64,000 nucleotides of DNA from assembly GCA_046116545.1 (NCBI GenBank), contig CP175956.1, forward strand, positions 897,734 through 961,733. Reading direction: 5' to 3'. Positions 1 through 64,000 of the stretch are shown piece by piece. Within the stretch, counting starts at the first letter, position 1. Every line of letters begins with the position of its first letter. The position numbers and the translations under genes are program-made. The stretch is from Candidatus Moraniibacteriota bacterium. Its GTDB lineage: Bacteria > Patescibacteriota > Minisyncoccia > Moranbacterales > GCA-2747515. The notes beneath the pieces are model-generated. The model saw only the letters and a list, made by a program, of their open reading frames with translations, did not search any database and had not been told where the DNA came from.

Positions 1-1374
1 ATGAATTTTTTTCTCAATTATTTGAGGTTTCATGAGATTGCCCCCATTTGCTAATGCACTATAAGCTGTTGCCAATTGCAATTGTGTCATTGTTATTCCC
101 TGTCCAAAAGATGCTGTAAAAAACTCTACATGCCTATTGATATAACTTAGATTACTTATATTACCATCTGCCTCAGCGGGTAACTCAATACCAGTTTGCG
201 CTCCAAAACCAAAACGCTCAATATATTCTTTAAATTTTTTATTTCCTACCAATTTTTCCACATAAATAACTCCTGTATTTAAAGATTCTTCCAAAACTTG
301 TGTCATCGTTTGCTTTCCATAAATTTTATCTTCTGAATTTTGAATTTGGTATTCAGCTGTAAAAACTGACCCCGTATCAACATATGTTGTATCTGGAGAT
401 ATCTTATTATCATCAAGACCCATGGCAATCGTTATAGGTTTAAATACTGAACCTGACTCATATTCCTCAGACACAATAGAGTTCCTAAACACAGCCACAT
501 TTTCTACTTCATTATATTTATTTGGAACAAAAGAAGGATAATTTGCAAGAGCTAGTATTTTACCCGTTTTTGGCTCCATAACAATAACAGAACCATCTTC
601 CGCATCAAACTCCTTAACAGCCTCTTCTAATATTCTTTCGACTTCATATTGTACATTATGATCAATCGTCAAATATATATCAGAACCATCAACCTCCTCA
701 TTCACTATTCTATCCGTATTTGTTAACCAGCCACCTCTAGCATCTCTTTCTTGTATAATTTTTCCATCAAGTCCCTGCAACTCATCATCAAAATAAGATT
801 CAATTCCATAACGACCTATATAGTTATTTCCATCTGAGCCAACGAAACCAACTACATGAGATGCTAATGTGCCTCCAGGATAAAACCTGAAGTATTCAGG
901 AATAAAGTGTAATCCATCAATATTTAATTCATTTATTCTATCAACTTCTACACGTTCAACTTTATGTTTTATAACCTCATACACATCTTTTCTTTTGGCA
1001 AATTTTTGCATCACTCTACCAAAGTCAACATCTAACTCATGAGTTATGTCCCTTGCACTTTTTTCAATATCTTCATCCTCAACATCCCTAGGTGATATAT
1101 ACGCCAAAAAATATTCTTTATTCACACCCAATGGATATGTTTCTTTTCTATTTTTCAAAAATATTTCACCTCTGGAAGATACTAAGTTTTTCTCCATTTT
1201 ATGCTGTCTCTCAGCTAAATTCATATATCGATCATACGCAATCACCTGAACATAATATAATTTCAATATCACAACAACTAAAGCTCCACAAAACAGTAAA
1301 AACAATATCGATGTACGTGAATACTGCGACGCACCCCCTTTTTTCGCATTTGTTATTTTATTATTATTTTTCAT
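1..1374 (-). CDS. ftsI: Penicillin-binding protein, FtsI-like transpeptidase; 3' end runs past the window edge
   Basis: Reverse-strand translation from the ATG at 1374 gives MKNNNKITNAKKGG..., a TM segment, then SGSVFKP (SxxK) and SLNTG (SxN) transpeptidase motifs. No stop codon before position 1. It lies directly downstream of ftsL in the mraZ-rsmH-ftsL order. Confidence 0.8.
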   Translation of the reverse strand, partial: MKNNNKITNAKKGGASQYSRTSILFLLFCGALVVVILKLYYVQVIAYDRYMNLAERQHKMEKNLVSSRGEIFLKNRKETYPLGVNKEYFLAYISPRDVEDEDIEKSARDITHELDVDFGRVMQKFAKRKDVYEVIKHKVERVEVDRINELNIDGLHFIPEYFRFYPGGTLASHVVGFVGSDGNNYIGRYGIESYFDDELQGLDGKIIQERDARGGWLTNTDRIVNEEVDGSDIYLTIDHNVQYEVERILEEAVKEFDAEDGSVIVMEPKTGKILALANYPSFVPNKYNEVENVAVFRNSIVSEEYESGSVFKPITIAMGLDDNKISPDTTYVDTGSVFTAEYQIQNSEDKIYGKQTMTQVLEESLNTGVIYVEKLVGNKKFKEYIERFGFGAQTGIELPAEADGNISNLSYINRHVEFFTASFGQGITMTQLQLATAYSALANGGNLMKPQIIEKKIH

Positions 1375-1385
1375 TCCAACAATTT

Positions 1386-1754
1386 TCAATCTAAGGCAAC
1401 TCTTACTTCCCTTTCTATGTACACAGGACTTTCTACTTCCATCATTTTCTTTTCTTCAATAACCTTTTCTATATCTTCCAATGATCGCAATTGTGCCTCT
1501 TGTATCACTAATTGCTCATTTTCACTAGCTAATGTTTTTATATCTTTCTCAATAGAATAAATTCTATCTCCTTTAATAGCAATATTATTAGAGCTAAATA
1601 AATACATTATACCAACAAACACAACTCCAACAAACACAAAGGCACCGACAGAACTAAATCCTTGTGCGGTTTTATGATGTTTTATTTTTTGTTTTTTAGC
1701 CCCCACACGATACAAGCAATATGATCGTCTGCAAGCTTTTTTATATTTTGACAT
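1386..1754 (-). CDS. ftsL: Cell division protein FtsL-like (single TM plus coiled coil)
   Basis: 122-aa ORF with one hydrophobic helix (VGAFVFVGVVFVGIMYLF) followed by a coiled-coil segment. It sits between rsmH and ftsI. Confidence 0.5.
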   Translation of the reverse strand: MSKYKKACRRSYCLYRVGAKKQKIKHHKTAQGFSSVGAFVFVGVVFVGIMYLFSSNNIAIKGDRIYSIEKDIKTLASENEQLVIQEAQLRSLEDIEKVIEEKKMMEVESPVYIEREVRVALD

Positions 1755-1904
1755 GTTGGTTTTTTACCTAACCAACGTGCCCCCCTCACACGTTTGTGAA
1801 TTTTTGTTTTCTTTAGATTGTCTTAATTTACACAAAGACAACTACTACTATCATTACACTAAATAATGATAGACTCACCATCAACTTAATAAATTAACGG
1901 TTTT

Positions 1905-2846
1905 TTAAATTTTTTCCACACTACGCAACCTTGCGCTTCGTGATCGTGGATTATCACTAATTTCTTTTTCACTTGGCTTTATCGGTTTTCGAGTTATAAC
2001 ACGAACACTTGGCTCATGTTCACACCTACAAACTGGCATTTCTGGATCACAAATGCATCCCCTAGCATTTGAACGAAATATATTTTTCACCATTTTGTCT
2101 TCACCTGAATGAAAAGAAACTACACTAAAATATCCTGATTTCTGTAAAACACTTATTCCATCTGTAAGAAAAATCTTCAAATTCTCAAATTCATTATTCA
2201 CCTCTATCCTTATAGCCTGAAATGTTTTTGTTGCTGGGTGAATTTTCTGTTTCCTTTTTACAGAATTTGGAATTGAGTTGATTATAATATCCGCTAATTC
2301 ACCAGAAGTTACAATAGGCCTTTGATTACAAATATTTTTTGCAATCAGATTCGCAAACTTTTCATCACCATAATTCCTAATTATTTGTGATAATTCATTT
2401 TTTGAATATTCATTAACAACGTAATGAGCCGTCAATTCTAACGATTGATCCATGCGCATATCAAGCTTACTCTCGCCCATGAAACTGAATCCCCTATCAG
2501 TTTCATTCATTTGATCTGACGATAAACCTAAATCAGCAACAATTGCATCAACATAATCGATATCAAAATCTTTCAAGATTTTTCTTATATTAGAATAATT
2601 TGAATGAACTATTTTTATTTCCTCCGCTATATCAGGAAAACTATTCTTAAATCTTTCAATTGCTTGCATGTCCTGATCACACACAATCAATGTTCCACCA
2701 GGCATAATTTTTTTATAAATCTCTCTTGCATACCCACCACCACCTAATGTTGCATCAAATACTACCATTCCTTCTTTGAGTTCTAATAACTCAATTGCCT
2801 CTTCCATCAGTACAGGCTTATGTTGCGTTTCTGTCATATCAAACAT
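1905..2846 (-). CDS. rsmH: 16S rRNA (cytosine1402-N4)-methyltransferase RsmH/MraW
   Basis: 313 aa, SAM-MTase motifs (FDATLGGGGYA, VADLGLSS), conserved position after mraZ. Confidence 0.9.
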   Translation of the reverse strand: MFDMTETQHKPVLMEEAIELLELKEGMVVFDATLGGGGYAREIYKKIMPGGTLIVCDQDMQAIERFKNSFPDIAEEIKIVHSNYSNIRKILKDFDIDYVDAIVADLGLSSDQMNETDRGFSFMGESKLDMRMDQSLELTAHYVVNEYSKNELSQIIRNYGDEKFANLIAKNICNQRPIVTSGELADIIINSIPNSVKRKQKIHPATKTFQAIRIEVNNEFENLKIFLTDGISVLQKSGYFSVVSFHSGEDKMVKNIFRSNARGCICDPEMPVCRCEHEPSVRVITRKPIKPSEKEISDNPRSRSARLRSVEKI

Positions 2847-2847
2847 A

Positions 2848-3281
2848 TTAATATATTCCGAGTTTTCCTAAATTTTCTGCTATATCATCACTATTACTCT
2901 CAGCCTTCTTTTTATACTCACGCCATTTACATTCATCCCAAATCTCCAATCTATTAAATAATCCGGCTACTACAACTTCTTTTTTCAAATCAGCATATTC
3001 TTTAAGATACTCTGGCAATAAAATTCTCCCCTGAGAATCAGCATTTACATCAGTGGCTCCAGCAAGCATCAATCTAACAAAAGATCTTGTTCCTGCTTCA
3101 CCTATTGGCATAGTGCCTAATTTCTCCGCTAATTCTTTCCAGGCTTTCATAGGATATACAAACAAACATTTATCTAATCCCCTAGTAACAACAACATTCT
3201 TACCAAGCTCTTTTCTAAATTTTGATGGTAATGCCAACCTCTTCTTAGCATCTACAGAATGATTGTATTCTCCAATAAACA
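2848..3281 (-). CDS. mraZ: Transcriptional regulator MraZ
   Basis: The track ORF starts at GTG 3315. The canonical MraZ N-terminus MFIGEY...KKRLALPSKFRKEL begins at the internal ATG 3281. Two MraZ-type repeats are present, and it is the first gene of the dcw cluster. Confidence 0.85.
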
Positions 3282-3334
3282 TAGCTGTATCTATAAATTC
3301 ACCACTTTTCACCACTTAATAGGTCTACAATGAC

Positions 3335-3364
3335 ATTTTACACCACTTTGTATGATTACGTCAA
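3335..3364 (-). promoter_or_regulatory. Candidate dcw (Pmra) promoter, TTGACG-18-TAAAAT, overlapped by GTGGTG direct repeats
   Basis: Minus-strand -35 TTGACG (3359-3364) and -10 TAAAAT (3335-3340). GTGGTG repeats sit on the minus strand at 3300-3305, 3310-3315, 3341-3346 and 3372-3377, with start-to-start spacings of 10, 31 and 31 nt. Confidence 0.4.
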
Positions 3365-3391
3365 CAATATTCACCACATTAAAATATCAAG

Positions 3392-3411
3392 TTATCCACG
3401 TGTTATCCACA
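3392..3411 (+). promoter_or_regulatory. Two tandem DnaA-box matches (TTATCCACG, TTATCCACA) spaced 11 bp, upstream of Pmra
   Basis: Direct match to the TTATNCACA consensus, twice, one helical turn apart. Confidence 0.35.
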
Positions 3412-3467
3412 TACAAAAAAACACGTGTTTAAAAACGTGTCCTTTCGATTTCTCTACAACTGTTTTT

Positions 3468-4112
3468 TTACGCACCTTTTACTAAACCTCTTCCTCGAAA
3501 AGATGCCTGACCTTTCATATGTAAATCTGGCCTCGTCAGCTTAGACGTGCGAATATTGTACCTGCGACCTAATTTCTCATCAAAAAGTTCATATTCTTCT
3601 TCAGACTTATCAAATGCCATATTTCCAGTAGAAACAACTTTTTTACTCACACCGACGACACCCCGAACGGCTCTTAATAATTCAAAATTTACAACATCAT
3701 CACTATGCATATTCCTATTATCACCAGAAGTCCTTGCACCATTTCTCGTTCGTGAAAAATTAGCTGAATGATGAGCTTTATCGAGCTTTGAAGTATGTGA
3801 CACTATTTTTGAAGGAAAATGTTTTTTTTGAACACTTTTCAAACCTAATTCTTTTGCAAGTATATCTATTTCTCTTTTGCTAAAATTATTATCATTACCA
3901 TATTTCAATGCTGCTAAAGCACTTTTCATTTCTCTTTCCGTAACTCCACCATTTCTATATTTCTTCAATTCATTGAATAGTTGTTTTTTTTCTATACTTT
4001 TATTTACAACATGTTTTTCACTATCTTTTTCTAAAATATCCTTCATTGCAGAACTCTTATGAGCTTTGGAACCCAATAATGATTTTTTTTTATATACAAT
4101 TTTATTTGACAT
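3468..4112 (-). CDS. Hypothetical lysine-rich protein
   Basis: 214-aa ORF with basic, low-complexity composition. A hairpin plus T-run terminator follows at 3411-3444 on the minus strand. Confidence 0.45.
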   Translation of the reverse strand: MSNKIVYKKKSLLGSKAHKSSAMKDILEKDSEKHVVNKSIEKKQLFNELKKYRNGGVTEREMKSALAALKYGNDNNFSKREIDILAKELGLKSVQKKHFPSKIVSHTSKLDKAHHSANFSRTRNGARTSGDNRNMHSDDVVNFELLRAVRGVVGVSKKVVSTGNMAFDKSEEEYELFDEKLGRRYNIRTSKLTRPDLHMKGQASFRGRGLVKGA

Positions 4113-4138
4113 TTTTATTTTTATTAATTATTCAATCA

Positions 4139-6016
4139 TTACTCTATGACAGCCTTAATTCTTCTAACACCTGCACCAGAACTTTTTTCTTTTTTCAATT
4201 TAAATACACCTTTAATTTCATCAACACTTTCTATATGCGGACCACCACATAACTCTCTTGAATAAATTCGCTCATCATCTTTCACGGTATATACCTTAAC
4301 TTGATCTGGATATTTTTCCCAAAATACACCCAAGACACCCATTTCTTGAGCATCAAGCTTTGACATTTCCTCTAATTCTACCATTGCCTTAGAACCAAGT
4401 GCTTTATTTACATATGCCTCTACTGCAATACGTTCTTCATCCGTCAATTTCTCATCATGAGAAAAATCAAATCGTATTCTTTCTGCCGTAATATTTGAAC
4501 CTCTTTGCTCAACATGATTACCCAACACATCTCTAAGACCTGCCAACATTAAATGTGTGACAGTATGTAATTGTGTTGTAATTTCATTGTCATCAGCAAG
4601 TCCTCCTTTAAACTTTCCAGAACTAGCAGTTCTGGATAATTCTTGATGCTTTTCTTGTGCATCTTGAAATTCCTTAATCCATTTTTCATTATATTCCACA
4701 CCTTTTTCCTCCATAGCTTCAACAGTCATTTCAAATGGATATCCATATGTTTGAAATAAATCAAAAAAAGTAGTTCCATTCATTTCTTCTTTTTTCAATT
4801 TATCAAGTATTATTTCACCTTTCTTCAATGTTTTTCTAAACTTTTCTTCTTCTTCATTAATTACTTTATAAATTTTTTCACTATTATCCAAAATATCCTT
4901 ATAATATTCCTTATATGTCTCTACAACGCTGCTAGCTACTATTTTTGTAAAATTGCTTTCTACTCCTAACTGATGTCCAAACCTGATTGAACGTCTTATA
5001 AGACGCCTAGTAAAATAACCTTGATCTTTATTTGATGGAATTGCACCATCATTAATTAGGAACACAGAACCTCTCAAATGATCCATTATTACTCGAAATG
5101 CTCGTGTATCATCATCATTTTCACCATATTTTTTCCCTGATACTATTTCTATCTCAGTACGAATTTTGTCAAAAATCTCACAAGCAAATATATCTGGATT
5201 ATCTTCTACTGCGATAAGCATCCTTTCTAATCCACCTCCAAAATCAATATTTTTATTTTCTAATTCTTCAAATCCATCTGGAGTCCTCATGTACTTCATG
5301 AAAACATTATTACCAATTTCAACAAATCTACCGCAATCACAGTTTGGATGACATTCATCATTACTCCACTTTGAATTTTCATGAAACTTCAAATTCTCAC
5401 CAAGGTCCCAAAACATCTCACTATCAGTACCACCTGGCTCGCCAATTGGCATATTCTCTGGCTCGCCTACACGAGACCACCAATTCTCATCATTCCCATA
5501 ATAAAAAATTCTTCCATCTTGCATACCATTTTTCCGCACATTAAAAACAGCTCTAGCATTTATACCTTTTTTATCAAATTCTTGCTTCCATAATTCTACA
5601 GCTTCAGTATCTTTATCAATATTTAAATCTTCATTTCCTTGATAAACAGATACATATAATCTTTCAGGATCTAAATCTAACTCTTCTGTCAAAAATTCAA
5701 AAATCCACATTATTTGCTTTTCTTTGAAATAATCCCCAAAAGACCAATTTCCCAACATTTCAAAAAAAGTAGTATGTGTATTATCACCAACTTCTTCAAT
5801 GTCACTAGTTCTAAAACATTTTTGTGAATTAGCCACTCTAACACTACCTCCTGGATATTTTTCACCCAAAAGATATGGCACCATCGGTTGCATGCCAGAC
5901 CCTGTAAATAACGTCGTTGGATCATTTTCTGGCAACAAGGAAGCTGAAGAAACTATTTCATGTCCTTTCTTCTTAAAAAAATCTAAATACTTTTGTCGTA
6001 ATTCTATAGCTGTCAT
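4139..6016 (-). CDS. alaS: Alanine--tRNA ligase, short form (catalytic, tRNA-binding and editing domains; no C-Ala domain)
   Basis: The N-terminus MTAIELRQKYLDFFKKKGHEIV...FTGSGMQ is typical of AlaRS. The editing-domain motifs HTVTHLM (HxxxH) and CGGPH (CxxxH) are present. The protein is only 625 aa. Confidence 0.85.
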   Translation of the reverse strand: MTAIELRQKYLDFFKKKGHEIVSSASLLPENDPTTLFTGSGMQPMVPYLLGEKYPGGSVRVANSQKCFRTSDIEEVGDNTHTTFFEMLGNWSFGDYFKEKQIMWIFEFLTEELDLDPERLYVSVYQGNEDLNIDKDTEAVELWKQEFDKKGINARAVFNVRKNGMQDGRIFYYGNDENWWSRVGEPENMPIGEPGGTDSEMFWDLGENLKFHENSKWSNDECHPNCDCGRFVEIGNNVFMKYMRTPDGFEELENKNIDFGGGLERMLIAVEDNPDIFACEIFDKIRTEIEIVSGKKYGENDDDTRAFRVIMDHLRGSVFLINDGAIPSNKDQGYFTRRLIRRSIRFGHQLGVESNFTKIVASSVVETYKEYYKDILDNSEKIYKVINEEEEKFRKTLKKGEIILDKLKKEEMNGTTFFDLFQTYGYPFEMTVEAMEEKGVEYNEKWIKEFQDAQEKHQELSRTASSGKFKGGLADDNEITTQLHTVTHLMLAGLRDVLGNHVEQRGSNITAERIRFDFSHDEKLTDEERIAVEAYVNKALGSKAMVELEEMSKLDAQEMGVLGVFWEKYPDQVKVYTVKDDERIYSRELCGGPHIESVDEIKGVFKLKKEKSSGAGVRRIKAVIE

Positions 6017-6017
6017 A

Positions 6018-6260
6018 TTATCCTAACTCTTTTTTAAAATTATCAATTATATTGTCAAATGCACGTTCATACAATCCATTTTTTTCAAATTTAGTATTTA
6101 ATAAACTATATTTTTGCATTATCATATCAACATCATCTGCAGTTTTTGCATATTTTATTTTTTCACTACAAAAAGATAATTGCTTTTGAATTGTACCCGG
6201 TACATCGACATCATCCCCAATTACTTCATACACCTGCTGTTCCAATGTTTTTTTACTCAT
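6018..6260 (-). CDS. Hypothetical protein (80 aa)
   Basis: ORF packed tightly with its neighbours; no recognisable motif. Confidence 0.35.
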   Translation of the reverse strand: MSKKTLEQQVYEVIGDDVDVPGTIQKQLSFCSEKIKYAKTADDVDMIMQKYSLLNTKFEKNGLYERAFDNIIDNFKKELG

Positions 6261-6265
6261 AATTT

Positions 6266-6541
6266 TTATCCTAATTCAATTAGTTTTTTCTTTATACGCC
6301 TTAATTCATCTTCAATAAATGTTTCTTTTTCTGTAAATTTCTTGTTTTCAGTTTCATTTTCTTTTATATATACATTAATTCTACTTCGCTCTCGCTCATG
6401 TCTCCTCAGCTCATCTTTTAATTCTTCTTTTTTACGTTGCACTTTTTTTAAATCAGATCTATATGACATCTCTTGCATTGTTATACGTCTTTTAAGTTTG
6501 ACGAGTTCTTCATCTGACATGCTACTTTTATCTATATACAT
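6266..6541 (-). CDS. Hypothetical coiled-coil, K/R/E-rich protein (91 aa)
   Basis: Heptad-like charged repeats; no recognisable domain. Confidence 0.35.
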   Translation of the reverse strand: MYIDKSSMSDEELVKLKRRITMQEMSYRSDLKKVQRKKEELKDELRRHERERSRINVYIKENETENKKFTEKETFIEDELRRIKKKLIELG

Positions 6542-6615
6542 AAAGAAAATATAATGTTAATACTAATATACTACGTTAAATTATTACACATTTCAAGTAA
6601 TTGGTTTATAATATT

Positions 6616-7563
6616 CTATAAAATATTAAATAATTTTCCTATAAAAAAAATGTAAAACATCACAAACATTGCACCTTCCCATAAATAAATCTTTCGTGAA
6701 ATACCGCTTATCAAAAATAAAAATGTTGTCGCAGCCATAACTGGTATACCTATACTCATCGTAATTGCATCAACCTGTAAACTAGTAAATAATGCTGGCA
6801 CTCCAACAACTATAAGTACATTAAATGAATTTGAACCAAAAATATTACCAATAGCTAAATCCGCCTTACCCTTCAATGCTGCCTTTACAGATACTATTAA
6901 CTCTGGCAAAGATGTACCAATGGCAACAGCTGTTATAGAAATAAGTGCTGATTTTATGCTTAAAACATCAGCAATGTTAACAACTGCTGTAATTAAATAT
7001 TTTGCACCAAATATCAATGCTACAGCACCTATAATAAGCGTACCTATTAATTTTACAGATACTTTATCATTTTTCTTTTTCTTATCAACATTATCAATGT
7101 TTTCATCTTTTGAAAAAATAGTATAGGCAAAATAAATTGCATACGTGCCTATCAAAATCAAAGCCTCTCCAAATGTAACGTTTCCATCCCACGCAACAGC
7201 CAAAAAAATAACTGTACTAGCCGCTAGCATAGGAAGATCCACATCTATCAAGCTTTTTGAAACAGTTAAATGTCTAGCTATTATAGTAGAAATACCTACA
7301 ACAAGTAATATATTTGAAATATTTGAACCCACTGCGTTTGCTATGATTATATCAGTCTCACCATCTCTAAGTGCAAAAATTGCAACAGCTAACTCAGGTA
7401 GAGACGTTCCCAGGCCTATTATTACAGCACCTATAATAAATGCTGACAAACCCAAAGCTCTACCAATTTTCTCACTTGAAATCAAAAATAAATCAGCACC
7501 CTTTACCATTACTATCATAGCCACTACAAAGACTCCTACCCAAAATAATACTTCCATTGTCAT
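6616..7563 (-). CDS. Ca2+/cation antiporter, CaCA family (YrbG-like)
   Basis: Two alpha-repeat motifs, GTSLPELAVAIFA and GTSLPELIVSV...GNIFGSN, with about 10 TM segments. Confidence 0.8.
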   Translation of the reverse strand: MTMEVLFWVGVFVVAMIVMVKGADLFLISSEKIGRALGLSAFIIGAVIIGLGTSLPELAVAIFALRDGETDIIIANAVGSNISNILLVVGISTIIARHLTVSKSLIDVDLPMLAASTVIFLAVAWDGNVTFGEALILIGTYAIYFAYTIFSKDENIDNVDKKKKNDKVSVKLIGTLIIGAVALIFGAKYLITAVVNIADVLSIKSALISITAVAIGTSLPELIVSVKAALKGKADLAIGNIFGSNSFNVLIVVGVPALFTSLQVDAITMSIGIPVMAATTFLFLISGISRKIYLWEGAMFVMFYIFFIGKLFNIL

Positions 7564-7568
7564 ATATT

Positions 7569-9350
7569 TTATTCTTTATCTTTTTGAGATTTATTAATTA
7601 TATTTCTAATAGAAGAAAGATCTATATTAGGTTTATTTGATGAATGTGCAAATTTCTTTGGAGCAACATGTTTTAGTTGAGATAATTTTAATGGTTTTTC
7701 ATTATTTGTTATCACAACATCCTTTTCGATAATTTCATCTTTTTTTTCCTCCTTCTTAACTGCTACTTTTTTAGGTGTTTTTTTTGGAATTTGTTCTTGT
7801 TGTGTATTTTCTTTTGTTTTAGCAAGTGTTCTCTGATGATCTTTAAAACACTCTTTACAAAAAACAGGCCTGTCACCATCAGGCTTAAATGGCACCTGAA
7901 CATTCAATTCACACATAGCACAAGTAGCATCATACACATCCTTTTTTTGAGACTCCTCATTATCATCATTTTTCACTACAGCAACTCTATCTGTAACTTT
8001 ATCTGTAACTTTTGTAGCATTAGTTTTTTTATTTTCTACAGTATTTCGTTTATTTGCAATTACAGTTGGCTTTTCTATAATCATTCCCGTCCATCTAGCT
8101 ATTTTTTCTTCAACTACCTCTCTATCCTCTGAATATCTTTCTCTAGAAACTTGTATCACCTTATCTGTACTATCCTCGTATTTTCTATCAATTGGCGGAA
8201 GTGTCGTAGCACTAAATGCATCTCCAGAAATACCATCTATCATCAACTTCAAATAAATATTGTATTTTGGCAAATTCACAATATCATTCATTGTAAACAC
8301 TGGCTCAAATTCTTTCTCAAGGTATTCAGCATCTGTCGCACCCACACGAAAAGAAACTATTGTCCCCACATTTCCAAATATAGCATCCCGCACAATTTCA
8401 TCTAGTTGCATTATGTACTGATTTGCTAAAATCAAATTCAAACGATATTTACGAGCTTCTGACAAAATATTTGCAAACGCCTCTGTAGCAAAGTTTTGAA
8501 ACTCATCAACATATAAATAAAAATCTTTACGACTTTCTTCTGGAGTATCTACCCTGCCCATAGCTGCAAGCTGAATTTTTGTAATAATCATTGCACCTAC
8601 CAAAGAACTATTATCCTCACCCATCCGTCCCTTTGATAAATTCAATATAAGAATTTTCTGATTATCCATTACATCACGTATATCAAAAGCTGATTTTGTT
8701 TGTCCCAATAAATTACGTATAATTGGACTTGTCAAAAACTGTCCAACTTTATTTTGGATTGGAGAAATAACCTCCTGTAAAACTCTTTCATTCCATTTTG
8801 GAAATTCATCCACCCAAAAAGCCTTCACAACAGGATCTGTAATATTATTAGATACACGAATACGATATTTTTTATCTGTCAAAATACGCATTACACCAAG
8901 TAAAGTACTACCAGGAGTCTCCAGTAAAGCCAATAAAGCATTTCTAAGAATATATTCAAGTCTAGGACCCCAAGAATCAGCCCACAATTTTTGAAATACA
9001 CCTATAAGACCAGAAGCAACCAAAGGTCGAAATTCACGTGGAACTTCTTCTAACACATTAAAAGCTATCGGGAAATCTTGATCAGAAGGATTAAAATAAA
9101 TGACATCATTTATTCTTTCTGGAGGTATCATACTAATTAACTTTTCTGCCGTATCACCATGTGGATCAACAAAACACATACCATGCCCACTTCGTATATC
9201 TTGAATAGCAAGATTCTCAAGCATGTTGGTTTTACCCATACCAGTCTTACCAATAGCGTATAAATGCCGACGTCTATCGTCAGTTTTTATACCAAATGCT
9301 GTTGCTTGATTTCTAAAATTCGTTTGTGCAAATGCTGTTATCTCTGTCAT
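7569..9350 (-). CDS. FtsK/HerA/VirD4-superfamily P-loop ATPase (type IV coupling-protein-like) with a C-terminal CxxC...CxxC zinc ribbon and a K-rich tail
   Basis: Walker A AIGKTGMGKTN followed by DPHGD; Walker B FYLYVDEFQNF. The C-terminus carries CAMCELNVQVPFKPDGDRPVFCKEC, then a lysine-rich tail. Confidence 0.55.
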   Translation of the reverse strand: MTEITAFAQTNFRNQATAFGIKTDDRRRHLYAIGKTGMGKTNMLENLAIQDIRSGHGMCFVDPHGDTAEKLISMIPPERINDVIYFNPSDQDFPIAFNVLEEVPREFRPLVASGLIGVFQKLWADSWGPRLEYILRNALLALLETPGSTLLGVMRILTDKKYRIRVSNNITDPVVKAFWVDEFPKWNERVLQEVISPIQNKVGQFLTSPIIRNLLGQTKSAFDIRDVMDNQKILILNLSKGRMGEDNSSLVGAMIITKIQLAAMGRVDTPEESRKDFYLYVDEFQNFATEAFANILSEARKYRLNLILANQYIMQLDEIVRDAIFGNVGTIVSFRVGATDAEYLEKEFEPVFTMNDIVNLPKYNIYLKLMIDGISGDAFSATTLPPIDRKYEDSTDKVIQVSRERYSEDREVVEEKIARWTGMIIEKPTVIANKRNTVENKKTNATKVTDKVTDRVAVVKNDDNEESQKKDVYDATCAMCELNVQVPFKPDGDRPVFCKECFKDHQRTLAKTKENTQQEQIPKKTPKKVAVKKEEKKDEIIEKDVVITNNEKPLKLSQLKHVAPKKFAHSSNKPNIDLSSIRNIINKSQKDKE

Positions 9351-9382
9351 AAAAAAATTATTTATTGATTGTAATATTATAC

Positions 9383-10636
9383 CTATTCAAATGGTAAATT
9401 ACTAGGTGCACTACCTTTTCTTGAATCTGACCATTGTACACTAGGAGCTTCTACCGACATATCCGGTAAATGAAATACCGTTGCCAATTCTTTTGTACTC
9501 AAATGAAATGGATAACCACTATCATCTCTATCACGATATCTTCTTAAAATTTTTCTCATTCTATATTCGCTTCTTGATTTTACACCAACATAATCAGCGT
9601 AAACTTTTGATCTATCAACTGGAATGAATTGATTTGTATGATTATCTGAAAACTGTTTTATTGAGGACATTGCACCACCAAGATTCACAGCAGTAAAAAA
9701 GTCTTTTTTTCCTACAACTATAAGTCTCATATTAACACTAAACATTGCTTTTGCAATGTTTTCTTCCAATACTTTTAATACCTGCTTTTCACCTGGACTA
9801 AGCTTAAACTCCAATGGTTGATCATCTCCAGCAGGAGTTTCAAATGCAGAAAATTCTGGAGGTGCATTCCACCCCACCATAATTCCGCCAAACACATCTT
9901 TTATATCAAACCATAATCTTGCAAATAATCCCTCTGGCTTTGCACTCTTTCCCAAAAAATCATCAACAGTTCCCTTACCCCAATCATTAAACCAAGGAGG
10001 CCTATCTGCTCTTATAATATACTGAAGCCACATATGTTGACCTGGACCAAGATTACCAATAGCTTCCAACATACTTGCTAGAGGATCCATCATTGTCCCA
10101 GTTACATCCTCATCAAAATATTCATATGTTTTGATTGGATATGCATCTGGTTTCAACAAAAATAAATCAAATCCTTTCAGTGTCCAATCTTCATTTGGAA
10201 TAACATTAGGAATATTCCCTGTATAATCTTGAACTTCTATTATTTCAACACTCGGATACTGCGCATAAAGAGAACTTTCAACTAAATCTCGAAAGGCTGC
10301 CGGTGTACGTATATAAAAATGTGCAGTACCTTCAGTACCTACTATTTCTAGACTAAAATATGGATTTCCAGCTCCATGACAATATGCACTTATCATATTC
10401 ACTCCTGCATCTGTTGCCGCGAGAGAATCAAAAAAACGTTCCATTATCTTTGGACTTTTTTCTATATCTCTAGGTGGTATAATCTCAAGCAAAACATCAT
10501 TTTGCTTCATGAGAAAGTCTGCTATAAACACATATCTTCCCCACAAACTTTTAAAGATTAACCAAAAAGTTATCGGCATGATTATAAACCAAGTCGACTG
10601 AAACGTCACAAAAATTTGTGAAAAAAATTCTGACAT
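9383..10636 (-). CDS. Membrane-anchored partner protein of the downstream ATPase (possible split N-terminal half of a coupling protein)
   Basis: N-terminal hydrophobic helices (WFIIMPITFWLIF...) followed by a 380-aa soluble domain. It lies 32 nt upstream of the ATPase gene on the same strand. Confidence 0.45.
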   Translation of the reverse strand: MSEFFSQIFVTFQSTWFIIMPITFWLIFKSLWGRYVFIADFLMKQNDVLLEIIPPRDIEKSPKIMERFFDSLAATDAGVNMISAYCHGAGNPYFSLEIVGTEGTAHFYIRTPAAFRDLVESSLYAQYPSVEIIEVQDYTGNIPNVIPNEDWTLKGFDLFLLKPDAYPIKTYEYFDEDVTGTMMDPLASMLEAIGNLGPGQHMWLQYIIRADRPPWFNDWGKGTVDDFLGKSAKPEGLFARLWFDIKDVFGGIMVGWNAPPEFSAFETPAGDDQPLEFKLSPGEKQVLKVLEENIAKAMFSVNMRLIVVGKKDFFTAVNLGGAMSSIKQFSDNHTNQFIPVDRSKVYADYVGVKSRSEYRMRKILRRYRDRDDSGYPFHLSTKELATVFHLPDMSVEAPSVQWSDSRKGSAPSNLPFE

Positions 10637-10706
10637 TAAACTTTATTTTTATATTTTATAACAAAATTATGCACTTTTTTAGTACAAGTATAAATTCATT
10701 ATAACA

Positions 10707-11756
10707 TTAACTAGCATTCGTATCTAGTGTATAATCATGTCCATTTACCTTTTTTGCAATAAGACTAAGATTCACTCTAACTGTAGTTGGCTTTACATGT
10801 CTCACCTGTAAAACTTTTTCTACAATATCATCAGCTGGCATAGGGCCACCTGCTTCTTCCAAGATTTTTAAAACAATATCCTTTACAGTTCCTTCCTCAT
10901 ATTCATTAAAATTCAATGCATATACACCACGTCCAACCAGCACAAAATTGTCATCTCGTATCAATTCATTATGAACTGTTTGTGGATGTGATTTTTTACC
11001 TTTCTTACCTAAACCGTAATCATCTATAGCTTGTGCTATTTCACGAAAATGCATTGGCGTATCTTTTTCTTTCATTATAAGTAATGATTTTTCCCTAACT
11101 CCTCTTGGTGAAATTTCATCCCAACCACTAAGTCCCCATTTATCAAATGGATTCTTATCAATTTCACTAGATACTACCAAGTAGCTCTCCAATTTATTTA
11201 AATCCATATTTTCCTGAACATTTGACATTTTTTCTTGCAATCGTTCACTCGAATATGTTTTTTGCTTATCTTCAAATATATTCTTTATAGAATCATGCAT
11301 TTCACTCCATTCATCCATATCAAATTCAGTAACAACAACAGAGCCTTTAATAACTGGATGTTTTTTTGAATTCACATAAGAAATTTCATCCATCCCTTCC
11401 ACAAGAAATCTAATCGCACCTTTTTCTTTATTATTTTCACCACCCAATTCCAATAGCTTATCAATATGCAAAACACCTCCATTATCACCAATTTCTGCAA
11501 TTATTTGTTTTTTAACATTATCTACTTCTTCTGAAGAATTAACATTTTTATTCATCTTAAGACCAGATTGAACAATTTGCCTGACTCTCTCACGAGTAAC
11601 ACCATATTCATCACCTATTGCCTGTAAAGTCTCTGGCTTTTCCAAACCAACACCAAAACGCCTTTCAACTATGGATTGTGACCTTTCTGGCATATCAGAT
11701 AATATCACTCCCAATACCTCATAAAATTGACTACTGTTATTATTTGTGCTATTCAT
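10707..11756 (-). CDS. DNA-binding protein: N-terminal sigma-70 region-4-like HTH plus C-terminal HARE-HTH-like domain
   Basis: TLQAIGDEYGVTRERVRQI resembles sigma70 region 4.2. The C-terminal segment VKDIVLKILEEAGGPMPADDIVEKVL resembles the HARE-HTH of the RNAP delta subunit. Confidence 0.5.
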   Translation of the reverse strand: MNSTNNNSSQFYEVLGVILSDMPERSQSIVERRFGVGLEKPETLQAIGDEYGVTRERVRQIVQSGLKMNKNVNSSEEVDNVKKQIIAEIGDNGGVLHIDKLLELGGENNKEKGAIRFLVEGMDEISYVNSKKHPVIKGSVVVTEFDMDEWSEMHDSIKNIFEDKQKTYSSERLQEKMSNVQENMDLNKLESYLVVSSEIDKNPFDKWGLSGWDEISPRGVREKSLLIMKEKDTPMHFREIAQAIDDYGLGKKGKKSHPQTVHNELIRDDNFVLVGRGVYALNFNEYEEGTVKDIVLKILEEAGGPMPADDIVEKVLQVRHVKPTTVRVNLSLIAKKVNGHDYTLDTNAS

Positions 11757-11831
11757 AAAAAAATATATTAAATTTACCCCTTAAATAAGCCTTTTTGTGA
11801 CTTCAAACAATTGTACCAAAAAACTCTTTTT

Positions 11832-11860
11832 TTGTCAAGCTTTTAAAAATGCTGTATACT
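11832..11860 (+). promoter_or_regulatory. Sigma70 promoter TTGTCA-17-TATACT
   Basis: -35 at 11832-11837 and -10 at 11855-11860, about 30 nt upstream of the ATG at 11889. Confidence 0.5.
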
Positions 11861-11888
11861 ATGGATATAATAAACTAAACACTAATAA

Positions 11889-12414
11889 TATGAGTACAGA
11901 TCCAATTGTAAAATGTGTCTCCAGTGATGAATTACACGGTGATGCCAAGAAGATTTTTGAAGATTTTTTAGATAGTAGTGGAAAAGTACCTAAATGGCTA
12001 CAGGTTATGGGGAATTGTGAAGATACAATGACTGGTTTTTTTTCTCTATTTAAATCAGTAATGGATAACGAACCAGCACCAAGTGAATTAAAGTGGAAAG
12101 TGGCTTATGTCGTATCTGACATAAATAAATGTGAATTTTGTATAGGAGCAACACAATCTAAACTTAGTGGTTTGGGCATAAGTGCTCAAGACCTAGAAAA
12201 CGTAGATAAAGCTGAGGATCCAAAGGAAGCTTTAGCTATAGAGTATGCACGTGCTACAACAGAACATGCATATAGCATTGACCCTGAGTTAACAAAGCGA
12301 ATGCAAGATGCATTCTCTGATGAAGAAATTGTTGAAATAACTGCTGTTATTGGAACATTTAACTTTCTCAATCGTTTTAATGACGCTTTAAGAATTCTTC
12401 CGGAATCTAAATAA
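11889..12414 (+). CDS. Carboxymuconolactone decarboxylase (AhpD-like) family protein
   Basis: CMD-domain-like helical protein with a CEFCIGATQ (CxxC) motif. The start is placed at the ATG downstream of the promoter; the track start at 11797 lies upstream of the promoter. Confidence 0.65.
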
Positions 12415-12429
12415 TTACTAGATTAAAAA

Positions 12430-12460
12430 AAGCAGCTTATATCTAAGCTGCTTTTTTTTT
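12430..12460 (+). terminator. Rho-independent terminator (bidirectional shape)
   Basis: AAGCAGCTTA-tatct-TAAGCTGCTT stem followed by a 9-T run, preceded by an A run. Confidence 0.8.
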
Positions 12461-12498
12461 ATTTGAAATCAATAACTAATCACTTAATGATTGACAAA

Positions 12499-12885
12499 TT
12501 ATTCTGGACGAAGTGATGAATGATGGTGAATTATTTTCCACTCATCATTTTCATTTTTTTGAAACACATATGTAAACCTTGCATTTGCAACTTCCCGCGC
12601 ATCTACTGATCCAACTTCAAAATCATACAATCCCGAATATATAATTGTTCCACCATCAGAAGATTCTTGCACAGCACTTTCAATTATTGTACCAAATGGA
12701 TTTTTTTGTAAAAAATGTTCAAAATATTCTACAGCACCGTCTATGCCTCTTTTTAATTCTCCATTTAATGTAGGTAGAAATGTTGCATCGTCGCTATACA
12801 TTTCAGCTACCTTTTGTTTATCTTTGGTTTGTAAAGTTTCATTCCATTGGATAAACATGTCTTGTGCAATTTGATTTGAATCCAT
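12499..12885 (-). CDS. NTF2/SnoaL-like (DUF4440-like) protein
   Basis: 128 aa with an alpha+beta cone-fold pattern (YSDDATFLPTLNG...DEWKIIHHHSS). Confidence 0.55.
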   Translation of the reverse strand: MDSNQIAQDMFIQWNETLQTKDKQKVAEMYSDDATFLPTLNGELKRGIDGAVEYFEHFLQKNPFGTIIESAVQESSDGGTIIYSGLYDFEVGSVDAREVANARFTYVFQKNENDEWKIIHHHSSLRPE

Positions 12886-12912
12886 TTTTTTAATTCTTAA
12901 TTTTTTATTAAT

Positions 12913-13341
12913 CTAAAGTCCTTTTCTTGCAAGAAATTTCTTAGCTATTTTAATTCTAGACATCTCTCTTTCAAGTGTTGCTGCAACATGAGCATATTCT
13001 GTCTCATCAGTTTTTATAACTTTGTTTTTAATATCTTCTGCTCTCTGTTTTGCAGCCTCAGCCTTTTCTATATCTATATCTTCCGCTCTATCTGCTTCAT
13101 CTGCTAATACTGTCAATGTATTATTTTCAAATTCCAAAAACCCTCCAAAAACAGCAATGCTTTTTTCTTCACCACCTTTTTTAGCGATTATTTCTCCAAC
13201 TTGAAGTGAAGCAATATATGATCTATGTTCTGGCAAGATTGTAACCTCACCATCAGTTACAGGTAACGTTACCTGCTCAGCTTCACACTCACAAACTATT
13301 TGTTCTGGAGTTATAACTTTAATTTTTATCTGTTTGCTCAT
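12913..13341 (-). CDS. atpC: F1 ATP synthase epsilon subunit
   Basis: 142 aa, last gene of the atp operon; N-terminal beta-sandwich plus C-terminal helices. Confidence 0.85.
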   Translation of the reverse strand: MSKQIKIKVITPEQIVCECEAEQVTLPVTDGEVTILPEHRSYIASLQVGEIIAKKGGEEKSIAVFGGFLEFENNTLTVLADEADRAEDIDIEKAEAAKQRAEDIKNKVIKTDETEYAHVAATLEREMSRIKIAKKFLARKGL

Positions 13342-13355
13342 AAAATAATTTTAAA

Positions 13356-14765
<1,410 letters not shown>

Positions 14766-14786
14766 TTAGTATCTTATTATATACAC

Positions 14787-14872
14787 TGTCATTTCGACTG
14801 AAGCGTAGCGGAATTGAGAAATCTATAATATTGAGATCTCTCGACTTCGCTATCGCTACGCTCGAGATGACA
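14787..14872. repeat. Intergenic palindromic element (about 86 bp, two inverted arms) between atpG and atpD
   Basis: The right arm 14832-14872 equals a 41-nt unit, TGTCATCTCGAGCGTAGCGATAGCGAAGTCGAGAGATCTCA, in minus orientation. The left arm 14787-14823 is a degenerate inverted copy. Confidence 0.6.
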
Positions 14873-14901
14873 ATGAAATTTTAATTAATTTGTCATTTAA
14901 A

Positions 14902-15858
14902 TTATCCTACCGCTGCGCTACCTGCTGAAATTTCTGCTATTTCCTGTGTAATCTTCATCTGTCGTATCTGATTATAAGCAAATGTCAGTTCTTCACTCAT
15001 CTCTTCTGCTGCATCTGTCGCATTTTTCATCGCCATCATTCTTGAAGACTCTTTTGATGCGTTTGATTCCAATATTGCATGGTATAACTGCATTTCAATA
15101 AGTCTTGGAAAGATATGCTCAAGAACTTTTTTTGGACTTGGCTCAACTTTATATTCCATTTTTTGTTCCTTAACTCCAAGTTCTTTTGCAAGATTATCCA
15201 TTTCAGCAATTTGCTTTTCTAAATCAATTTTTGAAACAGGTAGTATTTGACGAATTTTTGGTTCCTGTTTTATAACAGAAACATAATCTGTATATGCTAT
15301 AACAACTTTATCATATTTTTTATTCAAATATTCTTCCATAACTATACTAGAAAGTGGTCGAACCTCATCAATCCCAGGTAAATATGTAAGTTCTGGAAAT
15401 GCTGCTATAATTTCTTTCCCTAATTTACTAACTAATCCCTCACCCTTCCTTCCTACTGTAATAAAGTCTATTTTTAAATCTTTATCAGAAACAGGTGAAT
15501 CTATTTTTTTAGTTCCTATACGATTAACCTTTAGCCTCTTTGGATCTTCTACTTCTGCTCTTATTTTTTTCATTATCTGTGCATTGAAGGATCCACACAA
15601 TCCACGATTTGATGTGATTGCTACTATCAAAACACTTTTTACTTCACGAACTTCCAAAAGCCCATGCTCATAATTTTCAAAAGCACGCGCAAGGTTTGTA
15701 AGAACACTCCATGCAGCATGTGCATAAGCTCTAATCTTCAAAACACTTTCTGTAGATTTACGCATCTTTGCAGCAGAAACCATTTCCATTGCTTTGGTAA
15801 TCTTACCAGTGTTATTTACAGATTTTATCCGACTTCGAATTTCTTTTAAATTTGACAT
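14902..15858 (-). CDS. atpG: F1 ATP synthase gamma subunit
   Basis: 318 aa, conserved N- and C-terminal helices (MSNLKEIRSRIKSV..., ...ITQEIAEISAGSAAVG). Confidence 0.9.
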   Translation of the reverse strand: MSNLKEIRSRIKSVNNTGKITKAMEMVSAAKMRKSTESVLKIRAYAHAAWSVLTNLARAFENYEHGLLEVREVKSVLIVAITSNRGLCGSFNAQIMKKIRAEVEDPKRLKVNRIGTKKIDSPVSDKDLKIDFITVGRKGEGLVSKLGKEIIAAFPELTYLPGIDEVRPLSSIVMEEYLNKKYDKVVIAYTDYVSVIKQEPKIRQILPVSKIDLEKQIAEMDNLAKELGVKEQKMEYKVEPSPKKVLEHIFPRLIEMQLYHAILESNASKESSRMMAMKNATDAAEEMSEELTFAYNQIRQMKITQEIAEISAGSAAVG

Positions 15859-15861
15859 AAC

Positions 15862-17364
15862 TTATTCTGAAAAAGTATCTTTAAAATCTTTAATTGCACC
15901 TTCTAATTTTTCAACCGTGTCATCTTCCAATTTTCCACTTTCAGCGATTACATTTATCACATCTTTTTGACTTGATTTCATGTATTTTCTAAATTCATCT
16001 TCCCATTCAAGTATTTTATCAACTGCTACATCATCCATAAATCCATTTGTAAGAGCATATAAAACAATAACTTGCTCTTCCATAGGAATTGGTGAGTACT
16101 GATCTTGCTTCAATAATTCAACTGTTCTTTGCCCTCTTTCGATTTGTGCCCTTGTTTGTTCATCTAAATCTGAACCAAACTGTGCAAAAGCCTCCAATTC
16201 ACGAAACTGTGCTAAGTCAAGACGAAGTTGACCTGATACTTTTTTCATAGCTTTTGTCTGTGCACTAGAGCCTACACGAGATACACTCAAACCAACATTC
16301 AAAGCTGGTCTAATACCTTTGTTAAACAAGTCTGATTCTAGATAAATTTGACCATCTGTAATTGAAATAACGTTTGTAGGAATATAAGCACTTACATCTC
16401 CAGCTTGAGTTTCAATAATTGGTAGTGCTGTAACAGAGCCTCCTCCATATTTTTCATCACGCTTTGCAGCCCTTTCTAACAAACGAGAATGTAGATAAAA
16501 AATATCTCCAGGATATGCCTCACGTCCCGGTGGACGCTTCAAGATAAGTGAAATTTGACGATACGCCCAAGCATGCTTTGACAAATCATCATAAACAACC
16601 AATACGTCTTTCCCTTGATCCATAAAATACTCAGAAATAGCAGCTCCAGTATACGGTGCAATGAATGAAAATGCAGCTGATTCAGAAGCACCCGCTGAAA
16701 TAATAATTGTATGATCCATAGCTCCTTTTTTCTCCAGCTCACCCATTATACGAGCAACCTTTGACTCTTTTTGTCCAATAGCAACATAAATACAAATCAT
16801 GTCTTGTCCTTTCTGATTGATAATTGTATCAATTGCAATAGCAGTCTTACCCACTTGCCTATCTCCAATAATAAGCTCACGTTGTCCACGTCCAACAGGT
16901 ATCATTGCATCAATTGACTTAATACCCGTTTGAACTGGCTCATGCACTGATTTACGTTCAATAACACCTGGAGCCATCTTTTCGATAGGATACATTGTAT
17001 CAGAAACTATTTCTTCCTTTCCATCAATTGCTTTTCCAAGCGGATTTATAACTCTACCTATCATTTTTTCAGTAACAGGCACTGAAAGAATTTTCCCAGT
17101 TGATTTTACTTCTTGACCTTCTTTAATTCCCTTATAATCTCCCAGAACCATTGCACCAACTTGATCTTCTTCCAAGTTAAGAGCAACTCCCACAGAGCCA
17201 TCCTCAAATGTAAGCATCTCACTAGCCATTACATCACTAAGTCCATCCATTCGAACAACACCATCACCAACCTCAAGTACATTTCCAACTTTTTCAGTCT
17301 GTGTACTCATTTCAACATCTGATATTTGCTTTTTCAATTGTTCTACAATATAATCTTTACTCAT
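15862..17364 (-). CDS. atpA: F1 ATP synthase alpha subunit
   Basis: GDRQVGKT P-loop; 500 aa. Confidence 0.95.
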
Positions 17365-17387
17365 AATTTTTAGTAATTAATAACTAG

Positions 17388-17786
17388 TTATTTTAAACTT
17401 ATTTTTAGCTTTCTTAATCTCCCTAATACACTGCCATCCAAAACTTCATCCTTAATTTTAATGATAATGCCACCTTTTATTTCCTTATCTACCACACTAT
17501 TTATGACAACGCTATCAGAACTATACTTTTCTTTTATAAATGATTGAATTTTTGACTGCTCCTGTGCAGTTAACTCCCTAGCACTTACAACAGTAGCTTC
17601 AATTATATTATTTTCATCGTTATAAATATCTCCAAACTTATTTACAACATCTTGAGACTTTTTCAAATCTCCTGTTTTTTTCATATATTCAACAAATTGC
17701 ACTATCACATCATTAATCTCTGAATCACTTTTATTATCAGTTAATTCATACAAAGTGTTTGCATATTGTTTTGCAGATACTTTCAT
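17388..17786 (-). CDS. atpH: ATP synthase delta (OSCP) subunit, short form
   Basis: 132 aa, positioned between atpF and atpA. Confidence 0.7.
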   Translation of the reverse strand: MKVSAKQYANTLYELTDNKSDSEINDVIVQFVEYMKKTGDLKKSQDVVNKFGDIYNDENNIIEATVVSARELTAQEQSKIQSFIKEKYSSDSVVINSVVDKEIKGGIIIKIKDEVLDGSVLGRLRKLKISLK

Positions 17787-17795
17787 AAAATATTT

Positions 17796-18284
17796 TTAAC
17801 TTATCACATCATTAATAATTTGTGCATCTTTTGTATCGTTTATCTTTTCATCAACAATTTTCTCAACTGCAGTAGCCACCAAAACTGAAATTTCTGACTT
17901 CACATCTGCTACCATTTTATCTTTCTCTTCACTGGCAACTTTTTTTGCTTTTTCAACTATTTTATCAGATTCTTTTTGAGCAATTTTTGTTAATTCTTCT
18001 TTATTTGCTTGAGCTTGATCCTCAGCTTTCTTCAAAATTTCTTTTGCTTGCTTTTTTGCTTCTACTAATACTTTTTTTTCTTTTTTCTCAATTTCTTTCA
18101 ATTTCTTCTGTGATTTTTCCGCATCTGCTAATCCTTTTTCTATTTTTCCAGCCCTATCATCAAGCATTTTCAATACTGGTGCATAAGCAAATTTATACAG
18201 AATCAATAATAAAATGCTAAAATTTATCAATTGAGCAGAAAAAAGTCTCCAATCTATACCCAAACTTGTCAATAATTCATTCAT
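17796..18284 (-). CDS. atpF: ATP synthase Fo subunit b
   Basis: One N-terminal TM helix followed by a long charged helix. Confidence 0.8.
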   Translation of the reverse strand: MNELLTSLGIDWRLFSAQLINFSILLLILYKFAYAPVLKMLDDRAGKIEKGLADAEKSQKKLKEIEKKEKKVLVEAKKQAKEILKKAEDQAQANKEELTKIAQKESDKIVEKAKKVASEEKDKMVADVKSEISVLVATAVEKIVDEKINDTKDAQIINDVIS

Positions 18285-18502
18285 ATTTTTATAACCTTAT
18301 ATATCTTAATATATTCAAATTAGTTTTCAATTAGTGACTCGCAAATCAATTGCGAGTCTTTGATTGTAAACCAATCACCTTCATAATATTTTCATATTTA
18401 AGCACAGTTCAAGGAAAGAATAAATAAATGATTGAAGTGTATAATAATACACTGATTGAATTTATTTATTTTTGACGCAGGAATGTGCTAAATATGAAAA
18501 TA

Positions 18503-18814
<312 letters not shown>

Positions 18815-18870
18815 TTACTACTTGTTTTAAGTAGTCAATGCACAAGTCATTAACTCCTTAACTCAAATAA

Positions 18871-19623
18871 TTAATGAGCTTCTGCTGCCATTTTGAAAAA
18901 TACCAATGTAAGCATTGCAAATACCAATGCCTGTATAAACCCTACAAAAACTTCCAAAAACAAAAACGGCAATGGAACAAACAATGGAACCAAAGCTAAC
19001 ATAACTAATAATAATACCTCTCCAGCAAAAACATTACCAAACAAACGAAATGAAAATGAAATGATTTTTGCAAATTCAGAAATTATTTCCAAAAGCCCTA
19101 CAAAAGTACCTATAAAATAAGGCTTTTTAAGTGGACTTATAAAAAACTTTCCAGCATATTTCTTTACTCCCATTGCCATAATCCCCATAACCTGAGCAGC
19201 AATCACTGCAAAAATAGCAATAGCAAATGTTACATTTAGATCAGCACTTGGACTACGTATAAATGAAACTAAAACTTCTTCACCATGATGAATCTGATTA
19301 ACACCAACTGTACCCATTCCAGGCAAAAGTCCAATCCAGTTTGAAAGTATCACAAAAACAAAAATTGTAGCAACTATTGGGAAAAACCGTCTACTTTGTG
19401 CTTTATCTCCAGTAACTCCATCAACAAGTCCTAATAGTCCTTCTAAAATAGATTCTGAAACATTTTGAAAACCACAAGGAACCAACTTTTGTCTCTTGCT
19501 TAAAATTACTGAACCAATAATTATAATGATGCTAACTACTATAGTCATCAAAAAAGTATTTGTGATCGGGAATCCACCGATTTCTGTAATCACCTCTGGC
19601 ACTAATGAAATTGTTACATCCAT
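18871..19623 (-). CDS. atpB: ATP synthase Fo subunit a
   Basis: About 5 TM helices; the conserved Arg lies in the ...FRLFGNVFAGE motif. Confidence 0.9.
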   Translation of the reverse strand: MDVTISLVPEVITEIGGFPITNTFLMTIVVSIIIIIGSVILSKRQKLVPCGFQNVSESILEGLLGLVDGVTGDKAQSRRFFPIVATIFVFVILSNWIGLLPGMGTVGVNQIHHGEEVLVSFIRSPSADLNVTFAIAIFAVIAAQVMGIMAMGVKKYAGKFFISPLKKPYFIGTFVGLLEIISEFAKIISFSFRLFGNVFAGEVLLLVMLALVPLFVPLPFLFLEVFVGFIQALVFAMLTLVFFKMAAEAH

Positions 19624-19685
19624 AAAATAATATTAAATCCCCTACACAAATTTTAAGATTAAAAAAAAATACCCTCATCTCACTT

Positions 19686-19925
19686 TTATATATCTTGCAT
19701 TATCCGAGCAGTTTTCCTATATACAAGATACGAAGATAATAGTATGGAAACAAAGATTCCTAGCAAAAGAAATATTGGGGAGCTTTCGAGCTTATTATCA
19801 AGCAATCTACCACCCAAGGCAAAACCAACAGCTGGAATTGCTATCATAAATCCTAATTCAAATGCTAGAGAAAGTGCATAAAAAACTCCACTATTCTCTG
19901 TTTTTTTATCTTGATCTTTTAACAT
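19686..19925 (-). CDS. AtpZ/AtpI-like small membrane protein preceding the atp operon
   Basis: 80 aa with 2 TM helices. The track start is a TTG at 19931; the in-frame ATG at 19925 is used here. A TTGACA-17-TATGAT hexamer pair sits immediately upstream, so the transcript may be leaderless. Confidence 0.45.
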   Translation of the reverse strand: MLKDQDKKTENSGVFYALSLAFELGFMIAIPAVGFALGGRLLDNKLESSPIFLLLGIFVSILLSSYLVYRKTARIMQDI

Positions 19926-20035
19926 ATTCAATCATATAATTACTTAGTAAAATTGTCAACAGCTGCTCAAAAAAAATATACATCCCTTCCTTTTTAAGGA
20001 GGGTATTGAAGGGTCATTTTTTTACATAGCACACC

Positions 20036-23000
20036 TTAATTAACAATAAACCAATTAAATAAGAGATTTTCTTCAGATATCACATCCACCACAATCTTGA
20101 AGAATTGTTCAGCTTGGTTTTCTTCTACAAAAAACGTATTCCCAATCATATCACTAATAGGCGTCACAAACACACGACTACTCTCATGAACTCCATCACT
20201 TTCCACAATAACCTCCGTCTCCCCAGCAACTATAGTAGCAGTTCCAATTGAAGAAGCATTGATTTCATTACCTTGTTCATCTTGGGTTGTTATGTTGTCA
20301 TTGATATTTAATGTATTTGTTTGGATATTATTCACTTTTAAATCATCTAATACAGTTAGGCCTTCTAATGTAGTAACTGGTCTTGTAATCTCTGTTGTAG
20401 TTTCTGTTGTAAACAAGAATCTTTCATTTATTGCTAGTACTGTATCTGAGTTTGTTGATACTATACTTGCTAGAGTTATTTGATCTTGTTCTAGTATATC
20501 CATCCTATCTTCTATTTCTTGTATTGTCTCTGTTGCTAATTTATTTGCATCTATTTGTAGGGATAGGTCACTGACCTGTCCTTCGATATGGTTAAACTTA
20601 TCTTCAATATCATTTAGATTTTCATCTACTGACAACTGTAAATCTTGTAATGTTTGGATATTTGTATTTGTTTGTAATATTGTGTTATTTATTTGAGTAT
20701 CAATTTCACTTATTTTTTCTGGAGTTGGTAGATTTGATATATCTATCAGATTTAGATTTGGTATTTCTAATCCTGTTGTTATATCTGTAATATATATTAG
20801 TTGTTGTCCTGTTAGTTTTTCTATCAATCTTACTGTTTTTGTCATATCTACATTTATTGATTTGTTGTCTTTTTCAGAGTAATAGCTCCATGCTAGTTCT
20901 TCACTTTGTCCTCCTGGTATATTTGAGAAATTATGTGGAGATAGAGTTGTTGTATTTCCTGCTTCATCTCTTACTCTTAGTTCATGGGAACCACTTTGAT
21001 CTACTGCAAATAGTTGTATTCCGTCTGTTATTGATGTTGTTGGGGCTATTGAGTTTGAGATTGTTAGGATATTGTCTGCATTTGTTCCGTAGTTGTTACT
21101 TCCTATTCCTACGTTTCCTGATGTGTAGGCTATGTTGTTTCCTGTTTGGGTCCAGAGTGATGATGCGCTTGCTCCTCCATTTATATCCCATGCGTATATT
21201 CTATATTCTCCTGTTGTCCATCTATTATCTCCCACTGTATTGCCATATGTATTTGTATTATCACCAGAAAATACGTAATCATTTGCAGTTGCTAAATCGA
21301 ATGTATTATCATCTTTAAATAATAAATAATGTCCAGACATTTCTGAAGTGCTTACTTGCGTACCAAATTGAGCAGTAGCATCCCAAACACGACCATTTGG
21401 ATCTTTAAATAAAACTGTTGTATTTAATTCTGAAGTTCCTAAATTATGAGTTAGTTGATAATTATTTTCTTTTGTAACAGCAACCCATCCGCTATCATAA
21501 TCAGGAAGATCCGCTCCACTACCCACAGCATCAGCACATTCCCATTCACTATTTATTTCATTATATGAAAGAGTTTGACCATTTGTGCATGTTGGTAATG
21601 AAGTACTTCCTGATGATTCTTCTATTTTCCAGATTTTTAAGTCTGTAAAGACAGCTGGGTCACTATCAGCAACACCACCTAATCCGATAACATTATTTAC
21701 TTGTGTATAATGAATTACTTTTATAGCTGTTGTCTGTGTTAATGTGATTTGTCCAGATGCTCTCACAGGTACCGTTGCTGCGTCAGCAGGATCACTATAT
21801 AATGTAGAGCCCACCAATAATACATTATCATTTTCATCATCAATACGTAAATTTGTTCTTTGTACTCTTAATGCTGGTGCTTCTACATCTATATAATATG
21901 TACCTACTGGCAACGTTACTTCATTTGCTGTAAGTGCTGTCTCTGCAATTTCATTTATCAAAATTGTATTAAGTGTTCTATGGTTATCTCCTGTACTTGC
22001 ACTACCACCATCTGAACCTGTTGTTTTTTGATCTTGTACATGCATGAGACTCCATGACTGACCTCCACTAATTCCTGAACCAGTAGTAGCATTCAAATTC
22101 ATTACCACCATACTACCATCATCACAATTAACCCAATTTGATCCATCGTACGCTTGCCATATTCCACTTACAAATTTTAAAGATGAACCCATCCTTCTTG
22201 AACTCACACTGCTTATAGTACAAGAATCAGCTATGTAGTTAGAAGTACCTATTACAGTTCCACCTATATTTGTAGCAGCCTCTCCACATCCAACTACATC
22301 ATCAGTTCCATCTCCATCAGATTGTTCATTTGTGCAGTGTAAGAAAATGTTATCTCCGCCTCCACTCAAACTGTCAGCACATTCCCATTCACTACTTGTT
22401 TCATTATATGAAAGAGTTTGACCATCTGTACATGTTGGTAATGATGAGGATGAAGAACTTCCTGCGTATTCGTATATGATAACTGCTCCATTTGCTCCAA
22501 CTGCAGCAGAAGATGCACCACCTCCAGCTCCACCTCCACCTGAACCATATGCACTACCAGCACCAGCACTTGTACTATTATAAGAACCGCCTGTACCACC
22601 ACCACCAAAATATGATGCACCACCAGTACCTGCATTACTATTTATATTTCCAAAACCTGTCCCTCCATCACCACCATCCGTATTTATATCTCCATCAAAA
22701 CCAGAACCACCTGCACCACCAGCTTGTGTATTACCTGAACTTCCACCAGTTGCTGATAATAATGAACCAAAAGAAGAGCTTCCACCTCCATTATTTACTG
22801 TACCCCCAGAACCAATTGTTACTGTCTCACTTGATATTTCTGAGACATCAATAATTTCTTCTGCATAACCACCTGCTCCACCACCTCCAGATGTTTGAGC
22901 AGAACTTCCACCACCACCTGCACCAACAACTTGAACACGAATAGTTTCAATTCCTACTGGTTTTGTCCATGTATGTGCTCCTGCTGTATCAAATGTTTGA

Positions 23001-26000
23001 ATTGATGCTATTCCTCCTCCACCTGAACTTCCACTATCTGTACTAAAAGCACCCCACTGCGTTCCATTACAAAACTCCATGACTTTTGTTGAGTCATTGT
23101 ATCTCATTGCACCTTCTTTGTTTACATCACATGCATCTGTATCATTTGTTAGAGTTATTGATCCTGTTAAGTTTATTGGTGCTGAAAACTCTATTTCATT
23201 TGATATTGTATTATATGATATTACTGCTTCATTTCCATCTTCTCCTATATGTAATGATGATGGTCCTAGGTATAGATCTCTAAATCTATTTGTTGAAGAT
23301 CCTAGGTCGTATGTATCATCTGTATCTGGTCCTATATTTCCTGCTACTTGTAATGTGAAGTTATCTGGAGTTGTTGTTCCTATTCCTACATTACCTAAAT
23401 CATAGTAAATGTCAGATCCACTTTGTGTCCAGATATCTGAATATGCCACACTACTACTTCCACCACTAACTTCTACACTTACTTCGACAGTTCCACTAAA
23501 TGATTCTGGTAATACAGCATACTCAGTAACATCATCACCAGTTGATCCTGTAATGAACATTTTTGTACCATCATTATTGAATGCAATACCTTGTGCTGAC
23601 GTGTCCTGTGCAAGTACACCAAACTTAGAACTATACACAGCAGTAGATACATCAAATGCATTGGAAAGATTGTACTCGTTTACTTCATCACCATTACTTC
23701 CCACAATAAACATCTTTGTTCCTTTGATATTAAAAGTAATATCTTGTGGTCCAGTTTCTTGTGCTGCAACAGAGAAATTAGAATCATATACTGTGGTAGA
23801 TATATCAAATCCCGTTGAGAGATGGTATTCATTAACATCATCACCTGTTACTCCTGTGATGAACATTTTTGTACCATCAGTATTAAATGCAATCCCCGTT
23901 GGAGAGTCTTCTTGTACGGTTATATCAAACCTGGAATCATATACTGCAGTGGACACATCAAATGCAGTAGAAAGATTATATTCATTTATTTCATCTGCTG
24001 TATTTCCTATAATAAACATTTTTGTTCCATCAGTGTTAAATGCTATGCCTTGTGGTGCAGCATCTTCTGAAAAATCAAAAATAGAATCGTATACAGCTGT
24101 TGTCACATCAAATGCGGTGGAGAGATGATATTCATTGATATCAGTACCTGTAGCACCCACAATAAACATTTTTGTTCCATCAGTATTAAATGTAATACCT
24201 TGTGGTGAAGTATCTTGCGCTGCAACACTAAAGCTAGCTGAATAATCGACAGGACTAAATTCAAATCCTCTTGGAAGATGGTATTCATTCACATCATCAC
24301 CCGTTGTGCCTGTAACGAACATTTTTGTACCATCATTATTGAATGCAATATTTTGTGGCAAAGACTCTTGTGCACTCACACTAAATCTGAAAACAAAATT
24401 TGCTGTAGAAATATCAAAACCAGTTGAAAGTTCATATTCATTAATATCAAGACCTACAGAACCAGTTATGAACATTTTTGTACCATCACCGTTAAAAGCA
24501 ATACCTGTTGGCGTAGTGTCTTGCGCTGCAACAGAGAAATTAGAATCATACACTGCAGTAGACACATCAAATCCTGTAGAAAGATGGTACTCGTTTATAT
24601 CATCACCTGTATTTCCTACAATGAACATTTTGGTTCCATCGGTGTTGAAATCAATGCCTTGTGGTGCAGTGTCTTGCGCTGCAACAGAGAAATTAGAATC
24701 ATACACTGCAGTAGACACATCAAATCCTGTAGAAAGATGGTACTCGTTCACATCATCACCACTTGTCCCAACAATGAACATCTTTGTACCATCAGTATTA
24801 AAAGTAACATCATTCGGAGCAGTTTCTTGTGCTGCGACAGAGAAATTAGAATCATACACTGCAGTCGATGTATCAAATCCTATTGAAAGATGGTATTCAT
24901 TGACATCATCACCTGTAGTTCCTGTGATAAACATTTTTGTTCCATCGTTATTAAAAGTAATTCCATTTGGCGCTGTTTCTTGTGCTCCAACACTAAAATT
25001 AGAATCAAATGTTGCAGTTTCACCAACAGTAAACCCTTCACTCACAGATTCAATTTTGATATTATCACTTGCGATTACATCGAAATAGTTATAATCATCA
25101 TCAATTAAACCTATCGTATGTTGCAAAACATCATCAGCAAGAACTCTCATAGAGCCAGTTGATAAATTTTCTGTGTCCACGACAACACGATAGAGACTTG
25201 TTTCCGTAAGGTTCTCAAAAGCAGTCCATGTCTCTGCTGTTGTAAATGTATGATTTAATCCTGATGTTCCTGTTGATAGTCCTCCCCAAGCAGTTCCATT
25301 ACAAAACTCCATGACTTTTGTAGTGTCATTGTATCTCATTGCACCTTCTTTTGTTACGTCACAAGCTGATGCGTCATTATTTAGAGTTATACTTCCTCCT
25401 ATTGCTAGATTGTTTCCATCATATGTGAAGTTTGAGTTTTGAGTTATTGCATTTCCTGCACTATTTGCAAATTGTATTTGATTTGCACTTAGGCTTGCTG
25501 GTGTATCTGTTAATCCTGTATATGTTGAAACTCCTCCACTTGATGTTAGAGAGTTCCATGTTGAACCATCGTATCCTTCTAGGTCTGTTCCTGACCATCT
25601 TATCATTCCTGCTACTGCATTTGTACTTGTCCCAAATACTGCTGCTTTATCAAAGTTGAAAGCTTCGTTTGTTGTATCGTAGCTTATTATTCCTTCATTT
25701 CCGTTTGTTCCTATATGTAGAGAGTTTGGTCCTAGGTATAGGTCTCTGAATCTATTTGTACTACTTCCTAGGTCGTATGTGTCATTTGTTGATGGTAATA
25801 AATTTCCTGTATTTGTTATTTGCAATCTTTCTACTCCATTTGTATCGAATCTTATTGTATCATCATCTAACTCACCTTTATCTGTTTGTATCCCTGTATC
25901 AGTATCTGCATCCCAAAGTGAAGCTAAGTAACCTCCCCCTGCATTGCTTGTTGATTTTATACAGTATAGGACATTTATGTTTGTTGGTCTTGTTTCGTTT

Positions 26001-27436
26001 CCTCCTGAATTTGCACTATTGAATGCTGCTATATCTACTGTGTGCGTATGTGCGCCTGCATAGTTTGTGTAACCAGTATTAAGAGTTGTGGTTGTAAGCC
26101 CAATAGCAACCCTCAGAGTTCCAGCTCCACCCGATGGTGTCGCTCCAGAAATTGAATGCCTGTGATTTCCAGTTGAATTTGTACTAGTACTAGGAGGATC
26201 AACAGAATGAAGATGAGCTTCATTTTGTCCATCTTGCATTGAACCAACAACATCCCCAGTAGTCCCATCACCTCTATCAGTACGACTTGCTGCATCAGGA
26301 TCTGTTCCTGCACCGTTGTCCCAACCTCTTAAAAACTGTCCCCTGTAATCAGGGATATCAAATGTTGTTGAACCATCTCCACTTCCATATGTATCTCCTA
26401 GTATTGTATATAGATCTGGATAACCTGCTCTTGATATTTCTTGACCTTCTGCAGATATATAGTTAGTTGGACATGAGTTTGTTGCAAAGGCTACTACTGT
26501 ACCTGCTGGAACTGTTTCACCTGCACCTCCTGATCCTGAACCTGTACTTAGCTCTTGCCAGTCTGATCCATCACAAAGTTCTAAAGTTTGATTTACTGAA
26601 TTATATCTTGTTGTCCCTGCTAAAACTGGAATACATGCACTTGATTCATTTCCTATCTTTATCCCTCCATTTACATCTAGAGTTGTTGCTGGTGTATTCG
26701 TATTTATTCCTAATCTATTATTTGAGTTATCCCAAAAGAAATTTGTATTATCTTCTTCTATTGCTGTAGGAGATGTGAATAGTACACTTCCTGCAGTATA
26801 TGCACTCATTGTATCTACTAATCCTAAAAATGTATTATCTATCCAATCTGTTCCTGTAGTCGTTGAAGATAATATTTGTCCATTAGTCCCTGCATTTATA
26901 TTTGAATCATAAAGTATTCCACTTACTGATAGATCTCCATCTATTGTTAAATTTGCATTCTTTGTTTGATTTGTTGTTGAATTCAAATAGTAATCTTCTG
27001 TTTGTCCATTAAATCTATGTGAGTTTAAAGCAAAACCTGTAGGAGTTATCTTTCTCCTTGGAGTCATTTCTGGATTTGAGTTTATTGTTACTCCTAAGTA
27101 ATAGTTTGAATCAAAAGATATATCTAATAGGTTATCTCCTGTTTCTCCTAGAGTTGTACTAAATATTCCATTTGTTATTGTAATTGTTTTTGAAGTTGGA
27201 GTTCCACATGATCCTCTACTTGTCCATAGACAATTTCCTCCTGTGTCTGCATCGTATATTGTTAATGTAAAATCATAATCTCCATCTGATACTGCTACGT
27301 TATTAGTATCTGTTAGTTTTCCATGATATGTTAGTTCACTGTCTGGTGCAGCTTGTGTAATTGAAAAATTAAGAATTATTGCTAACGCAATTATTCCTAA
27401 TATGTAAGTTAATTTGTTTTTGAAAGTTTTTTTCAT
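20036..27436 (-). CDS. Giant secreted or cell-surface protein (2466 aa) with phage tail-fibre-like modules
   Basis: The N-terminal signal peptide is MKKTFKNKLTYILGIIALAIILNFSITQA. A tail-collar-like segment reads ...YPDLYTILGDTYGSGDGSTTFDIPDYRGQFLRGWDNGAGTDPDAASRT...HTHTV. About 12 tandem 43-44-aa repeats follow (...P.GI.FN.DGTKMFI.G..GDD.NEYHLSTGFDVSTAVYDS.FSVAAQ). There is a Gly-rich domain (TFDTAGAHTWTKPVGIETIRVQVVGAGGGGS...) and a duplicated LPTCT(D/N)GQTLSYNE..SEWECAD module. A C-terminal coiled coil is present, and there is no C-terminal TM helix. Confidence 0.8.
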   Translation of the reverse strand: MKKTFKNKLTYILGIIALAIILNFSITQAAPDSELTYHGKLTDTNNVAVSDGDYDFTLTIYDADTGGNCLWTSRGSCGTPTSKTITITNGIFSTTLGETGDNLLDISFDSNYYLGVTINSNPEMTPRRKITPTGFALNSHRFNGQTEDYYLNSTTNQTKNANLTIDGDLSVSGILYDSNINAGTNGQILSSTTTGTDWIDNTFLGLVDTMSAYTAGSVLFTSPTAIEEDNTNFFWDNSNNRLGINTNTPATTLDVNGGIKIGNESSACIPVLAGTTRYNSVNQTLELCDGSDWQELSTGSGSGGAGETVPAGTVVAFATNSCPTNYISAEGQEISRAGYPDLYTILGDTYGSGDGSTTFDIPDYRGQFLRGWDNGAGTDPDAASRTDRGDGTTGDVVGSMQDGQNEAHLHSVDPPSTSTNSTGNHRHSISGATPSGGAGTLRVAIGLTTTTLNTGYTNYAGAHTHTVDIAAFNSANSGGNETRPTNINVLYCIKSTSNAGGGYLASLWDADTDTGIQTDKGELDDDTIRFDTNGVERLQITNTGNLLPSTNDTYDLGSSTNRFRDLYLGPNSLHIGTNGNEGIISYDTTNEAFNFDKAAVFGTSTNAVAGMIRWSGTDLEGYDGSTWNSLTSSGGVSTYTGLTDTPASLSANQIQFANSAGNAITQNSNFTYDGNNLAIGGSITLNNDASACDVTKEGAMRYNDTTKVMEFCNGTAWGGLSTGTSGLNHTFTTAETWTAFENLTETSLYRVVVDTENLSTGSMRVLADDVLQHTIGLIDDDYNYFDVIASDNIKIESVSEGFTVGETATFDSNFSVGAQETAPNGITFNNDGTKMFITGTTGDDVNEYHLSIGFDTSTAVYDSNFSVAAQETAPNDVTFNTDGTKMFIVGTSGDDVNEYHLSTGFDVSTAVYDSNFSVAAQDTAPQGIDFNTDGTKMFIVGNTGDDINEYHLSTGFDVSTAVYDSNFSVAAQDTTPTGIAFNGDGTKMFITGSVGLDINEYELSTGFDISTANFVFRFSVSAQESLPQNIAFNNDGTKMFVTGTTGDDVNEYHLPRGFEFSPVDYSASFSVAAQDTSPQGITFNTDGTKMFIVGATGTDINEYHLSTAFDVTTAVYDSIFDFSEDAAPQGIAFNTDGTKMFIIGNTADEINEYNLSTAFDVSTAVYDSRFDITVQEDSPTGIAFNTDGTKMFITGVTGDDVNEYHLSTGFDISTTVYDSNFSVAAQETGPQDITFNIKGTKMFIVGSNGDEVNEYNLSNAFDVSTAVYSSKFGVLAQDTSAQGIAFNNDGTKMFITGSTGDDVTEYAVLPESFSGTVEVSVEVSGGSSSVAYSDIWTQSGSDIYYDLGNVGIGTTTPDNFTLQVAGNIGPDTDDTYDLGSSTNRFRDLYLGPSSLHIGEDGNEAVISYNTISNEIEFSAPINLTGSITLTNDTDACDVNKEGAMRYNDSTKVMEFCNGTQWGAFSTDSGSSGGGGIASIQTFDTAGAHTWTKPVGIETIRVQVVGAGGGGSSAQTSGGGGAGGYAEEIIDVSEISSETVTIGSGGTVNNGGGSSSFGSLLSATGGSSGNTQAGGAGGSGFDGDINTDGGDGGTGFGNINSNAGTGGASYFGGGGTGGSYNSTSAGAGSAYGSGGGGAGGGASSAAVGANGAVIIYEYAGSSSSSSLPTCTDGQTLSYNETSSEWECADSLSGGGDNIFLHCTNEQSDGDGTDDVVGCGEAATNIGGTVIGTSNYIADSCTISSVSSRRMGSSLKFVSGIWQAYDGSNWVNCDDGSMVVMNLNATTGSGISGGQSWSLMHVQDQKTTGSDGGSASTGDNHRTLNTILINEIAETALTANEVTLPVGTYYIDVEAPALRVQRTNLRIDDENDNVLLVGSTLYSDPADAATVPVRASGQITLTQTTAIKVIHYTQVNNVIGLGGVADSDPAVFTDLKIWKIEESSGSTSLPTCTNGQTLSYNEINSEWECADAVGSGADLPDYDSGWVAVTKENNYQLTHNLGTSELNTTVLFKDPNGRVWDATAQFGTQVSTSEMSGHYLLFKDDNTFDLATANDYVFSGDNTNTYGNTVGDNRWTTGEYRIYAWDINGGASASSLWTQTGNNIAYTSGNVGIGSNNYGTNADNILTISNSIAPTTSITDGIQLFAVDQSGSHELRVRDEAGNTTTLSPHNFSNIPGGQSEELAWSYYSEKDNKSINVDMTKTVRLIEKLTGQQLIYITDITTGLEIPNLNLIDISNLPTPEKISEIDTQINNTILQTNTNIQTLQDLQLSVDENLNDIEDKFNHIEGQVSDLSLQIDANKLATETIQEIEDRMDILEQDQITLASIVSTNSDTVLAINERFLFTTETTTEITRPVTTLEGLTVLDDLKVNNIQTNTLNINDNITTQDEQGNEINASSIGTATIVAGETEVIVESDGVHESSRVFVTPISDMIGNTFFVEENQAEQFFKIVVDVISEENLLFNWFIVN

Positions 27437-27644
27437 TTTTTGTGTTTATTGTATCCCCTGTTCTCTCGTATTTACTAAGTTTTTAGTGTTTTTTATTATT
27501 TTCTTTTGTTTGTTTATATGGAGTTAGTATATCATGTTTGGTTTAGTTTGTCTTGTTTTGTTTGTGGATAAGTTTTTTATATTACTTAATGCTATTATCT
27601 ATTATATTTTGAATCCCATTTTTAGTGCTTTAAAAGACACGCAA

Positions 27645-27681
27645 AGAAAAAAGATTAACTACATAGTAGTTAATCTTTTTA
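27645..27681 (-). terminator. Intrinsic terminator after rseP
   Basis: AAGATTAACTAC-ata-GTAGTTAATCTT, a 12-bp perfect stem flanked by A and T runs. Confidence 0.8.
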
Positions 27682-27702
27682 AACATCACATTTTAATTTA
27701 AG

Positions 27703-28902
27703 TTAAAATAATTTCAAAATATCTCTAGCAGTTATCACTAGCATAAGTCCAATCAATGCTACAAAAAATACTGTGTGAAACATATTTTCTATTTTTTGAT
27801 TTATTGGAGACCCTTTTAGCCACTCTATGATAAGAAACATTATACGTCCTCCATCCAAAGCTGGTATTGGAAGTATATTGATAATTCCTAGATTCACACT
27901 CAAAATTGCTGCAAATTGAAGTAAATACACAAATCCCAAATCTCTCATTTGTTGTGTCATCATAGCTATCCCTACAGGACCTGCTACTTCAGCATTAACG
28001 CCACCTCCAGTAACAAGTGTAGATATAAGTGTCCAAAATGCAATCAAAATTGCTTTTGTAAGACCTATAACACGCATAAGTCCCTCCCACATTGCTTCCA
28101 GTGGAGAATACCTAACGATTACAGTTTCTGTCATTGAAATACCAAGAGCTCCTTGTCCCTGTTCCACATCCTGCCTAGGCACACCAACTACCACGATTTC
28201 ACTTTTTCCCCGTGTTACGTGAACTGCAATTTCTTCTCCTTTATGTGTTAAAATCGTATCTTTCAATTGATCTGCAGAAACTATTTCCACACAATCACCA
28301 CCATTACACACACTATCAACACTATCACCAACCTTAAGACCTATTTCATCTGCAGGAGACCCACTTTCCACCTCAACAATCTGAACTCCTATATTTCTAA
28401 CAATATTATCTGTATTTCGCACCATGTCAACCGGCTCTGGAGCACCTATCATAAGCACAATACTCACTAAAACCCAGGCCAAAATAAAGTTCATTGTTAC
28501 ACCAGCAATCAATACTTTAAATTTTACCCACTTTGATTTCACTGAAAAACTATCTGAATCAGTGGACATTTTAACAAACGCTTTATCTGCATCTGATAAT
28601 TCATCCATATTAACATCCTCTTCATTAATAGGACTCTCACCTTTAATACGCACAAATCCACCTAAAGGAATTAGATTTATAGAATATAATGTATTGTTAC
28701 CATAATATTCTTTACTCCCCCACACTTTTTTCCATTTTCCAGTTTTTGCATCCTTCACAACACCAAAAATTCTTGGTGGAAACCCAAAGCCAAATTCATG
28801 AGAAGTTATACCGTTTCTTTTAGCTGTTAAAAAATGTCCCAACTCATGAACAAAGATCAAAATTCCAAGAATTAATCCAAATATCAATACTGTTACAAAC
28901 AT
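27703..28902 (-). CDS. rseP: Site-2 protease RseP (M50 zinc metalloprotease with a PDZ domain)
   Basis: HELGHF zinc motif in TM1, a PDZ-like middle region and LDGG in the C-terminal TM. Confidence 0.85.
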   Translation of the reverse strand: MFVTVLIFGLILGILIFVHELGHFLTAKRNGITSHEFGFGFPPRIFGVVKDAKTGKWKKVWGSKEYYGNNTLYSINLIPLGGFVRIKGESPINEEDVNMDELSDADKAFVKMSTDSDSFSVKSKWVKFKVLIAGVTMNFILAWVLVSIVLMIGAPEPVDMVRNTDNIVRNIGVQIVEVESGSPADEIGLKVGDSVDSVCNGGDCVEIVSADQLKDTILTHKGEEIAVHVTRGKSEIVVVGVPRQDVEQGQGALGISMTETVIVRYSPLEAMWEGLMRVIGLTKAILIAFWTLISTLVTGGGVNAEVAGPVGIAMMTQQMRDLGFVYLLQFAAILSVNLGIINILPIPALDGGRIMFLIIEWLKGSPINQKIENMFHTVFFVALIGLMLVITARDILKLF

Positions 28903-28926
28903 ACTTTTTTATCTAATTTATTTTTA

Positions 28927-29484
28927 TTAAACTGTCATTATATCTTCTTCCTTCTTCTTTCTTAAAGATTCTATTTTATCATTATACTCATCTACGACTT
29001 TTTGTAATTCATCCTTACCAGCAAATTTATCATCTTCAGATATATCACCCTCTTTTTCAGCTTTTTGAATTTCATTCCATACATCTTCTCTAGCATTCCG
29101 AACGCCAACTCTTCCTTCTTCAGCTTTTTGACCTAAAATCTTTACTAATTCCACCCTATTTTCTTCTGTCATAGGTGAAAATGTCAATCTAACAGCTATT
29201 CCATCATTTGAAATAGTTGCTCCCAAGTCAGCATCTACTATTGATTTTTCCATTGCCTCTAAACTTGATTTATCCCAAGGTTGTATCAATAATTGCCTAG
29301 CCTCTGGTACAGAAATATTAGCAATCTGTTTAAGCGGAGTTTCGACTCCATAACAATCAACATTAATTCCTTCTACTATCGCAGGATTTGCCCTTCCAGT
29401 TCTCAATTTCATTGCTTCTTTTTCCAAATGCTCTACTGCATTGTCCATATCATCCTTATGTAATTCTATTATATCTTTATACAT
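28927..29484 (-). CDS. frr: Ribosome recycling factor
   Basis: 185 aa with the typical RRF sequence (...LRTGRANPAIVEGI...VRNARED...). Confidence 0.95.
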   Translation of the reverse strand: MYKDIIELHKDDMDNAVEHLEKEAMKLRTGRANPAIVEGINVDCYGVETPLKQIANISVPEARQLLIQPWDKSSLEAMEKSIVDADLGATISNDGIAVRLTFSPMTEENRVELVKILGQKAEEGRVGVRNAREDVWNEIQKAEKEGDISEDDKFAGKDELQKVVDEYNDKIESLRKKKEEDIMTV

Positions 29485-29485
29485 A

Positions 29486-30535
29486 CTAATTTGATTTTTT
29501 AAGACCTAAATAAATTATATCACTATTGATTGGGTCATGTTCAATAACATCTACGATTCTATTACTTGCAGTATCTGTAATTGCCCAACCATCACCTATA
29601 CTAGTATATACTGCTTTTGCAGCTGCGTATACTAGTTGACTTGAATCGTGTGGATTTACATCCATTGCATGAATTGGTATCCCAACAGTACTTGCTATAA
29701 CATCAACTGGATTCCAAGACTTTCCATAATCCTTTGACCTAGATACTCCACTATCAGTTCCTACAGCAATATCTCCTGACACATATGGACTTACTGTCAT
29801 AGAATACAAACTGCCTTCGAACAATTTTTCCGTCTCGCTGTCTCTATCAATATCATTCCTAATACTTTCAAATGTTGCTCCATCATCTCTAGATTTCACT
29901 ATATCACTAATGCCAATTAATGCATATAACGTATTATCATCAACTGAATCAATAGCTAAATCAACAACAGTATCAGTAGCTAAATATAAATTTTCCCATG
30001 TATTACCAGCATTAACTGTTTTTGCTATTGTGCCTCCACTTGTCCCTAAATATATTACAGCTCCATTTTCCGCTGACATTGTCATGGCAGTTATATTTGT
30101 TCCATCTGCTGGTTCTACATAAATACGATCCCATGTCTCTCCACCATCAATTGTTTTTATTATACTGCCACGACCCTGATACATGCCACTAATATAAAAA
30201 GTATTCGTGTTAAACGGATTTATAACTATATTATCAATATTCAACAATCCACTTTGCAATAAACTCCAAGAATTTGCCCCATCTCTACTGATATATAAAT
30301 CTTTCTTTTCAGTCCCTGCATATACAACATTATTATCTGTTGGATCTATAGCTATAGAACTCACATTTGAACGTGCAAGCGAACTTTCCTCATTTATGAA
30401 ATTGCTTGGTTCAAATGTTTTACCACCATCAATGCTCTTGAAAACTCCTCCAGTAGAATTACCTGACTCACCACCTATACATCCGGATAATACAGAAAGC
30501 GCTGCAAATAAAATTGTTATTGATAAATATTTCAT
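29486..30535 (-). CDS. Lipoprotein with BNR/Asp-box repeats (Ycf48/sialidase-like beta-propeller)
   Basis: Lipobox LSGC after a signal helix. Repeated S/D-x-D-G-x-T/S-W boxes: SRDGANSW, IDGGETW, NAGNTW, DDGATF, DYGKSW. The start is taken at the Met preceding the signal peptide. Confidence 0.55.
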   Translation of the reverse strand: MKYLSITILFAALSVLSGCIGGESGNSTGGVFKSIDGGKTFEPSNFINEESSLARSNVSSIAIDPTDNNVVYAGTEKKDLYISRDGANSWSLLQSGLLNIDNIVINPFNTNTFYISGMYQGRGSIIKTIDGGETWDRIYVEPADGTNITAMTMSAENGAVIYLGTSGGTIAKTVNAGNTWENLYLATDTVVDLAIDSVDDNTLYALIGISDIVKSRDDGATFESIRNDIDRDSETEKLFEGSLYSMTVSPYVSGDIAVGTDSGVSRSKDYGKSWNPVDVIASTVGIPIHAMDVNPHDSSQLVYAAAKAVYTSIGDGWAITDTASNRIVDVIEHDPINSDIIYLGLKKSN

Positions 30536-30654
30536 ATATAATAAATATACACTAAAAAGTATAAAAAACCAATCCACAAAACTACTATTGCATTATTTTT
30601 TATTTTTGTTATAATAGATTTCGTGATGTTAAATTTACATCCCAAATATTCTAC

Positions 30655-30727
30655 GGGCCAGTAGCTCATCTGGTAGAGCGCCTCACTTGCACTGAGGAGG
30701 TAGCGGGTTCAAGTCCTGTCTGGTCCA
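30655..30727 (+). tRNA. tRNA-Ala (anticodon TGC)
   Basis: Cloverleaf GGGCCAG...CTGGTCC with a G3:U70 pair and anticodon loop CTTGCAC. No CCA is encoded. Confidence 0.85.
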
Positions 30728-30759
30728 CAACTTCACAATGCACAATAAAAAAATATTAA

Positions 30760-30833
30760 GGGCGATTAGCTCAGCTGGTTAGAGCGCGTCACTGATAATG
30801 ACGAGGTCCGAGGTTCAAGTCCCCGATCGCCCA
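30760..30833 (+). tRNA. tRNA-Ile (anticodon GAT)
   Basis: GGGCGAT acceptor, anticodon loop CTGATAA, T-loop GGTTCAAGTCC. Confidence 0.85.
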
Positions 30834-30837
30834 CATA

Positions 30838-30870
30838 CAAAAACACATCAATTAATTGATGTGTTTTTAT
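30838..30870. terminator. Bidirectional hairpin terminator
   Basis: AACACATCAATT/AATTGATGTGTT palindrome followed by a T run. Confidence 0.7.
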
Positions 30871-30886
30871 TTGTTTTAACTAATCC

Positions 30887-32356
30887 TTAAAATAATGTTT
30901 CTTTTTCCGGAAAATTGATTGAACGTAATTGCCTCTCATCATTTATAGATGTATTTATAAAAAATAATTCATTCATCTTATGCTTATTAATCACTGTTGT
31001 TTTTACATTTTCTAAATTCATTATTGTATCTGTGATTCTACTTCCTCGATAATCTAATTCTGTTATTTTAATATCACCGTCAACTGTATATATTACATGT
31101 TCATAATTTTTTGAAAAATGAACATTATCAAGTTTTTGCGAAAAACGAACAACTGACTGGGTTTGATCTTCATATCTAACTGGTTGTGCTTCAGTATCCC
31201 TTGTTATGTATATAAATATTTCAAATGGAGAATAAAATAATAATTTCTTACCATCATCAGAAAAATGTGCTCCTATTATATTTGAACCTATTTGCTTTGT
31301 GTATATATTTTTTTCTCCCTTATTATATAGATATAAATTCCCATTATTATCATCCATCACAATCACTCTATGATTATCATAGGCAATCAACCTATAATCA
31401 TTGCCATGCCTACTTATATCAAATGTAGTTATTTTTTCCATATTAGATGCCTCTTTTTTATCTCCTCCATACAACAATTCACCATTCATACTCAATGCAT
31501 ATATGCCATCATCAGCAAAATCATACGCAAAAACATCACTCAAAATAACATCATTTTGCAAGTCTTGTTCTTCTCCATCAAGATCCAACCTATATAAACT
31601 GCCTTTCATCAAAAAATATATAACATTTTTTTCTTCCGGATCCCAACGAACAGATTTCATATCATTAGAATTTATCAGTTCAGAAAGATATTCTGCTTTA
31701 CTTGTTTTCATTGAAGCTATAATGTAATCATTACTTTCTAAGTTTTTGTCTTGCACAATGACTGGAATAATCAATTGATTACTATTAGGAGACCATTCTA
31801 TATTTTCATATACGTTATCTGTAAATATTGTTTTAGGAAATACAAATGAATTTATTGACTTATTTTTCTTTGTATCAAAAACATACGCAATAAGTGTATT
31901 TCCCATTTGACTAGTCATTGCAAATATATTCTCTTGTGGAGCTGGGAAAAAATCATCTATATTTTTTATATCAAATGTTTCTTCTTCATATTCATCTCTC
32001 AATAACAAAATATTCCATAATTCTGTAGATAACCCGCTATGTATATTAATCTTTTTTGACCAAGTCTTAAAATTGTCTAAATTTATTTCTACATCATACT
32101 GCCCAGGTCGCAATCCCGTTATAAAATATGAGTCATTAATTATGTTAACCAGTCTTGATTTTGGTTCTTCTCCATTTAATTTTATATTTACGTCTTTCGG
32201 ATTTGTCTTCAATGTCAACGAACCTGTATATATAAATATCTTATTTTTCACATCATGTCTGTAACCAAACACAAAAAATAACACTATGCTTGTGATTATA
32301 AAATATGACACAAAAAGTGTCCAAAAAAATATTCGTCTAGTTACTGGTGTCTTCAT
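30887..32356 (-). CDS. Membrane-anchored PEGA-domain plus beta-propeller (TolB/PD40-like) protein
   Basis: N-terminal TM helix, then a PEGA-like segment (LTLKTNPKDVNIKLNGEEP...GQYDVEINLDNF), then repeated propeller-like blades. Confidence 0.5.
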   Translation of the reverse strand: MKTPVTRRIFFWTLFVSYFIITSIVLFFVFGYRHDVKNKIFIYTGSLTLKTNPKDVNIKLNGEEPKSRLVNIINDSYFITGLRPGQYDVEINLDNFKTWSKKINIHSGLSTELWNILLLRDEYEEETFDIKNIDDFFPAPQENIFAMTSQMGNTLIAYVFDTKKNKSINSFVFPKTIFTDNVYENIEWSPNSNQLIIPVIVQDKNLESNDYIIASMKTSKAEYLSELINSNDMKSVRWDPEEKNVIYFLMKGSLYRLDLDGEEQDLQNDVILSDVFAYDFADDGIYALSMNGELLYGGDKKEASNMEKITTFDISRHGNDYRLIAYDNHRVIVMDDNNGNLYLYNKGEKNIYTKQIGSNIIGAHFSDDGKKLLFYSPFEIFIYITRDTEAQPVRYEDQTQSVVRFSQKLDNVHFSKNYEHVIYTVDGDIKITELDYRGSRITDTIMNLENVKTTVINKHKMNELFFINTSINDERQLRSINFPEKETLF

Positions 32357-32478
32357 TGTAATTTATATATTTAATAACTCCAACTACATAGTATATTATA
32401 CATCATACTACAAATCAAGTATAATGCGATGTGTTATACTTCTATAACAACCAAAAAAATATTAATACAAAAATAAAT

Positions 32479-32943
32479 ATGGATTTTTTTTCAACAAGCT
32501 CACTTTTTACATTCGGCATAATAATTGCAATAGGAATAGCACTAGCACCAATCATTCAAGTTGCTTGGACGTTACGCATATTAATAGCTAGCTATATTTC
32601 ACTTTGCCTTGTAATGCTCATGCCAGATAACTTAATATTTGGAATTCATGCAAACTTGATATATTTTTTTTCTATAGTCATCCTTTTCTCACTAATAGAA
32701 CGAAGTCGTTTTTTTGATGTTGCTAATTGGTCAGTTGGACGCTTTAGTTTTGAAATAATTGGACTTTCCGTTTTAACCACTTTTTTTATAACTTCTATTA
32801 TATGCTTTTTGACCTCATATACATATTTACAAATATTGATACCAAATCCTGAAATATGTACTTTTTTCAATGACTATATATTTTATATAGCTATAGCACC
32901 ATTGATATTTTCTGTATTGTTTTCAAAGAGATTGAGCTATTAG
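32479..32943 (+). CDS. Hypothetical polytopic membrane protein
   Basis: Four or five hydrophobic helices; the start is taken at ATG 32479 after a TATAAT at 32420-32425. Confidence 0.4.
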   Translation: MDFFSTSSLFTFGIIIAIGIALAPIIQVAWTLRILIASYISLCLVMLMPDNLIFGIHANLIYFFSIVILFSLIERSRFFDVANWSVGRFSFEIIGLSVLTTFFITSIICFLTSYTYLQILIPNPEICTFFNDYIFYIAIAPLIFSVLFSKRLSY

Positions 32944-32959
32944 AACTTCACAATAAATT

Positions 32960-32990
32960 AAAAAACACTTCAAATATTGAAGTGTTTTTT
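32960..32990. terminator. Bidirectional hairpin terminator
   Basis: AACACTTCAA-atat-TTGAAGTGTT with flanking A and T runs. Confidence 0.7.
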
Positions 32991-32998
32991 AATTTATC

Positions 32999-33074
32999 TG
33001 TGTGGGTGTAGAGGGATTTGAACCCCCGACCGTCGGCTTAAAAGGCCGTTGCTCTACCAACTGAGCTATACACC
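32999..33074 (-). tRNA. tRNA-Lys (anticodon TTT), CCA encoded
   Basis: The reverse complement reads GGGTGTATAGCTCAGTTGGTAGAGC...CTTTTAA...GGTTCAAATCC...TACACCCACCA. Confidence 0.8.
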
Positions 33075-33168
33075 CAAAAAATTGATACTTGTAAATGAAT
33101 TTAATCTATATTTTAAAATTCACAACAATATTGATTATATAGAAAAAAAATACTTATGTCAACATATC

Positions 33169-34566
33169 CTAAATAGCTTCTACAACTTTTTTAAATTGAT
33201 TTCCCCTATCAAATTCATTTGCAAAAATTCCAAAACTTGCTGCGCCTGGTGATAATAATACAACGTCTCCAACATCAGCTCCCAAAGATGCAACTTCAAC
33301 AGCTTTATCCATTGAATCAACTATTTCAAATGACATTTTTTCTCCATCAATCTCAATATCTTTTTTTATAAGTCTAATTATCTTATCTGTTGCAGTTCCT
33401 TTTATAAAAACTACACCTTTAACCCCAGCAACTATTGATTTAGCAAAATCCGCATATTTTAGATTTTTATCAACACCTCCTGCAATTAATATTATATCCT
33501 CATCAAAAGAATTTATGGCAGCTATTGCAGAATGTGGATTTGTAGCTGCTGTATCATTAAAATATTTTACACCTTTTTTGTCTGCGACAAACTCTAATCT
33601 ATGAGCAACACCTCGAAAACTCTTCACGGCTGATATTATTTTATTATTTGGAATTCCATACGCTAATGTTGCTCCTATTGCACACATCACGTTATTAATA
33701 TTATGTCTACCTCTTAGTGGAGAATCTTTGACAAACATTGCACACTCTATATCTATCCCATCATTTATAAAAATTTCATCATCTTCACAAAATACACTGC
33801 GACCATTTGAAACATGTTCATTTGCAACTGTTATAACATTACCTTTTGATTCACAACACATCAATTTTACGGTCTCATCGTCTTGATTACATATAAACCA
33901 ATCACTCGGCTTTTGATGTATGAATATATTTTTTTTATCAAGTAAATATTCATCCATAGTACGATAGTAATTCATGTGATCTGGAAAGAAGTTTGTAAAC
34001 ACACCTATTTGTGGGCTCATCTTTGCATTTGTAAGTCCTGATAATCTCCAACTAGATAATTCAAATACAACAACAGAGTTTTTTTTGAGAACTTTTAATC
34101 TATCTAACACTGGCATCTGACCAATTCCAATTTTAATAGGATTCTTACCTGCTTTTTTTAATATATGATAAATAAGATGTGAGGTTGTAGTCTTTCCTTT
34201 TGTACCTGTTATACCTATAATTTTATTTTTGCATAACTTAAAAAATAAACTAGAATCAACTTCTACTGGAATATTATTTTGAAGTGCTAATTTAATATGT
34301 TTATTTGTCCAAGGCGCTTGAGGTGTTTTTATAACCATATCAACTTTTGTAAAATCCTCTTGTCTATGTTGACCTAGTACATATTCAATATTTTTCAAAT
34401 CTTTCAATTGCTCAAGTGAATGCGATAATTGTTTTCTAGTTTTTATGTCAGTAGCAATTACCTTAGCTCCATTTTCAACTAAAAATCGAATGGTTCCTAC
34501 TCCACCACCCAAAAGACCTATACCAAAAACAGTAACTCGTTTTCCCTTAAACCATTTTAAATCCAT
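33169..34566 (-). CDS. murD: UDP-N-acetylmuramoylalanine--D-glutamate ligase
   Basis: GITGTKGKTTT P-loop and a Mur ligase three-domain layout. Confidence 0.9.
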   Translation of the reverse strand: MDLKWFKGKRVTVFGIGLLGGGVGTIRFLVENGAKVIATDIKTRKQLSHSLEQLKDLKNIEYVLGQHRQEDFTKVDMVIKTPQAPWTNKHIKLALQNNIPVEVDSSLFFKLCKNKIIGITGTKGKTTTSHLIYHILKKAGKNPIKIGIGQMPVLDRLKVLKKNSVVVFELSSWRLSGLTNAKMSPQIGVFTNFFPDHMNYYRTMDEYLLDKKNIFIHQKPSDWFICNQDDETVKLMCCESKGNVITVANEHVSNGRSVFCEDDEIFINDGIDIECAMFVKDSPLRGRHNINNVMCAIGATLAYGIPNNKIISAVKSFRGVAHRLEFVADKKGVKYFNDTAATNPHSAIAAINSFDEDIILIAGGVDKNLKYADFAKSIVAGVKGVVFIKGTATDKIIRLIKKDIEIDGEKMSFEIVDSMDKAVEVASLGADVGDVVLLSPGAASFGIFANEFDRGNQFKKVVEAI

Positions 34567-34576
34567 AATATAAATA

Positions 34577-36121
34577 TTACCCCTTAATAACCTTACCCGC
34601 TCTTACTCCATTATATTTACCATACTTTATGACTACTTGTCCATTAATTATCATGTTTTGCAAACCTGTTGCATACTGATATGGATTTTCAATTGTTGCA
34701 TTATCTTCAAAATCTTCAATACTAAAAATATTAATATCTGCAATATACCCTTCTTTTATCAAGCCTCTTCCATCAATTCCCAATTCATCAACAATCTTCC
34801 CTGTTGATTTATATACTATAGTTTCCGCATTTAACTCATCATCCATGAAGTCATCAAATATTTTTGGAAATGCTCCAAATGATCTAGGATGTTCCAAACC
34901 ATAATTTCTTTTTTCTATAGTATAACCAACACCATTAGTTGAAATTACAGAACTCTCACTATTAATTCCTCTTTTTATATTTTCGGGGCTTACACTTTCT
35001 AAAAATATATTCACCTGACCATCTGATGCAAGTAATACATCTATAACAGCATTGGGTATAGAACTATTTTGAGTCTTTGCAATTTTTCTAAATGTTTTCC
35101 CACAAAAATAATCTGATCTAAGTGTATGCGCTACAACCGCATTTGACAAATCAATTCCATTCTCCATTTCACTCACAACCCTTTCTCTCAATTTTTTATT
35201 ACGCAATCTCTCAAGTAACATCCTCCTGCCACCATCACTAATCCAATCAGGGAGTAATGTGTATAAAACAGTAACTGAAAAAGTGTATGGATAGATATCA
35301 AATACAATACCTTCATTTTCAAGCATCTCAATTGCAATTTTCATATCTGACCAATTATCTTTTTTCGTAGCTTTAAGGTGTGATACATGCATCTTAGCAC
35401 CTGATTCCTTTTTTATATTAATTATTTCTTCAATTGATTTCAATAAGTTTTCCCCTTCATTTCTCAAATGTGCTACAAATATTTTTTTATTTTTTGCAAC
35501 TATTTTAGCAACATCAATCAACTCTTCCATTTTTATATCTCGCTCATGCGAATAGATCATTCCAGTTGAAACACCTAAAGCTCCATGTTTCAAGCTTTCT
35601 GTTATATGCTTTTCTATAGATACTTTTTCATTTTCTGTTAATTCTCTATTTTCATCGCCAATAAGTCCACGTCGCAAAGTTCCATAACCTACAAATGTCC
35701 CAAAGTTAACAGACAATTTATGATTATCCACAACATCCAAAAAATCTGATACTGATTGCCAATCAACATTTACACTTCCAATGTCAGTCCATTTACGTGA
35801 TGACTTAAGCATATCTTCATTATATATAGGAGCTAATGATGTACCTGAATTTCCACCTATAATAGTCGTAACTCCTTGATATAACATACTCTCAAGTCCC
35901 GGATCTTTAAAAAGTCTCCATCTAGTATCGGATCTATTTGAAATATCTATAAACCCTGGAGTAACCACAAGTCCATGGGCATCAATTACTTCATGTGCAC
36001 CGTCTCCAGACATATCACCAATTTCTGTTATAACTCCATCATTAATAGCAACATCTGACTCATATTTTTTATTTCCTGTACCATCTATAATAGTACCATT
36101 TTTTATTAAAATATCATGCAT
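34577..36121 (-). CDS. D-aminoacylase-like amidohydrolase-family protein (metal-binding HxH replaced)
   Basis: The N-terminus MHDILIKNGTIIDGTGN...VVTPGFIDISNRSD matches the N-acyl-D-amino-acid deacylase fold, but SNR replaces the usual HTH after GFID. Confidence 0.7.
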   Translation of the reverse strand: MHDILIKNGTIIDGTGNKKYESDVAINDGVITEIGDMSGDGAHEVIDAHGLVVTPGFIDISNRSDTRWRLFKDPGLESMLYQGVTTIIGGNSGTSLAPIYNEDMLKSSRKWTDIGSVNVDWQSVSDFLDVVDNHKLSVNFGTFVGYGTLRRGLIGDENRELTENEKVSIEKHITESLKHGALGVSTGMIYSHERDIKMEELIDVAKIVAKNKKIFVAHLRNEGENLLKSIEEIINIKKESGAKMHVSHLKATKKDNWSDMKIAIEMLENEGIVFDIYPYTFSVTVLYTLLPDWISDGGRRMLLERLRNKKLRERVVSEMENGIDLSNAVVAHTLRSDYFCGKTFRKIAKTQNSSIPNAVIDVLLASDGQVNIFLESVSPENIKRGINSESSVISTNGVGYTIEKRNYGLEHPRSFGAFPKIFDDFMDDELNAETIVYKSTGKIVDELGIDGRGLIKEGYIADINIFSIEDFEDNATIENPYQYATGLQNMIINGQVVIKYGKYNGVRAGKVIKG

Positions 36122-36134
36122 AATTTTATTTTTA

Positions 36135-36833
36135 TTAAAATGAAATATTGAAAAATATTCCCCACAGACTTGTAAGAAGATGACTGAATGGAATAGAAAA
36201 AATTGGCAACATTAACAGTGCTAATATGATAAAAAATCCCCATTGCTCCAAAAACATTTGTATTTGAGGCCTGACATTAAAAACTGTAAATATCAACTTT
36301 GACCCATCCAAAGGAGGAATCGGCAATAAATTAAATGTTCCTAAAAGAACATTCCAAAAAATAATCATGACGAAAATTGTATACACGATAGCCCAAGGAG
36401 CACCTGTGACAATTTGTGACATTGATTCCCAATTTGTACTCATCATGCTATACACAATTGCTTGTTTTTGAGCTATTGCAACAGGTACAAAATATGCAAT
36501 TACAGCAGCAAAAAATGCCAGTATAAAGTTTATTGTCGGACCAGCAAAAGCAACTGCTACCTGACCCCATTTTTGCCATCTTAAATTATATGGATTATAA
36601 GGCACTGGCTTTGCCCACCCAAATGCAAATCCCGTCATCATAATCATAACAAGCGGTAAAATAATAGAACCTATCGGATCAATGTGTCGAATTGGTTCAA
36701 GAGACAATCTACCTGCATACTTAGCTGTTTTATCACCCAACCATAAAGCCACAACTCCATGAGACACTTCATGAAATATAATACTATAAACTAATGTAAT
36801 TAAATAAAAAGCTATTAAAATTGCTTGTTCCAT
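36135..36833 (-). CDS. M50 family (SpoIVFB-like) membrane zinc metalloprotease
   Basis: HEVSHG (HExxH) in the first TM helix and LDGS in a late TM helix. Confidence 0.7.
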   Translation of the reverse strand: MEQAILIAFYLITLVYSIIFHEVSHGVVALWLGDKTAKYAGRLSLEPIRHIDPIGSIILPLVMIMMTGFAFGWAKPVPYNPYNLRWQKWGQVAVAFAGPTINFILAFFAAVIAYFVPVAIAQKQAIVYSMMSTNWESMSQIVTGAPWAIVYTIFVMIIFWNVLLGTFNLLPIPPLDGSKLIFTVFNVRPQIQMFLEQWGFFIILALLMLPIFSIPFSHLLTSLWGIFFNISF

Positions 36834-36894
36834 AAAATAAAAATTCTAATCAATATAACTATTATTATATACCATATTTTCTATATTGAAAAAT

Positions 36895-36929
36895 GAAAAC
36901 CCACATATAATTTTATATGTGGGTTTTTA
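36895..36929. terminator. Hairpin terminator
   Basis: AAAACCCACATATAA-tttt-ATATGTGGGTTTTT. Confidence 0.75.
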
Positions 36930-36954
36930 TGTGATTAAGCTTTAACCACAATCA

Positions 36955-37080
36955 ATATTCATCTTCATCATACGGAAAATTTCGAATTATTTCAAAACCT
37001 TCCAATATTTCTTCTTTACTAAGAATATTAGAACCATTCACTTCAGGTTCCATATCGTCAACAGTTTCTTCTTTCATGTA
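36955..37080 (-). CDS. Small acidic ORF (41 aa) with a strong RBS, downstream of the leuB-like gene
   Basis: AAGGAGG lies 7 nt before the ATG at 37080. The product is MKEETVDDMEPEVNGSNILSKEEILEGFEIIRNFPYDEDEY. It is not in the ORF track because it is under 60 aa. Confidence 0.3.
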
Positions 37081-37100
37081 AATCCTCCTTAATCAACTTC

Positions 37101-38270
37101 TTAGAGATTTTTACAAATCATTTCCCCCATTTCTTTTGTGCCAACAATTTTACTCCCACTAGTTGCAAAATCTTTTGTTGCATAACCTTGTTGCAATGTT
37201 TTTGTCACTGCATTAGTTATAGCTGTAGCACCGTTAGGCATTTGCTTATGCTCAAGCATCATGCCTGCAGTCCAGATTCTACCAAGTGGATTAATCAGGT
37301 CCTTGCCCGCTATATCTACAGCAGTACCAGCACCTGACTCAAACATAGCAACGCCATTATCTGGGTTAATAGCAGATGAACACATAAGTCCCATTCCACC
37401 AAAAATCTCCGCAGCACCATCCGACAAAATATCACCATGCTCATTGCCACAAGCTATAACACCATGTAATTTCGACGGATGCGGGAGCAATGCATTTGCA
37501 GAATCAACAAGCTGATGTCTGAGTTCTACATCAGGAAACTCACTATCATGAATATCATCACAAAGTAATCGCCAAAATTTATAGCGCGCCATGACATTTG
37601 CTTTGTCAACAGAAATCAAAGGCAGATTTCTATCTTTTGCATACTGAAATGCATATCGCAAATATTTTTCAATATTTTTACGAGTATAGTATGCGAATTC
37701 GATAATTTGCCTTTCTTGACCATTTACTTCGTCAATTGTGCAAACACCAATATTCTTCAACAAATGATAAAAAGCTTTACTTCTTTGAAGTATCATTTTC
37801 ATTACATTCGATGTACCAAAATAACTATCCTCTAGCAAATAACGAATATAATGCTGTTGACAACCGTCCTCAGGTAAATATTCAGCTTTCAAAGGTGATA
37901 AATGATTAAATGCCTTGTTAAAAAGCATCGGACGAAAATTAAGAAGTAAACCCCAATTTTCTCTTATACCCAAAAGACATCTTGCTTCGGGTCTCATCTT
38001 TGGATACTGGGTTCCGATTGTTTTATCAATCTCAGGATCACCAACTCCTCCAAAGAACAACGTTCCAATTTGAGTTGCTGTCTTAAATGATTCTTTAGGA
38101 AACGTATCTCCAAAATCACCATAAGCCTTCCAACCCATTGGAGTCTCTGGAAAACTAAGGTCTACATCATCTTTCTTTGCAGCTTCTACCGCAATCATGC
38201 AAGCAACTTCCATCGCTTCTGGCGCAGCACCATCACCTCTTACAAGTGCAATTTCTTCTTTTTGCATCAA
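37101..38270 (-). CDS. Isocitrate/isopropylmalate dehydrogenase-family enzyme (LeuB-like)
   Basis: The motif NEHGDILSDGAAEIFGGMGL matches NLFGDILSD...GSLG. Its start overlaps the stop of the upstream gene (ATGA). Confidence 0.75.
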   Translation of the reverse strand: MMQKEEIALVRGDGAAPEAMEVACMIAVEAAKKDDVDLSFPETPMGWKAYGDFGDTFPKESFKTATQIGTLFFGGVGDPEIDKTIGTQYPKMRPEARCLLGIRENWGLLLNFRPMLFNKAFNHLSPLKAEYLPEDGCQQHYIRYLLEDSYFGTSNVMKMILQRSKAFYHLLKNIGVCTIDEVNGQERQIIEFAYYTRKNIEKYLRYAFQYAKDRNLPLISVDKANVMARYKFWRLLCDDIHDSEFPDVELRHQLVDSANALLPHPSKLHGVIACGNEHGDILSDGAAEIFGGMGLMCSSAINPDNGVAMFESGAGTAVDIAGKDLINPLGRIWTAGMMLEHKQMPNGATAITNAVTKTLQQGYATKDFATSGSKIVGTKEMGEMICKNL

Positions 38271-40027
38271 TCTTCCTCCTTAGAGTTAAGCTTAGCAGCT
38301 AATTCAATCATCATACCCATACTACCACCAGCATCAATTAATTTTTTCTGCTGATTAGTAAGTGAAAAAGAGACAATCTCTTCTTTTGTATGTTTTGTTG
38401 AAATAATACCCTTATTAACATCAATATCAAGAACATCTACAAAACATTTATCTATTATTTTGTCTATATCCTCCTGGGACATCGTGATACAAAGCATTCC
38501 ATTGTTAAACATACTTGTTTCAAAAATCCTTGCAAAACTTGGTGCAATCACCGTATTTATTCCAGACTCACGAAAAGCATACACAGCATGTTCACGAGAA
38601 GATCCACAACCAAAATTTTTACCAGATATAAGTACACCGGCAGGTCCTAATTGAGCCTTTTGAGAATCTGTTAACCCAGCATCTTCTAAACAATGCTCAC
38701 CGAAAACAGAAAGTTCTACTTTGGTTAAATACCTAGCCGGAATGATTTGGTCTGTATCCACATTTTCTTTTGGTAAATGAAAAATCATTCCCCCAAATGT
38801 TAACTTTGAACCACCATCATTACTTACTAATGATTTATAATCGATTTCATCAAACGATTTATAAACCAATTCCACAGGCTTTGCAACATTATCAAATGCC
38901 CAATCTTGATACAAAGAATCCAGCAGCTCTTCGCCTGGCACATCTATATATCCCATAATAGCAGTAATTGCTGCAACAGCTGGTGAAGCTAAATGTACCA
39001 TAGCATTTTTCCCCATCCTTCCTGGAAAATTTCTGTTTGTAGTTGAAACACAAACTTCATCTGGCGCCAAAACACCATTACTCATACCAAGACAAGCGCC
39101 ACAGGTTGGACCACTCATATAGCAGTTGGCTTCACTGAGAATTTTAAATATTCCCTCTTCCACCATTTGCTGTTGCACTCTTTGAGTTGTTGGAGTAATT
39201 ATACATCGCACTCCATCACATACCATTGCACCAGTTTGTTGAAAAATATGAGCCACAATACGGAAATCCTCAATGCGTCCATTTGTACATGAACCAATAT
39301 AAACTTGATCAACCTTTTTACCTCTCAAGTTACTAACATTAATCCCCTCATCAGGACTATATCCATCAGTAATCATTGGTTGCATATCAGTCACATCAAT
39401 CGTAACCGTTTTAGCATACTCACAATCATCATCACTATTAAATCTTGATAAATCAAGTAAAGCACTCTCCTTGTCATCATAATTTTCAGAAATAATAGGC
39501 CATAGGTAATTAATGGTATTTTCATCAACCATCATCATGCCAGACGTAGCGCCTGCTTCAACTGACATGTTCGTAATAGTCATACGTTGTTCCATGTTCA
39601 TCTCATCGATGACATTACCACCAAATTCCAAAATTGCATTAGTAGCACCATTTGTTTTAATGGTAGCTAGTAATTGCAAAATCATATCTTTGGAAAAAAC
39701 ATTTTTAGACAATTTGCCTACAAAGTTAACACGAATTACCTCTTGTTTACCAATTGCAACGTTTCCCGTAATTAAGCCTGATTCCAAATCAGTTGTACCA
39801 ACTCCAAAAGAAAGTGTACAAAAAGCACCGTGAGTACAGGTATGAGAATCACCCATAATCCCCACATCTCCAGGTAGAACCAATCCATATTCTGGAATAA
39901 GTGCATGACAAACTCCATTTTCTCCAATATCAAACATTCTGATGTCATGCTTTTTTGCAAAAGTCCGCATTATCCTGCCTTGAATTGCAGTATCCGAATC
40001 TTTTGCAGGACTAACATGATCAATCAT
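38267..40027 (-). CDS. Fused aconitase-family dehydratase large plus small subunit (LeuC/LeuD-like), intact portion
   Basis: MGDSHTCTHGAF and downstream aconitase motifs, then a C-terminal swivel (LeuD-like) domain. It begins at a Met equivalent to E. coli LeuC residue about 60. Confidence 0.75.
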   Translation of the reverse strand: MIDHVSPAKDSDTAIQGRIMRTFAKKHDIRMFDIGENGVCHALIPEYGLVLPGDVGIMGDSHTCTHGAFCTLSFGVGTTDLESGLITGNVAIGKQEVIRVNFVGKLSKNVFSKDMILQLLATIKTNGATNAILEFGGNVIDEMNMEQRMTITNMSVEAGATSGMMMVDENTINYLWPIISENYDDKESALLDLSRFNSDDDCEYAKTVTIDVTDMQPMITDGYSPDEGINVSNLRGKKVDQVYIGSCTNGRIEDFRIVAHIFQQTGAMVCDGVRCIITPTTQRVQQQMVEEGIFKILSEANCYMSGPTCGACLGMSNGVLAPDEVCVSTTNRNFPGRMGKNAMVHLASPAVAAITAIMGYIDVPGEELLDSLYQDWAFDNVAKPVELVYKSFDEIDYKSLVSNDGGSKLTFGGMIFHLPKENVDTDQIIPARYLTKVELSVFGEHCLEDAGLTDSQKAQLGPAGVLISGKNFGCGSSREHAVYAFRESGINTVIAPSFARIFETSMFNNGMLCITMSQEDIDKIIDKCFVDVLDIDVNKGIISTKHTKEEIVSFSLTNQQKKLIDAGGSMGMMIELAAKLNSKEED

Positions 40028-40208
40028 GAAGAAGACTTTATTTGGATTAAATATCTTGTCCTATCCGCGTTTTTCCATGTCTAAAATTGCGATTGGGGTA
40101 GTAATTTCATGACACCAAACCCTATCACAACTCAATCACATATTTACCATCAAAAACAGTTACATGATTTTTTACAGCAATTTTCTGATACGCTGTTTGT
40201 CCACTCAT
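40028..40208 (-). pseudogene. Disrupted 5' end of the leuC-like gene (frameshift plus in-frame TAG)
   Basis: ATG 40208 encodes MSGQTAYQKIAVKNHVTVFDGKYVIEL then a TGA stop. In the +1 frame the region 40028-40124 translates DRVWCHEITTPIAILDMEKRG*DKIFNPNKVFF, colinear with LeuC DRHLVHEVTSPQAF...KTFATM, with one TAG. Confidence 0.6.
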
Positions 40209-40258
40209 TCCAAACCTCCGTTTTTGTATTTTTTGCCAATTTGTAAATGTGCAAAACT

Positions 40259-40286
40259 AAAAAAGATTAACTCTACACGGTTAATC
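40259..40286 (-). terminator. Terminator-like hairpin immediately upstream of the leuC-like start (candidate attenuator)
   Basis: Minus strand GATTAAC-cgtgtaga-GTTAATC followed by TTTTTT. Confidence 0.45.
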
Positions 40287-40342
40287 CATAGCTTATTTAT
40301 AGCAAATGATGTTGTCTAGGTCAAACATCCTAATCAAACAAA

Positions 40343-40406
40343 AAACCACCAGCAAGATATATTAATCTTTTTTAAAGCTGGTGGTTTAGATAAGTATTTC
40401 TTCCAT
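40343..40406 (-). promoter_or_regulatory. Mini-ORF (MEEILI) whose stop codon abuts a terminator hairpin; leader-peptide-like arrangement
   Basis: AGGAGA RBS, then ATG GAA GAA ATA CTT ATC TAA (40406-40386). The hairpin AAACCACCAGC...GCTGGTGGTTT plus a T run (40343-40387) starts at the stop codon. Confidence 0.35.
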
Positions 40407-40447
40407 TTTTTCTCCTATGATTGTTTTATAATCTTTCTTTTAAAAAA

Positions 40448-40591
40448 TTATAAATGTTCTTGTTCCGAATCCTGTGATACTTTATTATAAAGATCACAAT
40501 ATTCTTTTATCAATTCTACTCGTTGCTGAGTGGTCAATCTCCAATAAATTGGAGATAACATTAAAACGCTTATTGCTTCTCTTTTTCCCAT
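40448..40591 (-). CDS. Small ORF (47 aa) with a strong RBS
   Basis: AAAGGAGGATGTC then ATG. The product is MGKREAISVLMLSPIYWRLTTQQRVELIKEYCDLYNKVSQDSEQEHL. Confidence 0.3.
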   Translation of the reverse strand: MGKREAISVLMLSPIYWRLTTQQRVELIKEYCDLYNKVSQDSEQEHL

Positions 40592-40823
40592 GACATCCTC
40601 CTTTTTTTATTTAGAGAACAACTCTTCTATGAAAAATTAAAAACAAAAGACAATTTCTACAAACAGAAATTGTCTTTTATTTTCAAATAACATTCAGATT
40701 TTTGAATGAAATTATCATATTTAAATTGTATGTTAATGCTTTGATACATTTTTTTATTTTTATTTTCCTACACCAATACTATATCATACTTTTTATGATT
40801 TGTCAATATCAAAAAATTCACCC

Positions 40824-41777
40824 CTATCCATCACCCCTCTTTGCCTTTGTTAATTCTACTGGTTCCGTAAAAACCATATTTTCTTCAACAACACTTAACT
40901 TTTCGTGAATAGCTCCCATTTGTACAAAATATTCAACAACCTCTTGAACCCTATATTCAGGAGCACTAGCTCCCGCACTTACTCCTACTTTTTCAATATT
41001 GCAAAGCCACTCCGTATCTATTTCTTTTGCTTCATCTATCAAATATGCTTTACATCCATTTTGTTTTGCAACCTCCACCAATCTTTTAGAATTTGAAGAT
41101 GTCTTTGAGCCAACTACAAAAATTATATCTACTTTTTTTGCTAAATCAGATATTGCGCTTTGACGATTTGTAGTTGCATAACAAATATCAGCAGCTGTTG
41201 GTGAAACTATATTTATACACTTACTTTTTAATGCTGTAATTATTTTATCCGTTTCTTCCACACTTAACGTTGTTTGAGTTAGAAAAGCTAATTTTTCATC
41301 TTCCCCACACTCGAATCCATCAACATCATGAATACTCTCAAGCACTTCAACATTAATTCCTAATTTTTCAGCTTCACCCACTACACCAAGCCCTTCTACA
41401 TGTCCCTTGTGCCCTATATAGACAACCCTATAACCTTCCTGTATAAATTTCACCATTTCCATATGAACCTTTGTCACAAGTGGACAAGTAGCATCAATAA
41501 CTTTTATATTTCTTTCCCTTGCTTTTTCGAAATGTTCCGGAGGTGAACCATGTGCACTAAAAACAGCAATTGAACCCTCTGGAATTTCCTCTACCGTCTC
41601 AACTGTAATAGCACCTTTGTTTTCCAAATCACTTACAACTGTTTTATTATGAACTATTGCATGTTTTATATACACAGGTTTACCAAAAATATTCAAACAA
41701 TCCTCAACAACATTAACACTTCTAGCAACTCCAGCACAAAATCCTCTAGGGTCTACTGTTACAATTTTTTTTATCAT
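40824..41777 (-). CDS. ispH: 4-hydroxy-3-methylbut-2-enyl diphosphate reductase
   Basis: LytB fold with the three conserved Cys (CAG..., ATCPLV, ...). Confidence 0.9.
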   Translation of the reverse strand: MIKKIVTVDPRGFCAGVARSVNVVEDCLNIFGKPVYIKHAIVHNKTVVSDLENKGAITVETVEEIPEGSIAVFSAHGSPPEHFEKARERNIKVIDATCPLVTKVHMEMVKFIQEGYRVVYIGHKGHVEGLGVVGEAEKLGINVEVLESIHDVDGFECGEDEKLAFLTQTTLSVEETDKIITALKSKCINIVSPTAADICYATTNRQSAISDLAKKVDIIFVVGSKTSSNSKRLVEVAKQNGCKAYLIDEAKEIDTEWLCNIEKVGVSAGASAPEYRVQEVVEYFVQMGAIHEKLSVVEENMVFTEPVELTKAKRGDG

Positions 41778-41793
41778 AAATAAAATTATTATA

Positions 41794-42270
41794 TTATTTT
41801 TTCATCCATAAACCAGCATTATTTTTTCTGGCATCTCGTTGAGCTTCTTTAAAAATATCTACATGGTATACGTCTGGAGGAAATGTTACAAATCTAGCAT
41901 AACCCTCATCTATCATTATTTTATTTATCCAATCATCACCAACATACACATGTCGCAACAATCTATCATATCTATCAGTCTCTGAAATATCTTTTTTCAA
42001 AACCACTTCTTTTCCTTCTATTAACTCTTTCAATCTATCTGTAGCTTCCTTATAATAAGGTTCCCCACGCTCTGGCGTATCCATCCCTATCATACGAATT
42101 CTCTCTCCTGTGTCAATATCAAATGTGTCACCATCAACAACATACGTTACTTCATGTTTTTGCCCAACATCTATAATACCACCAATTTCATCTTCTAAAT
42201 CAAAAAATACAGCAATTAACAACATTGCACAACTAACTAGTATTGCTATATATTTTTGTTTTTTCTGCAT
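41794..42270 (-). CDS. Thermonuclease (SNase-like), membrane-anchored or secreted
   Basis: N-terminal hydrophobic helix, then VVDGDTFDI...RMIGMDTPE staphylococcal nuclease motifs. Confidence 0.8.
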   Translation of the reverse strand: MQKKQKYIAILVSCAMLLIAVFFDLEDEIGGIIDVGQKHEVTYVVDGDTFDIDTGERIRMIGMDTPERGEPYYKEATDRLKELIEGKEVVLKKDISETDRYDRLLRHVYVGDDWINKIMIDEGYARFVTFPPDVYHVDIFKEAQRDARKNNAGLWMKK

Positions 42271-42276
42271 AAGGTA

Positions 42277-42305
42277 TTGACAAATTAATGTAAATGTTGT
42301 ATATT
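42277..42305 (+). promoter_or_regulatory. Consensus sigma70 promoter TTGACA-17-TATATT
   Basis: -35 at 42277-42282 and -10 at 42300-42305. Confidence 0.55.
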
Positions 42306-42348
42306 AGTAAGTTGCATTTATATTAAAATTATACAGGAGGCTCATAAT

Positions 42349-42477
42349 ATGGCAACCGAAAAAACCGTATCCAAAATCAATCCTTCGCTTCTAAGTGAAC
42401 TCATCAAAAGCCTCATAGAAGCTGTACAAAAAATGAACCCTTCTGCGGATGAAATGACTAAAATTATGTACAAATAG
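42349..42477 (+). CDS. Small ORF (42 aa) with a consensus promoter and AGGAGG RBS
   Basis: AGGAGG at 42335-42340, 8 nt before the ATG. The product is MATEKTVSKINPSLLSELIKSLIEAVQKMNPSADEMTKIMYK. Confidence 0.35.
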   Translation: MATEKTVSKINPSLLSELIKSLIEAVQKMNPSADEMTKIMYK

Positions 42478-42572
42478 CCAAAAAATTCGCAAAGAGTTCA
42501 GAGAAATTCTTCACAAATACAAAAAGTAGTACAATACTTACTAGTGCGTTACATGTAAATCATGTGCGCACT

Positions 42573-43439
42573 TTATTTTTTTACAATCATTACATCTTTA
42601 TTCATGCCTTCAATTGCTTCTTTTTTCCCTGTTTTATAATCCCTAATAGCATTAAATAAAACACTGTCCTTATATTTATAACCTCGTCCCACTCTAGTTC
42701 CTGGGTCATTAGTTACAAATTCACCATTCTTTTTATCATAACCTACTATCACAAGCATATGCCTATCTGGTCCACCATTTGTAAAGTTAGGATTATCTAA
42801 CCACTTTCCATTTGTTGGAGCTATGATTATATTCCCGGCTGCCAATACTTTGTACATATCGTCCATTGATATATTTTTTGCAACCACAGAATCATGGCCG
42901 AAATACTCATTGAAAAATTTTGAAGTATCTTCTATTGAAGTATCAATTGCACCATTATACTTAGCTTTTTCTTTTTCAAACATATCTTCCATTTGCTTTT
43001 CTGTATCATTTTTTGATATATGCCACTGATTATTTATCCAAGCATCTGCCATAATCATTGAAGCTTCTTCACACGCATCTTGATATTCCTCTTCGTCCCA
43101 TTGTGCGTGTGGTGCTTGCACAACAAAAGGTACCCGATGTTTTACACTATTCTTTATAGATTCACTAATTTCTTCAGTTTTTTTTATTTCATCATCACCT
43201 TGATTCATTTCAGTTTCATCATCCACGTCCGATTCCTTCAGTTTCTTACTATTTTTTTTCTCAACTTTTTTATTATCATCTTTTTCCAAAACTATTTTTT
43301 GTGATGCATCTGAATAATTAACAAAAAAACTATCTGGTATCATGTACCAAGATACAATTACTACTAAAAAAATAAAAGAGGCTGCAAAACGTATAATAAA
43401 ACTTTTCATACAAAAATTAAAACTATTAAAATTATCCAT
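42573..43439 (-). CDS. Membrane-anchored peptidase C39-like (YvpB-like) domain protein
   Basis: N-terminal TM helix, acidic linker, then VVQAPHAQW...CEEASMIM...PDRHMLVIVGYD (Cys/His pattern of the C39_2 family). Confidence 0.5.
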   Translation of the reverse strand: MDNFNSFNFCMKSFIIRFAASFIFLVVIVSWYMIPDSFFVNYSDASQKIVLEKDDNKKVEKKNSKKLKESDVDDETEMNQGDDEIKKTEEISESIKNSVKHRVPFVVQAPHAQWDEEEYQDACEEASMIMADAWINNQWHISKNDTEKQMEDMFEKEKAKYNGAIDTSIEDTSKFFNEYFGHDSVVAKNISMDDMYKVLAAGNIIIAPTNGKWLDNPNFTNGGPDRHMLVIVGYDKKNGEFVTNDPGTRVGRGYKYKDSVLFNAIRDYKTGKKEAIEGMNKDVMIVKK

Positions 43440-43592
43440 TTCCCCAAAAACAGATTGTAGATACTATTGTACCATATTTTTAGAAAAATGTCTGCATTTT
43501 TTACACTATAAACTTTTCTATTTACAATTTACTAGGTTTTGCAGAGTTTATGTAATGTGCTAAAATAATCACATTGTCTGTTATAACAAAAT

Positions 43593-44168
43593 ATGAGAAA
43601 AATAGTATTCGATATTGAAACAAAAAACACTTTTCAAGAAGTTGGCTCAAATGACGCCACAAAATTAGATATATCACTTTTAGTTATTTACGATTACAAA
43701 ACAAAAGAATACATGACTTTTACAGAAGATAACTTTAGTGAACTATGGCCTATATTAGAAGAAACTGACATGCTCATTGGCTACAATTCAAACAGCTTCG
43801 ATATCCCATTACTAAATAAATACTACCCTGGTGATTTGACTGCAGTGGGCAGTTTAGACATACTTGCTGAAATAAGAAAATCATTTGGAAAAGGAATGCG
43901 ATTAGACAATGTAGCAGAGGCTACAATTGGAGTTGGTAAAAGTGGACATGGACTTCAAGCAATTGAATGGTATAAAGAAGGTCGCATGGATAAAATAGAA
44001 AAATATTGCAAACAAGATGTAAAAGTTACTAAAGATGTATATGAATATGCACTAAAGCACAAGAAACTAAAATACAAAGATCTACTAGATACAATAGAAT
44101 TCACAATAGACACTAGTAATTGGGACAAAAATACAAGTAAAGCAATAAACTATACATTACCTTTATAA
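43593..44168 (+). CDS. DEDD-type 3'-5' exonuclease (RNase H-fold, PolB-exo-like)
   Basis: Exo I FDIET, Exo II YNSNSFD and Exo III YCKQD motifs. Confidence 0.6.
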   Translation: MRKIVFDIETKNTFQEVGSNDATKLDISLLVIYDYKTKEYMTFTEDNFSELWPILEETDMLIGYNSNSFDIPLLNKYYPGDLTAVGSLDILAEIRKSFGKGMRLDNVAEATIGVGKSGHGLQAIEWYKEGRMDKIEKYCKQDVKVTKDVYEYALKHKKLKYKDLLDTIEFTIDTSNWDKNTSKAINYTLPL

Positions 44169-44183
44169 AAACTACACCAATAT

Positions 44184-44215
44184 AAAAAAGATATCTACAA
44201 AGATATCTTTTTTAT
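44184..44215. terminator. Bidirectional terminator between convergent genes
   Basis: AAGATATCT-acaa-AGATATCTT perfect stem with A and T runs. Confidence 0.8.
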
Positions 44216-44245
44216 TTATTTTAATCTCCCGTATCCATTAACTCA

Positions 44246-45550
44246 TTACGGCCTAGTCTCAATAAGTCTACCACTGGAGCAATCTGCATTTGAATTACAT
44301 GTAGATGTACACGCTACATTATTAGTTGAGTCAGATGGAACTGGAGTTGCTTGACAACTTCCCTGTGCATTACATTCTCTTGCTGTGCAATATCCACTAG
44401 TTGTTCCTATTGTTGTTTTTGGATCATCAATTGTTGGATCTGATGAAGTGCAAGTTACTGGAATTGTTACTGAATTAGTATTTTGAGTTATATCAACTCC
44501 TAGAGTTCCTGTACCATTAAATGGAACTGTTTCACTTGAGTCATCTGTTTCACAAGTATATCTATTGCTACACAATCCTTCTGGTTCTACTGATATATTA
44601 ACTGTTGCATCACTGCCATCTATTGGCCAAGGGAATGGATTTGGATTTATTATTAATTCTGGTCTAAAGCATTGTGCATTACATACTATAGATTCTGCAT
44701 GTGTTGGATTATTTCCTATTCTTAGACAATTCCAACTCCAAGGTCCTTCTACTGAAGATCCTATCAAGCTACCTACTTCATATGTTCCTCCGGAACATAG
44801 TTCATCACTTTCTGTTGGTGCTGTTGTTAACAGAGGGTCAGCATCTGTGAATGTTGTGTTGCACTCAGCCTCTTCTTCGTTTGGAGCTGAACATGTAACA
44901 TCAGTTGTACCACCAGCATCACCTGTACAAGTCCAAGTCCACATATTTGTACTTGTATTTAATGTAACTGGATACGGAGTAGGATCTCCATATATACATA
45001 AATTTTCTTCTGGTTCTGGAGCTATTCCAGTTGCCTGCTCATCTGTTGTTGGATCACATATTCCACAGTTTCTTTGTAAATCTTCATTTAAATTGTCACA
45101 ACTTGTTCCTGACGTTGAGTGCCGTGTTACCGATGTTGCTGATTGAATCCCATTTTCATCACATTCACTCCATGTGTCTACCTCTAAGTAATAACAAGTA
45201 TACGTTATTCTAATTGGCTCTGAAACATTTGTACACCATACACCACAGCCCCCCGTATAGCAGGTGGCATAATTCGGGTTTTGTATTCCCCTACTACAAC
45301 TCGCACATGATCCTCCACTAGTACATGCTGAGGGCCCACAATAACCCCCTCCACGACAAATTCCTATAGTACCTACAGAGCTCCAGCTACACCTACTCAC
45401 ACTTGTTGTATAACAAGCAGGATCCCCAGCATTAACAGGTACACCGCCTTCTACTGCACATGTATTAGCTGCATTTACATTTTGAAATATAGCGAATACT
45501 GTGAATGTTAATATCATCAATGTTAATATTTTTTTCATATATTTATTCAT
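44246..45550 (-). CDS. Secreted Cys-rich, Thr/Gly-rich protein
   Basis: Signal peptide MNKYMKKILTLMILTFTVFAIFQNVNA; more than 40 Cys in 434 aa, many in CxxC and CxC spacing; no TM helix. Confidence 0.5.
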   Translation of the reverse strand: MNKYMKKILTLMILTFTVFAIFQNVNAANTCAVEGGVPVNAGDPACYTTSVSRCSWSSVGTIGICRGGGYCGPSACTSGGSCASCSRGIQNPNYATCYTGGCGVWCTNVSEPIRITYTCYYLEVDTWSECDENGIQSATSVTRHSTSGTSCDNLNEDLQRNCGICDPTTDEQATGIAPEPEENLCIYGDPTPYPVTLNTSTNMWTWTCTGDAGGTTDVTCSAPNEEEAECNTTFTDADPLLTTAPTESDELCSGGTYEVGSLIGSSVEGPWSWNCLRIGNNPTHAESIVCNAQCFRPELIINPNPFPWPIDGSDATVNISVEPEGLCSNRYTCETDDSSETVPFNGTGTLGVDITQNTNSVTIPVTCTSSDPTIDDPKTTIGTTSGYCTARECNAQGSCQATPVPSDSTNNVACTSTCNSNADCSSGRLIETRP

Positions 45551-46979
45551 TTATATTTAATGAATTACCATTTTCAAATGCATCTTCTGCTTTTTGATTA
45601 TATTCTTTTTCTTTTTGTGTATTTCCTAGTTGTCTATAACTATTTGCAATAGCATAGTTCAGATCTCTTTCTGTTGCTGGTTTACTTGCAGTTAATAATG
45701 ATACATCTTCTTTTACTAAAGCAATTCCTTTTTGAGCTTCTTCTATTGCTTCATTATATTTTTCTTGCATATACAATGCATATGACAATTTCAGATAACT
45801 AACTGCCTTTGTTGGTGAAAGTTCAATTGCTTTATTTGCATCATTTTCTGCTTCTTTATAGTTTTCTTGTGTAAAATTGAATTCTGAAAATGCTACATAT
45901 AGATTTGGATCATTTGGTGTTATTGTTTTTGCTTTTAGTAAATAGTTTTTTGCTTGTTGTGGATCTTTTTTGTCTATGAAAATACTAGCCATAATTTGAT
46001 ATGCTTCTGATTGAAAAACTGGATCTGCATTATCCATCTGTGTAACTATTTTACAATTCTTTATAGCCTCTTCGTAATTTGATCTTGAATATTCTAAATT
46101 ACATAAATTTGTATATATTACTATGTTCGTCCTATTACCATCTAACTTAGCTGCTGTATTAAATTCTTCTACAGCACCTTCTAATACTCCCATTATTCTA
46201 TATGTATGCCCTTTTCCTGTATGTGCTGACATATTACTATTATCAATTTCTAGAGCCTTATCATACATTAGCATTGCTTGTGTATAATCTGGTTTTATTT
46301 CATTGATATATCCTTCTACTCTATATACTTCTGAGTTTTTGTCATCTATTTTTTTTGCATTTTCTATTGCTTCAAATGCTTTGTCTACATAAGGAGTTTG
46401 ATTATTTCCTTGTTCTTGCTGGGTTAATCCTTTTTCTGCATATGACAGTGCTAAACTTATATAGTTGTTTATATTTTCTTTATCAGTTTCTGTTAATTTT
46501 TCATATTCTATTATTGCTTTTTCGTTATGTGCTTTTGAATATATATTTGCTAAGTATTGCGGATTATTTACTTCCATTTTTTCTATTGAGCTTTTAACTA
46601 CTTGATGACATGCATCTTTTTGAATTTCACTGTTAATACTGTCACAGAGGGATTCGTCAAGTTGATTTAATGCACGCTCATAAAAAGATGCATCCATTGT
46701 TGCACTTTTACATTTTTCTTTTAATACTTCTTTTTTAATACAATCACAACTGTTTATATCTTTTGTTTCTATTGCATATTTATATGATTTTTGGTCATTT
46801 TCATATTTACATTCAAGAACTGGAAGATCTCCGGTTACTTCATCCAACTCTACTTGTTCAATTTGATTATTTTTAATAATTGCATTTCTTGCTGGTTCAT
46901 ATAGAAATACAAATGCAGTTGCTGCAAATAGAATTATTGCAATACTTGCAATGATTGTTGCTTGTTTTTTATTTTGCAT
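45543..46979 (-). CDS. Membrane-anchored TPR-repeat protein
   Basis: N-terminal TM helix and multiple 34-aa TPR-like repeats. Its stop overlaps the start of the downstream Cys-rich gene. Confidence 0.55.
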   Translation of the reverse strand: MQNKKQATIIASIAIILFAATAFVFLYEPARNAIIKNNQIEQVELDEVTGDLPVLECKYENDQKSYKYAIETKDINSCDCIKKEVLKEKCKSATMDASFYERALNQLDESLCDSINSEIQKDACHQVVKSSIEKMEVNNPQYLANIYSKAHNEKAIIEYEKLTETDKENINNYISLALSYAEKGLTQQEQGNNQTPYVDKAFEAIENAKKIDDKNSEVYRVEGYINEIKPDYTQAMLMYDKALEIDNSNMSAHTGKGHTYRIMGVLEGAVEEFNTAAKLDGNRTNIVIYTNLCNLEYSRSNYEEAIKNCKIVTQMDNADPVFQSEAYQIMASIFIDKKDPQQAKNYLLKAKTITPNDPNLYVAFSEFNFTQENYKEAENDANKAIELSPTKAVSYLKLSYALYMQEKYNEAIEEAQKGIALVKEDVSLLTASKPATERDLNYAIANSYRQLGNTQKEKEYNQKAEDAFENGNSLNINE

Positions 46980-47041
46980 TGTTTTTTATTTTAATTGCTT
47001 AGTTTTATTTATTATAACATCTTTTAAAAAAATGAAAAGAT

Positions 47042-47758
47042 TTAAAACTTACCATTCAAAAACCTTTTTCTTTTTTGTTCTTCCATTTTTTCTATTGCAT
47101 ATCGCAATGTCACTCTTGGTAATTCATTGTAATTTTTCATTAAGAACTCTTCACAAATTTTATTATCACGCTTCCAAACCTCTCTAAGCATCCAACCTGT
47201 TGCTTTATGCATCAAATCTTCATCATTAGACAAAAAAACTTTTGCATATCTCAATGTATTGTCAAATTCACCTCTTTTTGTAAATGCCCATGTTGCCAAT
47301 ATACACACCCTACGATTCCAATAAAAATTTGACTTTGCTAATTCATCTAAAATATTCAATTCTTTTCTATTATCTGCAATATATTCACCTGCTATATGTG
47401 GCGCTGATAAATCAACTAGATTCCAATTATTGATATGCTCTAAGTTTTTTAGATAAAAATTATATATTTGCTTTTTAGTTACGTCATTTATTTTTTTACT
47501 CCGAAATCTCTCAACTAAAATAACGAGTGCGCACAAACGCTCCTCGTTATATTTTGAAGTTATTAATTTTTGTACATTCACTAAATCACAATCCTTGTAT
47601 TTTTTTGCAACTTTTCTCACATCTGGATTTAAAATACCCAAAAACCTATCATGCGCTCCATATTCACCTTTGCCAGTTTTAAAAAACCGTTCATTTGTTT
47701 CTTTTCGATTTTTTGTAATATGTTTTTTAAGGTCTTTACTTACATCAAGATAATTCAT
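47042..47758 (-). CDS. DNA alkylation repair protein (AlkC/AlkD-like HEAT-repeat glycosylase family)
   Basis: 238 aa all-helical protein with the WNLVD..., ...GWMLRE pattern typical of the family. Confidence 0.6.
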   Translation of the reverse strand: MNYLDVSKDLKKHITKNRKETNERFFKTGKGEYGAHDRFLGILNPDVRKVAKKYKDCDLVNVQKLITSKYNEERLCALVILVERFRSKKINDVTKKQIYNFYLKNLEHINNWNLVDLSAPHIAGEYIADNRKELNILDELAKSNFYWNRRVCILATWAFTKRGEFDNTLRYAKVFLSNDEDLMHKATGWMLREVWKRDNKICEEFLMKNYNELPRVTLRYAIEKMEEQKRKRFLNGKF

Positions 47759-47763
47759 GACTT

Positions 47764-48810
47764 TTATCGTTTCTCTGGTACAGCAACAGTTACATCTATA
47801 TCTTTTAACATTGTTGCAATGCCAATATTTATTTTATGTTGTGCATCCATATATAATGTATAATCCCTAGAATCTATTTTATATGAAAACTCAAAAATAA
47901 ATCCCCATTCACCAAATGTTTTCAGATGCACTCTACTACACTTAGCATTGTCAATTGCATTGATGATTTCTGTTATTTTTGCTGGAATTTGCTCCATTTT
48001 TTCAACATCTGTATCAAACTCTACAATAAATTGACTCTTTACATTTCGATCATCCATTCTCTTGTAATTATGCACCCTAGATGATGTCAAATCCTGATTT
48101 GACATAATCAATTCTTCACCAGTTCTTGCTTTTACTCTAGTTGTCTTAATTCCTATTTTTTTAATAGTCCCAATATCATCACCAACCTTAACTGTGTCTC
48201 CAGCCTTAAATGGCTTATCAAAATATATAGAAAATGAAGCAAATAAATCAGCTAATATCTCTTTTAAAGCAAAAGCAATTGCAATACCTCCAACTCCAAC
48301 ACCAGCTATAAGAGAAGCAATATTTACTCCAATATTTGAAAGTATCATCATAATTCCAAATATCCACACTATTATTGTAGCTATAGCACTTAGCAACTGA
48401 GCTGCACTCTTAGCATGTTCATCATCTTCATCTCCGCTAATTTTCCCGGCTACATATTCTATTACAATTTGAATTGATTTTGTAATTTGAAAAATAACAA
48501 CAACTATGACGACAACATTTACAATATTTTGCACAGCATCCCCTAAAGTAAGAGTCCTTAACGCAATATAAATTGCCAAAACAATATACAACCTAGGACG
48601 TATTGAATTTATAAACTCAACTATAACATCATCTATATCCGTTGCTGTCTTAAGTGCGAATTTTTCAAATTTTGACATTACAATTTTTTGCAATATAAAA
48701 AGCACAATGAGTGCAATAATAAAATACAAAAAAGCATCTACATAATTCGCAACAGAATTACCCCAAAACATTTTATCCAAAACATCGCCCTCAATAAATC
48801 TATTTATCAT
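47764..48810 (-). CDS. Small-conductance mechanosensitive channel (MscS family)
   Basis: TM helices plus the conserved beta domain (...FDKPFKAGDTVKVGDDIGTIKKIGIKTTRV...). Confidence 0.8.
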   Translation of the reverse strand: MINRFIEGDVLDKMFWGNSVANYVDAFLYFIIALIVLFILQKIVMSKFEKFALKTATDIDDVIVEFINSIRPRLYIVLAIYIALRTLTLGDAVQNIVNVVVIVVVIFQITKSIQIVIEYVAGKISGDEDDEHAKSAAQLLSAIATIIVWIFGIMMILSNIGVNIASLIAGVGVGGIAIAFALKEILADLFASFSIYFDKPFKAGDTVKVGDDIGTIKKIGIKTTRVKARTGEELIMSNQDLTSSRVHNYKRMDDRNVKSQFIVEFDTDVEKMEQIPAKITEIINAIDNAKCSRVHLKTFGEWGFIFEFSYKIDSRDYTLYMDAQHKINIGIATMLKDIDVTVAVPEKR

Positions 48811-49053
48811 ATTTACAATTTAATTAATATATCTACAAATATTTAACTTACATTTATTTTAACTTATTTTTTCATACAGTACAATAAAAAATAAAATATC
48901 TATTCAAAATTTTTCCAATATAACTGTCATTATGAGTGGCTGAGCTATTTCATATAGTTAAGTTATTATCTACCATAGATTGCTTCACAGAGCACAATTA
49001 ATATGACTTCTGTTCGCAAAGACGATGATTTTTGGATAAATCTAAATAGTTAC

Positions 49054-49098
49054 AAAAAAATACATATTTGAATATATATTCAAATATGTATTTTTTAT
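49054..49098. terminator. Long palindromic terminator
   Basis: AAAATACATATTTGAATAT/ATATTCAAATATGTATTTT. Confidence 0.7.
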
Positions 49099-49103
49099 AA
49101 TGC

Positions 49104-52091
49104 TTAATCTTTTTTCAGAATTTTCAATAATCTTATATACTCATCTAATGATTTATCTCCATATTTTCTTTTTATTTCTCTTTCCAGAAATTCCCCCGAC
49201 AAAATATCTTGAGCAAATACATTTATATCTTCACTTAACTGTCTTACATCATCATCCCCCACTGAGACAATCTCTCTTTCATATTCTCCAGTTTGTGGAT
49301 GTGGCTCTATAAAGTCTAATGTTCCACTTGTCATCACAAACTCTCCCTCATTATACGAATTCAATAACAATTTATAAAATTTTACTTGTCTATTTAATGA
49401 TTCTTTTTTTTCTTTTGCAAGTCTACTCCATGGTTTACCAGTTTTATAATCTACCACTGCTATCGTACCATCTTCTAACTTTTCCATTTTATCAACAGCA
49501 CCCGTTAACAAAATTTGCTCTCCACTTTCCAAATCAAATGGTACAGCTTTTATTTTCTTCTCCACTATTACATTCACATTAAAAGCATCTTTATAAAAAT
49601 CATAATAACCATTTAGTGCATCAAGACCCCTTTTTTCTATTGAGTCATAGTACTCAGCAGGGATTTGCATCGTCTGAAGTGAACTATTAAATGCATCAAT
49701 TAACACCTCTTTTGGCAACACAACACCCTCATCATTAGAAGCAACAAAAAACTTTTCTAATGCTTCATGTAATAAACTTCCATATAAAAGTGTTTTATTT
49801 TGTACACTGGGAAGTCTCACTAGATTTCTAAAAAAATATAAAAGAGGTGATTCAAAATAATTATTTAAAGCAGTTGCTGATAATTGTGTTGATAGGAATT
49901 TATCTTTTATATATTCAAGTGATACAAGTGAAGATATATTTTTAATTCGCGGAGCAAAAAATACTTCTGTTGTTTTGATAGTGTCCTGCTCAATATCAAT
50001 CAAGTTTGCATTTATATCTGAAATAAACAATGATGGCATTTTTTCTTTACCACTTACGTCATAATCTGCATAAGAAATGGTAAGTGATTTTTTTGCTCGT
50101 GTTATTGCCACATAAAATAATCTTCTCTCATCTTCCATGTCTCCAGAAACAACATTTATTGGCAACTTGAATTTTTGACTATTCCGCTTACCTCCCCAGA
50201 GCCCATTTACCGCATTTGTAATATAAACATGTTCAAATTCAAGTCCTTTAGATCCATGCGCAGTCATAAGATTCACTCCATCCATATCAGAGCTTTTAAC
50301 TACATTCATTGATAAATTATATTCATCAAATGTTTTCAAATGCATTATAAAATCACTCAATTTATAGTTATTTTTCTCCAATACACTTTCTCGCACCTCA
50401 TCAAAAATTCTTTCTACTTTTTTCAATAAAGCTATATGGTCATCCTGTGCAAGAACTTTATCCAAAAAACCACTCTCTGTAGTAAATTGTTCAAAAAATT
50501 CCAAAAAATTCATATCTTGAACTTTTTCCAATTGACCTTCTAAAAATTTTACGAATTCTTTAATCTCACCAATATTCTGAACTCCACAATTCTTTAATCT
50601 TTTTTCATCTTGCAATAATTGATATAAGGACATCTTTCTTGATACTGTCTTGTATTCATCTAAAATTATTAATGCATCGTTTATTTTAACTGGTGTTAAA
50701 TCTATCAAAATTGCTTTTGACATCAATTCACTATCCATCGGATTATTCACGACTCCAAGTAATAACAATAATTTTTGCATCTGTACATCATCCAAGATAT
50801 TTTGTCTTGATGCAACTACAAATGGTAATCCTTCCTTTTCAAAAACTTCCTTTATAAAATCCAAATTACTATGCTCCCTATAAAAAACAGCAATATCATT
50901 TACATCAACACCAGATTTTAATTTCTGTTTAATATCACTAGCCAAATTCACTAATTCATCTCTATAAGTTTTAAAATGATTAACTGATATTTCTGCTTCA
51001 TCCTTTTTCCATGCTTCAAGTTCTGTGTGCTTTTTATCACTATCCCCAGCTGAAATAAGCGTGTGTGCATGATCGAGTATCCCCTGTGCACTTCTGTAAT
51101 TATTTTCCAAATTAATTACAGTTGCATTTTCAAACTTACTTTCAAAATGGATGAAATTATCAACACTAGCACCCTGAAATCTATAAATAGCTTGTTTATC
51201 ATCACCTACAGTAAACAAATTAGGCTCATCTCCCAAATATAAGGATGACGTCAATACCTCTATTATTCTATTTTGCCCATCATTAGTATCTTGATGTTCA
51301 TCCACAAGAAGATATTGATATTGTTCTCTCAATATTGAACCCAATTCCTCATCTTTTTCAGCCACTTGCACAAACTGCATTATCATATCTGTAAAATCAT
51401 ACAACTTTTTTTCCTTTAACTGCTCCTGATACAATTCATATACAACTTGAAGTTCCTTGTTTTTTTCTACTGGCTTCAAAACATTTGGTTTCAAATCACC
51501 TTTTTTATTCTTTTTTGTGTCTCTCTTATAATAAGAATCCTCATCAGCAATAATACCCTTGCCTTGCAATTCAATTTTATTTACAAAATCTTCTGGTGAA
51601 ACACTCTCTCTTTTAAGATTATCTATTGCATACAATATGTCTTTTATATAATGAAAGTCACTTGCAAATGTTGTAAGAATCTCAAAATCATTTTCTGCTA
51701 AAATCTTCTCTACAATATGAATTTTTTCTACATCAGTAGCAACTCGCGAATATATAATTGACGGAAAATAATCCGGATAACGACTGATTTGTTCTTCACA
51801 AAAACTATGAAACGTATAAATATTTGTCCTGTAGGCTTCTTCTGGACCAATAAATGTCGCCAATCTCTCACGCATAGCAACCACACCAGCATTCGTAAAC
51901 GTAAGCGCTAAAATATTCTCGGGATCAATACCAGCACCAGATTCTTTCAAAATATTTGCAATACGCAAAGTCAATATTTGAGTTTTCCCAGTACCCGGAC
52001 CAGCTACAACAATAACGGGGCCTTCAATAGTATCCACAGCCAATCTCTGCGCATCATTTAACATTTCATATTGTTCTTGAAAATCACTCAT
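49104..52091 (-). CDS. UvrD/PcrA-type helicase fused to a C-terminal RecB-family (PD-(D/E)xK) nuclease (AddA-like)
   Basis: AGPGTGKT Walker A and helicase motifs. The C-terminus carries ...GAVDKMEKLEDGTIAVVDYKTGK nuclease motifs and a QhxxY-like LHEALEKF. Confidence 0.8.
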   Translation of the reverse strand: MSDFQEQYEMLNDAQRLAVDTIEGPVIVVAGPGTGKTQILTLRIANILKESGAGIDPENILALTFTNAGVVAMRERLATFIGPEEAYRTNIYTFHSFCEEQISRYPDYFPSIIYSRVATDVEKIHIVEKILAENDFEILTTFASDFHYIKDILYAIDNLKRESVSPEDFVNKIELQGKGIIADEDSYYKRDTKKNKKGDLKPNVLKPVEKNKELQVVYELYQEQLKEKKLYDFTDMIMQFVQVAEKDEELGSILREQYQYLLVDEHQDTNDGQNRIIEVLTSSLYLGDEPNLFTVGDDKQAIYRFQGASVDNFIHFESKFENATVINLENNYRSAQGILDHAHTLISAGDSDKKHTELEAWKKDEAEISVNHFKTYRDELVNLASDIKQKLKSGVDVNDIAVFYREHSNLDFIKEVFEKEGLPFVVASRQNILDDVQMQKLLLLLGVVNNPMDSELMSKAILIDLTPVKINDALIILDEYKTVSRKMSLYQLLQDEKRLKNCGVQNIGEIKEFVKFLEGQLEKVQDMNFLEFFEQFTTESGFLDKVLAQDDHIALLKKVERIFDEVRESVLEKNNYKLSDFIMHLKTFDEYNLSMNVVKSSDMDGVNLMTAHGSKGLEFEHVYITNAVNGLWGGKRNSQKFKLPINVVSGDMEDERRLFYVAITRAKKSLTISYADYDVSGKEKMPSLFISDINANLIDIEQDTIKTTEVFFAPRIKNISSLVSLEYIKDKFLSTQLSATALNNYFESPLLYFFRNLVRLPSVQNKTLLYGSLLHEALEKFFVASNDEGVVLPKEVLIDAFNSSLQTMQIPAEYYDSIEKRGLDALNGYYDFYKDAFNVNVIVEKKIKAVPFDLESGEQILLTGAVDKMEKLEDGTIAVVDYKTGKPWSRLAKEKKESLNRQVKFYKLLLNSYNEGEFVMTSGTLDFIEPHPQTGEYEREIVSVGDDDVRQLSEDINVFAQDILSGEFLEREIKRKYGDKSLDEYIRLLKILKKD

Positions 52092-52209
52092 AAAATATAC
52101 GTATCTGTCATTCCCACGAAGGTGGAAAGCTAGGACAATTTTAATTAAATTAAATACTCTGAATTTCTACTTATGCAAACAAGACTAATGCAATAAAACA
52201 ACCACTTTT

Positions 52210-52467
52210 TCATTTCACTTCTTCAAAATCAACATCTTTGATTTTTTCTTTACTTTTATCTTTTTTATCTACTTCTCTATTGAAGAAATGGGCAAAATCA
52301 ATTCCAAAGTATGCAAGAGATGCTAAAAGCAATGCCGTAGCACCAGCCTCATCCAAATTTCCTATTACAGGCATAGCATCTGGCAAAAGTTCAAATACCC
52401 CAAATGTAGGATTAAGTAAATATATAAAAGCAACTATACCAGTAATTACAACAAAAACACTTTTCAT
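52210..52467 (-). CDS. DUF1232 (YkvA-like) small membrane protein
   Basis: LPDAMPVIGNLDEAG motif and two TM helices. Confidence 0.5.
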   Translation of the reverse strand: MKSVFVVITGIVAFIYLLNPTFGVFELLPDAMPVIGNLDEAGATALLLASLAYFGIDFAHFFNREVDKKDKSKEKIKDVDFEEVK

Positions 52468-52579
52468 AAATTTAAAATATTATTTGACTAATATCTCAAT
52501 AATACACCACTCATATCACGAAATCAAAAAATCAAAAATCCGTTTGTAAAATATCCCAACAAAAGATATAATACAAACC

Positions 52580-54328
52580 ATGAATAACATAAAAAAGTCT
52601 GACAAATTAATATTACAATCAATACTCATTTTGGTGATTTCTCTTGCATGGATAACATTTCTTTCAGCTTTGCTTGGTATTTTTTATGGAACCTTTATTT
52701 GGGGATTTTTTGCATTACTTACTATATTTTTTTATAAACAAAAAATTATAACATTTAGCAAACCTTCTCAAAACTTCTTGACTTATATACTTATTTCACT
52801 AAGCTTTGCTCTTCTTATTGCTTTTTTTACTACCCCTTCTATATTTTCTGGTAGAGACCAAGGCTCATTATCTGATGCTGCCATATTACTTTCTGAACAT
52901 CATAATTTAATATCTCACTCAACACAAAGTGACATATTTTTTAATATAAATGAAAAAGGAAAGGCTCTTAATTTTCCAGGATTTTTTTATACAATTGATG
53001 GTGGGCTTATTACACAATTTCCAATTCCCTATATAGCATTCATCAGTGTATTTTTCGGTACATTCGGCACAGCTGGTTTTGTCGTAGCTAATGCAATATT
53101 ATTGTTTACCTTCATCTTAGCAATTACTGGCGTTACTGCTTTTTACATGAATCGAAACTACACATTAATATTTTTAATAACTCTTTTATCATCATTCTCT
53201 ATAGGATGGTTTGCGAAGTATACTTTGAGTGAAAATATCGCAAGCGCATTGATTTGGAGTTCTCTATTTCTATATATATTTCTCAAAGAGTCAAAAAATC
53301 AAATTACCTATTTTGCACTGATTTCAATGATTTCTCTATTACTGTTCACAAGAATTGAAGGGATTTGGTTTTTTGTTATTTTTAGTTTTTTACTACTAAA
53401 AAATAAGAACTCCAAAAAATTTATAGGAAAAGACTTATGGTGGCGAGCGATATTTCCAGTAACAACGCTTTTTGTTATTTTTTGTACTGTACTTATAGTA
53501 AATAATCCCTTTTATATAACAATGATAAAAGCGTTCTTGAATTCTGGAACAGGATCTTCTGGAATAACACTATTTGATAAAATATCTTACAATTTTTACA
53601 TTTATTCAATTTATGGATTAATTCTTCCGCTATTCTTTACATTAATTGCAAGTATTATTTCATTCAAACAAAAAAGAATGAGACTCGCATTACTACCCAT
53701 AGCTATAATGTTTCCACTTTTTCTATATTATCTTTTTCCTCAAATAAGTGGTGATCATCCTTGGATGCTTCGCAGATTTGTATCAGCGCTTTTACCAGCA
53801 ACTATTTTAATAAGCATTTTATTATCATATTACATAAAACCCAAAAATATATATTATAAAATTTTTAAATATGCAATCCCTGTTGTAATAATATTAGCTA
53901 ACATTCCATCTCTTATTTTATTTTTAACTTATTCAGAAAACATTAACTTGCAATCCCAAATACATGATATATCACAAAATTTTAGAGAAAATGATTTAGT
54001 CCTAGTAGATGGAACTGCAACTGGAGACGGATGGTCAATGATGACCTCTCAATTAAATAATTTGGAAAATAAAAATGCTGTTTATTTTTTCAACATTGCA
54101 GACTTAGACAAATTAGATTTAACAGCTTACGAGAAAGTATTCTTAATAACTCCCAATACTAATAAAGAATTCTATAGTAAAATTAACAATAGATTTAGTT
54201 ATGTAAATAAATACACGCTCACGACACAAAGACTACTAACTCCTGATAAAAAAATATTTCCACATAAATTTCCAAAAAAAGAAAATGAAAATATATACGG
54301 AACTATTTATGAAATAAACTTAAACTAA
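52580..54328 (+). CDS. Polytopic membrane protein, GT-C-fold glycosyltransferase-like
   Basis: More than 12 TM helices, an early loop motif SGRDQGS, and a C-terminal soluble domain. Confidence 0.45.
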   Translation: MNNIKKSDKLILQSILILVISLAWITFLSALLGIFYGTFIWGFFALLTIFFYKQKIITFSKPSQNFLTYILISLSFALLIAFFTTPSIFSGRDQGSLSDAAILLSEHHNLISHSTQSDIFFNINEKGKALNFPGFFYTIDGGLITQFPIPYIAFISVFFGTFGTAGFVVANAILLFTFILAITGVTAFYMNRNYTLIFLITLLSSFSIGWFAKYTLSENIASALIWSSLFLYIFLKESKNQITYFALISMISLLLFTRIEGIWFFVIFSFLLLKNKNSKKFIGKDLWWRAIFPVTTLFVIFCTVLIVNNPFYITMIKAFLNSGTGSSGITLFDKISYNFYIYSIYGLILPLFFTLIASIISFKQKRMRLALLPIAIMFPLFLYYLFPQISGDHPWMLRRFVSALLPATILISILLSYYIKPKNIYYKIFKYAIPVVIILANIPSLILFLTYSENINLQSQIHDISQNFRENDLVLVDGTATGDGWSMMTSQLNNLENKNAVYFFNIADLDKLDLTAYEKVFLITPNTNKEFYSKINNRFSYVNKYTLTTQRLLTPDKKIFPHKFPKKENENIYGTIYEINLN

Positions 54329-55419
54329 TGTTTGATATTACAAAATACATACAATTAGATACACACAAACAACAAAAGATATATTTCATACTACGAATTT
54401 CAATATTTGCAGGATTCTTATTATTATTTCTTATACTATCAAAAGAAATGATTTTTCCTACTTATAAATTTAATTTCAATGCTGCAATAGATTCACTTGC
54501 TAACACTATTTCACGTCCATACGAAACTGAAAATGGGACTAGTTTTCATTTGTCCAGCAGCACGCAATTAGATGCTATCAAAGTTACATTAACTCTTCCA
54601 AAAGACTTGGATAAACTTCCAAAAAATACATCACTATTTGTAAAAAAATCATACCTATCTTTTTTGACACCCATCAACAAAGAAAAATATAATTATACCT
54701 ATAAAACATATGACCTGACAGATGAATGGTTCATAAATAAAGATGCTTCCATTTATAAATTTATAAGTAAAAATACTTTTGACTCTTATTTATTTAAAGA
54801 CAATACATCTTTTTCTAGTAAAACAATAATTGATAATTTATCGAATATAGATAAGACTACTGGATTTTCTTCAGCAACACTTATTTCTTCAGATGATAGT
54901 GTATTTGTAATAGTTGGTGATAAAAAACATCCAATTCATGATGAAGCCACATTTAAATTATTTGGATATAATTTTGATAATGTTATAAAATCAACTAGCG
55001 AAGAACGGGCTCTTTATACAAAAGGAAAATTATTTACTACTTCTAGTGCACATCCATCAGGAACTATTTTTTATGCTGAAGATACTGACAGAACTTTTAT
55101 ATTTGATAATTCATTATTGAATAAAATTCAAACAACTGATATATCGTCACAACATTCGATAGTTGTACAAGAGCAATCACGTACAACTTCTGACTCTTGT
55201 GTATTACAAAAAACATTACTTCCTAGACAATATTCTTGCACAATACAATTAGATAACACCTCCGATTTTAATGGTAACATTTATCAATTTACATTAAACG
55301 ACTCCCCTAATACAAAAATAGAATTAGCTGAAATTAAATTACATACAAAAGTAAGTGAACAATCCCTAGTTGATAGAATTGTTTCTCTTAAGAAAAAAAT
55401 TGGTTTACATTATAATTAA
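54328..55419 (+). CDS. N-terminally anchored extracytoplasmic protein (hypothetical)
   Basis: A single N-terminal TM helix. Its start overlaps the stop of the upstream gene. Confidence 0.4.
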   Translation: MFDITKYIQLDTHKQQKIYFILRISIFAGFLLLFLILSKEMIFPTYKFNFNAAIDSLANTISRPYETENGTSFHLSSSTQLDAIKVTLTLPKDLDKLPKNTSLFVKKSYLSFLTPINKEKYNYTYKTYDLTDEWFINKDASIYKFISKNTFDSYLFKDNTSFSSKTIIDNLSNIDKTTGFSSATLISSDDSVFVIVGDKKHPIHDEATFKLFGYNFDNVIKSTSEERALYTKGKLFTTSSAHPSGTIFYAEDTDRTFIFDNSLLNKIQTTDISSQHSIVVQEQSRTTSDSCVLQKTLLPRQYSCTIQLDNTSDFNGNIYQFTLNDSPNTKIELAEIKLHTKVSEQSLVDRIVSLKKKIGLHYN

Positions 55420-55423
55420 CTAT

Positions 55424-55813
55424 ATGAATTATTTTAAAAAAATACACACAAGTACTATAACTTACAAAATACTCATTGATATTTTTTTTGTAATGACAGC
55501 TTTTACTTTTTTATTTTTACTTACTGAATCAATAATACCTGGGATACTAAGTGCACAAATTTCAACATTTCTTTTATTTTCTTTAATGTTTTTACTCGTT
55601 ACAACAATTTCACTTATATCCAGAAAACAAAATATATTCACAAAAACAAAAAAAACCAATACTTTTCTACTAATCATTACACTAATAATATTTGCACTAC
55701 TCATTGCACTTACTTGCATTGGGTATGGTCTAATTTATGGAATCATCATCTCAGCATTATCTATTATAATATTCTTATTGATAAGTTCGGAATTAATAAA
55801 ACACTTCAAATAA
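55424..55813 (+). CDS. Small polytopic membrane protein (hypothetical)
   Basis: The start is taken at ATG 55424 (MNYFKKIHTST...); four hydrophobic helices. Confidence 0.4.
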   Translation: MNYFKKIHTSTITYKILIDIFFVMTAFTFLFLLTESIIPGILSAQISTFLLFSLMFLLVTTISLISRKQNIFTKTKKTNTFLLIITLIIFALLIALTCIGYGLIYGIIISALSIIIFLLISSELIKHFK

Positions 55814-55838
55814 TATTGAATACCCACCTTTTAAAGAC

Positions 55839-55880
55839 ATTATAACATTTGTCATCTCGAGCGTAGTGATAACGAAGTCG
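55839..55880. repeat. Second copy of the 41-nt palindromic repeat
   Basis: TGTCATCTCGAGCGTAGTGATAACGAAGTCGAGAGATCTCAA; 39 of 41 nt identical to the reverse complement of 14832-14872. Confidence 0.6.
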
Positions 55881-55965
55881 AGAGATCTCAAAACTTTAGA
55901 CTTGTGAACTTTTTTTCACTAGTATTCAATTTGGAATAATTAATTTCTATGTAAAGCCTCCCAAT

Positions 55966-57741
55966 TTACTTTCGTAAAACTTGTAACGTTCTCCTAGTAC
56001 AATTATCCCAACTAAATTTATCAACTCTTCCATCAGCACCTTTTCTTAATCGTTCTCGCAGATCCTCATTTGAAAATATTTCATTAATACTCTCAGCACA
56101 TTGCACACTATCTCCAGCATTAAAATACAAAGCATTTTCACCAAGGATTTCTGGAATGCTCGAATTTTTCGTTGATACTACAGGAAGTCCAACTGCACAA
56201 GCTTCTAATACAGGTAATCCAAATCCTTCATACTTTGATGCAAAAACAAACACACTAGCATTTTGCATCAAAACTTTCACTTCCTCAAAATCAATATTTC
56301 CCGTAAATAGTATGTCATTGCTATATTTACACTTCTCTGCATATGCATGTATGTCTTCACTCATCCATCCATCCCCACCAACTAATACTAACTTCAATAT
56401 TTTATTTTTTTCCTTAACAATATTAAATGAATCTATTATTGTTTTGATATCTTTACGAGGTTGAATCGCTCCAACATGCATTAAAAACTCACAATTCAAT
56501 AAATCATATTTACCTAAAATCTTATCAATAACTTCTTTTTCATATTCTTTCCGCCATTGATCTTTGTCTATTCCATGATGCACAACTGTAATTTTGTCAG
56601 ACTTTATACTTGGATAAAATTTTAATATATCATTTCTAGTGGCCTTTGATACAGCAATTATGCTATCAGAATTTTTTACTGCATAATCAGTTTGAATATT
56701 AAGCCTTCTTAAATCTTTTTTTAGAAATGTATTTGGAAATATTTTAAATGCAAGATCATGAATTGTTACAACTACTTTAGTTTTTTTACTCCGAACCCTA
56801 CATACATTATGAAGCGGCATCCATACAACATCAGGATTTTTTATAAGAATTTCAAAAGCAAACATCGTTTGTGTCCACATTGGAATATTCTTCAACTTCT
56901 TAATAATATAATTCGTATATTTTTTTGGACTTAATTTATTATTAAATTTATTTTTGTGATAAATATAAAACTTATCCTCCTTTGCTTTTTCACCAAACCT
57001 ATCTAAAACTTCTTTCAAATATACACGTGTTCCATCTATTCTACTTTCATCTAACTCAGAAGCATGTACAGCTATATCCATGCAGAATTCATCAATACTG
57101 TTGCTTGATTCTAAAGTAAAATCTCCAACTCTAGTGCGTTGTAATCCACCAAGATAAGCACCTGTGCTTAAATATTTACCAATATCTCTAGCTAGTGTCC
57201 TTATATAAGTTCCCTTTCCACACACAACACTAATTCTTAAATTTGGATATTTATATTCTAATATTTTAATATTTCTTATTTCAACTACCCGTTCTTTCAT
57301 TTCAACAGTCTCTCCACGACGAGCCTTTTTATAAGCTTCTTCCCCATCTATTTTTATAGCACTATAAGCAGATGGTATTTGTGTTATATTTCCAACAAAT
57401 TCATCAATGCATTTTTTTACCTCTTCCTCATTTGGCTGTATATCCTTATTTATAACTTTTTTCTCACCCTCAGCATCATCAGTACTGCTATTCTCTCCCA
57501 AAATAATATCAGCAATGTATTCTTTTTCAGCTTTTACAATGATATCTATTTTCCTAGTATATTCACGTCCAACTGCCATCACCAAAACACCACTAGCCAA
57601 CGGGTCTAATGTTCCAGCATGTCCAACTTTAATTTTTTTATTTCCAGTCTTTCGCCTAGCCCAATACTTCACTATCTGCACAGCTCTCTGTGAAGTAATT
57701 CCAACTGGCTTATCAACTGCAAAAATACCCTTTACCTTCAT
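55966..57741 (-). CDS. truB: Fusion protein: tRNA pseudouridine55 synthase TruB catalytic domain plus GT4-family glycosyltransferase
   Basis: Residues 1-225 carry GHAGTLDP (catalytic Asp) and GTYIRTL. Residues about 290-591 have the Glyco_trans_4/GT1 pattern (...IHDLAF..., EGFGLPVLEA). The frame is continuous with no intervening stop. Confidence 0.7.
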   Translation of the reverse strand: MKVKGIFAVDKPVGITSQRAVQIVKYWARRKTGNKKIKVGHAGTLDPLASGVLVMAVGREYTRKIDIIVKAEKEYIADIILGENSSTDDAEGEKKVINKDIQPNEEEVKKCIDEFVGNITQIPSAYSAIKIDGEEAYKKARRGETVEMKERVVEIRNIKILEYKYPNLRISVVCGKGTYIRTLARDIGKYLSTGAYLGGLQRTRVGDFTLESSNSIDEFCMDIAVHASELDESRIDGTRVYLKEVLDRFGEKAKEDKFYIYHKNKFNNKLSPKKYTNYIIKKLKNIPMWTQTMFAFEILIKNPDVVWMPLHNVCRVRSKKTKVVVTIHDLAFKIFPNTFLKKDLRRLNIQTDYAVKNSDSIIAVSKATRNDILKFYPSIKSDKITVVHHGIDKDQWRKEYEKEVIDKILGKYDLLNCEFLMHVGAIQPRKDIKTIIDSFNIVKEKNKILKLVLVGGDGWMSEDIHAYAEKCKYSNDILFTGNIDFEEVKVLMQNASVFVFASKYEGFGLPVLEACAVGLPVVSTKNSSIPEILGENALYFNAGDSVQCAESINEIFSNEDLRERLRKGADGRVDKFSWDNCTRRTLQVLRK

Positions 57742-57747
57742 ATAATT

Positions 57748-58287
57748 TTAAAATATGAACCAATGTAATTTTTCCATAAGCAAAAAAATAGAACTAGCCA
57801 TTACTCCAAACAAAAAGAAATATCTTGACCACGCAAGCATTCTACGTTTTGGAGTATAATAATGTTTTGATAAATTAAATGCTTCCAGTGAATGTTGCTT
57901 CAACAATTCGTCCTCATCTTTTATCATCTTTTTTAACGTAATTGCATATTCATCAGCTGATTTAAACTTAGAAATTCTCGGTGCATGCAAAATACTTTCC
58001 TCATGACGATATCGCTTTGTTACAATCCTCGGCAACCGAATTGCAAGCATAGCAGCTATTACAGAGCATGCTGAAAATAAAGCTACAACACCCATCGTTA
58101 TTCTCAGAGAATCATTTTCAAACAATTTTGAAATTACAAAAATAAAAATACCTGTATTAATACCTATCATCACATTTGCATGTGTATCAACTGTATGAGT
58201 TGCATCTATAATTTTCTGACTCAAACTCTCCAAGAAACTAATTGTTAATAATCTATCATTACAATCTTCAAAATTAACTTTTTTCAT
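57748..58287 (-). CDS. Hypothetical 3-TM membrane protein, operonic with truB-GT4
   Basis: 179 aa; it lies 7 nt upstream of the truB-GT4 start. Confidence 0.4.
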   Translation of the reverse strand: MKKVNFEDCNDRLLTISFLESLSQKIIDATHTVDTHANVMIGINTGIFIFVISKLFENDSLRITMGVVALFSACSVIAAMLAIRLPRIVTKRYRHEESILHAPRISKFKSADEYAITLKKMIKDEDELLKQHSLEAFNLSKHYYTPKRRMLAWSRYFFLFGVMASSIFLLMEKLHWFIF

Positions 58288-58502
58288 ACTATTATATTTA
58301 TTATTTAAATATATAACTTATTATACCACTAAAAATAAAATATCTACATTTAGATTTATATATTAAAACCAACTACATTATATCATTATTAATATCCTCA
58401 ATATGCCTATAAAAACCTAAAACCACATTAAAGCAAATACTCGTTAGTTAAAAAAATACAGCCATCAAGAGTATTACTCTCATGACTGTATAATCTATAA
58501 AC

Positions 58503-59177
58503 TTATGCCGTAACACATTGATTCATGTGCTTTGTCAAACGTTCTTTATGATCCTCAGTTGTTGCAACTAATTCATGAAACAAAATATTCCACTGTCTCG
58601 CTAATGGAATATAAATTTCAATTGTTTCATTGTTTTTACGCTCAATTTTTTCAATTTTACAACTCCACAGAGTTAATTGATTATGCCATCTGTCAGGAAG
58701 TTTAATTAGAAAAACTTCTACCAATTCAACATATCTAAGATGATCATGATAAAATTTCAATTGTATTATTTTATCTCCTCCAAAATCAGCTCTTGGTCGT
58801 TTTGAAACATAATCTAATAACCATGCAACATTTGCACTGAATTCCAATTCAATGCGAGAAAGAGGCCACTCTGGACAATCTTCTGGTGTATCATGCAAAA
58901 GAGCTGCTGCCACTACCTCATGTGCTGGAATTATCAAAAACTTCAAATCAAAAATATTTAAATAATCCATCTGAATAATTGCAACGGCCCGAACATGCTC
59001 AAAATAACGTGTACCATCTTCACGTACAACATGACGAAAAGCATCTTTTGCAACATTATACGCTTTCTCAATAAATTGATATTCTTTTGAATATCTAGAA
59101 TACCGTAATTCAACACGGGCAAAAAATGTTGCTCGATTCTCACTTGCTGCAAGCATTTTCTTCATTTTCCTATTCAT
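58503..59177 (-). CDS. HD-domain protein, RelA/SpoT-type (p)ppGpp hydrolase-like
   Basis: HVRAVAII ... ALLHDTPED motifs. The start is placed at the ATG preceded by AAAGGAGGT (MNRKMKKM...). Confidence 0.55.
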   Translation of the reverse strand: MNRKMKKMLAASENRATFFARVELRYSRYSKEYQFIEKAYNVAKDAFRHVVREDGTRYFEHVRAVAIIQMDYLNIFDLKFLIIPAHEVVAAALLHDTPEDCPEWPLSRIELEFSANVAWLLDYVSKRPRADFGGDKIIQLKFYHDHLRYVELVEVFLIKLPDRWHNQLTLWSCKIEKIERKNNETIEIYIPLARQWNILFHELVATTEDHKERLTKHMNQCVTA

Positions 59178-59318
59178 CACACATACCTCCTTTTTATATT
59201 TTATTGTAAATAATACAAAATTAAAGATTACATTAGACATTACCATAAATCATAAATTCCGACAACCCTTGTTTTTCCCTATATATAATGTATAATATCC
59301 AAAAGCACGTTCTGATGC

Positions 59319-59390
59319 TGGGCTGTAGCCAAGCGGTAAGGCAGCGGATTCTGGTTCCGCTATGCGTAGGTTCGAATCCTACCAGCCCAA
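59319..59390 (+). tRNA. tRNA-Gln (anticodon CTG)
   Basis: U1:A72 acceptor pair (TGGGCTG/CAGCCCA), D-loop GCCAAGCGGTAAGGC, anticodon loop TTCTGGT. Confidence 0.8.
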
Positions 59391-59425
59391 CTAGAAAACA
59401 CCCCGATTTACCCCCCTTTACACAC

Positions 59426-59452
59426 AAAAAGCCCTTTAAATAGGGCTTTTTA
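59426..59452 (+). terminator. Terminator after tRNA-Gln
   Basis: AAGCCCT-ttaaat-AGGGCTT followed by TTTT; further hairpins lie at 59476-59515. Confidence 0.6.
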
Positions 59453-59599
59453 TTTGTTCGAAAACCCATCTTTTCGAGGACCCCTAGTAGTCCTCGAACC
59501 CTATATTTAGGGTATATTATTCAGACAATATGATTCCTACTACTCTGAAAACATACCCTTTAAACTTAGAGATTATTGATGCCTGCTCAAAAAATAAAT

Positions 59600-60799
59600 C
59601 TATACTCTAGCAATTTTCTTTTTCAAAAAAATGTCTCCTATCAAATAACTGATTGTGATAACTACAAACATACTGGCAGCAGCTAATACAAAGCTCACAT
59701 TAAATATATTTATTGTAACTACCAAAGCTCCAAAAAAAATCATATTTGAAAACATATGTACAGTATTCCGCCAAGTCGACGCTGAAAGAGTGTCTAGTTT
59801 TTCACCTTTTTCATAAATATAACTATCCAATGGAATACTGATTAGGATTGTAAATATTCCAACTAAAAAAATACTTAGATAATAGAATAAACCATTATCA
59901 ATTACTATCCTCATTACCCAAACAAGCGCTATTAAAGCACTGCCAACAGCTATCATAACATTTCGTCTTTGTCTTGTAGCCTTCCCTGTCCAATATGTAA
60001 AAATGATTGTTGTTAAAGATATAATAATTGGTATAGCCGCAACCGATTCTATGTTTGCAAAAAATAAATATATGAATAATGGCCATATCACATTTTCTGC
60101 CTGACAATGAACACTATAAAAGCCTGTTGCAACATAATCTTTAACTACGTACCAACTATTAAAAAATTCTTTAAATGTTTTTTGATCTCTCTCTGGTTTA
60201 TCTGGAAGGTTTTTTATTTTAAATAGTGGGATAATAGAAGAAATAAGAAATATAATACTAACAACAATTAAAGCTTTCTTACTGAAAAAAATCAACACTA
60301 GCACACCTAAGAAAGGTGCTATCATACCGGCAATCTTTCTTACAATTGCTAAAGTGCTCGCGTCACCTGAAACATTGTCATCGTTTTTGCTACACTTCAT
60401 GAATAGATACAAATGAGCTATCCAATAAAATGTATCATATATTGCAGCAAATATTGCCACACATACAAGCAATGTCCAATCGTTTGTAGTTAAATTGAAC
60501 AAACCAATGAAAAATGCAATTGAAAATAGAGAACCTATTATTATAACCTTTCTTGCACCTATCTTCCTCACTAACCATCTAGCAAAAAAATTTAATGGAA
60601 TATCAAAGAGATTATACAAAAAATAATAAATCATGATCTCACCAATTTCATATCCAACCTGCAATAAGAAAATTGGAATAAATACAGCAATCATTGCACG
60701 TGAAAATGCATGTAACCAAATAGAAAGTTCGAAAAGCCAAAATTCAGAATGAATTAATTTATGTATGTTATTTTGATGATGGATATGAAATAATTGCAT
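59600..60799 (-). CDS. MFS-type transporter
   Basis: About 12 TM segments in two halves with an MFS-like loop motif. Confidence 0.55.
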
Positions 60800-61130
60800 T
60801 TTTGATATTGTTACGACTCTTTAGCTACAATTATACCACAATTGTAATATCCCAAAATGAATATCATCTACTGTTACACTATGACTTGTAAAATATATAA
60901 ATCTGACATACTCCCCATCCTATTTTTTATTTCTTGCTATGAAATAATATGTATCAACAGTTAGTGTTGTTTCTTTAAAAATTTCTTTATAGATCCTTTG
61001 ATGACTCAACGTAGTCATCCAGAATTTCGGTCATTTTCTTTTTTCTTTCCATACGCTGTTTTTGATATGGCTGAAAACGCTGTAAATTATTGAAAGTTCG
61101 AGGTCTGGCTCGATACGGGCAACTTTTTTA

Positions 61131-61170
61131 CAAAAAAAAATCAGACTTAGAATATTTTCTAAGTCTGATA
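61131..61170 (-). terminator. Terminator for the 61189-61587 gene
   Basis: ATCAGACTTAGAA-tatttt-TTCTAAGTCTGAT with a 9-A/T run. Confidence 0.7.
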
Positions 61171-61188
61171 GTAGTTCATTAACTCTAT

Positions 61189-61587
61189 TTAGCAAATGGT
61201 AATTATACAATCACCATCCTCATCGCCACTCGTAGGATTTCCATAGCGACTTTCACATTTTCGCAAAGCCACCATAGTGACATCTGAAAACCATTCCCTA
61301 TTGAGAGATTTATCAAATGCCTCCAGAAGTACCTCAAGGTCATCCATTAAGGAGCTTGAAAACGAATTTATCACTGGTCCCCACATGCAATCAAATTGCC
61401 TTGTACCCATATCATCTCCATTTTCATCAAAAATGTTATAGGTAGTACAATTACGACTTGTTGAAATACAAATAATATGTATTTTTTTGTCTGGGGGTAA
61501 ATTTAACCCCATATTCACATCAATGAAAAGGGTTGCATGGTAATCTTTTTCACGTTTTCTAAAAGATGCTGGTAACTGTGCATTCAT
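61189..61587 (-). CDS. Hypothetical protein (132 aa)
   Basis: AAGGAGA RBS; no recognisable domain. Confidence 0.4.
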   Translation of the reverse strand: MNAQLPASFRKREKDYHATLFIDVNMGLNLPPDKKIHIICISTSRNCTTYNIFDENGDDMGTRQFDCMWGPVINSFSSSLMDDLEVLLEAFDKSLNREWFSDVTMVALRKCESRYGNPTSGDEDGDCIITIC

Positions 61588-61640
61588 GATTATCTCCTTG
61601 GTTTTTGAAATATTCTAATTTATTATTAATGTAACTGATA

Positions 61641-61669
61641 ATAATAGCATATATTTATCAATTTGTCAA
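61641..61669 (-). promoter_or_regulatory. Consensus promoter TTGACA-17-TATTAT
   Basis: -35 at 61664-61669 and -10 at 61641-61646, both on the minus strand. Confidence 0.5.
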
Positions 61670-61707
61670 TCACTACCATTTAGATTCTACTCCAAAACTG
61701 AAGTCAG

Positions 61708-61738
61708 AAGCGTTCGAACCTCATCCCATAGGGCCAAC
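61708..61738. promoter_or_regulatory. 31-nt conserved element, copy 1 (AAGCGTTCGAACCTCATCCCATAGGGCCAAC)
   Basis: It lies exactly 38 nt upstream of the -35. A 29/31-identical copy is at 62567-62597. Confidence 0.5.
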
Positions 61739-61783
61739 AAATAAAAGTTACTTTTTGTCAAGAAAATTTTTAATTTTTTAGAA

Positions 61784-61817
61784 TAAAAAAAGACATAAGG
61801 GAGGTTACCTTATGTCT
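61784..61817 (-). terminator. Terminator for the two-gene small operon
   Basis: AGACATAAGG-gaggtta-CCTTATGTCT with an A/T run. Confidence 0.65.
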
Positions 61818-61877
61818 GTACTATTTTAACAACATTGTTGATTCCTTCTTTTCATTTTTTTGATGTATTTACATCTT

Positions 61878-62084
61878 CTAACGATAAAAATGTTGTGTGT
61901 ATGTTTGTGCACCTTTTCGTGCTTGAAATGCATGTCCTTGTCCTGCTGCATAATCATCTATTACCATAACTTGACCACTTGGTATCCAACCATCTTCCAA
62001 TGCTTCTTGCACTTTCTGATGAAAGATATCTACCATATGTGGACATGGACAAGACTGAGTTACTGTTTTTGATTCTCGTTTCAT
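61878..62084 (-). CDS. Hypothetical small protein (68 aa) with SCPCPH...H motif
   Basis: It follows the 87-aa gene after 23 nt, with an RBS-like AAAAGGTGA. Confidence 0.4.
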   Translation of the reverse strand: MKRESKTVTQSCPCPHMVDIFHQKVQEALEDGWIPSGQVMVIDDYAAGQGHAFQARKGAQTYTQHFYR

Positions 62085-62107
62085 AATTCACCTTTTTCAT
62101 ACAATGC

Positions 62108-62371
62108 TTAATCTTGAAAAAAATGAGCAATTGAAGAATCATAATCTCTAATTGCCTGATTCGCATTTTCGAGTGCTTGACGAGTCTCTTCTACGTATTG
62201 AGCAGAATAACCAGATCCCGGTCCCTGAAATTCCTCACTTATACGAGACAAAGTATCTCCAAACTGTTTCAAATAAAATGATGCATCAGATGGAGAAGTA
62301 GTCAATCCTTCAGTAGTTACTCGTTGACATTCTTCTATAAGCATATTGCATTCTTCTACATGGGAATTCAT
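62108..62371 (-). CDS. Hypothetical small helical protein (87 aa)
   Basis: Predicted helix-turn-helix hairpin with central QGPGSGY; long 5' UTR. Confidence 0.4.
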   Translation of the reverse strand: MNSHVEECNMLIEECQRVTTEGLTTSPSDASFYLKQFGDTLSRISEEFQGPGSGYSAQYVEETRQALENANQAIRDYDSSIAHFFQD

Positions 62372-62499
62372 AATTAAACCTCTTTACATTTAAAGTTTAA
62401 AAACTAAACAAAAAACACCTCTTTACATCAACTTTATTTATCTATAGAAATCACCTCCTTTTGTTGAATTTATGTTTTATTATTAAAAGACAATATTTA

Positions 62500-62528
62500 A
62501 TAATATATCAAAAGTGACTTTTTGTCAA
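62500..62528 (-). promoter_or_regulatory. Consensus promoter TTGACA-17-TATTAT
   Basis: -35 at 62523-62528 and -10 at 62500-62505 on the minus strand. Confidence 0.5.
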
Positions 62529-62566
62529 TATCAAGAACCTACATTTTAATCCGAAGAAAAGAATAA

Positions 62567-62597
62567 AAGTGTTCGAACTTCATCCCATAGGGCCAAC
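62567..62597. promoter_or_regulatory. 31-nt conserved element, copy 2 (AAGTGTTCGAACTTCATCCCATAGGGCCAAC)
   Basis: Exactly 38 nt upstream of the -35, the same spacing as copy 1. Confidence 0.5.
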
Positions 62598-62895
62598 GAT
62601 TTTTGAATAAACAAAAAACCCACCAAAGCAGATTTTCTGCTGATGGGTTATAATCTACTTTCTAATGTAGGAAGATTATTAAGTATTTCCTCTATTTCAT
62701 TAAAAATTTCATATATTGAATCAATGTGGTGGTTGTCGTGCAAGAGGATTAATTCAAAATGGTGATTATCTTGCCAAAGATCCACATTGCTGGCTTTGAT
62801 TACATTCACAGTATTTGCATTTATAACAAGTCACAATCCATTATAGAGAGTGACTTGTCTTTTTTTAAAAATGATTTTCTTATATACTATAAAAT

Positions 62896-63360
62896 ATGAA
62901 TAAATATTTACAACAATTTGTAGAGGGGAAATTTCAAAAACCTGGCAAGTCCTTGGATCTAGGTGCTGGTGATTTTGAAGATGTTAATTTTTTAAAAAAT
63001 AATGGTTGGCAAAGTGATGGTGTTGATTTAACAGGCGGAATAGACCTTAAACAAAAATTTATAGCTAAAAATCACCCCTATGATTTAGTTTATTCCAACT
63101 ATGTAATACACAAAATATTAAATCAAAAAATATTTATTGAAACAATTTTTAATAATTTAAAAAAAGATGGTTTTGTATTTTTACACACATTCGAAGCTAC
63201 TGACAAAAACAGTCATTCAACGCTAACAGAAAAAAGTCTCTATGATTTATTATCGAAACAAAAGTTTAAAAAAATCAAAATACAGATAATCCCCTATTAT
63301 GATGCTGCAGATGGACATGATCATTGGCATAAAATTTTAGAAGCAACCGCACAAAAATAA
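62896..63360 (+). CDS. Class I SAM-dependent methyltransferase (small)
   Basis: LDLGAGDFED motif I and a Rossmann-like order. Confidence 0.65.
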   Translation: MNKYLQQFVEGKFQKPGKSLDLGAGDFEDVNFLKNNGWQSDGVDLTGGIDLKQKFIAKNHPYDLVYSNYVIHKILNQKIFIETIFNNLKKDGFVFLHTFEATDKNSHSTLTEKSLYDLLSKQKFKKIKIQIIPYYDAADGHDHWHKILEATAQK

Positions 63361-63424
63361 AAAGGTATGGGTATTTTTTGTAAATATTATTCACAATCCA
63401 CCCATACCTTATTTGCAGCAATCA

Positions 63425-63672
63425 TTAATTGAACCTTTGATTTACTGCTTCATTTCTAAAATCTTTAAAAATTTTTAATGATTTTTCCTGTAATTCCATA
63501 GTATGATCTCGACAAGTCTCCCTATCGATACCTTTTTCCTTAGTGAATACACTAAAAAAAGATTCTTGAAAATTTCCAAATACCATACAATAAGCATCAT
63601 CTACTCCATAGCAATCTATCGCTTTTTCAATTTTCTCAATATATTGAATAACATCTCCTAATGTTGCCATTT
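63425..63672 (-). CDS. Hypothetical small protein
   Basis: GGAGGA RBS 7 nt before ATG 63672 (MATLGDVIQYIEK...); the track ORF starts further upstream. Confidence 0.4.
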
Positions 63673-63802
63673 TAATTCCTCCATTTAAATTTACTTGCAA
63701 TTTTATATTTTAAAAAAATATTTCATGTTCTGCCATATATTGATAACTAATTTGCAACATTAAATAATACTATGATTTTATTATTTTGTCAATACTAGCA
63801 AA

Positions 63803-63988
63803 TCAATCCACCTGATCAGATATCACTAAATATAAAGCTATCACAAATCCAATGATAAATCCTATTATATGCACAAGTGCACCAAATCCATCATTACCAG
63901 ATACCATTATTTCAACTAATTGAAAATAGAAAAATATAGCTAAAAAACCTATGCTCAATCCAACTGTTGGAATCTTGCCAAATAACAT
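63803..63988 (-). CDS. Membrane protein fragment, possibly truncated at the window edge
   Basis: Two hydrophobic helices; it may extend upstream beyond position 64000. Confidence 0.25.
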   Translation of the reverse strand: MLFGKIPTVGLSIGFLAIFFYFQLVEIMVSGNDGFGALVHIIGFIIGFVIALYLVISDQVD

Positions 63989-64000
63989 CGCTATTTCATT

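Follow-up and report, generated by a model that had tools for sequence, protein, structure and literature searches.

Gene organization and conservation of the locus

The locus on the Candidatus Moraniibacteriota chromosome comprises three open reading frames at exactly the coordinates of an initial annotation, which had described them as co-directional. They are; all three lie on the minus strand, which the annotation had not given, and so do all features described below. Gene 1 (10707-11756) encodes a 349-aa protein with the Pfam domains Sigma70_r4 and HARE-HTH (the HTH protein), gene 2 (9383-10636) a 417-aa protein that carries DUF8128 by precomputed Pfam annotation (PF26449), and gene 3 (7569-9350) a 593-aa ATPase recognized by its Pfam and NCBIfam domains. 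The DUF8128 and ATPase genes are 32 nt apart, with stop codons in the spacer. By consensus match alone (11 of 12 positions), the top-scoring promoter-like site of the region is a sigma-70-like TTGACA-17-TACAAT with a TG extension at 11810..11838, upstream of the HTH gene. This site is a candidate start for one transcript that would span all three genes, and no terminator-like site was found between them.

Identical proteins are present on a 1.286-Mb Moraniibacteriota contig and homologues number in the thousands which, together with the kept gene order, argues that the locus is not a product of chance. The same triad was found on a more distant Parcubacteria contig. The DUF8128 gene was followed by the ATPase gene in 80 of 80 genome loci, so the pairing of the two proposed at the outset holds, and the HTH gene stood directly upstream of the DUF8128 gene in 76 of these 80. 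Loci seeded with the HTH protein gave the same order, with the DUF8128 gene as the next gene downstream in 55 of 68 usable cases, which confirms the HTH gene as part of the unit. In some lineages, the HTH-DUF8128 pair is kept while the ATPase is encoded elsewhere, an observation that counts against the explanation we favour below. The genes flanking the triad differ between lineages, and they are varying housekeeping genes rather than variable islands. The identity of the three genes drops in step with that of these neighbours, as expected for vertical inheritance. Base composition is uniform at the locus, and a Pfam scan of the open reading frames in the window (the whole 64-kb stretch of DNA analysed) found no integrase, phage or transfer genes flanking the unit. 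Judging from gene order, the HTH, DUF8128 and ATPase genes appear to form a conserved functional unit.

The two domains claimed earlier for the HTH protein were both recovered by Pfam: a sigma-70 region-4 HTH (Sigma70_r4, aa 19-67, nt 11556-11702; E 1.8e-11) and a C-terminal HARE-HTH domain matched in two stretches, one of them at aa 225-281 (nt 10914-11084; E 3e-15). The middle region has no family match. A PDB sequence search with this protein matched region 4 of primary sigma factors only. Both domain types are known from RNA polymerase subunits, HARE-HTH from the delta subunit. The 349-aa protein is thus a putative DNA-binding-type partner of the motor unit.

A coupling-protein ATPase with a zinc-ribbon tail

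The ATPase encoded by gene 3 (593 aa) is a coupling protein of the VirD4/TrwB type. Its core (aa 1-425, 8076..9350) matched the Pfam families TrwB_AAD_bind (PF10412; E 1e-10, 41.4 bits against a cut-off of 20.5) and TraG-D_C (PF12696; E 7e-6, 26.4 bits against a cut-off of 22). The only PDB sequence matches were the type IV coupling proteins (T4CPs) TrwB and DotL. In a Foldseek search, the best 15 matches were TrwB chains or DotL (top TrwB match E 3e-7), followed by further TrwB chains, HerA, Cagbeta and VirB4. The assignment in the initial annotation to P-loop ATPases of coupling-protein or translocase type is therefore upheld and narrowed. The motifs it had quoted are all present: Walker A GKTGMGKT (aa 34-41, nt 9228-9251), DPHGD (aa 62-66, nt 9153-9167) and VDEFQNF (aa 281-287), the last within the Walker B segment YLYVDEFQNF (nt 8490-8519). 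All three, as well as C477, C480, C498 and C501, are invariant in an alignment of 32 homologues. The AF2 model places an all-alpha insertion of seven helices at aa ~105-215 (nt 8706-9038), between Walker A and Walker B, at pLDDT 76-90, and the PF10412 match covers this region; the model as a whole is moderate (pLDDT 64), with a poorly modelled Walker A region. Hydropathy analysis revealed no hydrophobic or membrane segment (19-residue maximum 1.39). These results show a soluble T4CP-type motor, predicted to be catalytically intact, with an internal all-alpha domain.

Other ATPase families were rejected. For housekeeping FtsK/SpoIIIE, Pfam and NCBIfam gave no FtsK_SpoIIIE match at E up to 0.1, and FtsK chains were missing from both the best 50 fold matches listed and the PDB sequence matches. 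For HerA, DUF87 scored 15.1 bits, below its cut-off of 23.2, the fold ranked under the T4CPs, and neither a NurA nor an effector neighbour was found at the loci. For a VirB4-type ATPase, Pfam gave no PF19044/AAA_10 match, and the VirB4 C-terminal domain (E 2e-4 in the fold search) again ranked under the T4CPs. Among the profiles suggested earlier for checking the ATPase, TraG-D_C was above its cut-off, DUF87 sub-threshold and FtsK_SpoIIIE absent; the best matches were T4CPs, not housekeeping FtsK.

A zinc ribbon follows the core at aa 471-505 (7836..7940; zf_Tbcl_2 E 1.2e-13, TIGR04272 E 5e-14). It is a CxxC-x17-CxxC treble-clef domain between variable low-complexity linkers, and small Methanosarcina proteins bind zinc through a zf_Tbcl_2-type domain (PMC12704099). 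All 120 split ATPases among the matches listed have the ribbon, and none of the fused relatives found does. The rest of the chain is a lysine-rich tail (7569..7835) with 20 lysines among its last 88 residues and a terminal helix. Within it, the alignment of homologues revealed a short conserved motif, LSQLKHVAPKKF (aa 556-567, nt 7650-7685), in which P564 and F567 are invariant while at least 90% of sequences keep A563, K565 and K566. Ribbon and tail had both been noticed before, the ribbon with a spacing of x16 that we correct to x17. We propose the lysine-rich tail as a candidate docking or nucleic-acid-binding tail.

The DUF8128 partner

DUF8128 (PF26449) is annotated, in precomputed Pfam data, for a protein 100% identical to the 417-aa partner and for all of at least 120 homologues. 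The partner starts with one moderately hydrophobic helix (aa ~8-30, nt 10547-10615; Kyte-Doolittle 19-residue maximum 1.54), continues as an alpha/beta body, and ends in a strongly conserved tail, FHLPD...APSNLPFE (nt 9386-9475), which in the alignment abuts the ATPase in fused relatives. The large soluble domain described earlier is thus present, and the several transmembrane helices are reduced to one. The AF2 model of the partner (pLDDT 74.8, pTM 0.70) was compared with the PDB by Foldseek: the top 14 matches were all TrwK/VirB4 (E 3e-6 to 2e-4, probability 1.0), with TM scores of only 0.34-0.42, and the N-terminal domain of VirB4 (TrwK) was the sole significant fold match. In BFVD, the model matched the N-terminal half of Bacillus phage G gp156 (E 2e-17) and also gp155 of the same phage (E 2.6e-7), a VirB4-type ATPase by Pfam. 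Sequence and profile comparisons of the partner with TrsD, the CPR TraC-like protein, gp155 and PDB chains gave no match. The predicted fold of the partner body therefore appears to resemble the VirB4 N-terminal domain, at the level of fold alone. Structure prediction had been suggested as a check for the transmembrane and all-alpha domains of a T4CP; it returned this putatively VirB4-like fold instead. With the all-alpha insertion located inside the ATPase (aa 105-215), the partner does not represent the half of a canonical T4CP that combines transmembrane and all-alpha domains.

Split and fused forms

Approximately 90 CPR proteins (725-1142 aa) hold PF26449 and PF10412 in one chain, and phage G gp156 also carries both parts in a single chain. 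In BLASTP, the partner falls on the N-terminal half and the ATPase on the C-terminal half of the fused CPR proteins; when concatenated, the two are collinear with these relatives across a junction of 4-6 residues. The phrog_5156 profile is matched by the partner at positions 63-189 and by the ATPase at positions 408-815, and the partner profile aligns with gp156 (hhalign probability 96%, E 2e-9). These results show that, residue for residue, the N-terminal ~380 aa of the fused relatives have their counterpart in the DUF8128 protein. A rough tree recovers a single clade of split forms, which branches from within the fused forms. At the level of sequence, the comparisons demonstrate the division of a presumed ancestral single gene into two in the Moranbacteria/Parcubacteria version. 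The earlier view of membrane anchor and motor on separate polypeptides thus proves to describe a true split, and the partner, found beside the ATPase in 80 of 80 loci and fused to it in relatives, is no unrelated neighbour.

The fused Patescibacteria proteins contain the same two modules in the same order and are likewise chromosomal, one clade adjoining the CPR type IV secretion system (T4SS). Their identity to the split pair is 41-58% in the ATPase core and 22-30% in the DUF8128 part. They are annotated as 'type IV secretion system DNA-binding domain-containing protein' and are T4CP homologues counted in PMC12102498. By contrast, the split form consists of two genes, and a zinc ribbon and a lysine-rich tail with its conserved motif have been added at the C-terminus of its ATPase. 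The split form is also locked in gene order behind the sigma-region-4/HARE-HTH protein, whose gene is fixed upstream of the split pair and occurs in none of the fused loci examined. The phage proteins (gp156/phrog_5156) share the DUF8128-like N-terminal half and the T4CP-like ATPase, but in one chain, at ~30% identity, in a viral context beside the VirB4-like gp155, and with neither zinc ribbon nor HTH partner.

Relation to type IV secretion

VirD4-type homologues are counted within the CPR T4SS repertoire (PMC12102498; PMC12857230). A fused sister clade of 726-736 aa adjoins T4SS genes at dnaA-dnaN in three of three loci, its neighbours being PrgI, a TraC-like protein, VirB4, an M23 peptidase and T4SS pilins. 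The split triad, however, was near T4SS genes in 0 of 160 related loci, which counts against T4SS coupling. In the 64-kb window, a Pfam scan of the open reading frames and tblastn with CPR T4SS proteins found no secretion-system genes besides the triad, in agreement with the earlier remark that none were in view. Only 148 of 5,713 Patescibacteria T4CP homologues lie near virB4, and relaxases are rare in CPR (PMC12102498); both points also weigh against such coupling.

Canonical T4CPs (TrwB of R388, VirD4, TraD, DotL and Cagbeta) are the best sequence and fold matches of the ATPase and share with it a P-loop nucleotide-binding domain with an inserted all-alpha domain. Compared with these proteins, the ATPase chain lacks the N-terminal two-helix transmembrane domain; the putative anchor is instead the separate DUF8128 protein, with a single helix and a VirB4-N-domain-like predicted fold. 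The split triad further differs in having no relaxase or T4SS genes nearby and in its far stronger sequence conservation: the ATPase core is ~75% identical in genomes whose DUF8128 partner is ~45% identical. Identity this high throughout Moranbacteria is unusual for a T4CP and again counts against coupling to a T4SS. T4CPs are also known to recognize partners through C-terminal extensions (PF12696 description; TraD-TraM). There are precedents for a VirB4-type N-domain that forms its own polypeptide (PMC12102498; PMC11868833), namely TrsD with TrsE of pGO1/pSK41, the TraC-like protein with VirB4 in CPR, and CedB/CedD of Sulfolobales; unlike in these arrangements, the motor that goes with DUF8128 is T4CP-type, not VirB4-type.

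Interpretation and alternative explanations

The locus is best read as a fission variant of the CPR-wide T4CP homologue, one that probably handles nucleic acid, whether coupled to the T4SS or exapted. Our best explanation, to which we assign about an even chance, is that it represents the Moranbacteria/Parcubacteria split version of the Patescibacteria-wide DUF8128-VirD4-like coupling ATPase, most likely working with the chromosomal CPR T4SS. The N-terminal helix would tether the DUF8128 protein to the membrane, where DUF8128 would form a VirB4-N-domain-like collar that non-covalently docks an ATPase hexamer. The docking contact may lie between the partner tail (...FHLPD...NLPFE) and the conserved ATPase N-terminus (ITAFAxTNFRN...DDRRRH). 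Driven by ATP, the motor would recruit its substrate, likeliest nucleic acid or nucleoprotein, and push it to a membrane channel. That channel would most plausibly be the chromosomal CPR T4SS, encoded elsewhere near oriC. The zinc ribbon and basic tail, together with the HTH protein, may supply substrate or DNA recognition, analogous to the T4CP C-terminus and TraM-type accessory proteins in conjugation. The fold-only resemblance of the partner to the VirB4 N-domain and the moderate quality of the ATPase model count against this explanation.

The absence of T4SS genes beside the triad and its core-gene-like conservation amid housekeeping genes also fit a motor exapted from secretion, in which the DUF8128/T4CP pair and the sigma4/HARE-HTH protein would be an autonomous, T4SS-independent housekeeping machine whose target would be DNA of the cell itself or DNA entering it. 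Such a machine might, for example, segregate DNA, take it up or translocate it from a membrane tether, or might serve transcription, with its sigma-4 and delta-like HARE domains contacting RNA polymerase. The tightest linkage is indeed to a protein of two RNA polymerase-subunit domain types, and the fission was accompanied by the gain of the zinc ribbon and basic tail. Exaptation is explicitly left open in the literature: in Southlakia, t4cp is dispensable although the T4SS is essential (PMC12102498). On the other hand, positive evidence for any specific alternative role is absent, the closest fused clades include one firmly within T4SS loci, and T4CPs are commonly encoded apart from virB4 (PMC12102498). 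We therefore regard exaptation as a possible but tentative reading.

The initial annotation had also suggested a conflict-system ATPase. PADLOC matched the ATPase to mad8 of MADS (E 2e-16) and weakly to HerA models, and the HTH protein to MzaA through sigma region 4 only; HARE-HTH domains are also found in restriction-linked proteins, according to the domain description. A HerA/mad8-like anti-phage system with a DNA-sensing HTH protein is nevertheless very unlikely. The mad8 match spans the generic P-loop fold only, whereas Pfam and PDB place the ATPase with T4CPs; the partner has no PADLOC match, and the unit includes no nuclease or effector gene. Neither a complete MADS/PADLOC defence gene set nor a defence-island context was found at the locus, and patchy strain-level presence or defence-island association was not seen. 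The core-gene-like conservation in varying housekeeping surroundings, not variable islands, disfavours this option, ~75% ATPase identity being opposite to the rapid turnover typical of defence genes. Bacillus phages encode fused homologues (phage G gp156, the SPO1 gp27.4 family and phrog_5156), as would fit a gp156-like ATPase left behind by a prophage or integrative element. However, the phage proteins are ~30% identical while CPR chromosomal relatives reach 41-81%, no integrase, phage or transfer genes were found beside the unit, the opposite of the att sites, integrases or variable insertion points expected of such an element, base composition is uniform, and the three genes track their housekeeping neighbours in identity as under vertical inheritance, so that such an origin is hardly credible.

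The motor family itself is already known; its split, zinc-finger-tailed version, here in an ultra-small CPR (Moranbacteria) bacterium, was previously undescribed. Beyond the coupling ATPase that we favour, the split pair and the sigma-4/HARE-HTH protein may be a T4SS-independent, membrane-tethered nucleic-acid motor core to Moranbacteria/Parcubacteria, with the HTH protein as DNA-targeting subunit and the zinc-ribbon tail as substrate clamp. We consider this doubtful; if true, a conjugation coupling protein would in effect have been exapted into a translocation machine of a new kind, working on DNA or linked to RNA polymerase.

Gene content and surroundings

The three co-directional ORFs reported in the initial annotation are all present on the minus strand: gene 1, encoding an HTH protein of 349 aa (10707-11756), gene 2, encoding a partner of 417 aa (9383-10636), and gene 3, encoding an ATPase of 593 aa (7569-9350). 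The GC content of the window is low (0.27-0.39), with a steadily negative GC skew. Proteins identical to those of genes 2 and 3 are encoded on a 1.286-Mb Candidatus Moraniibacteriota contig; therefore, the window comes from a CPR/Patescibacteria chromosome.

The neighbours of the triad are housekeeping genes. Upstream lie the ATP synthase beta and epsilon subunits, a SnoaL-like protein and an AhpD-like protein; downstream follow a Na+/Ca2+ exchanger, whose gene starts 5 nt beyond the ATPase stop, a 91-aa coiled-coil protein, AlaRS, MraZ and MraW. As the annotation had claimed, no recognisable secretion-system components were found in the remainder of the 64-kb window, where the genes are ordinary. 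The best promoter-like site of the region (11810-11838) sits upstream of the HTH gene, and no terminator-like sites were found between the three genes. A terminator-like hairpin at 7868-7884 lies within the zinc-ribbon coding sequence and was taken as coincidental. We also dropped a link between the triad and the downstream mraZ-mraW division cluster, which, apart from one distant contig, is confined to five close relatives. The coiled-coil protein (6266-6541, minus strand) is highly charged and has no family assignment. It is kept in 10 related loci (cluster c14; L002-L010 and L016), with AlaRS on one side and the Na+/Ca2+ exchanger (or the ATPase) on the other.

Several other features of the window were recorded. 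An Rfam scan of the 64 kb returned four tRNAs and nothing else, hence no rRNA; tRNA-Ala(TGC) adjoins tRNA-Ile(GAT) at 30655-30834 (plus strand), a pair usual in rRNA operon spacers. A giant ORF of 2466 aa (20036-27436, minus strand), with a phage tail collar domain at aa 312-369 and a glycine-rich domain at aa 1484-1655, is possibly one of the large surface or adhesion proteins that are common in CPR genomes. An aconitase-family protein of 586 aa, with the large and small domains on one chain, is encoded at 37101-40027 (minus strand), where its gene overlaps an isocitrate/isopropylmalate dehydrogenase gene by 4 nt; for a reduced CPR genome this central or amino-acid metabolism is notable. The 591-aa ORF at 55966-57741 (minus strand) joins an N-terminal TruB pseudouridine synthase half to a C-terminal family-4 glycosyltransferase half, and is either an unusual fusion or a read-through of two genes. 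At 57748-59246 (minus strand), a gene for a 179-aa protein bearing the Pycsar effector transmembrane domain (PycTM, E 1e-9) adjoins one for an HD-domain protein; no cyclase was found alongside, and the 179-aa protein may be a defence remnant.

Domain composition of the three proteins

Gene 3 had been described as a P-loop ATPase of the FtsK/TraD/VirD4 superfamily, and the family searches bear this out. The protein matches TrwB_AAD_bind and TraG-D_C, both over the Pfam thresholds, and in sequence searches of the PDB, with the single sequence or a 32-sequence profile, its only real matches were two coupling proteins, TrwB and DotL. The AF2 model, of moderate quality (pLDDT 64), has a good core at aa 41-320 and is poor in the first 40 residues and at aa 326-385; helices inserted between the Walker A and Walker B motifs occupy aa 105-215. 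The best 15 hits of the fold search were TrwB chains or DotL, followed at lower ranks by more TrwB chains, HerA, Cagbeta and the VirB4 C-terminal domain. A comparison of the ATPase profile with pSK41 TrsE (VirB4) and TrsK (T4CP) gave weak, P-loop-level matches only and was set aside. Across 32 homologues, Walker A (GKTGMGKT), DPHGD, Walker B (VDEFQNF) and four cysteines are invariant, as is much of aa 1-425. Beyond the core, a variable linker leads to a zinc ribbon at aa 471-505, after which a second, lysine-rich linker precedes a short conserved motif, LSQLKHVAPKKF; the last 88 residues contain 20 lysines. Both the zinc ribbon and the lysine-rich tail of the annotation are therefore present, while the cysteine spacing is CxxC-x17-CxxC instead of x16. 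The ribbon matches the families zf_Tbcl_2 and TIGR04272 (CxxC-x17-CxxC), a domain that binds zinc in archaeal small proteins (PMC12704099). Hydropathy revealed no hydrophobic segment in the ATPase.

In sequence and fold, the ATPase thus belongs with the T4CPs. Two features that define a T4CP are nevertheless missing, namely a transmembrane domain at the N-terminus of the same chain and a T4SS or relaxase encoded nearby. It should therefore be named a T4CP homologue, and not a proven coupling protein.

The partner had no match in local copies of Pfam and NCBIfam; precomputed annotation places it in PF26449 (DUF8128). A search with the partner-family profile retrieved 2,912 representative clusters among 1.84 billion, and the best 150 of these were all standalone proteins of 224-691 aa, most of them over 400 aa. 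The AF2 model (pLDDT 74.8, pTM 0.70) consists of a single long N-terminal helix followed by alpha/beta domains. Of the membrane protein expected from the annotation, the large soluble body is retained in the model, and the several TM helices reduce to this one helix, which is moderately hydrophobic (1.54) with basic residues after it. A cytoplasmic body held at the membrane by one anchor is thus a plausible prediction. The fold search against the PDB gave 14 significant matches, all to R388 TrwK/VirB4 (E 3e-6 to 2e-4; next at 4e-3), with TM-scores of only 0.34-0.42. Profile A1 of the partner family found no match among PDB sequences, and sequence-profile tests of DUF8128 against pSK41 TrsD, the CPR TraC-like protein and phage G gp155 were all negative, so that the probable link of DUF8128 to the VirB4 N-terminal domain comes from predicted fold alone. 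A precedent for modular N-domains in DNA transporters is offered by the Sulfolobales DNA-import ATPases CedB and CedD, between which the VirB4 N-terminal domain is divided (PMC11868833).

Both domain types proposed for gene 1 were recovered. The sigma-70 region-4 helix-turn-helix spans aa 19-67 (E 1.8e-11), and HARE-HTH matches aa 225-281 and a second stretch (E 3e-15). Against solved structures, the protein matches region 4 of primary sigma factors only.

The partner and the ATPase are one protein cut in two

Four independent lines of evidence show that the partner and the ATPase are one protein cut in two. In the phage family phrog_5156 (824 positions), the ATPase aligns at 408-815 (E 1e-59) and the partner at 63-189 (E 3e-5). 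Gp156 of Bacillus phage G (825 aa) has its ATPase region at aa ~381-758, and its N-terminus matches the partner in a profile comparison (probability 96%, E 2e-9) as well as in predicted structure (E 2e-17, TMq 0.52). With gp156 as the query, we found about 90 CPR proteins, 725-1142 aa long, that have PF26449 and PF10412 on one chain; they come from Berkelbacteria, Falkowbacteria, Saccharibacteria, Gottesmanbacteria and others. By BLASTP, the partner aligns with the first ~380 residues of these fused proteins (22-30% identity, E down to 1e-40) and the ATPase core with the next ~420 (41-58% identity, E down to 1e-176). When the two were concatenated, the alignment ran collinearly over the gene boundary with a gap of 4-6 residues. 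The annotation's placement of anchor and motor on separate polypeptides is hence confirmed by one-chain relatives. The 32 nt between genes 2 and 3 contain further stop codons, and the two are separate ORFs in all 80 related loci; the split is therefore not a sequencing artefact.

In a rough neighbour-joining tree of the ATPase domains, the split zinc-ribbon ATPases form one clade nested among fused clades, which makes fission the simplest history. The zinc ribbon accompanies the split: it occurs in 120 of the 120 split ATPases listed and in none of the fused proteins listed. Taken together, the comparisons establish that gene 3 encodes a T4CP-type ATPase, soluble and catalytically intact as judged from its sequence, whose former N-terminal domain is encoded separately. 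They further show that the split pair acquired a zinc ribbon and a basic tail, and that its place downstream of a DNA-binding-type protein became fixed.

The partner profile found no match in the N-terminal half of SPO1 gp27.4, whose family is related to gp156, the fused DUF8128-like and T4CP-like protein, in the ATPase half. In phage G (L081, JN638751.1; 693-4835), gp156 and the adjacent gp155 (549 aa, with VirB4-type P-loop_TraG/AAA_10 domains) form a T4SS-type ATPase pair.

Conservation of the gene order

A one-genome-per-species scan gave 207 partner relatives, from which 80 loci were kept for counting. The ATPase gene follows the partner on the same strand in every one of them (80/80), so the co-occurrence across genomes on which the annotation had made its reading depend is universal here, and the full order HTH-partner-ATPase is found in 76; two of the four loci with no HTH gene before the partner lie at contig ends. 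Clustering of all ORFs in the kept loci showed that the flanking genes vary among lineages with the triad intact, and a distant Parcubacteria contig also has the triad, its flanks different again. In a reciprocal test, metagenome contigs were searched with the HTH protein as seed, at an HTH identity of only 29-37%. The partner was directly downstream in 55 of the 68 loci with enough sequence, and the ATPase came next in 25 of 37; in several of the others, YceG and MnmA come after the HTH-DUF8128 pair. The most persistent link is thus that of HTH and DUF8128, and the split let the ATPase gene move.

One HTH-seeded metagenome locus (L148, 3375-8555) encodes a DUF8128 protein, a 219-aa ORF, a 443-aa TrwB_AAD_bind ATPase and a 624-aa zinc-ribbon-type ATPase, that is, two T4CP-like motors behind one anchor gene. 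About 25 loci (L003, L005, L010, L012, L023 and about 20 more) come from MAGs titled 'Micavibrio', 'Bdellovibrionales' or 'Pseudobdellovibrionaceae', and one protein is labelled Verrucomicrobiae. With a CPR-specific triad and CPR-type neighbours, these titles are probably taxonomic mislabels.

Relation to type IV secretion and possible function

The fused 726-736-aa clade adjoins, divergently, a cluster of PrgI, a TraC-like protein, VirB4 (P-loop_TraG) and an M23 peptidase. The arrangement lies next to dnaA-dnaN in all three loci examined, with T4SS pilin genes nearby in two, and the cluster matches the Patescibacteria T4SS described in PMC12102498. Other fused clades are found among housekeeping genes or as tandem paralogues. 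Two Berkelbacteria-type contigs (L089, 4899-10784; L090, 2432-8348) carry such tandem DUF8128-T4CP paralogues, one of about 830 aa and the other of about 930 aa, and in front of each lies a small ORF that matches no family; the two copies fit the figure of about two T4CP homologues per Patescibacteria genome. No HTH gene was present among the fused loci examined, and the small ORFs before fused relatives, tried as HTH homologues, proved unrelated to the HTH protein. Near the split triads, tblastn with CPR T4SS proteins detected no T4SS genes.

VirD4-type homologues are nearly universal in Patescibacteria, at about two per genome and mostly unlinked to a T4SS: of 5,713 in 2,918 genomes, only 148 are near virB4 (PMC12102498). 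The same study found relaxases to be rare and, in Southlakia, the T4CP homologue to be dispensable and the T4SS essential, and its authors left exaptation of VirD4-type homologues possible (PMC12102498). The Patescibacteria T4SS is the first T4SS shown to be essential to its own bearer (PMC12857230). The T4CP terms looked for are absent from the Southlakia paper in Cell (2023).

We propose that the DUF8128 protein would be anchored at the membrane and form a collar docking the ATPase hexamer, with the two highly conserved segments either side of the old junction as the putative docking surfaces. ATP hydrolysis would then push a nucleic-acid or nucleoprotein substrate to a channel, and the zinc-ribbon tail together with the HTH protein may recognise the substrate or DNA. 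In F-like conjugation, the C-terminus of TraD works with TraM, which provides an analogy for the tail and the HTH protein. For the channel, a CPR T4SS encoded elsewhere is the most likely candidate, with a chance that we judge to be about even. The main rival is a motor exapted to work independently of any T4SS. Since the split triad is never T4SS-linked and shows core-gene-like conservation, and its closest partner combines domains of two types that otherwise occur in subunits of RNA polymerase, we regard such a motor as a serious, somewhat doubtful possibility.

The conservation of the locus also bears on a defence and a prophage interpretation. In the same genomes, identity is about 75% for the ATPase core, about 45% for the partner and 36-61% (mostly 44-58%) for AlaRS. 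A defence system, for which the sole support is a generic P-loop match to mad8, is unlikely given a stable housekeeping context and divergence in step with the neighbouring genes; the same context and divergence make an origin as a prophage unlikely.

Significance of the split T4CP homologue

The triad is a real and well-supported feature. Its family is already counted in the literature among the Patescibacteria 'T4CP homologues', and DUF8128 is already a Pfam entry. Literature searches on DUF8128, PF26449 and CxxC-x17-CxxC returned nothing about this protein, and we found no description of a DUF8128 module as a VirB4-N-domain-like substitute for the T4CP membrane domain, of the fission of DUF8128-T4CP, of a zinc-ribbon tail accompanying it, or of a fixed sigma4/HARE-HTH partner.

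The study of the locus also reveals the T4SS-type ATPase pair of Bacillus phage G. For the Patescibacteria, a large share of bacterial diversity, the results point to a CPR coupling protein in which a DUF8128 module, with a predicted VirB4-N-domain-like fold, takes the place of the usual transmembrane domain. Because this module is a separate gene in Moranbacteria/Parcubacteria, its interface with the ATPase can be tested in trans. The zinc ribbon, basic tail and fixed DNA-binding-type partner gained by the split form point to nucleic acid as the substrate, and DUF8128, an uncharacterised Pfam family, gains a context and a probable role.

Follow-up and report, generated by a model that had tools for sequence, protein, structure and literature searches.

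We analyzed a window of 64,000 nucleotides, the whole stretch of DNA considered here, from an uncultivated CPR/Patescibacteria organism (Candidatus Moraniibacteriota) and studied a tail fiber protein gene at positions 20036-27436 of its minus strand. The single giant ORF of 2,466 aa read there in the first-pass annotation is real: the frame is intact, and its product is identical to the NCBI entry XLQ19853.1 ("MAG: tail fiber protein"), whose gene lies on one contig of 1,286,331 bp (1.29 Mb). The ATP synthase operon (atpBFAGD) flanks the gene on one side and rseP/frr on the other. A Pfam scan of the 21 window ORFs showed that the remaining genes are housekeeping genes, with no capsid, tape-measure, baseplate, sheath, integrase or lysis gene and no defence-system neighbour among them. 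The GC content (0.362) and GC3 (0.163) resemble those of the neighbouring genes, and the codon composition is native. Promoter and terminator scans gave nothing above shuffled controls. The protein is very acidic (312 D+E vs 93 K+R) and holds 18 Cys, mostly in close pairs, which would fit an extracellular protein. Its segments are as follows (window coordinates, strand, residues):

27350..27436, minus strand (aa 1-29): Sec-type signal peptide or signal anchor, the only hydrophobic segment
26924..27349, minus strand (aa 30-171): N-domain of the mosaic adhesive trimer (MAT) type, proposed cell-proximal anchor, from homology and paralogue identity
26537..26923, minus strand (aa 172-300): stalk segment and Cys-pair module copy 1 (aa 253-300), from the duplication map and phrog_523/327 tail-fibre matches
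25937..26536, minus strand (aa 301-500): tail-collar/gp12-like receptor-binding domain, from Pfam Collar and PDB 1ocy
25262..25936, minus strand (aa 501-725): neck motif copy 1 (DTYDLGSSTNRFRDLYLGP, aa 538-595) and Cys-pair module copy 2 (aa 677-724), from duplications
23537..25096, minus strand (aa 781-1300): ten tandem 51-aa beta-propeller blades, from TRF, Pfam SGL, AlphaFold and Foldseek
23027..23536, minus strand (aa 1301-1470): WTQ/GNVGIG module copy 1, neck motif copy 2 and Cys-pair module copy 3, from duplications
22457..23005, minus strand (aa 1478-1660): glycine-rich domain (Gly_rich_2), from Pfam PF21722
21509..22477, minus strand (aa 1654-1976): four-Cys domain of 240 aa with an LPTCT..SEWECAD Cys module on either side, from duplication
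21188..21508, minus strand (aa 1977-2083): ~110-aa domain with no fold assigned and no Pfam or PDB match
20777..21187, minus strand (aa 2084-2220): WTQ/GNVGIG module copy 2 and X-module (aa ~2105-2215), from phage homologues and AlphaFold
20453..20722, minus strand (aa 2239-2328): long coiled-coil helix, from AlphaFold
20039..20248, minus strand (aa 2397-2466): C-terminal beta-domain ending in ..NWFIVN, with the family motif DWFIV conserved

The leader, read by hand, consists of an n-region (MKKTFKNK), an h-region (LTYILGIIALAIILNF) and a c-region (SITQA, followed by A), and its putative site, T-Q-A before the next A, obeys the -3/-1 rule (T..A) in a manual check. No hydrophobic segment was found in XLQ19853 beyond aa 4-31, which agrees both with the Sec-type signal peptide and with the lack of a membrane anchor proposed earlier. 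The N-domain that follows (aa 30-171) is beta-rich and conserved, contains two invariant Cys and is 87-90% identical to that of the same-genome paralogues P0003 and P0004. An exhaustive search (E<=1e-3) found a family of 12,912 cluster representatives, in which the domain is almost always N-terminal; of the 150 representatives listed, nearly all have its start at residue ~30-60. The isolated domain matched the NCBIfam model NF053851 (Bdello_MAT_N) with E=6.1e-5 and 22.9 bits, against a curated cutoff of 60 bits, and 51 of 66 diverse members of the family matched the same model at E<=0.01 (best 1.4e-12). Because the score is far below the cutoff, the match points to superfamily homology and not to membership of the Bdellovibrio subfamily; at this level, the sequence comparison supports homology to the N-domain of the Bdellovibrio MAT fibres. 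Exact-pattern scans of IMG/VR viral contigs, which reach fairly close relatives only, confirmed no N-domain, while the alignment used for them (A4) confirms 19 genome loci. On sequence grounds, the N-domain is a cellular domain.

The next recognizable module is the collar. Pfam Collar (PF07484) matched aa 312-369 (E=4.1e-19, 68.7 bits vs a cutoff of 24), and aa ~307-494 show sequence homology to the receptor-binding domain of T4 gp12 (PDB 1ocy, E=1.9e-7), with PDB 8kec, 9cuy and 2xgf also matching this gp12-like region, which bears out the gp12-type tail-collar motif read from the sequence. Three HxH motifs occur in the head (aa 408, 425 and 463), the third being the downstream HTHTV that had already been noticed. 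The first (AHLHS, aa 408) is conserved in six of six aligned homologues and aligns with both His of the gp12 YHKHA, His116/His118 of the 1ocy chain, which we take to be gp12 His445/His447, provided that the chain begins at residue 330. The gp12 head is reportedly a knitted trimer. A terminal GNETRPxN..Y.IK motif is likewise common to gp12 and the XLQ19853 head. The two proteins differ in setting, as the head of XLQ19853 is internal (aa 301-500) to a 2,466-aa secreted cellular protein whose gene has no baseplate or phage context, whereas the gp12 head sits distally on a virion fibre.

Several pieces of the protein are duplicated. The internal duplication map contains three copies of a Cys-pair module (aa 253-300, 677-724 and 1421-1466), two of the neck motif (aa 538-595 and 1362-1417) and two of a WTQ.G..GNVGIG module (aa 1322-1372 and 2084-2134). 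Residues 501-725 are 88-90% identical to P0003 and P0004 and gave a weak, sub-cutoff match to Pfam End_tail_spike (E=1.4e-3), the same motif scoring above the cutoff in P0002 and P0007. Residues 1301-1470 are 79% identical to P0004 and lie inside the match to the tail-fibre family phrog_863 (E=1.3e-48 over aa 1304-1704); overall, PHROG tail-fibre families match XLQ19853 at E=1e-48 and 3e-32.

The tandem repeats had been read as about 12 units of 43-44 aa and as likely propeller blades; the blades stood, but the number and period are ten and 51 aa. TRF placed the DNA array at 23529-25018 with a period of 153 nt (9.8 copies, 71% match), and Pfam SGL matched it with E=6.9e-12. The AlphaFold model of the array has 40 strands over 10 units, four in each (mean pLDDT 80), and Foldseek returned 1,762 propeller matches for it at E<=1e-3, the best being tandem propellers (E~1e-18 to 1e-19). 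Modelling thus confirmed that the repeats are beta-propeller blades, whose arrangement may be a single ring of ten or a pair of five-bladed propellers (TM 0.26-0.30, pTM 0.56). A PDB sequence search with the array gave no significant match. The array has 273 relatives in the viral contigs of IMG/VR, and arrays from contemporary uncultivated phages are 38-60% identical to it; on one viral contig (L104) genes for the major tail protein and the tape measure and a gene in the Dit position precede the propeller gene. The propeller array itself is a phage receptor-binding module.

A glycine-rich domain (31% Gly) matched PF21722, Gly_rich_2, at aa 1484-1655 (E=4.8e-8, 33.7 bits vs a cutoff of 24.3). 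The glycine-rich type of domain claimed earlier is therefore present, but not the family named for it, PF12810, which is absent from the Pfam output for XLQ19853 at E<=1. The duplicated Cys module was recovered as two LPTCT..SEWECAD copies (aa 1654-1695 and 1935-1976) that are 64% identical. The region that they delimit (aa 1654-1976) is partly homologous to P0003, P0006 and P0009 and has no Pfam or PDB relatives, the PDB sequence search covering aa 1650-2095. A viral-contig scan with aa 1696-2090 found no close relatives, the only kind that such single-protein patterns detect.

Toward the C-terminus lies the X-module, with the core ELRVRDEAGNtTTLSPHNF...AWSYYSE...INVDM...E.LTG..L.Y. More than 120 small tail-fibre proteins of phages share it at 55-66% identity, and in 96 of 125 of them it ends ~5 residues or fewer from the C-terminus; at least 148 contigs of IMG/VR contain it. 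Residues ~2105-2215 are covered by no model of Pfam, PHROG or NCBIfam, and a tblastn search of cultured-phage records (INPHARED) gave no match; among phages, the module is known from metagenomic ones only. AlphaFold models it as beta-rich with one short helix (pLDDT 75-90). It sits where the homologues P0002, P0006, P0007, P0010 and P0011 carry a canonical SDxRLK Peptidase_S74 trimerisation chaperone. XLQ19853 gave no match to PF13884, nor did its C-terminal segment when searched alone with a limit of E<=5; aligning the X-module with S74 in hhalign gave a probability of 6.7%; and no S74 chaperone was among the fold matches of the C-terminal region. The long coiled coil claimed from the sequence was reproduced by AlphaFold as a single ~90-residue helix (aa 2239-2328, pLDDT 90-96). 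Neither the X-module nor the terminal domain found a significant PDB match by sequence, and a PDB profile search with the C-terminal block returned only non-significant trimeric viral-fusion and fibre coiled coils. As modelled, the C-terminal part is similar to the distal domains of tailspikes and pyocin fibres; the closest known systems are the C-terminal domains of phage tailspikes/depolymerases and the tips of R-type pyocin fibres (PDB 7eea, 9k4a, 7w1c, 4ru4, 6cl6 and 6cu2), together with H-type lectins (2ccv).

XLQ19853 is not alone in its genome. At least three other giants on the same contig share its ends (the set being XLQ19853, 19940, 20013 and 20057), spread over ~200 gene positions and summing with it to 11,596 aa; a further homologue search using just the N-domain gave short fragments only and added no paralogue. 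Their N-terminal ~170 aa are 87-90% identical and their C-terminal ~380 aa 70-72%, while the middles are shuffled; the order from N-domain to C-terminal block is identical in all. Such swapped binding modules suggest, at the level of sequence, a diversified specificity. Since the C-terminal ~380 aa are conserved among the paralogues, the C-terminus may not be what sets the specificity of XLQ19853. A homologue from an independent genome (P0002) is an intact 2,591-aa ORF with a longer array of the same propeller repeat, and its locus, the sole homologue locus inspected, has a housekeeping context different from that of XLQ19853.

The closest characterized parallel is the MAT fibres of Bdellovibrio bacteriovorus (Caulton et al. 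2024, PMC10769870), which are trimeric and surface-localised, have a signal peptide, a conserved ~130-aa N-domain and S74 or non-S74 ends, and typically measure ~1,000 aa (listed range 417-1,915), with glycan binding shown for one member. Like them, XLQ19853 has a leader followed directly by a conserved, beta-rich N-domain, homologous at the superfamily level, is a long chimeric fibre of phage-like modules with several paralogues per genome, and has relatives that end in Peptidase_S74 or in non-S74 beta-sandwich domains; the lifestyles are putatively analogous too, both being those of cells that need to recognise other cells. Beyond the low N-domain score, several differences stand out. The host belongs to the CPR, which is absent from the MAT-bearing taxa of that study; the protein is 2.5-3 times the typical MAT length; and its paralogues vary in the middle with both ends constant, whereas MAT and phage fibres vary at the distal C-terminal tip. 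Its collar, 10-blade propeller and Gly_rich_2 modules and its ending of X-module, coiled coil and beta-sandwich are each absent from the tip types in Supplementary Table S3 of PMC10769870.

S74 fibres of the endosialidase/T5 pb1 type are another known relative. CPR homologues carry a canonical SDxRLKENI S74, after which come the coiled coil and terminal beta-domain that XLQ19853 also has, and the neck motif of XLQ19853 resembles the endosialidase stalk, but XLQ19853 has the X-module in place of a C-terminal S74. As it lacks S74, its end is of the non-S74 type. Neither a trimeric autotransporter translocator nor an LPXTG or other C-terminal sorting signal was found by Pfam and hydrophobicity, and the C-terminus (...NLLFNWFIVN) lies inside the beta-domain. 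Among CPR proteins, the giants of Vampirococcus lugosii (PMC8080830) are similar in being huge exported proteins of a reduced genome with a proposed role in host recognition and attachment. They differ in the WD40, PKD, integrin and fibronectin-type domains described there, and the portions of that report considered here mention no tail-collar, S74 or MAT-type architecture. A non-exhaustive literature search found nothing that connects the giant proteins of CPR bacteria with MAT or tail-collar fibres.

Taken together, the collar, glycine-rich, PHROG and propeller evidence supports, more strongly than the letters alone had allowed, the first-pass description of a secreted giant assembled from phage tail-fibre modules, a candidate adhesin or co-opted fibre. 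That annotation had held that a lack of significant collar or Gly-rich matches would speak against it; HMM searches gave significant matches to both (PF07484 and PF21722), and this objection therefore falls away. The term "co-opted phage fibre" fits the modules as their sequences read. We consider it probable that XLQ19853 is an N-terminally anchored, trimeric, mosaic surface fibre for adhesion, where the trimer, the anchoring, the direction of assembly and the adhesion are what we infer. The proposed adhesin function is strengthened by the homology of the N-domain to that of the experimentally characterized Bdellovibrio adhesive fibres. A trimeric state would be consistent with the gp12-like head and its aligned HxH, with the S74 chaperones of homologues and with the long coiled coil, the AlphaFold runs being of the monomer.

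According to this model, the Sec leader would export the chain, and the N-domain would remain cell-proximal and hold the fibre on the surface through a surface partner or an uncleaved signal anchor. A difficulty for this step is that a domain in common with diderm predators would have to be anchored in a CPR envelope. Three chains would form one fibre, their registration coming from the C-terminal block (X-module, ~13-nm coiled coil and terminal beta-sandwich), and a gp12-like metal-binding collar would lock the trimer. The interchangeable middle modules (collar/gp12-like head, ten blades, glycine-rich and Cys-bracketed domains) would present binding surfaces to cells or particles, so that at least four paralogues with the same ends and different middles might provide a repertoire of specificities. 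The middles may be reshuffled by recombination among the paralogues and with the phage tail-fibre gene pool.

Nearly every recognizable module has phage tail-fibre relatives and the NCBI label reads "tail fiber protein", as would be expected if the gene encoded a true virion or tailocin component, the fibre of a prophage or of a phage-tail-like particle. We regard this as very improbable. Virion fibres are assembled in the cytoplasm; XLQ19853 bears an N-terminal Sec-type leader. Its N-domain is a cellular Bdello_MAT_N homologue confirmed in no viral contig, and the paralogues are dispersed. The genomic context largely refutes a virion or tailocin origin, which was rejected because of the housekeeping flanks, devoid of phage structural, integrase or lysis genes among the 21 window ORFs, the unrelated housekeeping context of P0002 and the native composition; the gene is an old chromosomal resident and not a prophage remnant. 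An assembly artefact, whether paralogues fused into a chimera or an array that collapsed or expanded in the MAG, would explain a different set of features, as ten tandem repeats and several blocks 79-90% identical to same-genome paralogues can mislead assemblers. Collapse of the array was ruled out as an explanation and is unlikely at this locus because the longest exact repeat inside the gene is 81 bp and the repeat units are only 64% (median) to 87% (maximum) identical at the DNA level. The frame also runs unbroken over 7.4 kb without any N, the deposited record places the protein on one contig of 1.29 Mb, the independent P0002 carries a longer array in an intact ORF, and module order is constant in all paralogues, all of which leaves an artefact with hardly any probability.

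The remaining alternatives accept a cellular surface protein but give it another role. A general surface coat or matrix (S-layer-like, for biofilm or particle attachment, or for nutrient or glycan capture), with no specific partner recognition, would suit a secreted, giant, very acidic and repeat-rich protein whose C-terminal model matches lectin-like and propeller-type folds, which may be generic carbohydrate binders, and CPR giant surface proteins are described in parts of PMC8080830 as common and are credited there with a fibrous coat. The architecture, however, is that of the receptor-recognition fibres of phages and Bdellovibrio, unlike lattice-forming S-layer proteins; Pfam found no S-layer, SLH or cell-wall-binding domains, and the repertoire of swapped modules suggests specificity, so that we consider a coat unlikely. 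The identity of the X-module and the propeller to contemporary phages indicates a continuing exchange with the phage gene pool, and would also be compatible with a defensive decoy or competitor, whose displayed or shed receptor-binding modules block receptors or neutralise phages or epibionts. Nothing was found in favour of neutralisation, the Pfam-scanned window ORFs include no defence neighbours, and the closest characterized cellular relatives are adhesins; a decoy accordingly seems to us a far-fetched reading.

We therefore favour the anchored adhesive fibre. Going further, we suggest tentatively, as a possibility that we would not yet rank as probable, that Moraniibacteriota own an enlarged MAT-type system, with a constant anchor and C-terminal block and with middle cassettes traded with phages, serving host or partner recognition, and that the X-module is a new, widespread family of C-terminal assembly or tip domains of tail fibres, found in hundreds of uncultivated phages and taking the place of the S74 chaperone.

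To our knowledge, host recognition and attachment by ultra-small CPR/Patescibacteria are largely unknown outside Saccharibacteria. Type IV pili are implicated in host attachment in Saccharibacteria. The four giants occupy ~2.7% of the 1.29-Mb genome, a large investment for a reduced genome. The X-module, a terminal domain that many tail fibres of environmental phages share and that no family model covers so far, provides a practical lead. If the giants are MAT-like adhesive fibres, they would single out specific proteins as candidate determinants of host range in an uncultivated phylum, and a recently defined family of predator adhesins would extend to the CPR. Phage receptor-binding modules (collar head, propeller array and terminal domains) would here be reused on a cellular anchor, and the binding specificities of the fibres and of local phages are therefore predicted possibly to overlap.

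The giant ORF runs uninterrupted over 2,466 codons of the minus strand (window 20036..27436), and its product is identical to NCBI XLQ19853.1, found on a single contig of 1,286,331 bp. Its sole hydrophobic stretch is N-terminal (aa ~4-31; Kyte-Doolittle windows >1.5 begin at residues 4-13), and manual n/h/c reading of the N-terminus (MKKTFKNK / LTYILGIIALAIILNF / SITQA|A) bears out the Sec-type leader proposed in the first-pass annotation. The protein is strongly acidic (D+E 312 vs K+R 93), with 18 Cys, mainly in close pairs. A repeat collapse is unlikely, as no exact internal repeat exceeds 81 bp and the units are at most 87% identical to each other in DNA (median 64%). The following modules were identified in the giant protein by homology or structure prediction.

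Modules of the giant protein (residue numbers; gene on the minus strand)
aa 232-497, PHROG tail family, E=3e-32
aa ~307-494, gp12-like head, sequence homology to the T4 gp12 receptor-binding domain (1ocy), E=1.9e-7
aa 312-369, Collar, Pfam PF07484, E=4.1e-19
aa 1304-1704, PHROG tail family, E=1e-48
aa 1484-1655, glycine-rich domain, Pfam PF21722 Gly_rich_2, E=4.8e-8
aa ~2105-2215, X-module, beta-rich with one short helix, AlphaFold pLDDT 75-90
aa 2239-2328, single coiled-coil helix of 90 residues, AlphaFold pLDDT 90-96
aa ~2397-2465, terminal beta-domain of six strands after a disordered linker, AlphaFold pLDDT 85-94

The tail-collar segment read earlier from the sequence is a clear Pfam Collar domain, and the head around it is also related to further T4-type fibres (8kec, 9cuy, and 2xgf). 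This head carries three HxH motifs, the third of which (aa 463) is the HTHTV already noticed. The first (AHLHS, aa 408-410), kept in 6/6 aligned homologues, aligns to His116/His118 of the 1ocy chain, which we take to be gp12 His445/His447, provided the chain begins at residue 330; Thomassen et al. are said to have found in 2003 that these two residues coordinate metal in the knitted gp12 trimer. The glycine-rich domain is likewise real but belongs to Gly_rich_2, the family first proposed, PF12810, being absent from the Pfam matches. On self-comparison, a Cys-pair module occurs three times, a DTYDLGSSTNRFRDLYLGP neck and a WTQ.G..GNVGIG module twice each, and the duplication of the LPTCT module (two copies) is confirmed.

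Where about 12 repeats of 43-44 aa had been counted, the tandem array contains 10 units of 51 aa (153 nt; TRF 9.8 copies, 71% match), while their reading as propeller blades was upheld by Pfam, AlphaFold, and Foldseek. The isolated array matches Pfam SGL (E=6.9e-12), and its AlphaFold model, built on a small alignment (mean pLDDT 80, pTM 0.56), places exactly four strands in each unit, 40 in total. A Foldseek search of the PDB with this model gave 1,762 hits below or at E=1e-3, led by tandem double-propeller proteins (E~1e-18 to 1e-19); the TM-scores are low, at 0.26-0.30. On these models, we regard it as certain that the 51-aa repeats are beta-propeller blades. Given the low TM-scores and the pTM, the 10 blades may form either one 10-bladed ring or two 5-bladed propellers.

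The array has 273 relatives in IMG/VR viral contigs, 38-60% identical across its entire length. In one of these contigs (L104, 5260-8334, plus strand), a 1,024-aa array protein follows the major tail protein, the tape-measure protein, and the gene in the Dit position, and so occupies the siphophage tail-tip/receptor-binding slot. For the array loci (L101-L180), the PHROGs entry is just a short 'unknown function' family, phrog_17210.

The N-terminal domain (N-domain, aa 30-171) was searched for exhaustively by HMMER with aa 28-175. At E<=1e-3 this collected 12,912 cluster representatives, of which 1,741 also pass E<=1e-10; among the 150 proteins listed, from fragments to 4,422 aa in size, the domain nearly always begins at residue ~30-60. 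No PHROG family covers aa 1-230, and a pattern scan of limited reach with a tight N-domain alignment confirmed no IMG/VR locus. With this alignment, 19 loci were confirmed in a one-genome-per-species scan, 12 of them in Moraniibacteriota MAGs; the labels of the others include Micavibrio, Bdellovibrionales, Syntrophorhabdaceae, Margulisiibacteriota, Dojkabacteria, and Acidobacteria. Where readable fully or over long stretches, the ORFs at these loci span ~780 to >3,500 aa; five carry the intramolecular chaperone Peptidase_S74 (S74) and none the X-module. Two MAG contigs labelled Micavibrio (L082 and L084; GC 0.31 and 0.41) encode N-domains 65-72% identical to that of the giant protein, and either their binning or the name assigned to them seems doubtful; genuine Micavibrio does have a MAT (mosaic adhesive trimer) protein (PMC10769870, Supplementary Table S3).

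Against NCBIfam, the isolated N-domain matched NF053851 Bdello_MAT_N (E=6.1e-5, 22.9 bits, for a curated cutoff of 60), a model that 51/66 diverse members of the N-domain family also match (best 1.4e-12). The MAT family was defined by experiment in Bdellovibrio, where its members have a signal peptide followed by a conserved ~130-aa beta-rich N-domain and form intertwined trimeric fibres with S74 or non-S74 ends; the family has 21 paralogues and a surface localisation, and glycan binding was demonstrated in one member (PMC10769870). Further MAT proteins, of 417-1,915 aa, were listed in Oligoflexia, Micavibrio, Omnitrophica, FCB, PVC, and Myxococcales, a list from which Patescibacteria are missing (PMC10769870). 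Judged by sequence, the N-domain is the cellular part of the giant protein and is homologous to the MAT N-domain at the superfamily level, below the threshold of the curated Bdellovibrio subfamily. By analogy, the giant protein would work like a MAT fibre; it differs in host lineage, size, conserved C-terminus, and module content.

Three more giants on the same contig, P0003 (3,101 aa), P0004 (3,249 aa), and P0005 (2,780 aa), have blocks in common with this protein, the remainder being unrelated or in another order, so that the ends are constant and the middle varies.

Blocks of the giant protein shared with its paralogues
aa 1-171, 87-90% identity to P0003/P0004
aa 537-726, 88-90% identity to P0003/P0004
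aa 1333-1468, 79% identity to P0004
aa 2087-2466, 70-72% identity to P0003/P0004 and 44% to P0005

Among the precomputed Pfam domains of these paralogues are discoidin, Kelch, SPRY, RCC1, Collar, and Gly_rich_2. Going by their accessions (XLQ19853, 19940, 20013, and 20057), the four genes are spread over ~200 gene positions; they sum to 11,596 aa, ~2.7% of the contig.

The conserved C-terminal block (aa 2080-2466, AlphaFold mean pLDDT 76) has three confident parts, the last closing with the family motif ..DWFIV... The first, the ~110-aa X-module (within window 20777-21187, aa 2084-2220; near-invariant core ELkVRDEAGNvTTLSPHNF..IP.GpSEdmAW.YYSE...INvDM....R..E.ltGEkLvy), shares 55-66% identity with >120 small proteins, whose N-terminal parts match PHROG tail-fibre and tailspike families and in which it stops <=~5 residues from the C-terminus in 96/125 cases. 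IMG/VR has it on 148 contigs or more, whereas a search of cultured-phage records gave no match, and it is covered by no Pfam, PHROG, or NCBIfam model. In five homologues from the candidate phyla radiation (CPR), a canonical S74 domain (SDxRLKENI) stands at its position, and the coiled coil and terminal domain after it are the same as here. A divergent S74 was nevertheless rejected as its identity (hhalign probability 6.7%, with conflicting alignment registers), and no S74 chaperone is among the fold matches of the C-terminal block. The giant protein is neither an S74 fibre nor a trimeric autotransporter. The X-module, unmodelled, standing in for S74, and widespread in environmental phages, is its most novel element.

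Phage-like modules raise the reading as a virion tail fibre, and the name given by NCBI mirrors them. The context is not that of a phage: atpB, atpF, atpA, atpG, and atpD lie downstream, and an M50 (RseP-type) protease, frr, and a BNR protein upstream. The remaining large ORFs scanned are housekeeping (alaS, a UvrD/PD-(D/E)XK helicase-nuclease, aconitase, isocitrate dehydrogenase, a murD-like gene, a fusion with TruB, and a gene resembling a T4SS coupling protein), and the giant gene matches its neighbours in GC (0.362) and GC3 (0.163). The closest full-length homologue, P0002, from another genome (1.55 Mb), lies amid pentose-phosphate and glycosyltransferase genes, with no shared synteny and no phage module. 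We therefore reject the virion reading; the giant gene is a chromosomal resident, not a prophage.

Other features of the window
7569-9350, minus, TrwB/TraG-type type IV secretion coupling protein with a treble-clef zinc finger, in otherwise housekeeping surroundings
29486-30577, minus, 363-aa BNR/sortilin-Vps10-type repeat protein, likely another propeller, adjoining frr, two genes upstream of the giant gene's flank
30655-30834, plus, tRNA-Ala(TGC) adjoining tRNA-Ile(GAT)
30887-32356, minus, 489 aa, no Pfam match at the thresholds used
44246-45550, minus, 434 aa, likewise
52580-54328, plus, 582 aa, likewise
55966-57741, minus, 591-aa frame joining a TruB pseudouridine synthase (aa 31-245) to a glycosyltransferase of type GT4 (aa 290-569), which may be an unusual fusion or reflect a stop or frameshift that was missed

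The two tRNAs are the usual pair of the 16S-23S spacer; across the whole 64-kb window, Rfam gave no rRNA gene at its gathering score. GC skew is below zero across window 1-64000 (-0.08 to -0.42 per 2 kb), weakest within the giant gene, and 39/46 ORFs >=150 aa are on the minus strand.

The first-pass finding is real and its interpretation largely right. By their relatives, the modules other than the N-domain belong to the phage tail-fibre pool, and the giant protein is very probably a secreted trimeric fibre; the full statement, with an adhesive role, we consider moderately probable. A homotrimer is suggested by the gp12-type head with its aligned HxH, the S74 trimerisation chaperones in homologues, and the coiled coil. 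In trimeric phage fibres, folding commonly starts at a C-terminal nucleus, and the C-terminal block may act as a trimer registration/assembly module and distal cap, which would account for its S74-like conservation next to variable upstream modules. Giant surface proteins of CPR are already known in general terms (PMC8080830), and our literature search found no paper that links tail-collar or MAT fibres with them. The N-domain would, by analogy with MAT, hold the fibre at the cell surface. The middle modules would bind surface structures of other cells, and specificity may be diversified by paralogues and by exchange with phages.

Follow-up and report, generated by a model that had tools for sequence, protein, structure and literature searches.

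A locus in Candidatus Moraniibacteriota (Patescibacteria/CPR) raises the question of whether a tRNA-modifying enzyme and a glycosyltransferase (GT) can be encoded as one polypeptide. Within the 64-kb stretch of DNA that we analyzed (the window), a single ORF on the minus strand (55966–57741) starts with ATG and encodes 591 amino acids, with a predicted product of ~68 kDa. The first-pass annotation, made from the sequence alone, had read this ORF as a minimal TruB pseudouridine synthase that is followed, with no stop in between, by a full GT4 enzyme, and it had left the choice between a bifunctional protein and a stop codon lost between two neighboring genes. The ORF list, the Pfam and NCBIfam domain calls, and the DNA at the junction all bear out the order TruB then GT4, and the fused truB-GT4 gene is identical in two further loci (L092 and L093).

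The TruB half comprises residues 1–220 (57082–57741, minus strand). Pfam assigns residues 31–180 to TruB_N (PF01509; E = 4.9e-47) and residues 181–245 to TruB_C_2. The NCBIfam equivalog TIGR00431 scores 217.2 bits (cutoff, 151.45 bits), aligning residues 4–217 with profile positions 2–208 of 210. The catalytic Asp-46 lies in the expected GHAGTLDP motif (codon at 57604–57606, minus strand), and this residue is invariant in 25 of 25 fused sequences, as are His-41, Tyr-75, Arg-181, and the thumb-loop residues Ser-127, Ala-128, Lys-130, Tyr-137, Lys-138, and Arg-141. A Foldseek comparison of this half with Escherichia coli TruB bound to T-arm RNA (PDB entry 1k8w) gave E = 1.9e-22 and an rmsd of 2.2 Å over 219 columns at 32% identity. 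A phmmer comparison with 1sgv gave E = 3e-39, and the catalytic motif aligns with those of 1sgv and 8jfx. The half thus resembles bacterial TruB enzymes (TIGR00431; PDB entries 1k8w, 1r3e, and 1sgv) in its catalytic domain, with the Asp of GHxGTLDP, the His, Tyr, and Arg residues, and the thumb loop. All four tRNAs in the 64-kb window carry the T-loop sequence GTTC(R)A, which is the TruB substrate motif, and the window holds no second truB copy. The TruB half is most likely a tRNA pseudouridine-55 synthase that would isomerize U55 in the tRNA T-loop.

Pfam found no PUA or TruB_C domain in the fusion, in line with the minimal TruB that had been proposed; TIGR00431 membership does not require a PUA domain. 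E. coli-type TruB has a C-terminal PUA domain, whereas the fusion carries a 371-aa GT4 enzyme in its place. Among the matches listed, standalone TruBs from Moranbacteria, Bacteroidota, and Planctomycetota also have no PUA, and the standalone TruBs of this lineage (221–241 aa), which likewise lack PUA, end where the fused TruB half ends. No solved chain with a TruB plus GT4 architecture appeared among the Foldseek structural matches.

The GT4 half, predicted to be a retaining GT-B enzyme, spans residues 221–591 and the stop codon (55966–57081, minus strand). Both lobes score above their Pfam cutoffs, Glyco_transf_4 (PF13439) at residues 290–394 (51 bits) and Glycos_transf_1 (PF00534) at residues 418–569 (114 bits, E = 8e-33). 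In all 25 fused GT halves, the invariant residues include Glu-505, Gly-506, Phe-507, Gly-508, and Glu-513, Arg-429 and Lys-430 (QPRK), and His-328 and Asp-329; the EX7E motif of the C-lobe, from Glu-505 to Glu-513, is encoded at 56203–56229 (minus strand). Foldseek returned target-normalized TM-scores of 0.80 to BshA (6n1x/5d00) and 0.78 to GlgM (6tvp), with further matches to MshA, HepE, WaaG, and PimA. The likeness to BshA, MshA, GlgM, HepE, WaaG, PimA/PimB', and PglJ lies in two Rossmann lobes, the EX7E motif, and a basic phosphate-binding pair. The GT half differs from the known GT4 enzymes in that it is only 12–21% identical to them and its N terminus is covalently continuous with TruB. 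Every named GT4 equivalog scored far under its cutoff (glgA_Coryne, 110 versus 302 bits; BshA, 103 versus 274; MshA, 62 versus 462; PglJ, 68 versus 500). The GT half most likely uses an NDP-sugar as donor and glycosylates, on the cytoplasmic side, an acceptor that is associated with the membrane and probably polyprenyl-linked.

The junction itself is compact. The sequence across it is gat gaa ttc TGC ATG gat ata, that is, D-E-F-C220 followed directly by M221-D-I, where TGC encodes the last residue of TruB and ATG the former GT start (57079–57084, minus strand); the peptide spanning the junction is VGDFTLESSNSIDEFCMDIAVHASELDESR. Neither a stop nor a frameshift lies between the TruB and GT codons. 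Met-1 of a standalone orthologous GT (P0052, 372 aa) aligns to Met-221, and the alignment runs through residue 590 at 49% identity, indicating that both halves are full length and that a linker is absent. Together with the two Pfam lobes, this alignment justifies the description of the GT as complete. The AlphaFold2 (AF2) model of the fusion (pLDDT 91.5, pTM 0.84) has an ordered junction. When structure prediction was applied, as suggested earlier, the first half resembled TruB in complex with RNA and the second half resembled retaining GT4 enzymes.

The fusion is genuine and conserved, its distribution is narrow, and both sets of catalytic motifs are invariant. We found ~24 divergent orthologues (clusters at 43–65% identity and 99–100% coverage) in different metagenomes, with both domain sets present. 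Mean pairwise identity among the fused sequences is 0.66 for TruB and 0.57 for the GT, and the junction is free of indels in 24 of 25. When 1.84 billion representatives were searched exhaustively with HMMs, the full architecture was confined to two 50%-identity clusters, and positions 3–591 were matched by P0014 and P0026 only. The other long matches were considered as TruB-GT fusions and rejected, all being GT4 domains fused to GT2, WecG, or GT4. P0024 and P0025 are fusions cut by contig ends; the idea that P0025 is a clade member without the fusion was rejected, given that its contig begins in frame within the TruB C terminus. We found no description of a TruB-GT4 architecture in the literature searched.

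Comparison with related genomes, another check that had been proposed, revealed both states. The genes are fused in the ~24 orthologues, and they are separate and co-oriented in three loci: truB, a 25-nt spacer, and GT in L094; HD_4, truB, a 91-nt spacer, and GT in L091; and truB, a 114-aa ORF, and GT in L090, with a spacer of 488 nt. The presence of separate adjacent genes in these loci indicates that the fusion arose via loss of the stop and the spacer. The two options left by the first-pass annotation are thus both true on different timescales, an ancestral lost stop and a fixed fused protein. Two separate genes in relatives, which had been expected to speak against the fusion, occur in more distant lineages only, and the fusion in this clade stands. 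Among ~78 truB loci of other phyla, we saw no truB-GT adjacency.

Unfused, adjacent, co-oriented genes are the classic precursor state of a fusion. We propose an ancestor in which a PUA-less truB of ~220 aa, as is usual for this lineage, directly preceded a GT4 gene in the same orientation. The frame offset from truB to GT is +1 in all three unfused loci. A deletion of the truB stop and a short spacer, with a length of 1 mod 3 (e.g. 28 nt in an L094-like arrangement), would have put the GT in frame, joining the native TruB C terminus directly to the native GT Met. The unfused TruB of L094 ends in ...EEFE*, aligned with the position of the fusion junction. The merger probably happened twice. 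In neighbor-joining (NJ) trees, P0026 groups with L091 for TruB and GT alike, and it keeps the TruB tail IRDTAQEK (versus DTAL*); this pairing, the retained tail, and the differing junctions point to a second, independent event. Bootstrap support was 55/100 for the fused GT clade without P0026 and 10/100 for TruB, and this weak NJ support leaves the count of fusion or fission events uncertain.

Taken together, we consider it likely that the ORF is a genuine and fixed adjacent-gene fusion in a sub-lineage of Candidatus Moraniibacteriota that yields a bifunctional Ψ55 synthase and envelope glycosyltransferase. The two enzyme activities, the acceptor, and the role of the fusion in co-expression are what we infer beyond the architecture. 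The case resembles the Rosetta-stone or adjacent-gene fusions reportedly treated by Marcotte and by Enright in 1999, in that some genomes encode the components separately and others as one fusion, with the unfused forms adjacent and co-oriented. It differs in its partners, which come from unrelated processes, RNA modification and glycan synthesis, whereas the partners in most adjacent-gene fusions catalyze steps of a single pathway. Such events are covered by surveys of fusion and fission (e.g. PMC11237513).

The neighborhood bears on the function of the GT half. The small 3-TM protein noticed beside the fusion turned out to be a PycTM-like membrane protein of 179 aa (57748–58287, minus strand), whose stop lies 6 nt before the fusion start and which matches PycTM in Pfam (39 bits versus a cutoff of 27) and in PADLOC (E = 1e-8). 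Its gene is syntenic in L005, L088, and L092, and an operon with the fusion is plausible. Further upstream is an HD_4 gene (58503–59177, minus strand; Pfam E = 2e-13) for a RelA/SpoT-type HD hydrolase-like protein, found upstream of truB or the fusion in L005, L088, L091, and L092. A defense role, raised by a GT4-conflict match and the PycTM neighbor, was rejected: the PF20706 (GT4-conflict) match is confined to residues 482–538, beneath the stronger Glycos_transf_1 match, neither the fusion nor the HD protein was matched by PADLOC, and a cyclase neighbor is absent.

Convergent with the GT half lies a trio of plus-strand genes. The first (52580–54328) encodes a 582-aa membrane glycosyltransferase for which the GT-C-like character noted earlier was upheld by an AF2 model (pLDDT 90, pTM 0.91) and by Foldseek, the top matches being ALG12, ALG9, PglB, STT3, AftA, Pmt4, and EmbB; some of its homologues carry PF13231. 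This gene is conserved beside the GT in L001–L005, L087, and L088. The second (54328–55419) encodes a 363-aa protein with an N-terminal TM segment, for which Pfam gave no match even at E ≤ 5; position counterparts of 279–425 aa occur in L001, L004, L005, L087, and L088. The third (55424–55813) encodes a small multi-TM protein of 129 aa, with counterparts of 129–130 aa in L001, L004, L005, and L088; a lenient Pfam search gave no GtrA-family match and a weak DUF5671 match. The GT usually lies tail-to-tail with the trio, whether or not it is fused to TruB, and the conserved association of GT and GT-C trio points to envelope glycan synthesis.

Cytoplasmic GTs that work with a small flippase and a GT-C enzyme are known from the GtrB/GtrA/Gtr-type and CsbB/GtcA/YfhO systems (PMC8035078, PMC5836110). 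The Moranbacteria cassette shares with Gtr-type systems a cytoplasmic GT gene beside a GT-C-fold membrane enzyme and a small multi-TM protein. The cytoplasmic enzyme of the Gtr type is, however, a GT2 polyprenyl-phosphate sugar synthase, whereas the cassette has a GT4 enzyme, no match to a GtrA-family flippase, and the additional 363-aa protein. The acceptor glycosylated by the GT would be passed to the neighboring GT-C enzyme and its two membrane partners, which would act outside the membrane, and the fusion would mainly secure co-expression rather than new joint chemistry.

Several other explanations of the ORF were weighed against this one. That the genes are really separate, and that the ORF reflects a sequencing or assembly error or a very recent stop mutation in this genome, might be argued from the TGC before the GT Met, which is one substitution from TGA, and from the separate genes of more distant relatives. 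The exact protein occurs on five contigs, however, two of which (L092 and L093) are independent assemblies with DNA 100% identical to the window, and the ~24 orthologues share the position of the fusion even at identities as low as 43%. These observations rule out an artifact, and we regard the explanation as negligible. The TGC codon was also rejected as a mutated TGA stop, given that the unfused L094 TruB already has a residue at the aligned position before its stop. It is quite unlikely, too, that one half is dead or repurposed, with TruB acting purely in RNA chaperoning or scaffolding or the GT purely as a membrane anchor, or that Met-221 is an internal start yielding a separate GT. E. coli TruB does have a tRNA chaperone role independent of catalysis, which counts for repurposing, and an internal start could draw on Met-221, kept in 14 of 25 members, and on a promoter-like match within the TruB half (57284–57255). 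Against a dead half, the catalytic and substrate-binding motifs of both halves stay invariant down to 43% overall identity. As for a restart, the column of the former GT Met in the 25 fused sequences reads M (14), L (7), or A, T, F, or I, so that 11 lack Met, and the codons TTA in L089 and TTT in L088 are not start codons; this frequent replacement indicates that no internal restart is required. Promoter-like sites are, moreover, rarer than in shuffled sequence (19 versus 25).

The remaining alternative holds that the two halves act together, either with TruB docking tRNA so that the GT4 half glycosylates it or another RNA, or with tRNA binding regulating envelope glycan synthesis. The truB-GT pair is conserved even though its other neighbors differ (glutaredoxin in L094, HD_4 in L091, aminoacyl-tRNA synthetase genes in L089, and a polysaccharide cluster in L006). 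Two fusion events are probable, and adjacency in three unfused lineages with differing flanks plus two apparent fusions could mean that a functional link was selected for, as opposed to a merger that was neutral. In the AF2 model, the pTM of 0.84 without a flexible linker suggests a fixed inter-domain arrangement. The GT also stands in place of the PUA domain that contacts tRNA in E. coli TruB (1k8w), which would favor coupling. A simple deletion, however, would yield just such a linker-less junction. Furthermore, there are orthologous standalone GTs (~49% identity) that have no truB nearby but always the GT-C trio, and GT relatives are fused to GT2, WecG, or GT4 domains, both of which point to glycan assembly; the lack of truB-GT adjacency in the ~78 truB loci of other phyla also speaks against joint action. 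QTMAN/GTDC1, the eukaryotic queuosine-tRNA mannosyltransferase, which acts on queuosine at position 34, sets a precedent for sugar transfer to tRNA (PMC11755703). The likeness to QTMAN, a glycosyltransferase with a tRNA acceptor, is relevant to this speculative reading only. QTMAN is eukaryotic and acts at position 34 rather than in the T-loop, and the Moranbacteria GT is tied to RNA by the fusion itself alone. QTMAN is also not among the top 50 Foldseek structural matches of the fusion. On balance, joint action is unlikely, and we consider quite unlikely its explicit form, in which TruB would dock tRNA or a structured RNA that the GT glycosylates, or tRNA bound to TruB would control envelope glycan synthesis. 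If true, it would amount to a bacterial RNA-linked glycosylation system, and its evolutionary footprint would be a conserved gene adjacency that gave rise to no fewer than two independent fusions.

The preferred reading, a fixed merger of neighboring genes, joins two ordinary enzymes in a rare combination, and the bifunctional protein, though unusual, is probably ordinary in function. Those fused proteins that come with source names are annotated as "TruB" only, a label that hides the glycosyltransferase and that domain-aware annotation would correct. The cassette of a GT4 enzyme, a GT-C enzyme, and two membrane proteins is unannotated and widely conserved in Moranbacteria, where it would serve envelope glycosylation. 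Should the pairing of truB and GT mark a real link, whether RNA glycosylation or a tie between translation capacity and envelope synthesis, it would create a new field of study. The locus also provides a natural example of adjacent-gene merger in reduced CPR genomes, with the intermediates kept, from spacers of 488, 91, and 25 nt to none, and this merger has probably recurred.

The minus-strand gene at 55966–57741 is a single ORF encoding 591 amino acids, in a window of ~32% G+C. Pfam identified TruB_N at residues 31–180 (E 4.9e-47) as well as TruB_C_2, and the NCBIfam TruB equivalog TIGR00431 matched residues 4–217 with 217 bits (cutoff 151). The remainder carries Glyco_transf_4 (residues 290–394) and Glycos_transf_1 (residues 418–569, E 8e-33), with every named GT4 subfamily in NCBIfam scoring far under its own cutoff. 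We detected no PUA domain in the protein. Across the junction the sequence is gat gaa ttc TGC ATG gat ata (D-E-F-C220/M221-D-I), which contains neither a stop nor a frameshift. A standalone orthologous GT of 372 amino acids, P0052, pairs its Met1 with M221 and aligns to residue 590 with 49% identity. Together with the domain calls, this alignment indicates that a complete minimal TruB leads without a linker into an equally complete GT4 enzyme, confirming the first-pass annotation of a single ORF that joins a PUA-less TruB to a full GT4.

The exact 591-residue protein is present on five contigs from independent assemblies, and the DNA is 100% identical to the window over 5.5 kb in GCA_008633355.1 (L092) and over 2.5 kb in JGI 3300085941 (L093). 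The two-enzyme architecture is shared by 24 protein clusters from JGI, NCBI, ENA, and Logan assemblies (43–65% identity, 591–625 amino acids, 99–100% coverage). Two apparent exceptions, P0024 and P0025, were rejected, as both are fusions truncated by contig ends; the L087 contig begins in frame with ...GNFTLQDAKNLKEFTMRIAIH.

We assessed conservation in an alignment of 25 fused sequences, 24 of which have no indel at the junction. Invariant positions include H41, D46, Y75, R181, and the thumb loop in the TruB half, and G237, H328, D329, R429, K430, and E505-x7-E513 in the GT half; the mean pairwise identities are 0.66 and 0.57, respectively. These invariant residues and identities indicate, at the sequence level, that both halves are under purifying selection. 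In 11 of the 25 sequences the former GT start methionine has given way to L, A, T, F, or I (codon TTA in L089 and TTT in L088), which excludes a conserved internal restart. The conservation data make it extremely improbable that the ORF is a sequencing or assembly error, or a lesion, with the genes really separate. They also argue against a dead half or an internal restart giving a separate GT, which we regard as quite improbable. In the same alignment, P0018 and P0020 (L089 8001–9839) carry a Lys-rich insertion of 18–32 amino acids after the first TruB helix.

An exhaustive HMM search was conducted against 1.84 billion 50%-identity representatives, and the best 150 matches were considered. 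Among these, only P0014, representing the main fused clade to which the window protein belongs, and P0026 were matched in full (positions 3–591). The next-ranked matches were GT-only (≤489 bits) or TruB-only (P0138, 361 bits), and the longer ones join GT4 to GT2, WecG, or more GT4 domains, never to TruB. We found no solved structure spanning both halves and no description of this architecture in the literature searched. The fusion is rare, with a GT4 enzyme at the place where other TruBs have a PUA domain or nothing.

In typical Moranbacteria (L001–L004), the orthologous GT is standalone and truB is not nearby. In three lineages near the fused clade, the two genes are adjacent, co-oriented, and separate: truB (241 aa), a 114-aa ORF, and GT (371 aa) in L090; AspRS, HD_4, truB (230 aa), 91 nt, and GT (376 aa) in L091; and glutaredoxin, truB (236 aa), 25 nt, and GT (374 aa) in L094. 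The intervening L090 ORF (7544–7888) is acidic and has no family match. In all three, the GT lies in frame +1 relative to truB, and the L094 TruB C terminus (...SIEEFE*) falls exactly at the main-clade junction (...SIDEFC/M). Given these features, an L094-like ancestor that lost the stop and spacer, 28 nt in all, would yield the linker-less fused protein. Among the matches listed, the closest TruBs in species-representative genomes (L007 and L008) are standalone, 221–237 amino acids long, and without PUA; therefore, a minimal TruB is normal in this lineage. None of ~78 loci from other phyla among the matches listed has the orthologous GT within 6 kb of truB.

The fused protein P0026 comes from a genome with 56% G+C. 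In NJ trees it groups with L091 for the TruB and GT halves alike, and its junction retains a TruB tail (FQ-IRDTAQEK-RIGIH, compared with FM-DTAL* then M-RIGIH in L091). This pairing and the retained tail indicate a second, independent fusion, as judged from the sequences. The main fused GT clade has weak NJ support (55/100), and a single fusion with later fissions may instead account for the pattern. The first-pass annotation had proposed either a genuine bifunctional protein or a stop lost between adjacent genes. The unfused L090, L091, and L094 bear out the latter as an evolutionary event, not a read error, and the suggested search of related genomes for fused versus separate genes returned both these three and the 24 fused clusters. 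Of the former, a conserved fusion protein stands (24 clusters, invariant motifs), its two activities being predicted. This is a well-documented stepwise gene fusion in CPR bacteria.

An AlphaFold2 model built from the 25-sequence alignment (pLDDT 91.5, pTM 0.84) shows an ordered junction, in which helix 216–219 runs straight into strand 222–226, the first GT strand. Superposition matches the N-terminal half to human TRUB1 and to E. coli TruB in complex with a T stem-loop (1k8w; rmsd 2.2 Å over 219 columns), and the C-terminal half to BshA, GlgM, MshA, HepE, WaaG, and PimA (TM-score up to 0.80). The high pTM suggests that the modeled inter-domain arrangement is fixed.

The GT, fused or not, usually lies tail-to-tail with a conserved trio of plus-strand genes, assigned by synteny and, for the first, also by a structure model: a GT-C-fold membrane enzyme of 582 amino acids (52580–54328), a protein of 363 amino acids that matches no family (54328–55419), and a multi-TM protein of 129 amino acids (55424–55813). 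The trio recurs in L001–L005, L087, and L088. The model of the 582-aa protein (pLDDT 90, pTM 0.91) has exclusively GT-C proteins as best structural matches (ALG12, ALG9, PglB, STT3, AglB, AftA, Pmt4, and EmbB); PF13231 is found in some homologues, and the first loop contains an invariant RDQG motif. The trio is widespread in Moranbacteria, carries no annotation, and invariably runs towards the GT4 gene; it probably encodes an envelope glycosylation system that is as yet uncharacterised. This context supports placing the GT4 half at the cytoplasmic face, in lipid-linked glycosylation of the envelope. Multi-component transmembrane glycosylation systems have a similar gene arrangement (PMC8035078, PMC5836110), except that here a GT4 replaces their GT2 and no GtrA-family flippase is recognisable.

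On the minus strand at 57748–58287, the ORF of a PycTM-like membrane protein of 179 amino acids (39 bits to Pfam PycTM, over the cutoff) stops 6 nt short of the fusion start. PADLOC models for PycTM/2TM effectors also match it (E 1e-8 to 1e-3). Neither a cyclase nor any other defence gene lies close by, and the protein looks like a housekeeping relative of a defence-effector membrane module. A small minus-strand HD_4 gene (RelA/SpoT-type hydrolase-like, 58503–59177) is conserved upstream of truB, whether separate (L091 6466–7152) or fused (L005 7242–7919, L088 7239–7916). The PycTM-like gene, HD_4, and the fusion are syntenic in several Moranbacteria genomes (L005, L088, and L092), the first two being swapped in the window relative to L005 and L088. 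The fused gene also occurs in a polysaccharide cluster in L006 and, away from the GT-C trio, in a run of aminoacyl-tRNA synthetase genes in L089, among alaS, tyrS, pheS, and gatB, so the fusion is passed on as a unit.

All four window tRNAs carry the T-loop GTTC(R)A, the canonical TruB target. In the related genome L008 (4917–6657), queA (queuosine biosynthesis) lies directly upstream of a standalone truB; these bacteria may make queuosine-modified tRNA, which bears on the speculative idea of tRNA glycosylation. Genes for tRNA-Ala(TGC) and tRNA-Ile(GAT) are adjacent at 30655–30834 on the plus strand, a pair typical of the 16S-23S spacer, and Rfam detected no rRNA in the 64-kb window. Plus-strand GC skew is strongly negative in every 2-kb bin across 1–64000 (−0.08 to −0.42), which fits a single replichore with genes mostly on the minus strand. 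The skew does not switch, so no origin or terminus lies within the window.

We consider it likely that a fixed fusion of neighbouring genes has given a bifunctional polypeptide with an independent tRNA Ψ55 synthase and envelope GT4 transferase; nearly all the doubt concerns the word independent, not the reality of the fusion. The main rival, functional coupling of the two activities, seems unlikely, because the GT is strongly tied to the GT-C cassette even without truB and is akin to GTs fused to other glycan-assembly enzymes, although the truB-GT pair persists while flanking genes change, the fusion apparently recurred, the predicted arrangement is rigid, and eukaryotes provide a precedent in QTMAN/GTDC1, a glycosyltransferase acting on tRNA (PMC11755703). 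The fused proteins also warn of mis-annotation, and there is a small chance that they point to RNA-linked glycosylation.

Follow-up and report, generated by a model that had tools for sequence, protein, structure and literature searches.

A conserved 27-base repeat at the joints of small gene cassettes beside tRNA-Gln in a Candidatus Moraniibacteriota bacterium: a putative att-type site

Why should two unrelated small-gene cassettes of a Candidatus Moraniibacteriota bacterium each be preceded by the same 31-nt element, at exactly the same distance from the same promoter? We addressed this question in a 64-kb stretch of the genome (here called the window; positions are those of the window). A sequence-only reading had described a single gene and a two-gene operon, each transcribed from a TTGACA-17-TATTAT promoter lying 38 nt downstream of the element and each ending in its own terminator. 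It proposed that the element is either the operator of a dedicated transcription factor or a cassette-associated recombination site, and that the locus may be a small, co-regulated, effector-like island. Our analysis indicates that the 31-mer contains a conserved 27-nt core, GTTGGCCCTATGGGATGARGTTCGAAC (gene sense), found in Candidate Phyla Radiation (CPR) bacteria at the joints between small, self-expressed gene cassettes stacked against the 3' end of a tRNA gene. An att-type recombination site, rather than a promoter operator, is the best reading of this core, although it is held with only about even confidence.

First, the observation itself was examined, and it was confirmed. Exactly two matches to the 31-mer lie in the window; they are identical at 29 of 31 positions, and no match occurred in 100 shuffles. 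The ORFs, promoters, terminators, and the 38-nt spacing are present as described, with the genes on the minus strand (Table 1). Four points required correction. The sequence flanking the element, described as not conserved, is not wholly unrelated between the two copies: the two 38-nt spacers match at 18 of 38 positions in the same register (83 of 10,000 shuffles do as well), which is residual homology. A third, decayed copy (E0) follows the terminator of the 132-aa gene; it was not significant by nhmmer and is accepted only on synteny with a recognizable copy in a related locus. A third TTGACA-17-TATTAT promoter in the window has no element, so the promoter architecture is generic to this organism. 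Finally, the three proteins had been described as lacking recognizable domains, but the 68-aa protein has a borderline DUF1737 hit (23.7 bits against a cutoff of 24), and the 132-aa protein belongs to a conserved family with 24 cluster representatives.

Table 1. Features of the cassette array and its surroundings in the window. Related loci used for comparison are designated by L numbers; promoters are consensus matches without transcript data.
Feature	Position	Strand	Description
tRNA-Gln(CTG)	59319..59391	+	3' end (..CCAAC) faces the array; its last 5 nt are the reverse complement of the first 5 nt of the core (GTTGG)
MFS transporter gene	59600..60799	-	tRNA-proximal unit between E0 and tRNA-Gln; inferred to be the last cassette
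E0	61096..61127	-	Decayed third copy (GTTGCCCGTATCGAGCCAGACCTCGAACTTTC), directly after the terminator of p132; at the position orthologous to the degenerate core L027:10311-10350, behind the homologous gene and terminator
Terminator of p132	61140..61169	-	Intrinsic; homologous to the terminator behind its homologue P0003 in L027
p132	61189..61587	-	132 aa; member of a small conserved family (C-terminal KCESRYGNG..GDCIITI); confident alpha/beta model without a significant match among solved structures
Promoter of p132	61641..61669	-	TTGACA-17-TG-TATTAT; promoter and 5' UTR homologous to L013 and L003, where they lie upstream of unrelated genes
E1 (31-mer)	61708..61738	-	Core at 61712-61738; followed, in gene sense, by a type-1 tail (..TTCAGTTTTGGAGTAGAAT..) shared with L003, L005, L017, and L027
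Terminator of p87-p68	61791..61817	-	Intrinsic
p68	61878..62084	-	68 aa; ORFan; SCPCPH motif; borderline DUF1737 hit
p87	62108..62371	-	87 aa; ORFan; predicted three-helix bundle
Promoter of p87-p68	62500..62528	-	TTGACA-17-TATTAT
E2 (31-mer)	62567..62597	-	Core GTTGGCCCTATGGGATGAAGTTCGAAC at 62571-62597, read on the minus strand; nhmmer E value, 6e-14
Terminator of the 53-aa ORF	62612..62648	-	Ends 14 nt before E2; homologous to the terminator that precedes core L020:1011, behind an unrelated gene
53-aa ORF	62648..62809	-	Chromosomal-side flank of the array; called as a gene in L024-L026
Promoter without element	63792..63764		TTGACA-17-TATTAT

To determine if the element is private to this locus, genomes and metagenomes were searched for the core. 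It was found in 6 genome loci and 16 metagenome loci of CPR bacteria (Moraniibacteriota and Paceibacteria MAGs and metagenomes), with 39 copies carrying at most 4 mismatches and further degenerate ones. One contig (L005) carries up to 6 copies in 4.5 kb, while one exact-pattern scan gave 2 to 4 exact matches per MAG. Among 18 copies, the mean pairwise identity of the core is 0.93, whereas that of the flanks is 0.30 to 0.42, against 0.29 expected from composition. In the AT-rich lineage, to which the window belongs, every copy lies after a terminator and before the next co-oriented gene, and those genes are small, mostly ORFans, and unrelated to each other. The same 22 nt of the core are kept in a distant, more GC-rich lineage with entirely different flanks, where most copies are followed by the 3' end of a convergent gene, with no promoter. 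That the element might be part of a longer duplicated segment had been named in advance as a finding that would refute the sequence-only reading, and this proved half true: the shared segment is longer, but the core is conserved far better than the rest of it.

The 38-nt spacing was examined next. The equal spacing in the window is inherited from a shared junction module of about 100 nt (terminator, spacer, core, tail, and promoter) and is not kept across the family, where the distance from core to promoter is 8, 14, about 39, or 42 nt. Measured from GTTCGAAC, the promoter lies at 8 nt in L004, at 14 nt in L022:89, at about 38 to 41 nt to an extended -10 in type-2 tails, and at 42 to 44 nt to the -35 in type-1 tails; there is no common phasing. 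Homology breaks fall at both edges of the core. L004 and L022 match at 103 of 106 positions through the 3' end of a pentapeptide-repeat gene and the core, up to GAACAC, and then carry different cassettes. L003 and L005 have unrelated left flanks up to AGTTGG and from there are at least 90% identical through core, promoter, and gene start. The region between ftsX and tRNA-Gln also differs between the window and L004. However, promoter and terminator modules are shared among unrelated genes, so breakpoints also exist next to the ORFs, and homologous recombination between conserved modules could give much of the mosaic pattern.

The relation of the arrays to tRNA genes was then analyzed. In all 6 loci that contain a tRNA (the window, L004, and L013 with tRNA-Gln; L001, L002, and L008 with tRNA-Asn), the array points at the 3' end of the tRNA, and the array of L027 ends in a 22-nt tRNA-Gln 3' fragment. 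L005, L006, L003, and L022 show no tRNA in the sequence examined. The core starts with GTTGG where the tRNA is Gln (..CCAAC) and with GCTCC where the tRNA is Asn (..GGAGC). In both lineages the same module of terminator, spacer, and pentamer is joined to the tRNA end in some loci and to the core in others: L013 and L004 (tRNA) against L027, L017, and L020 (core); L002 (tRNA fragment) against L001 (core); and L001 (tRNA) against L014 and L007 (core). Likewise, a Peptidase_S51 gene (76% identical proteins) lies between two cores in L001 and between a core and tRNA-Asn in L008. The stretch shared with the tRNA is short, comprising only the terminal pentamer and the T-loop heptamer TTCGAAC, with 15 nt between them in the core against 10 nt in the tRNA; this therefore does not look like a classical att repeat that duplicates the tRNA 3' end. 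Local-alignment z-scores between tRNA junctions and core junctions ranged from 0 to 6.5. A region of about 200 to 250 nt upstream of the second-lineage copies, considered as a possible structured RNA, gave only weak consensus structures with RNAalifold on both strands. It is built from direct and inverted fragments of the local tRNA-Asn 3' end, which covary with the local tRNA (TTCGAGT in L002 against TTCGAAT in L008), and we read it as an att-site graveyard and not as an RNA gene.

The cassette genes gave no support for a co-regulated, effector-like island. No homologues of the 87-aa and 68-aa proteins were found that could lead to further loci, and there were no PADLOC, PHROGs, or informative Pfam hits. 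The 87-aa protein, which the sequence-only reading likened to a helical hairpin and suggested comparing with WXG100 proteins, has no Pfam hit; its model shows three helices with a QGPGSGYS turn and no WXG motif, and only generic helical-bundle matches were found, all with E values of at least 0.35. The core had no match in viral contigs, and the 191-nt E1 junction (window 61640-61830) had none in phage or plasmid records. Literature searches on integrons in Patescibacteria, on CPR intergenic repeats, and on the motif itself found nothing relevant.

These results suggested a working model in which the core is an att-type recombination site marking the joints of a tandem array of integrase-less cassettes accreted at tRNA-Gln. 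In gene sense the layout is [53-aa gene, terminator] E2 [promoter, p87, p68, terminator] E1 [promoter, p132, terminator] E0 (decayed) [promoter, MFS, terminator] GTTGG, followed by tRNA-Gln. Each site consists of the 5-nt stretch identical to the last 5 nt of the tRNA (as its reverse complement), followed by a conserved 22-nt arm, CCCTATGGGATGAKGTTCGAAC. In this view, (i) a recombinase encoded elsewhere exchanges strands in or next to the shared pentamer; (ii) an incoming circular cassette lands between the terminator of the previous unit and the tRNA, or between two cassettes; and (iii) the 22-nt arm is the element-side recognition sequence. The matching promoters and their spacing would be by-products of the junction module that travels with the site. 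The analysis itself demonstrates the family-wide conservation of the core, its position between terminator and next gene (in the AT-rich lineage), the mosaic flanks, the linkage to tRNA 3' ends, and the pentamer match, whereas site-specific recombination, the place of the crossover, the recombinase, and the mobility of cassettes as units are inferences. No integrase or other recombinase appeared in the Pfam lists covering window 52.9-64 kb and the 9 kb beyond, in other annotated parts of the window, or among the larger ORFs of eight related loci (L001-L004 and L006-L008 among them). No circular form (which would join the end of a cassette to its own start, as ..spacer-GTTGG|CCCTATGGG..), empty site, or excision product was seen. 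The symmetry of the core is also weak, since the arms GTTGGCCC and GTTCGAAC match at 5 of 8 positions across an 11-nt spacer, longer than usual for tyrosine recombinases. The interpretation offered by the sequence-only reading is partly supported: its recombination-site alternative gains support, its operator alternative is weakened, and the argument from identical spacing fails.

Other explanations were weighed against this model. An operator of a dedicated transcription factor is unlikely, although the core holds two small symmetric units (CCC-TAT-GGG and GTTCGAAC), lies upstream of promoter-like sites in the AT-rich lineage, stands equally far from the -35 hexamer in both window copies, and in one case (L006:2665) precedes an ECF sigma-factor operon. 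Besides the lack of phasing, the inherited spacing, and the promoterless second-lineage copies, this reading does not explain the pentamer-tRNA match or the interchangeability of core and tRNA end. No candidate DNA-binding regulator could be linked to the site. Equally unlikely, in our view, is a passive junction module that spread by duplication and now serves merely as a homology patch for RecA-dependent gene exchange, for example after DNA uptake, without a site-specific enzyme. The sharing of terminator and promoter/5' UTR modules between unrelated genes in several combinations, the residual spacer homology, and the absence of a recombinase from the sequence examined are consistent with it. 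However, the conservation of the core while the rest of the module has decayed needs selection on the core itself, the 22-nt arm persists in the distant lineage, and the prefix changes with the tRNA species.

A transcribed RNA element (a tRNA-like 3' fragment, a small RNA, or a 3' UTR or terminator-associated motif) appears very unlikely. The core does hold a T-loop-like GTTCGAA, its reverse complement can be written as T-loop, T-stem 3' strand, acceptor 3' strand, G, and CCA, hairpins flank it on both sides, and in the second lineage its reverse complement lies between a stop codon and a terminator. Nevertheless, ARAGORN made no tRNA or tmRNA call, Rfam gave no match at the gathering threshold or at E values up to 10, none of the 39 copies has a T-stem partner, and no intact tRNA with this 3' half turned up in the genome scan. 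In the AT-rich lineage the core lies after the upstream T-run and before the downstream promoter, outside the predicted transcripts, and covariation in the adjacent hairpin of the type-1 tail is weak (20 to 47 of 500 shuffles do as well). Nor is the core coding: its reverse complement reads ..SSNIIP*, but only one copy (L008) lies in a long ORF. Least likely is a miniature non-autonomous transposon (MITE, REP, or Correia-like) carrying a terminator and an outward promoter, which would account for a short, multicopy intergenic repeat with modules shared between unrelated neighbors. No terminal inverted repeats or target-site duplications were seen around the window modules, no inverted repeats were visible in the aligned copies, all copies in an array have one orientation, the same as the genes, few copies were found per MAG in one exact-pattern scan, the conserved part is the 27 nt and not the module ends, and the equivalence with the tRNA end is left unexplained.

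The element was also compared with known systems. Integron cassette arrays, especially sedentary chromosomal integrons with near-identical repeats such as the Vibrio VCRs, are likewise co-oriented arrays of small, mostly ORFan genes separated by a conserved repeat at which neighboring genes differ between relatives, and in both cases new units appear to be added at one fixed end (attI in integrons, the tRNA 3' end here). Here, however, no IntI-type integrase, attI, or Pc is adjacent, each cassette has its own promoter-like site and terminator, whereas integron ORFs are mostly promoterless, the array is anchored on a tRNA gene, and the conserved part is a defined sequence, not a conserved fold. 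The core does not fit the attC ends R'' RYYYAAC and R' GTTRRRY: GTTGGCC breaks GTTRRRY at the sixth base, no complementary RYYYAAC lies after the upstream stop codons, no imperfect palindrome pairs the ends, and the upstream hairpins are ordinary terminators with T-runs. Integrase-less derivatives of tRNA-gene integrative elements that accrete in tandem, such as the CIMEs next to ICESt1/ICESt3 in Streptococcus thermophilus, and island arrays at tRNA/tmRNA 3' ends share the tRNA 3' location, repeated sites in the orientation of the tRNA, units without an integrase, scattered tRNA 3' fragments (here in L027, L002, and L008), and content that differs between close relatives. They differ in that the repeated site here does not look like a copy of the tRNA 3' end, the units are very small (0.4 to 1.7 kb; one or two genes with their own expression signals), and the same 22-nt arm serves two tRNA targets in two lineages. 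The XerC/D-dependent pdif modules of Acinetobacter plasmids are also small gene modules bounded by sites of about 28 nt with the recombinase encoded elsewhere, but the core has no 11-6-11 architecture, dif consensus, or ATAA..TTAT core, its copies are all in direct rather than alternating orientation, and its location is chromosomal and tRNA linked. Mobile promoter or Correia-type intergenic repeats also supply a terminator to the upstream gene and a promoter to the downstream gene; here, no terminal inverted repeats were seen, few copies were found, the orientation is fixed, and conservation is concentrated in a core that is neither the promoter nor the terminator.

A more far-reaching possibility, which we regard as tentative, is that CPR bacteria of the Paceibacteria/Moraniibacteriota group have an integron-like gene-capture system of their own. 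The 3' end of a tRNA gene (Gln or Asn) would play the part of attI, the 27-nt site would play the part of attC, and a recombinase acting in trans would stack tiny cassettes that each bring a promoter and a terminator, resulting in variable arrays of ORFan minigenes in otherwise minimal genomes. CPR bacteria have very small genomes, and little is known about how they gain and vary accessory genes. A conserved junction site that strings self-expressed ORFan genes onto a tRNA 3' end would be a distinct route of gene capture in this radiation, resembling integrons in outcome but using a different site and anchor. The 27-mer would also give a simple sequence tag for finding the variable gene pool of these organisms in metagenomes, and the site could be used as bait to identify the recombinase. 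Even if the site proves to be only a regulatory or homology element, it is still a new, strongly conserved noncoding motif of this group.

The sequence-only reading had described two gene cassettes, each preceded by a shared 31-nt element at an identical distance from its promoter. To determine whether this description was accurate, the region was read directly. The pattern AAGYGTTCGAACYTCATCCCATAGGGCCAAC occurred exactly twice in the 64-kb window and not once in 100 shuffles, and the two copies (E1 and E2) were 29/31 identical. A consensus scan found a TTGACA-17-TATTAT promoter for each cassette, with 38 nt separating each 31-mer from its −35 hexamer, as well as a terminator behind each cassette; folding of the terminators was also examined. 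All genes here are on the minus strand. The observation was therefore accurate, with three details requiring correction. A third promoter of the same architecture, in front of a 91-aa open reading frame (ORF), has no upstream element, and the promoter form is therefore simply the consensus of this organism; this ORF also gave a weak PADLOC hit to PD-T4-10_B (E 0.002). The two 38-nt spacers matched at 18/38 positions in register, a level reached by 83 of 10000 shuffles, so that the flanks are diverged, not unrelated. Finally, a putative, decayed third copy (E0) follows the terminator of the 132-aa gene. Coordinates of the features in the window and in related loci (designated L followed by a number) are collected in the table.

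Coordinates of features in the window and in related loci
Sequence	Feature	Position	Strand
Window	Element copy E2 (31-mer)	62567-62597	
Window	Element copy E1 (31-mer)	61708-61738	
Window	Putative decayed copy E0	61096-61127	
Window	Predicted promoter of p87-p68	62528..62500	
Window	Predicted promoter of p132	61669..61641	
Window	Third predicted promoter, without element	63792..63764	
Window	p87 (87 aa)	62108-62371	−
Window	p68 (68 aa)	61878-62084	−
Window	p132 (132 aa)	61189-61587	−
Window	Predicted terminator of p87-p68	61817..61791	
Window	Predicted terminator of p132	61169..61140	
Window	91-aa ORF	63425-63700	
Window	19-nt direct repeat, two copies	61743-61761 and 62510-62528	
Window	tRNA-Gln(CTG)	59319-59391	+
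Window	tRNA-Ala(TGC) and tRNA-Ile(GAT)	30655-30834	
Window	2466-aa ORF	20036-27436	−
Window	Gene cluster with TrwB/TraG-like coupling protein	7569-11756	
L002	Stretch of tRNA-Asn fragments	4690-4870	−
L002	Stretch of tRNA-Asn fragments	3005-3200	
L008	Stretch of tRNA-Asn fragments	1520-1760	−
L014	Stretch of tRNA-Asn fragments	1170-1400	+
L027	22-nt tRNA-Gln 3' fragment	12369-12390	
L006	Core copy upstream of ECF-type sigma factor gene	2665-2686	
L006	ECF-type sigma factor gene	2918-3493	
L006	78/79-aa membrane-protein gene	183-419	
L022	78/79-aa membrane-protein gene	612-851	
L021	Two core copies without intervening ORF	3072-3252	

The window is about 32% G+C, and nearly all of its genes are on one strand. 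The exact 68-aa and 132-aa proteins are recorded from a Candidatus Moraniibacteriota MAG with a 1.29-Mb contig, and the contig continues beyond the window with rhomboid, ftsX, ftsE, and prfB. On the other side of the cassettes lie an MFS transporter gene, tRNA-Gln(CTG), and an HD-domain gene. Elsewhere in the window are a gene cluster encoding a TrwB/TraG-like coupling protein (593 aa), a DUF8128 protein (417 aa), and a Sigma70_r4/HARE-HTH protein (349 aa); a single 2466-aa ORF; and tRNA-Ala(TGC) and tRNA-Ile(GAT), which lie 32 nt apart in the order Ala then Ile. Rfam detected no rRNA gene anywhere in the window. A 19-nt direct repeat (18/19 identical; AAAAGTNACTTTTTGTCAA on the plus strand) was also observed. 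It constitutes the −35 hexamer and spacer of the p87-p68 promoter and recurs, without a −10, just after the terminator of that operon and directly upstream of E1, such that the operon is bracketed by a half-promoter repeat; by a rough estimate, about 0.08 such pairs would be expected by chance in this 3-kb stretch.

Next, the distribution of the element was examined. An exact-pattern scan of one genome per species identified six loci, all in Paceibacteria or Moraniibacteriota MAGs, and a metagenome scan identified sixteen more, while viral contigs yielded none. Allowing up to 4 mismatches gave 39 copies, and a profile search added degenerate ones. Written in gene sense, the conserved unit is GTTGGCCCTATGGGATGARGTTCGAAC followed by RNTTTT. 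The copies fall into two groups. In AT-rich Moraniibacteriota-like contigs, including the window, every copy lies after a terminator hairpin and T-run and before the next gene, in the orientation of that gene. These copies come in arrays (six in 4.5 kb of L005, three in 1 kb of L022, and three or four in L027), and the genes between them are small and unrelated, including those for Cys-rich, membrane, lipoprotein, and DKNYY proteins and an ECF sigma factor. The last of these (Sigma70_r2/r4_2) lies downstream of one core copy in L006 and is followed by two small ORFs; it is the only cassette-like unit seen that encodes a regulator. In L021, two core copies lie only 159 nt apart, with a promoter-like tail and a terminator but no ORF between them, resembling an "empty" cassette. 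In more GC-rich Paceibacteria contigs, the same 22 nt, CCCTATGGGATGATGTTCGAAC, follow a hairpin, but the 5 nt in front are GCTCC instead of GTTGG, and what follows is usually the 3' end of a convergent gene, not a promoter.

To ascertain where conservation is concentrated, 18 well-preserved copies were placed in register. Mean pairwise identity was 0.93 over the 27 nt of the core, 0.67 over the next 6 nt, and 0.30 to 0.42 further out, whereas composition alone would give 0.29. The tails after the core fall into subfamilies: type 1 has TTGAATTC-AGTTTTGGAGTA-GAATTCAA and then TTGACA at +43; type 2 has TTTATTGCAATAAA.. and then an extended −10 at about +39; and short forms have TTGACA at +9 or +15. 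Window copy E1 has a type 1 tail and shares 84% identity over 100 nt with L003, and its promoter and 5' UTR match L013, upstream of unrelated genes. Window copy E2 has a diverged tail of the same length. The identical spacing emphasized by the sequence-only reading therefore reflects common descent of a module of about 100 nt, and the family as a whole shows no constant or phased distance to promoters.

Comparison of related loci showed that the core is a joint between interchangeable neighbors. L004 and L022 match at 103/106 positions through the end of a pentapeptide-repeat gene and the core, as far as GAACAC, after which L004 has a 115-aa gene and then tRNA-Gln, while L022 has a 72-aa gene, a core, a 79-aa gene, and another core. 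Conversely, L003 and L005 are unrelated on the left up to AGTTGG, but from there they are at least 90% identical through core, tail, promoter, leader, and the start of a Cys-rich gene. The 132-aa gene of the window, its terminator, and E0 are orthologous to the gene for P0003 (a homolog of p132), its terminator, and a degenerate core in L027, although the upstream sides differ (E1 in the window and pyrG in L027). Terminator modules are likewise shared behind unrelated genes, namely, those of window E2 with L020:1011 and those of L005:3232 with L021:3072. The same 78/79-aa membrane-protein gene (83% nucleotide identity) occurs in two settings: in L006 it follows gatB directly, with no core upstream, and in L022 it is a stand-alone cassette between two cores. 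In both, a core follows it.

The relationship of the arrays to tRNA genes was then analyzed. In every locus that contains a tRNA, the array runs antisense to the tRNA and points at its 3' end; this holds for the window, L004, and L013 (tRNA-Gln) and for L001, L002, and L008 (tRNA-Asn). The HD gene and tRNA-Gln are syntenic between the window and L004, but the genes between ftsX and the tRNA differ. tRNA-Gln ends in ..CAGCCCAAC and tRNA-Asn ends in ..CGCCGGAGC, and the reverse complements of their last five bases, GTTGG and GCTCC, are exactly the pentamers that precede CCCTATGGG.. in the respective lineages. In an alignment of left-hand sequences, one terminator-and-spacer module (AAGCAATTCACTCAAATGAGAGAATTGCTTTTTAATTTGTCAAAA..GTTGG) continues as the tRNA (GCTGGTAGGATTCGAACCTACGC) in L013 and L004 and as the core (CCCTATGGGATGAAGTTCGAAC) in L027, L017, and L020. 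The same holds in the second lineage, where the module AAAAATCCCYTTTCGGGGA..GCTCC is joined to a tRNA-Asn 3' fragment in L002 and to the core in L001, and the module AAAAATACCCTTG..GCTCC is joined to tRNA-Asn in L001 and to the core in L014 and L007. Similarly, a Peptidase_S51 gene (76% identical proteins) lies between two cores in L001 and between a core and tRNA-Asn in L008. The core and the tRNA 3' end are thus alternative right-hand partners of the same left-hand sequences.

Fragments of tRNA genes were also found in these arrays. Where the next core would be, the array of L027 ends with a 22-nt fragment equal to the reverse complement of the tRNA-Gln 3' end (one mismatch), followed by unrelated sequence; this is the expected footprint of a separate element integrated in the T-loop of tRNA-Gln. 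The contig ends 60 nt later. Next to the second-lineage copies, stretches of about 200 nt in L008, L014, and L002 look like a highly structured RNA, with a 10-bp closing helix (GCTCCGCCGG/CCGGCGGAGC) and no Rfam match. They are in fact made of direct and inverted fragments of the local tRNA-Asn 3' end, one of them split by an inserted hairpin, and they covary with the local tRNA. The likely cause is repeated recombination at tRNA-Asn.

To gain insight into the cassette products, the three proteins were characterized computationally. Neither p87 nor p68 has a homolog among 5.8 billion proteins apart from itself. p87 was modeled from its single sequence as a three-helix bundle (pLDDT 78) with generic structural matches and no WXG motif, and p68 has a borderline DUF1737 hit. 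p132 belongs to a family of 24 cluster representatives (P0003 to P0026) with a conserved C-terminal motif, KCESRYGNG..GDCIITI, and invariant A107, C111, G116, G125, and D126. Its alpha/beta model is confident (pLDDT 88.6, pTM 0.83), but it has no significant match among solved structures and one unnamed viral match (TM 0.55). The subthreshold structural matches include RNase H-like folds (HIV RT chain B and RuvC-type resolvases), with TM at most 0.31; a small nuclease is a possibility. PADLOC and PHROGs scans of the cassette proteins gave nothing, and Pfam gave no other hit. Any effector or immunity role, as raised by the sequence-only reading, is hypothetical on present evidence.

Several alternatives to a recombination site were considered. 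A transcription factor operator fits the upstream position of the core in the AT-rich lineage but does not fit the variable distances, the copies without promoters, or the equivalence with the tRNA end, and it is considered unlikely. An equally unlikely alternative is a passive module, or one that provides only homology, which would account for the shuffled promoter and terminator modules but not for the sharp conservation peak or the identity of the 22 nt across lineages. An RNA element is more doubtful still, given that Rfam and ARAGORN searches were negative, that the core of the AT-rich lineage lies outside the predicted transcripts, that covariation is weak, and that the sequence is not coding. 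Least likely is a MITE-type transposon, since no terminal repeats or target duplications were seen around the window modules and the fixed orientation would not be explained.

The simplest account, which we consider about as likely as not, is site-specific recombination. In this view, a cassette in circular form carries the joint ..terminator-spacer-pentamer/22-nt arm-promoter-gene.., and exchange in or beside the pentamer takes place with the tRNA 3' end or with another core, which would insert the cassette and leave the tRNA intact; repetition would build the array. In the window, this would give [53-aa gene] E2 [p87-p68] E1 [p132] E0 [MFS] tRNA-Gln. Although the reality of the element and its conservation well beyond this locus were established by the analysis, this mechanism, including the recombinase activity, the circular intermediate, and recognition of the 22-nt arm, is inferred. 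No recombinase was seen in the annotated parts of the window or among the larger ORFs of the related loci, no circular junction or empty site was observed, and the symmetry of the site is weak. In addition, the breakpoints next to the ORFs show that other recombination also shapes these arrays.

The system works most like integron cassette arrays and like the tandem accretion of integrase-less elements at tRNA genes, but it fails defining tests of integrons and fits tRNA-site elements only in part. Compared with integrons, there is no attC architecture and no adjacent IntI, and the cassettes have their own predicted promoters; compared with tRNA-site elements, the repeat is not a full duplicate of the tRNA 3' end, with which it shares only the terminal pentamer and the T-loop heptamer TTCGAAC. 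No description of such a system was found in literature searches. The interpretation offered by the sequence-only reading, either a dedicated operator or a cassette-associated recombination site, is thus supported in part, with the recombination site being the better supported half. If this account is correct, the 22-nt arm would be the element-side recognition sequence, which would explain why it is kept across lineages while the pentamer follows the target tRNA.
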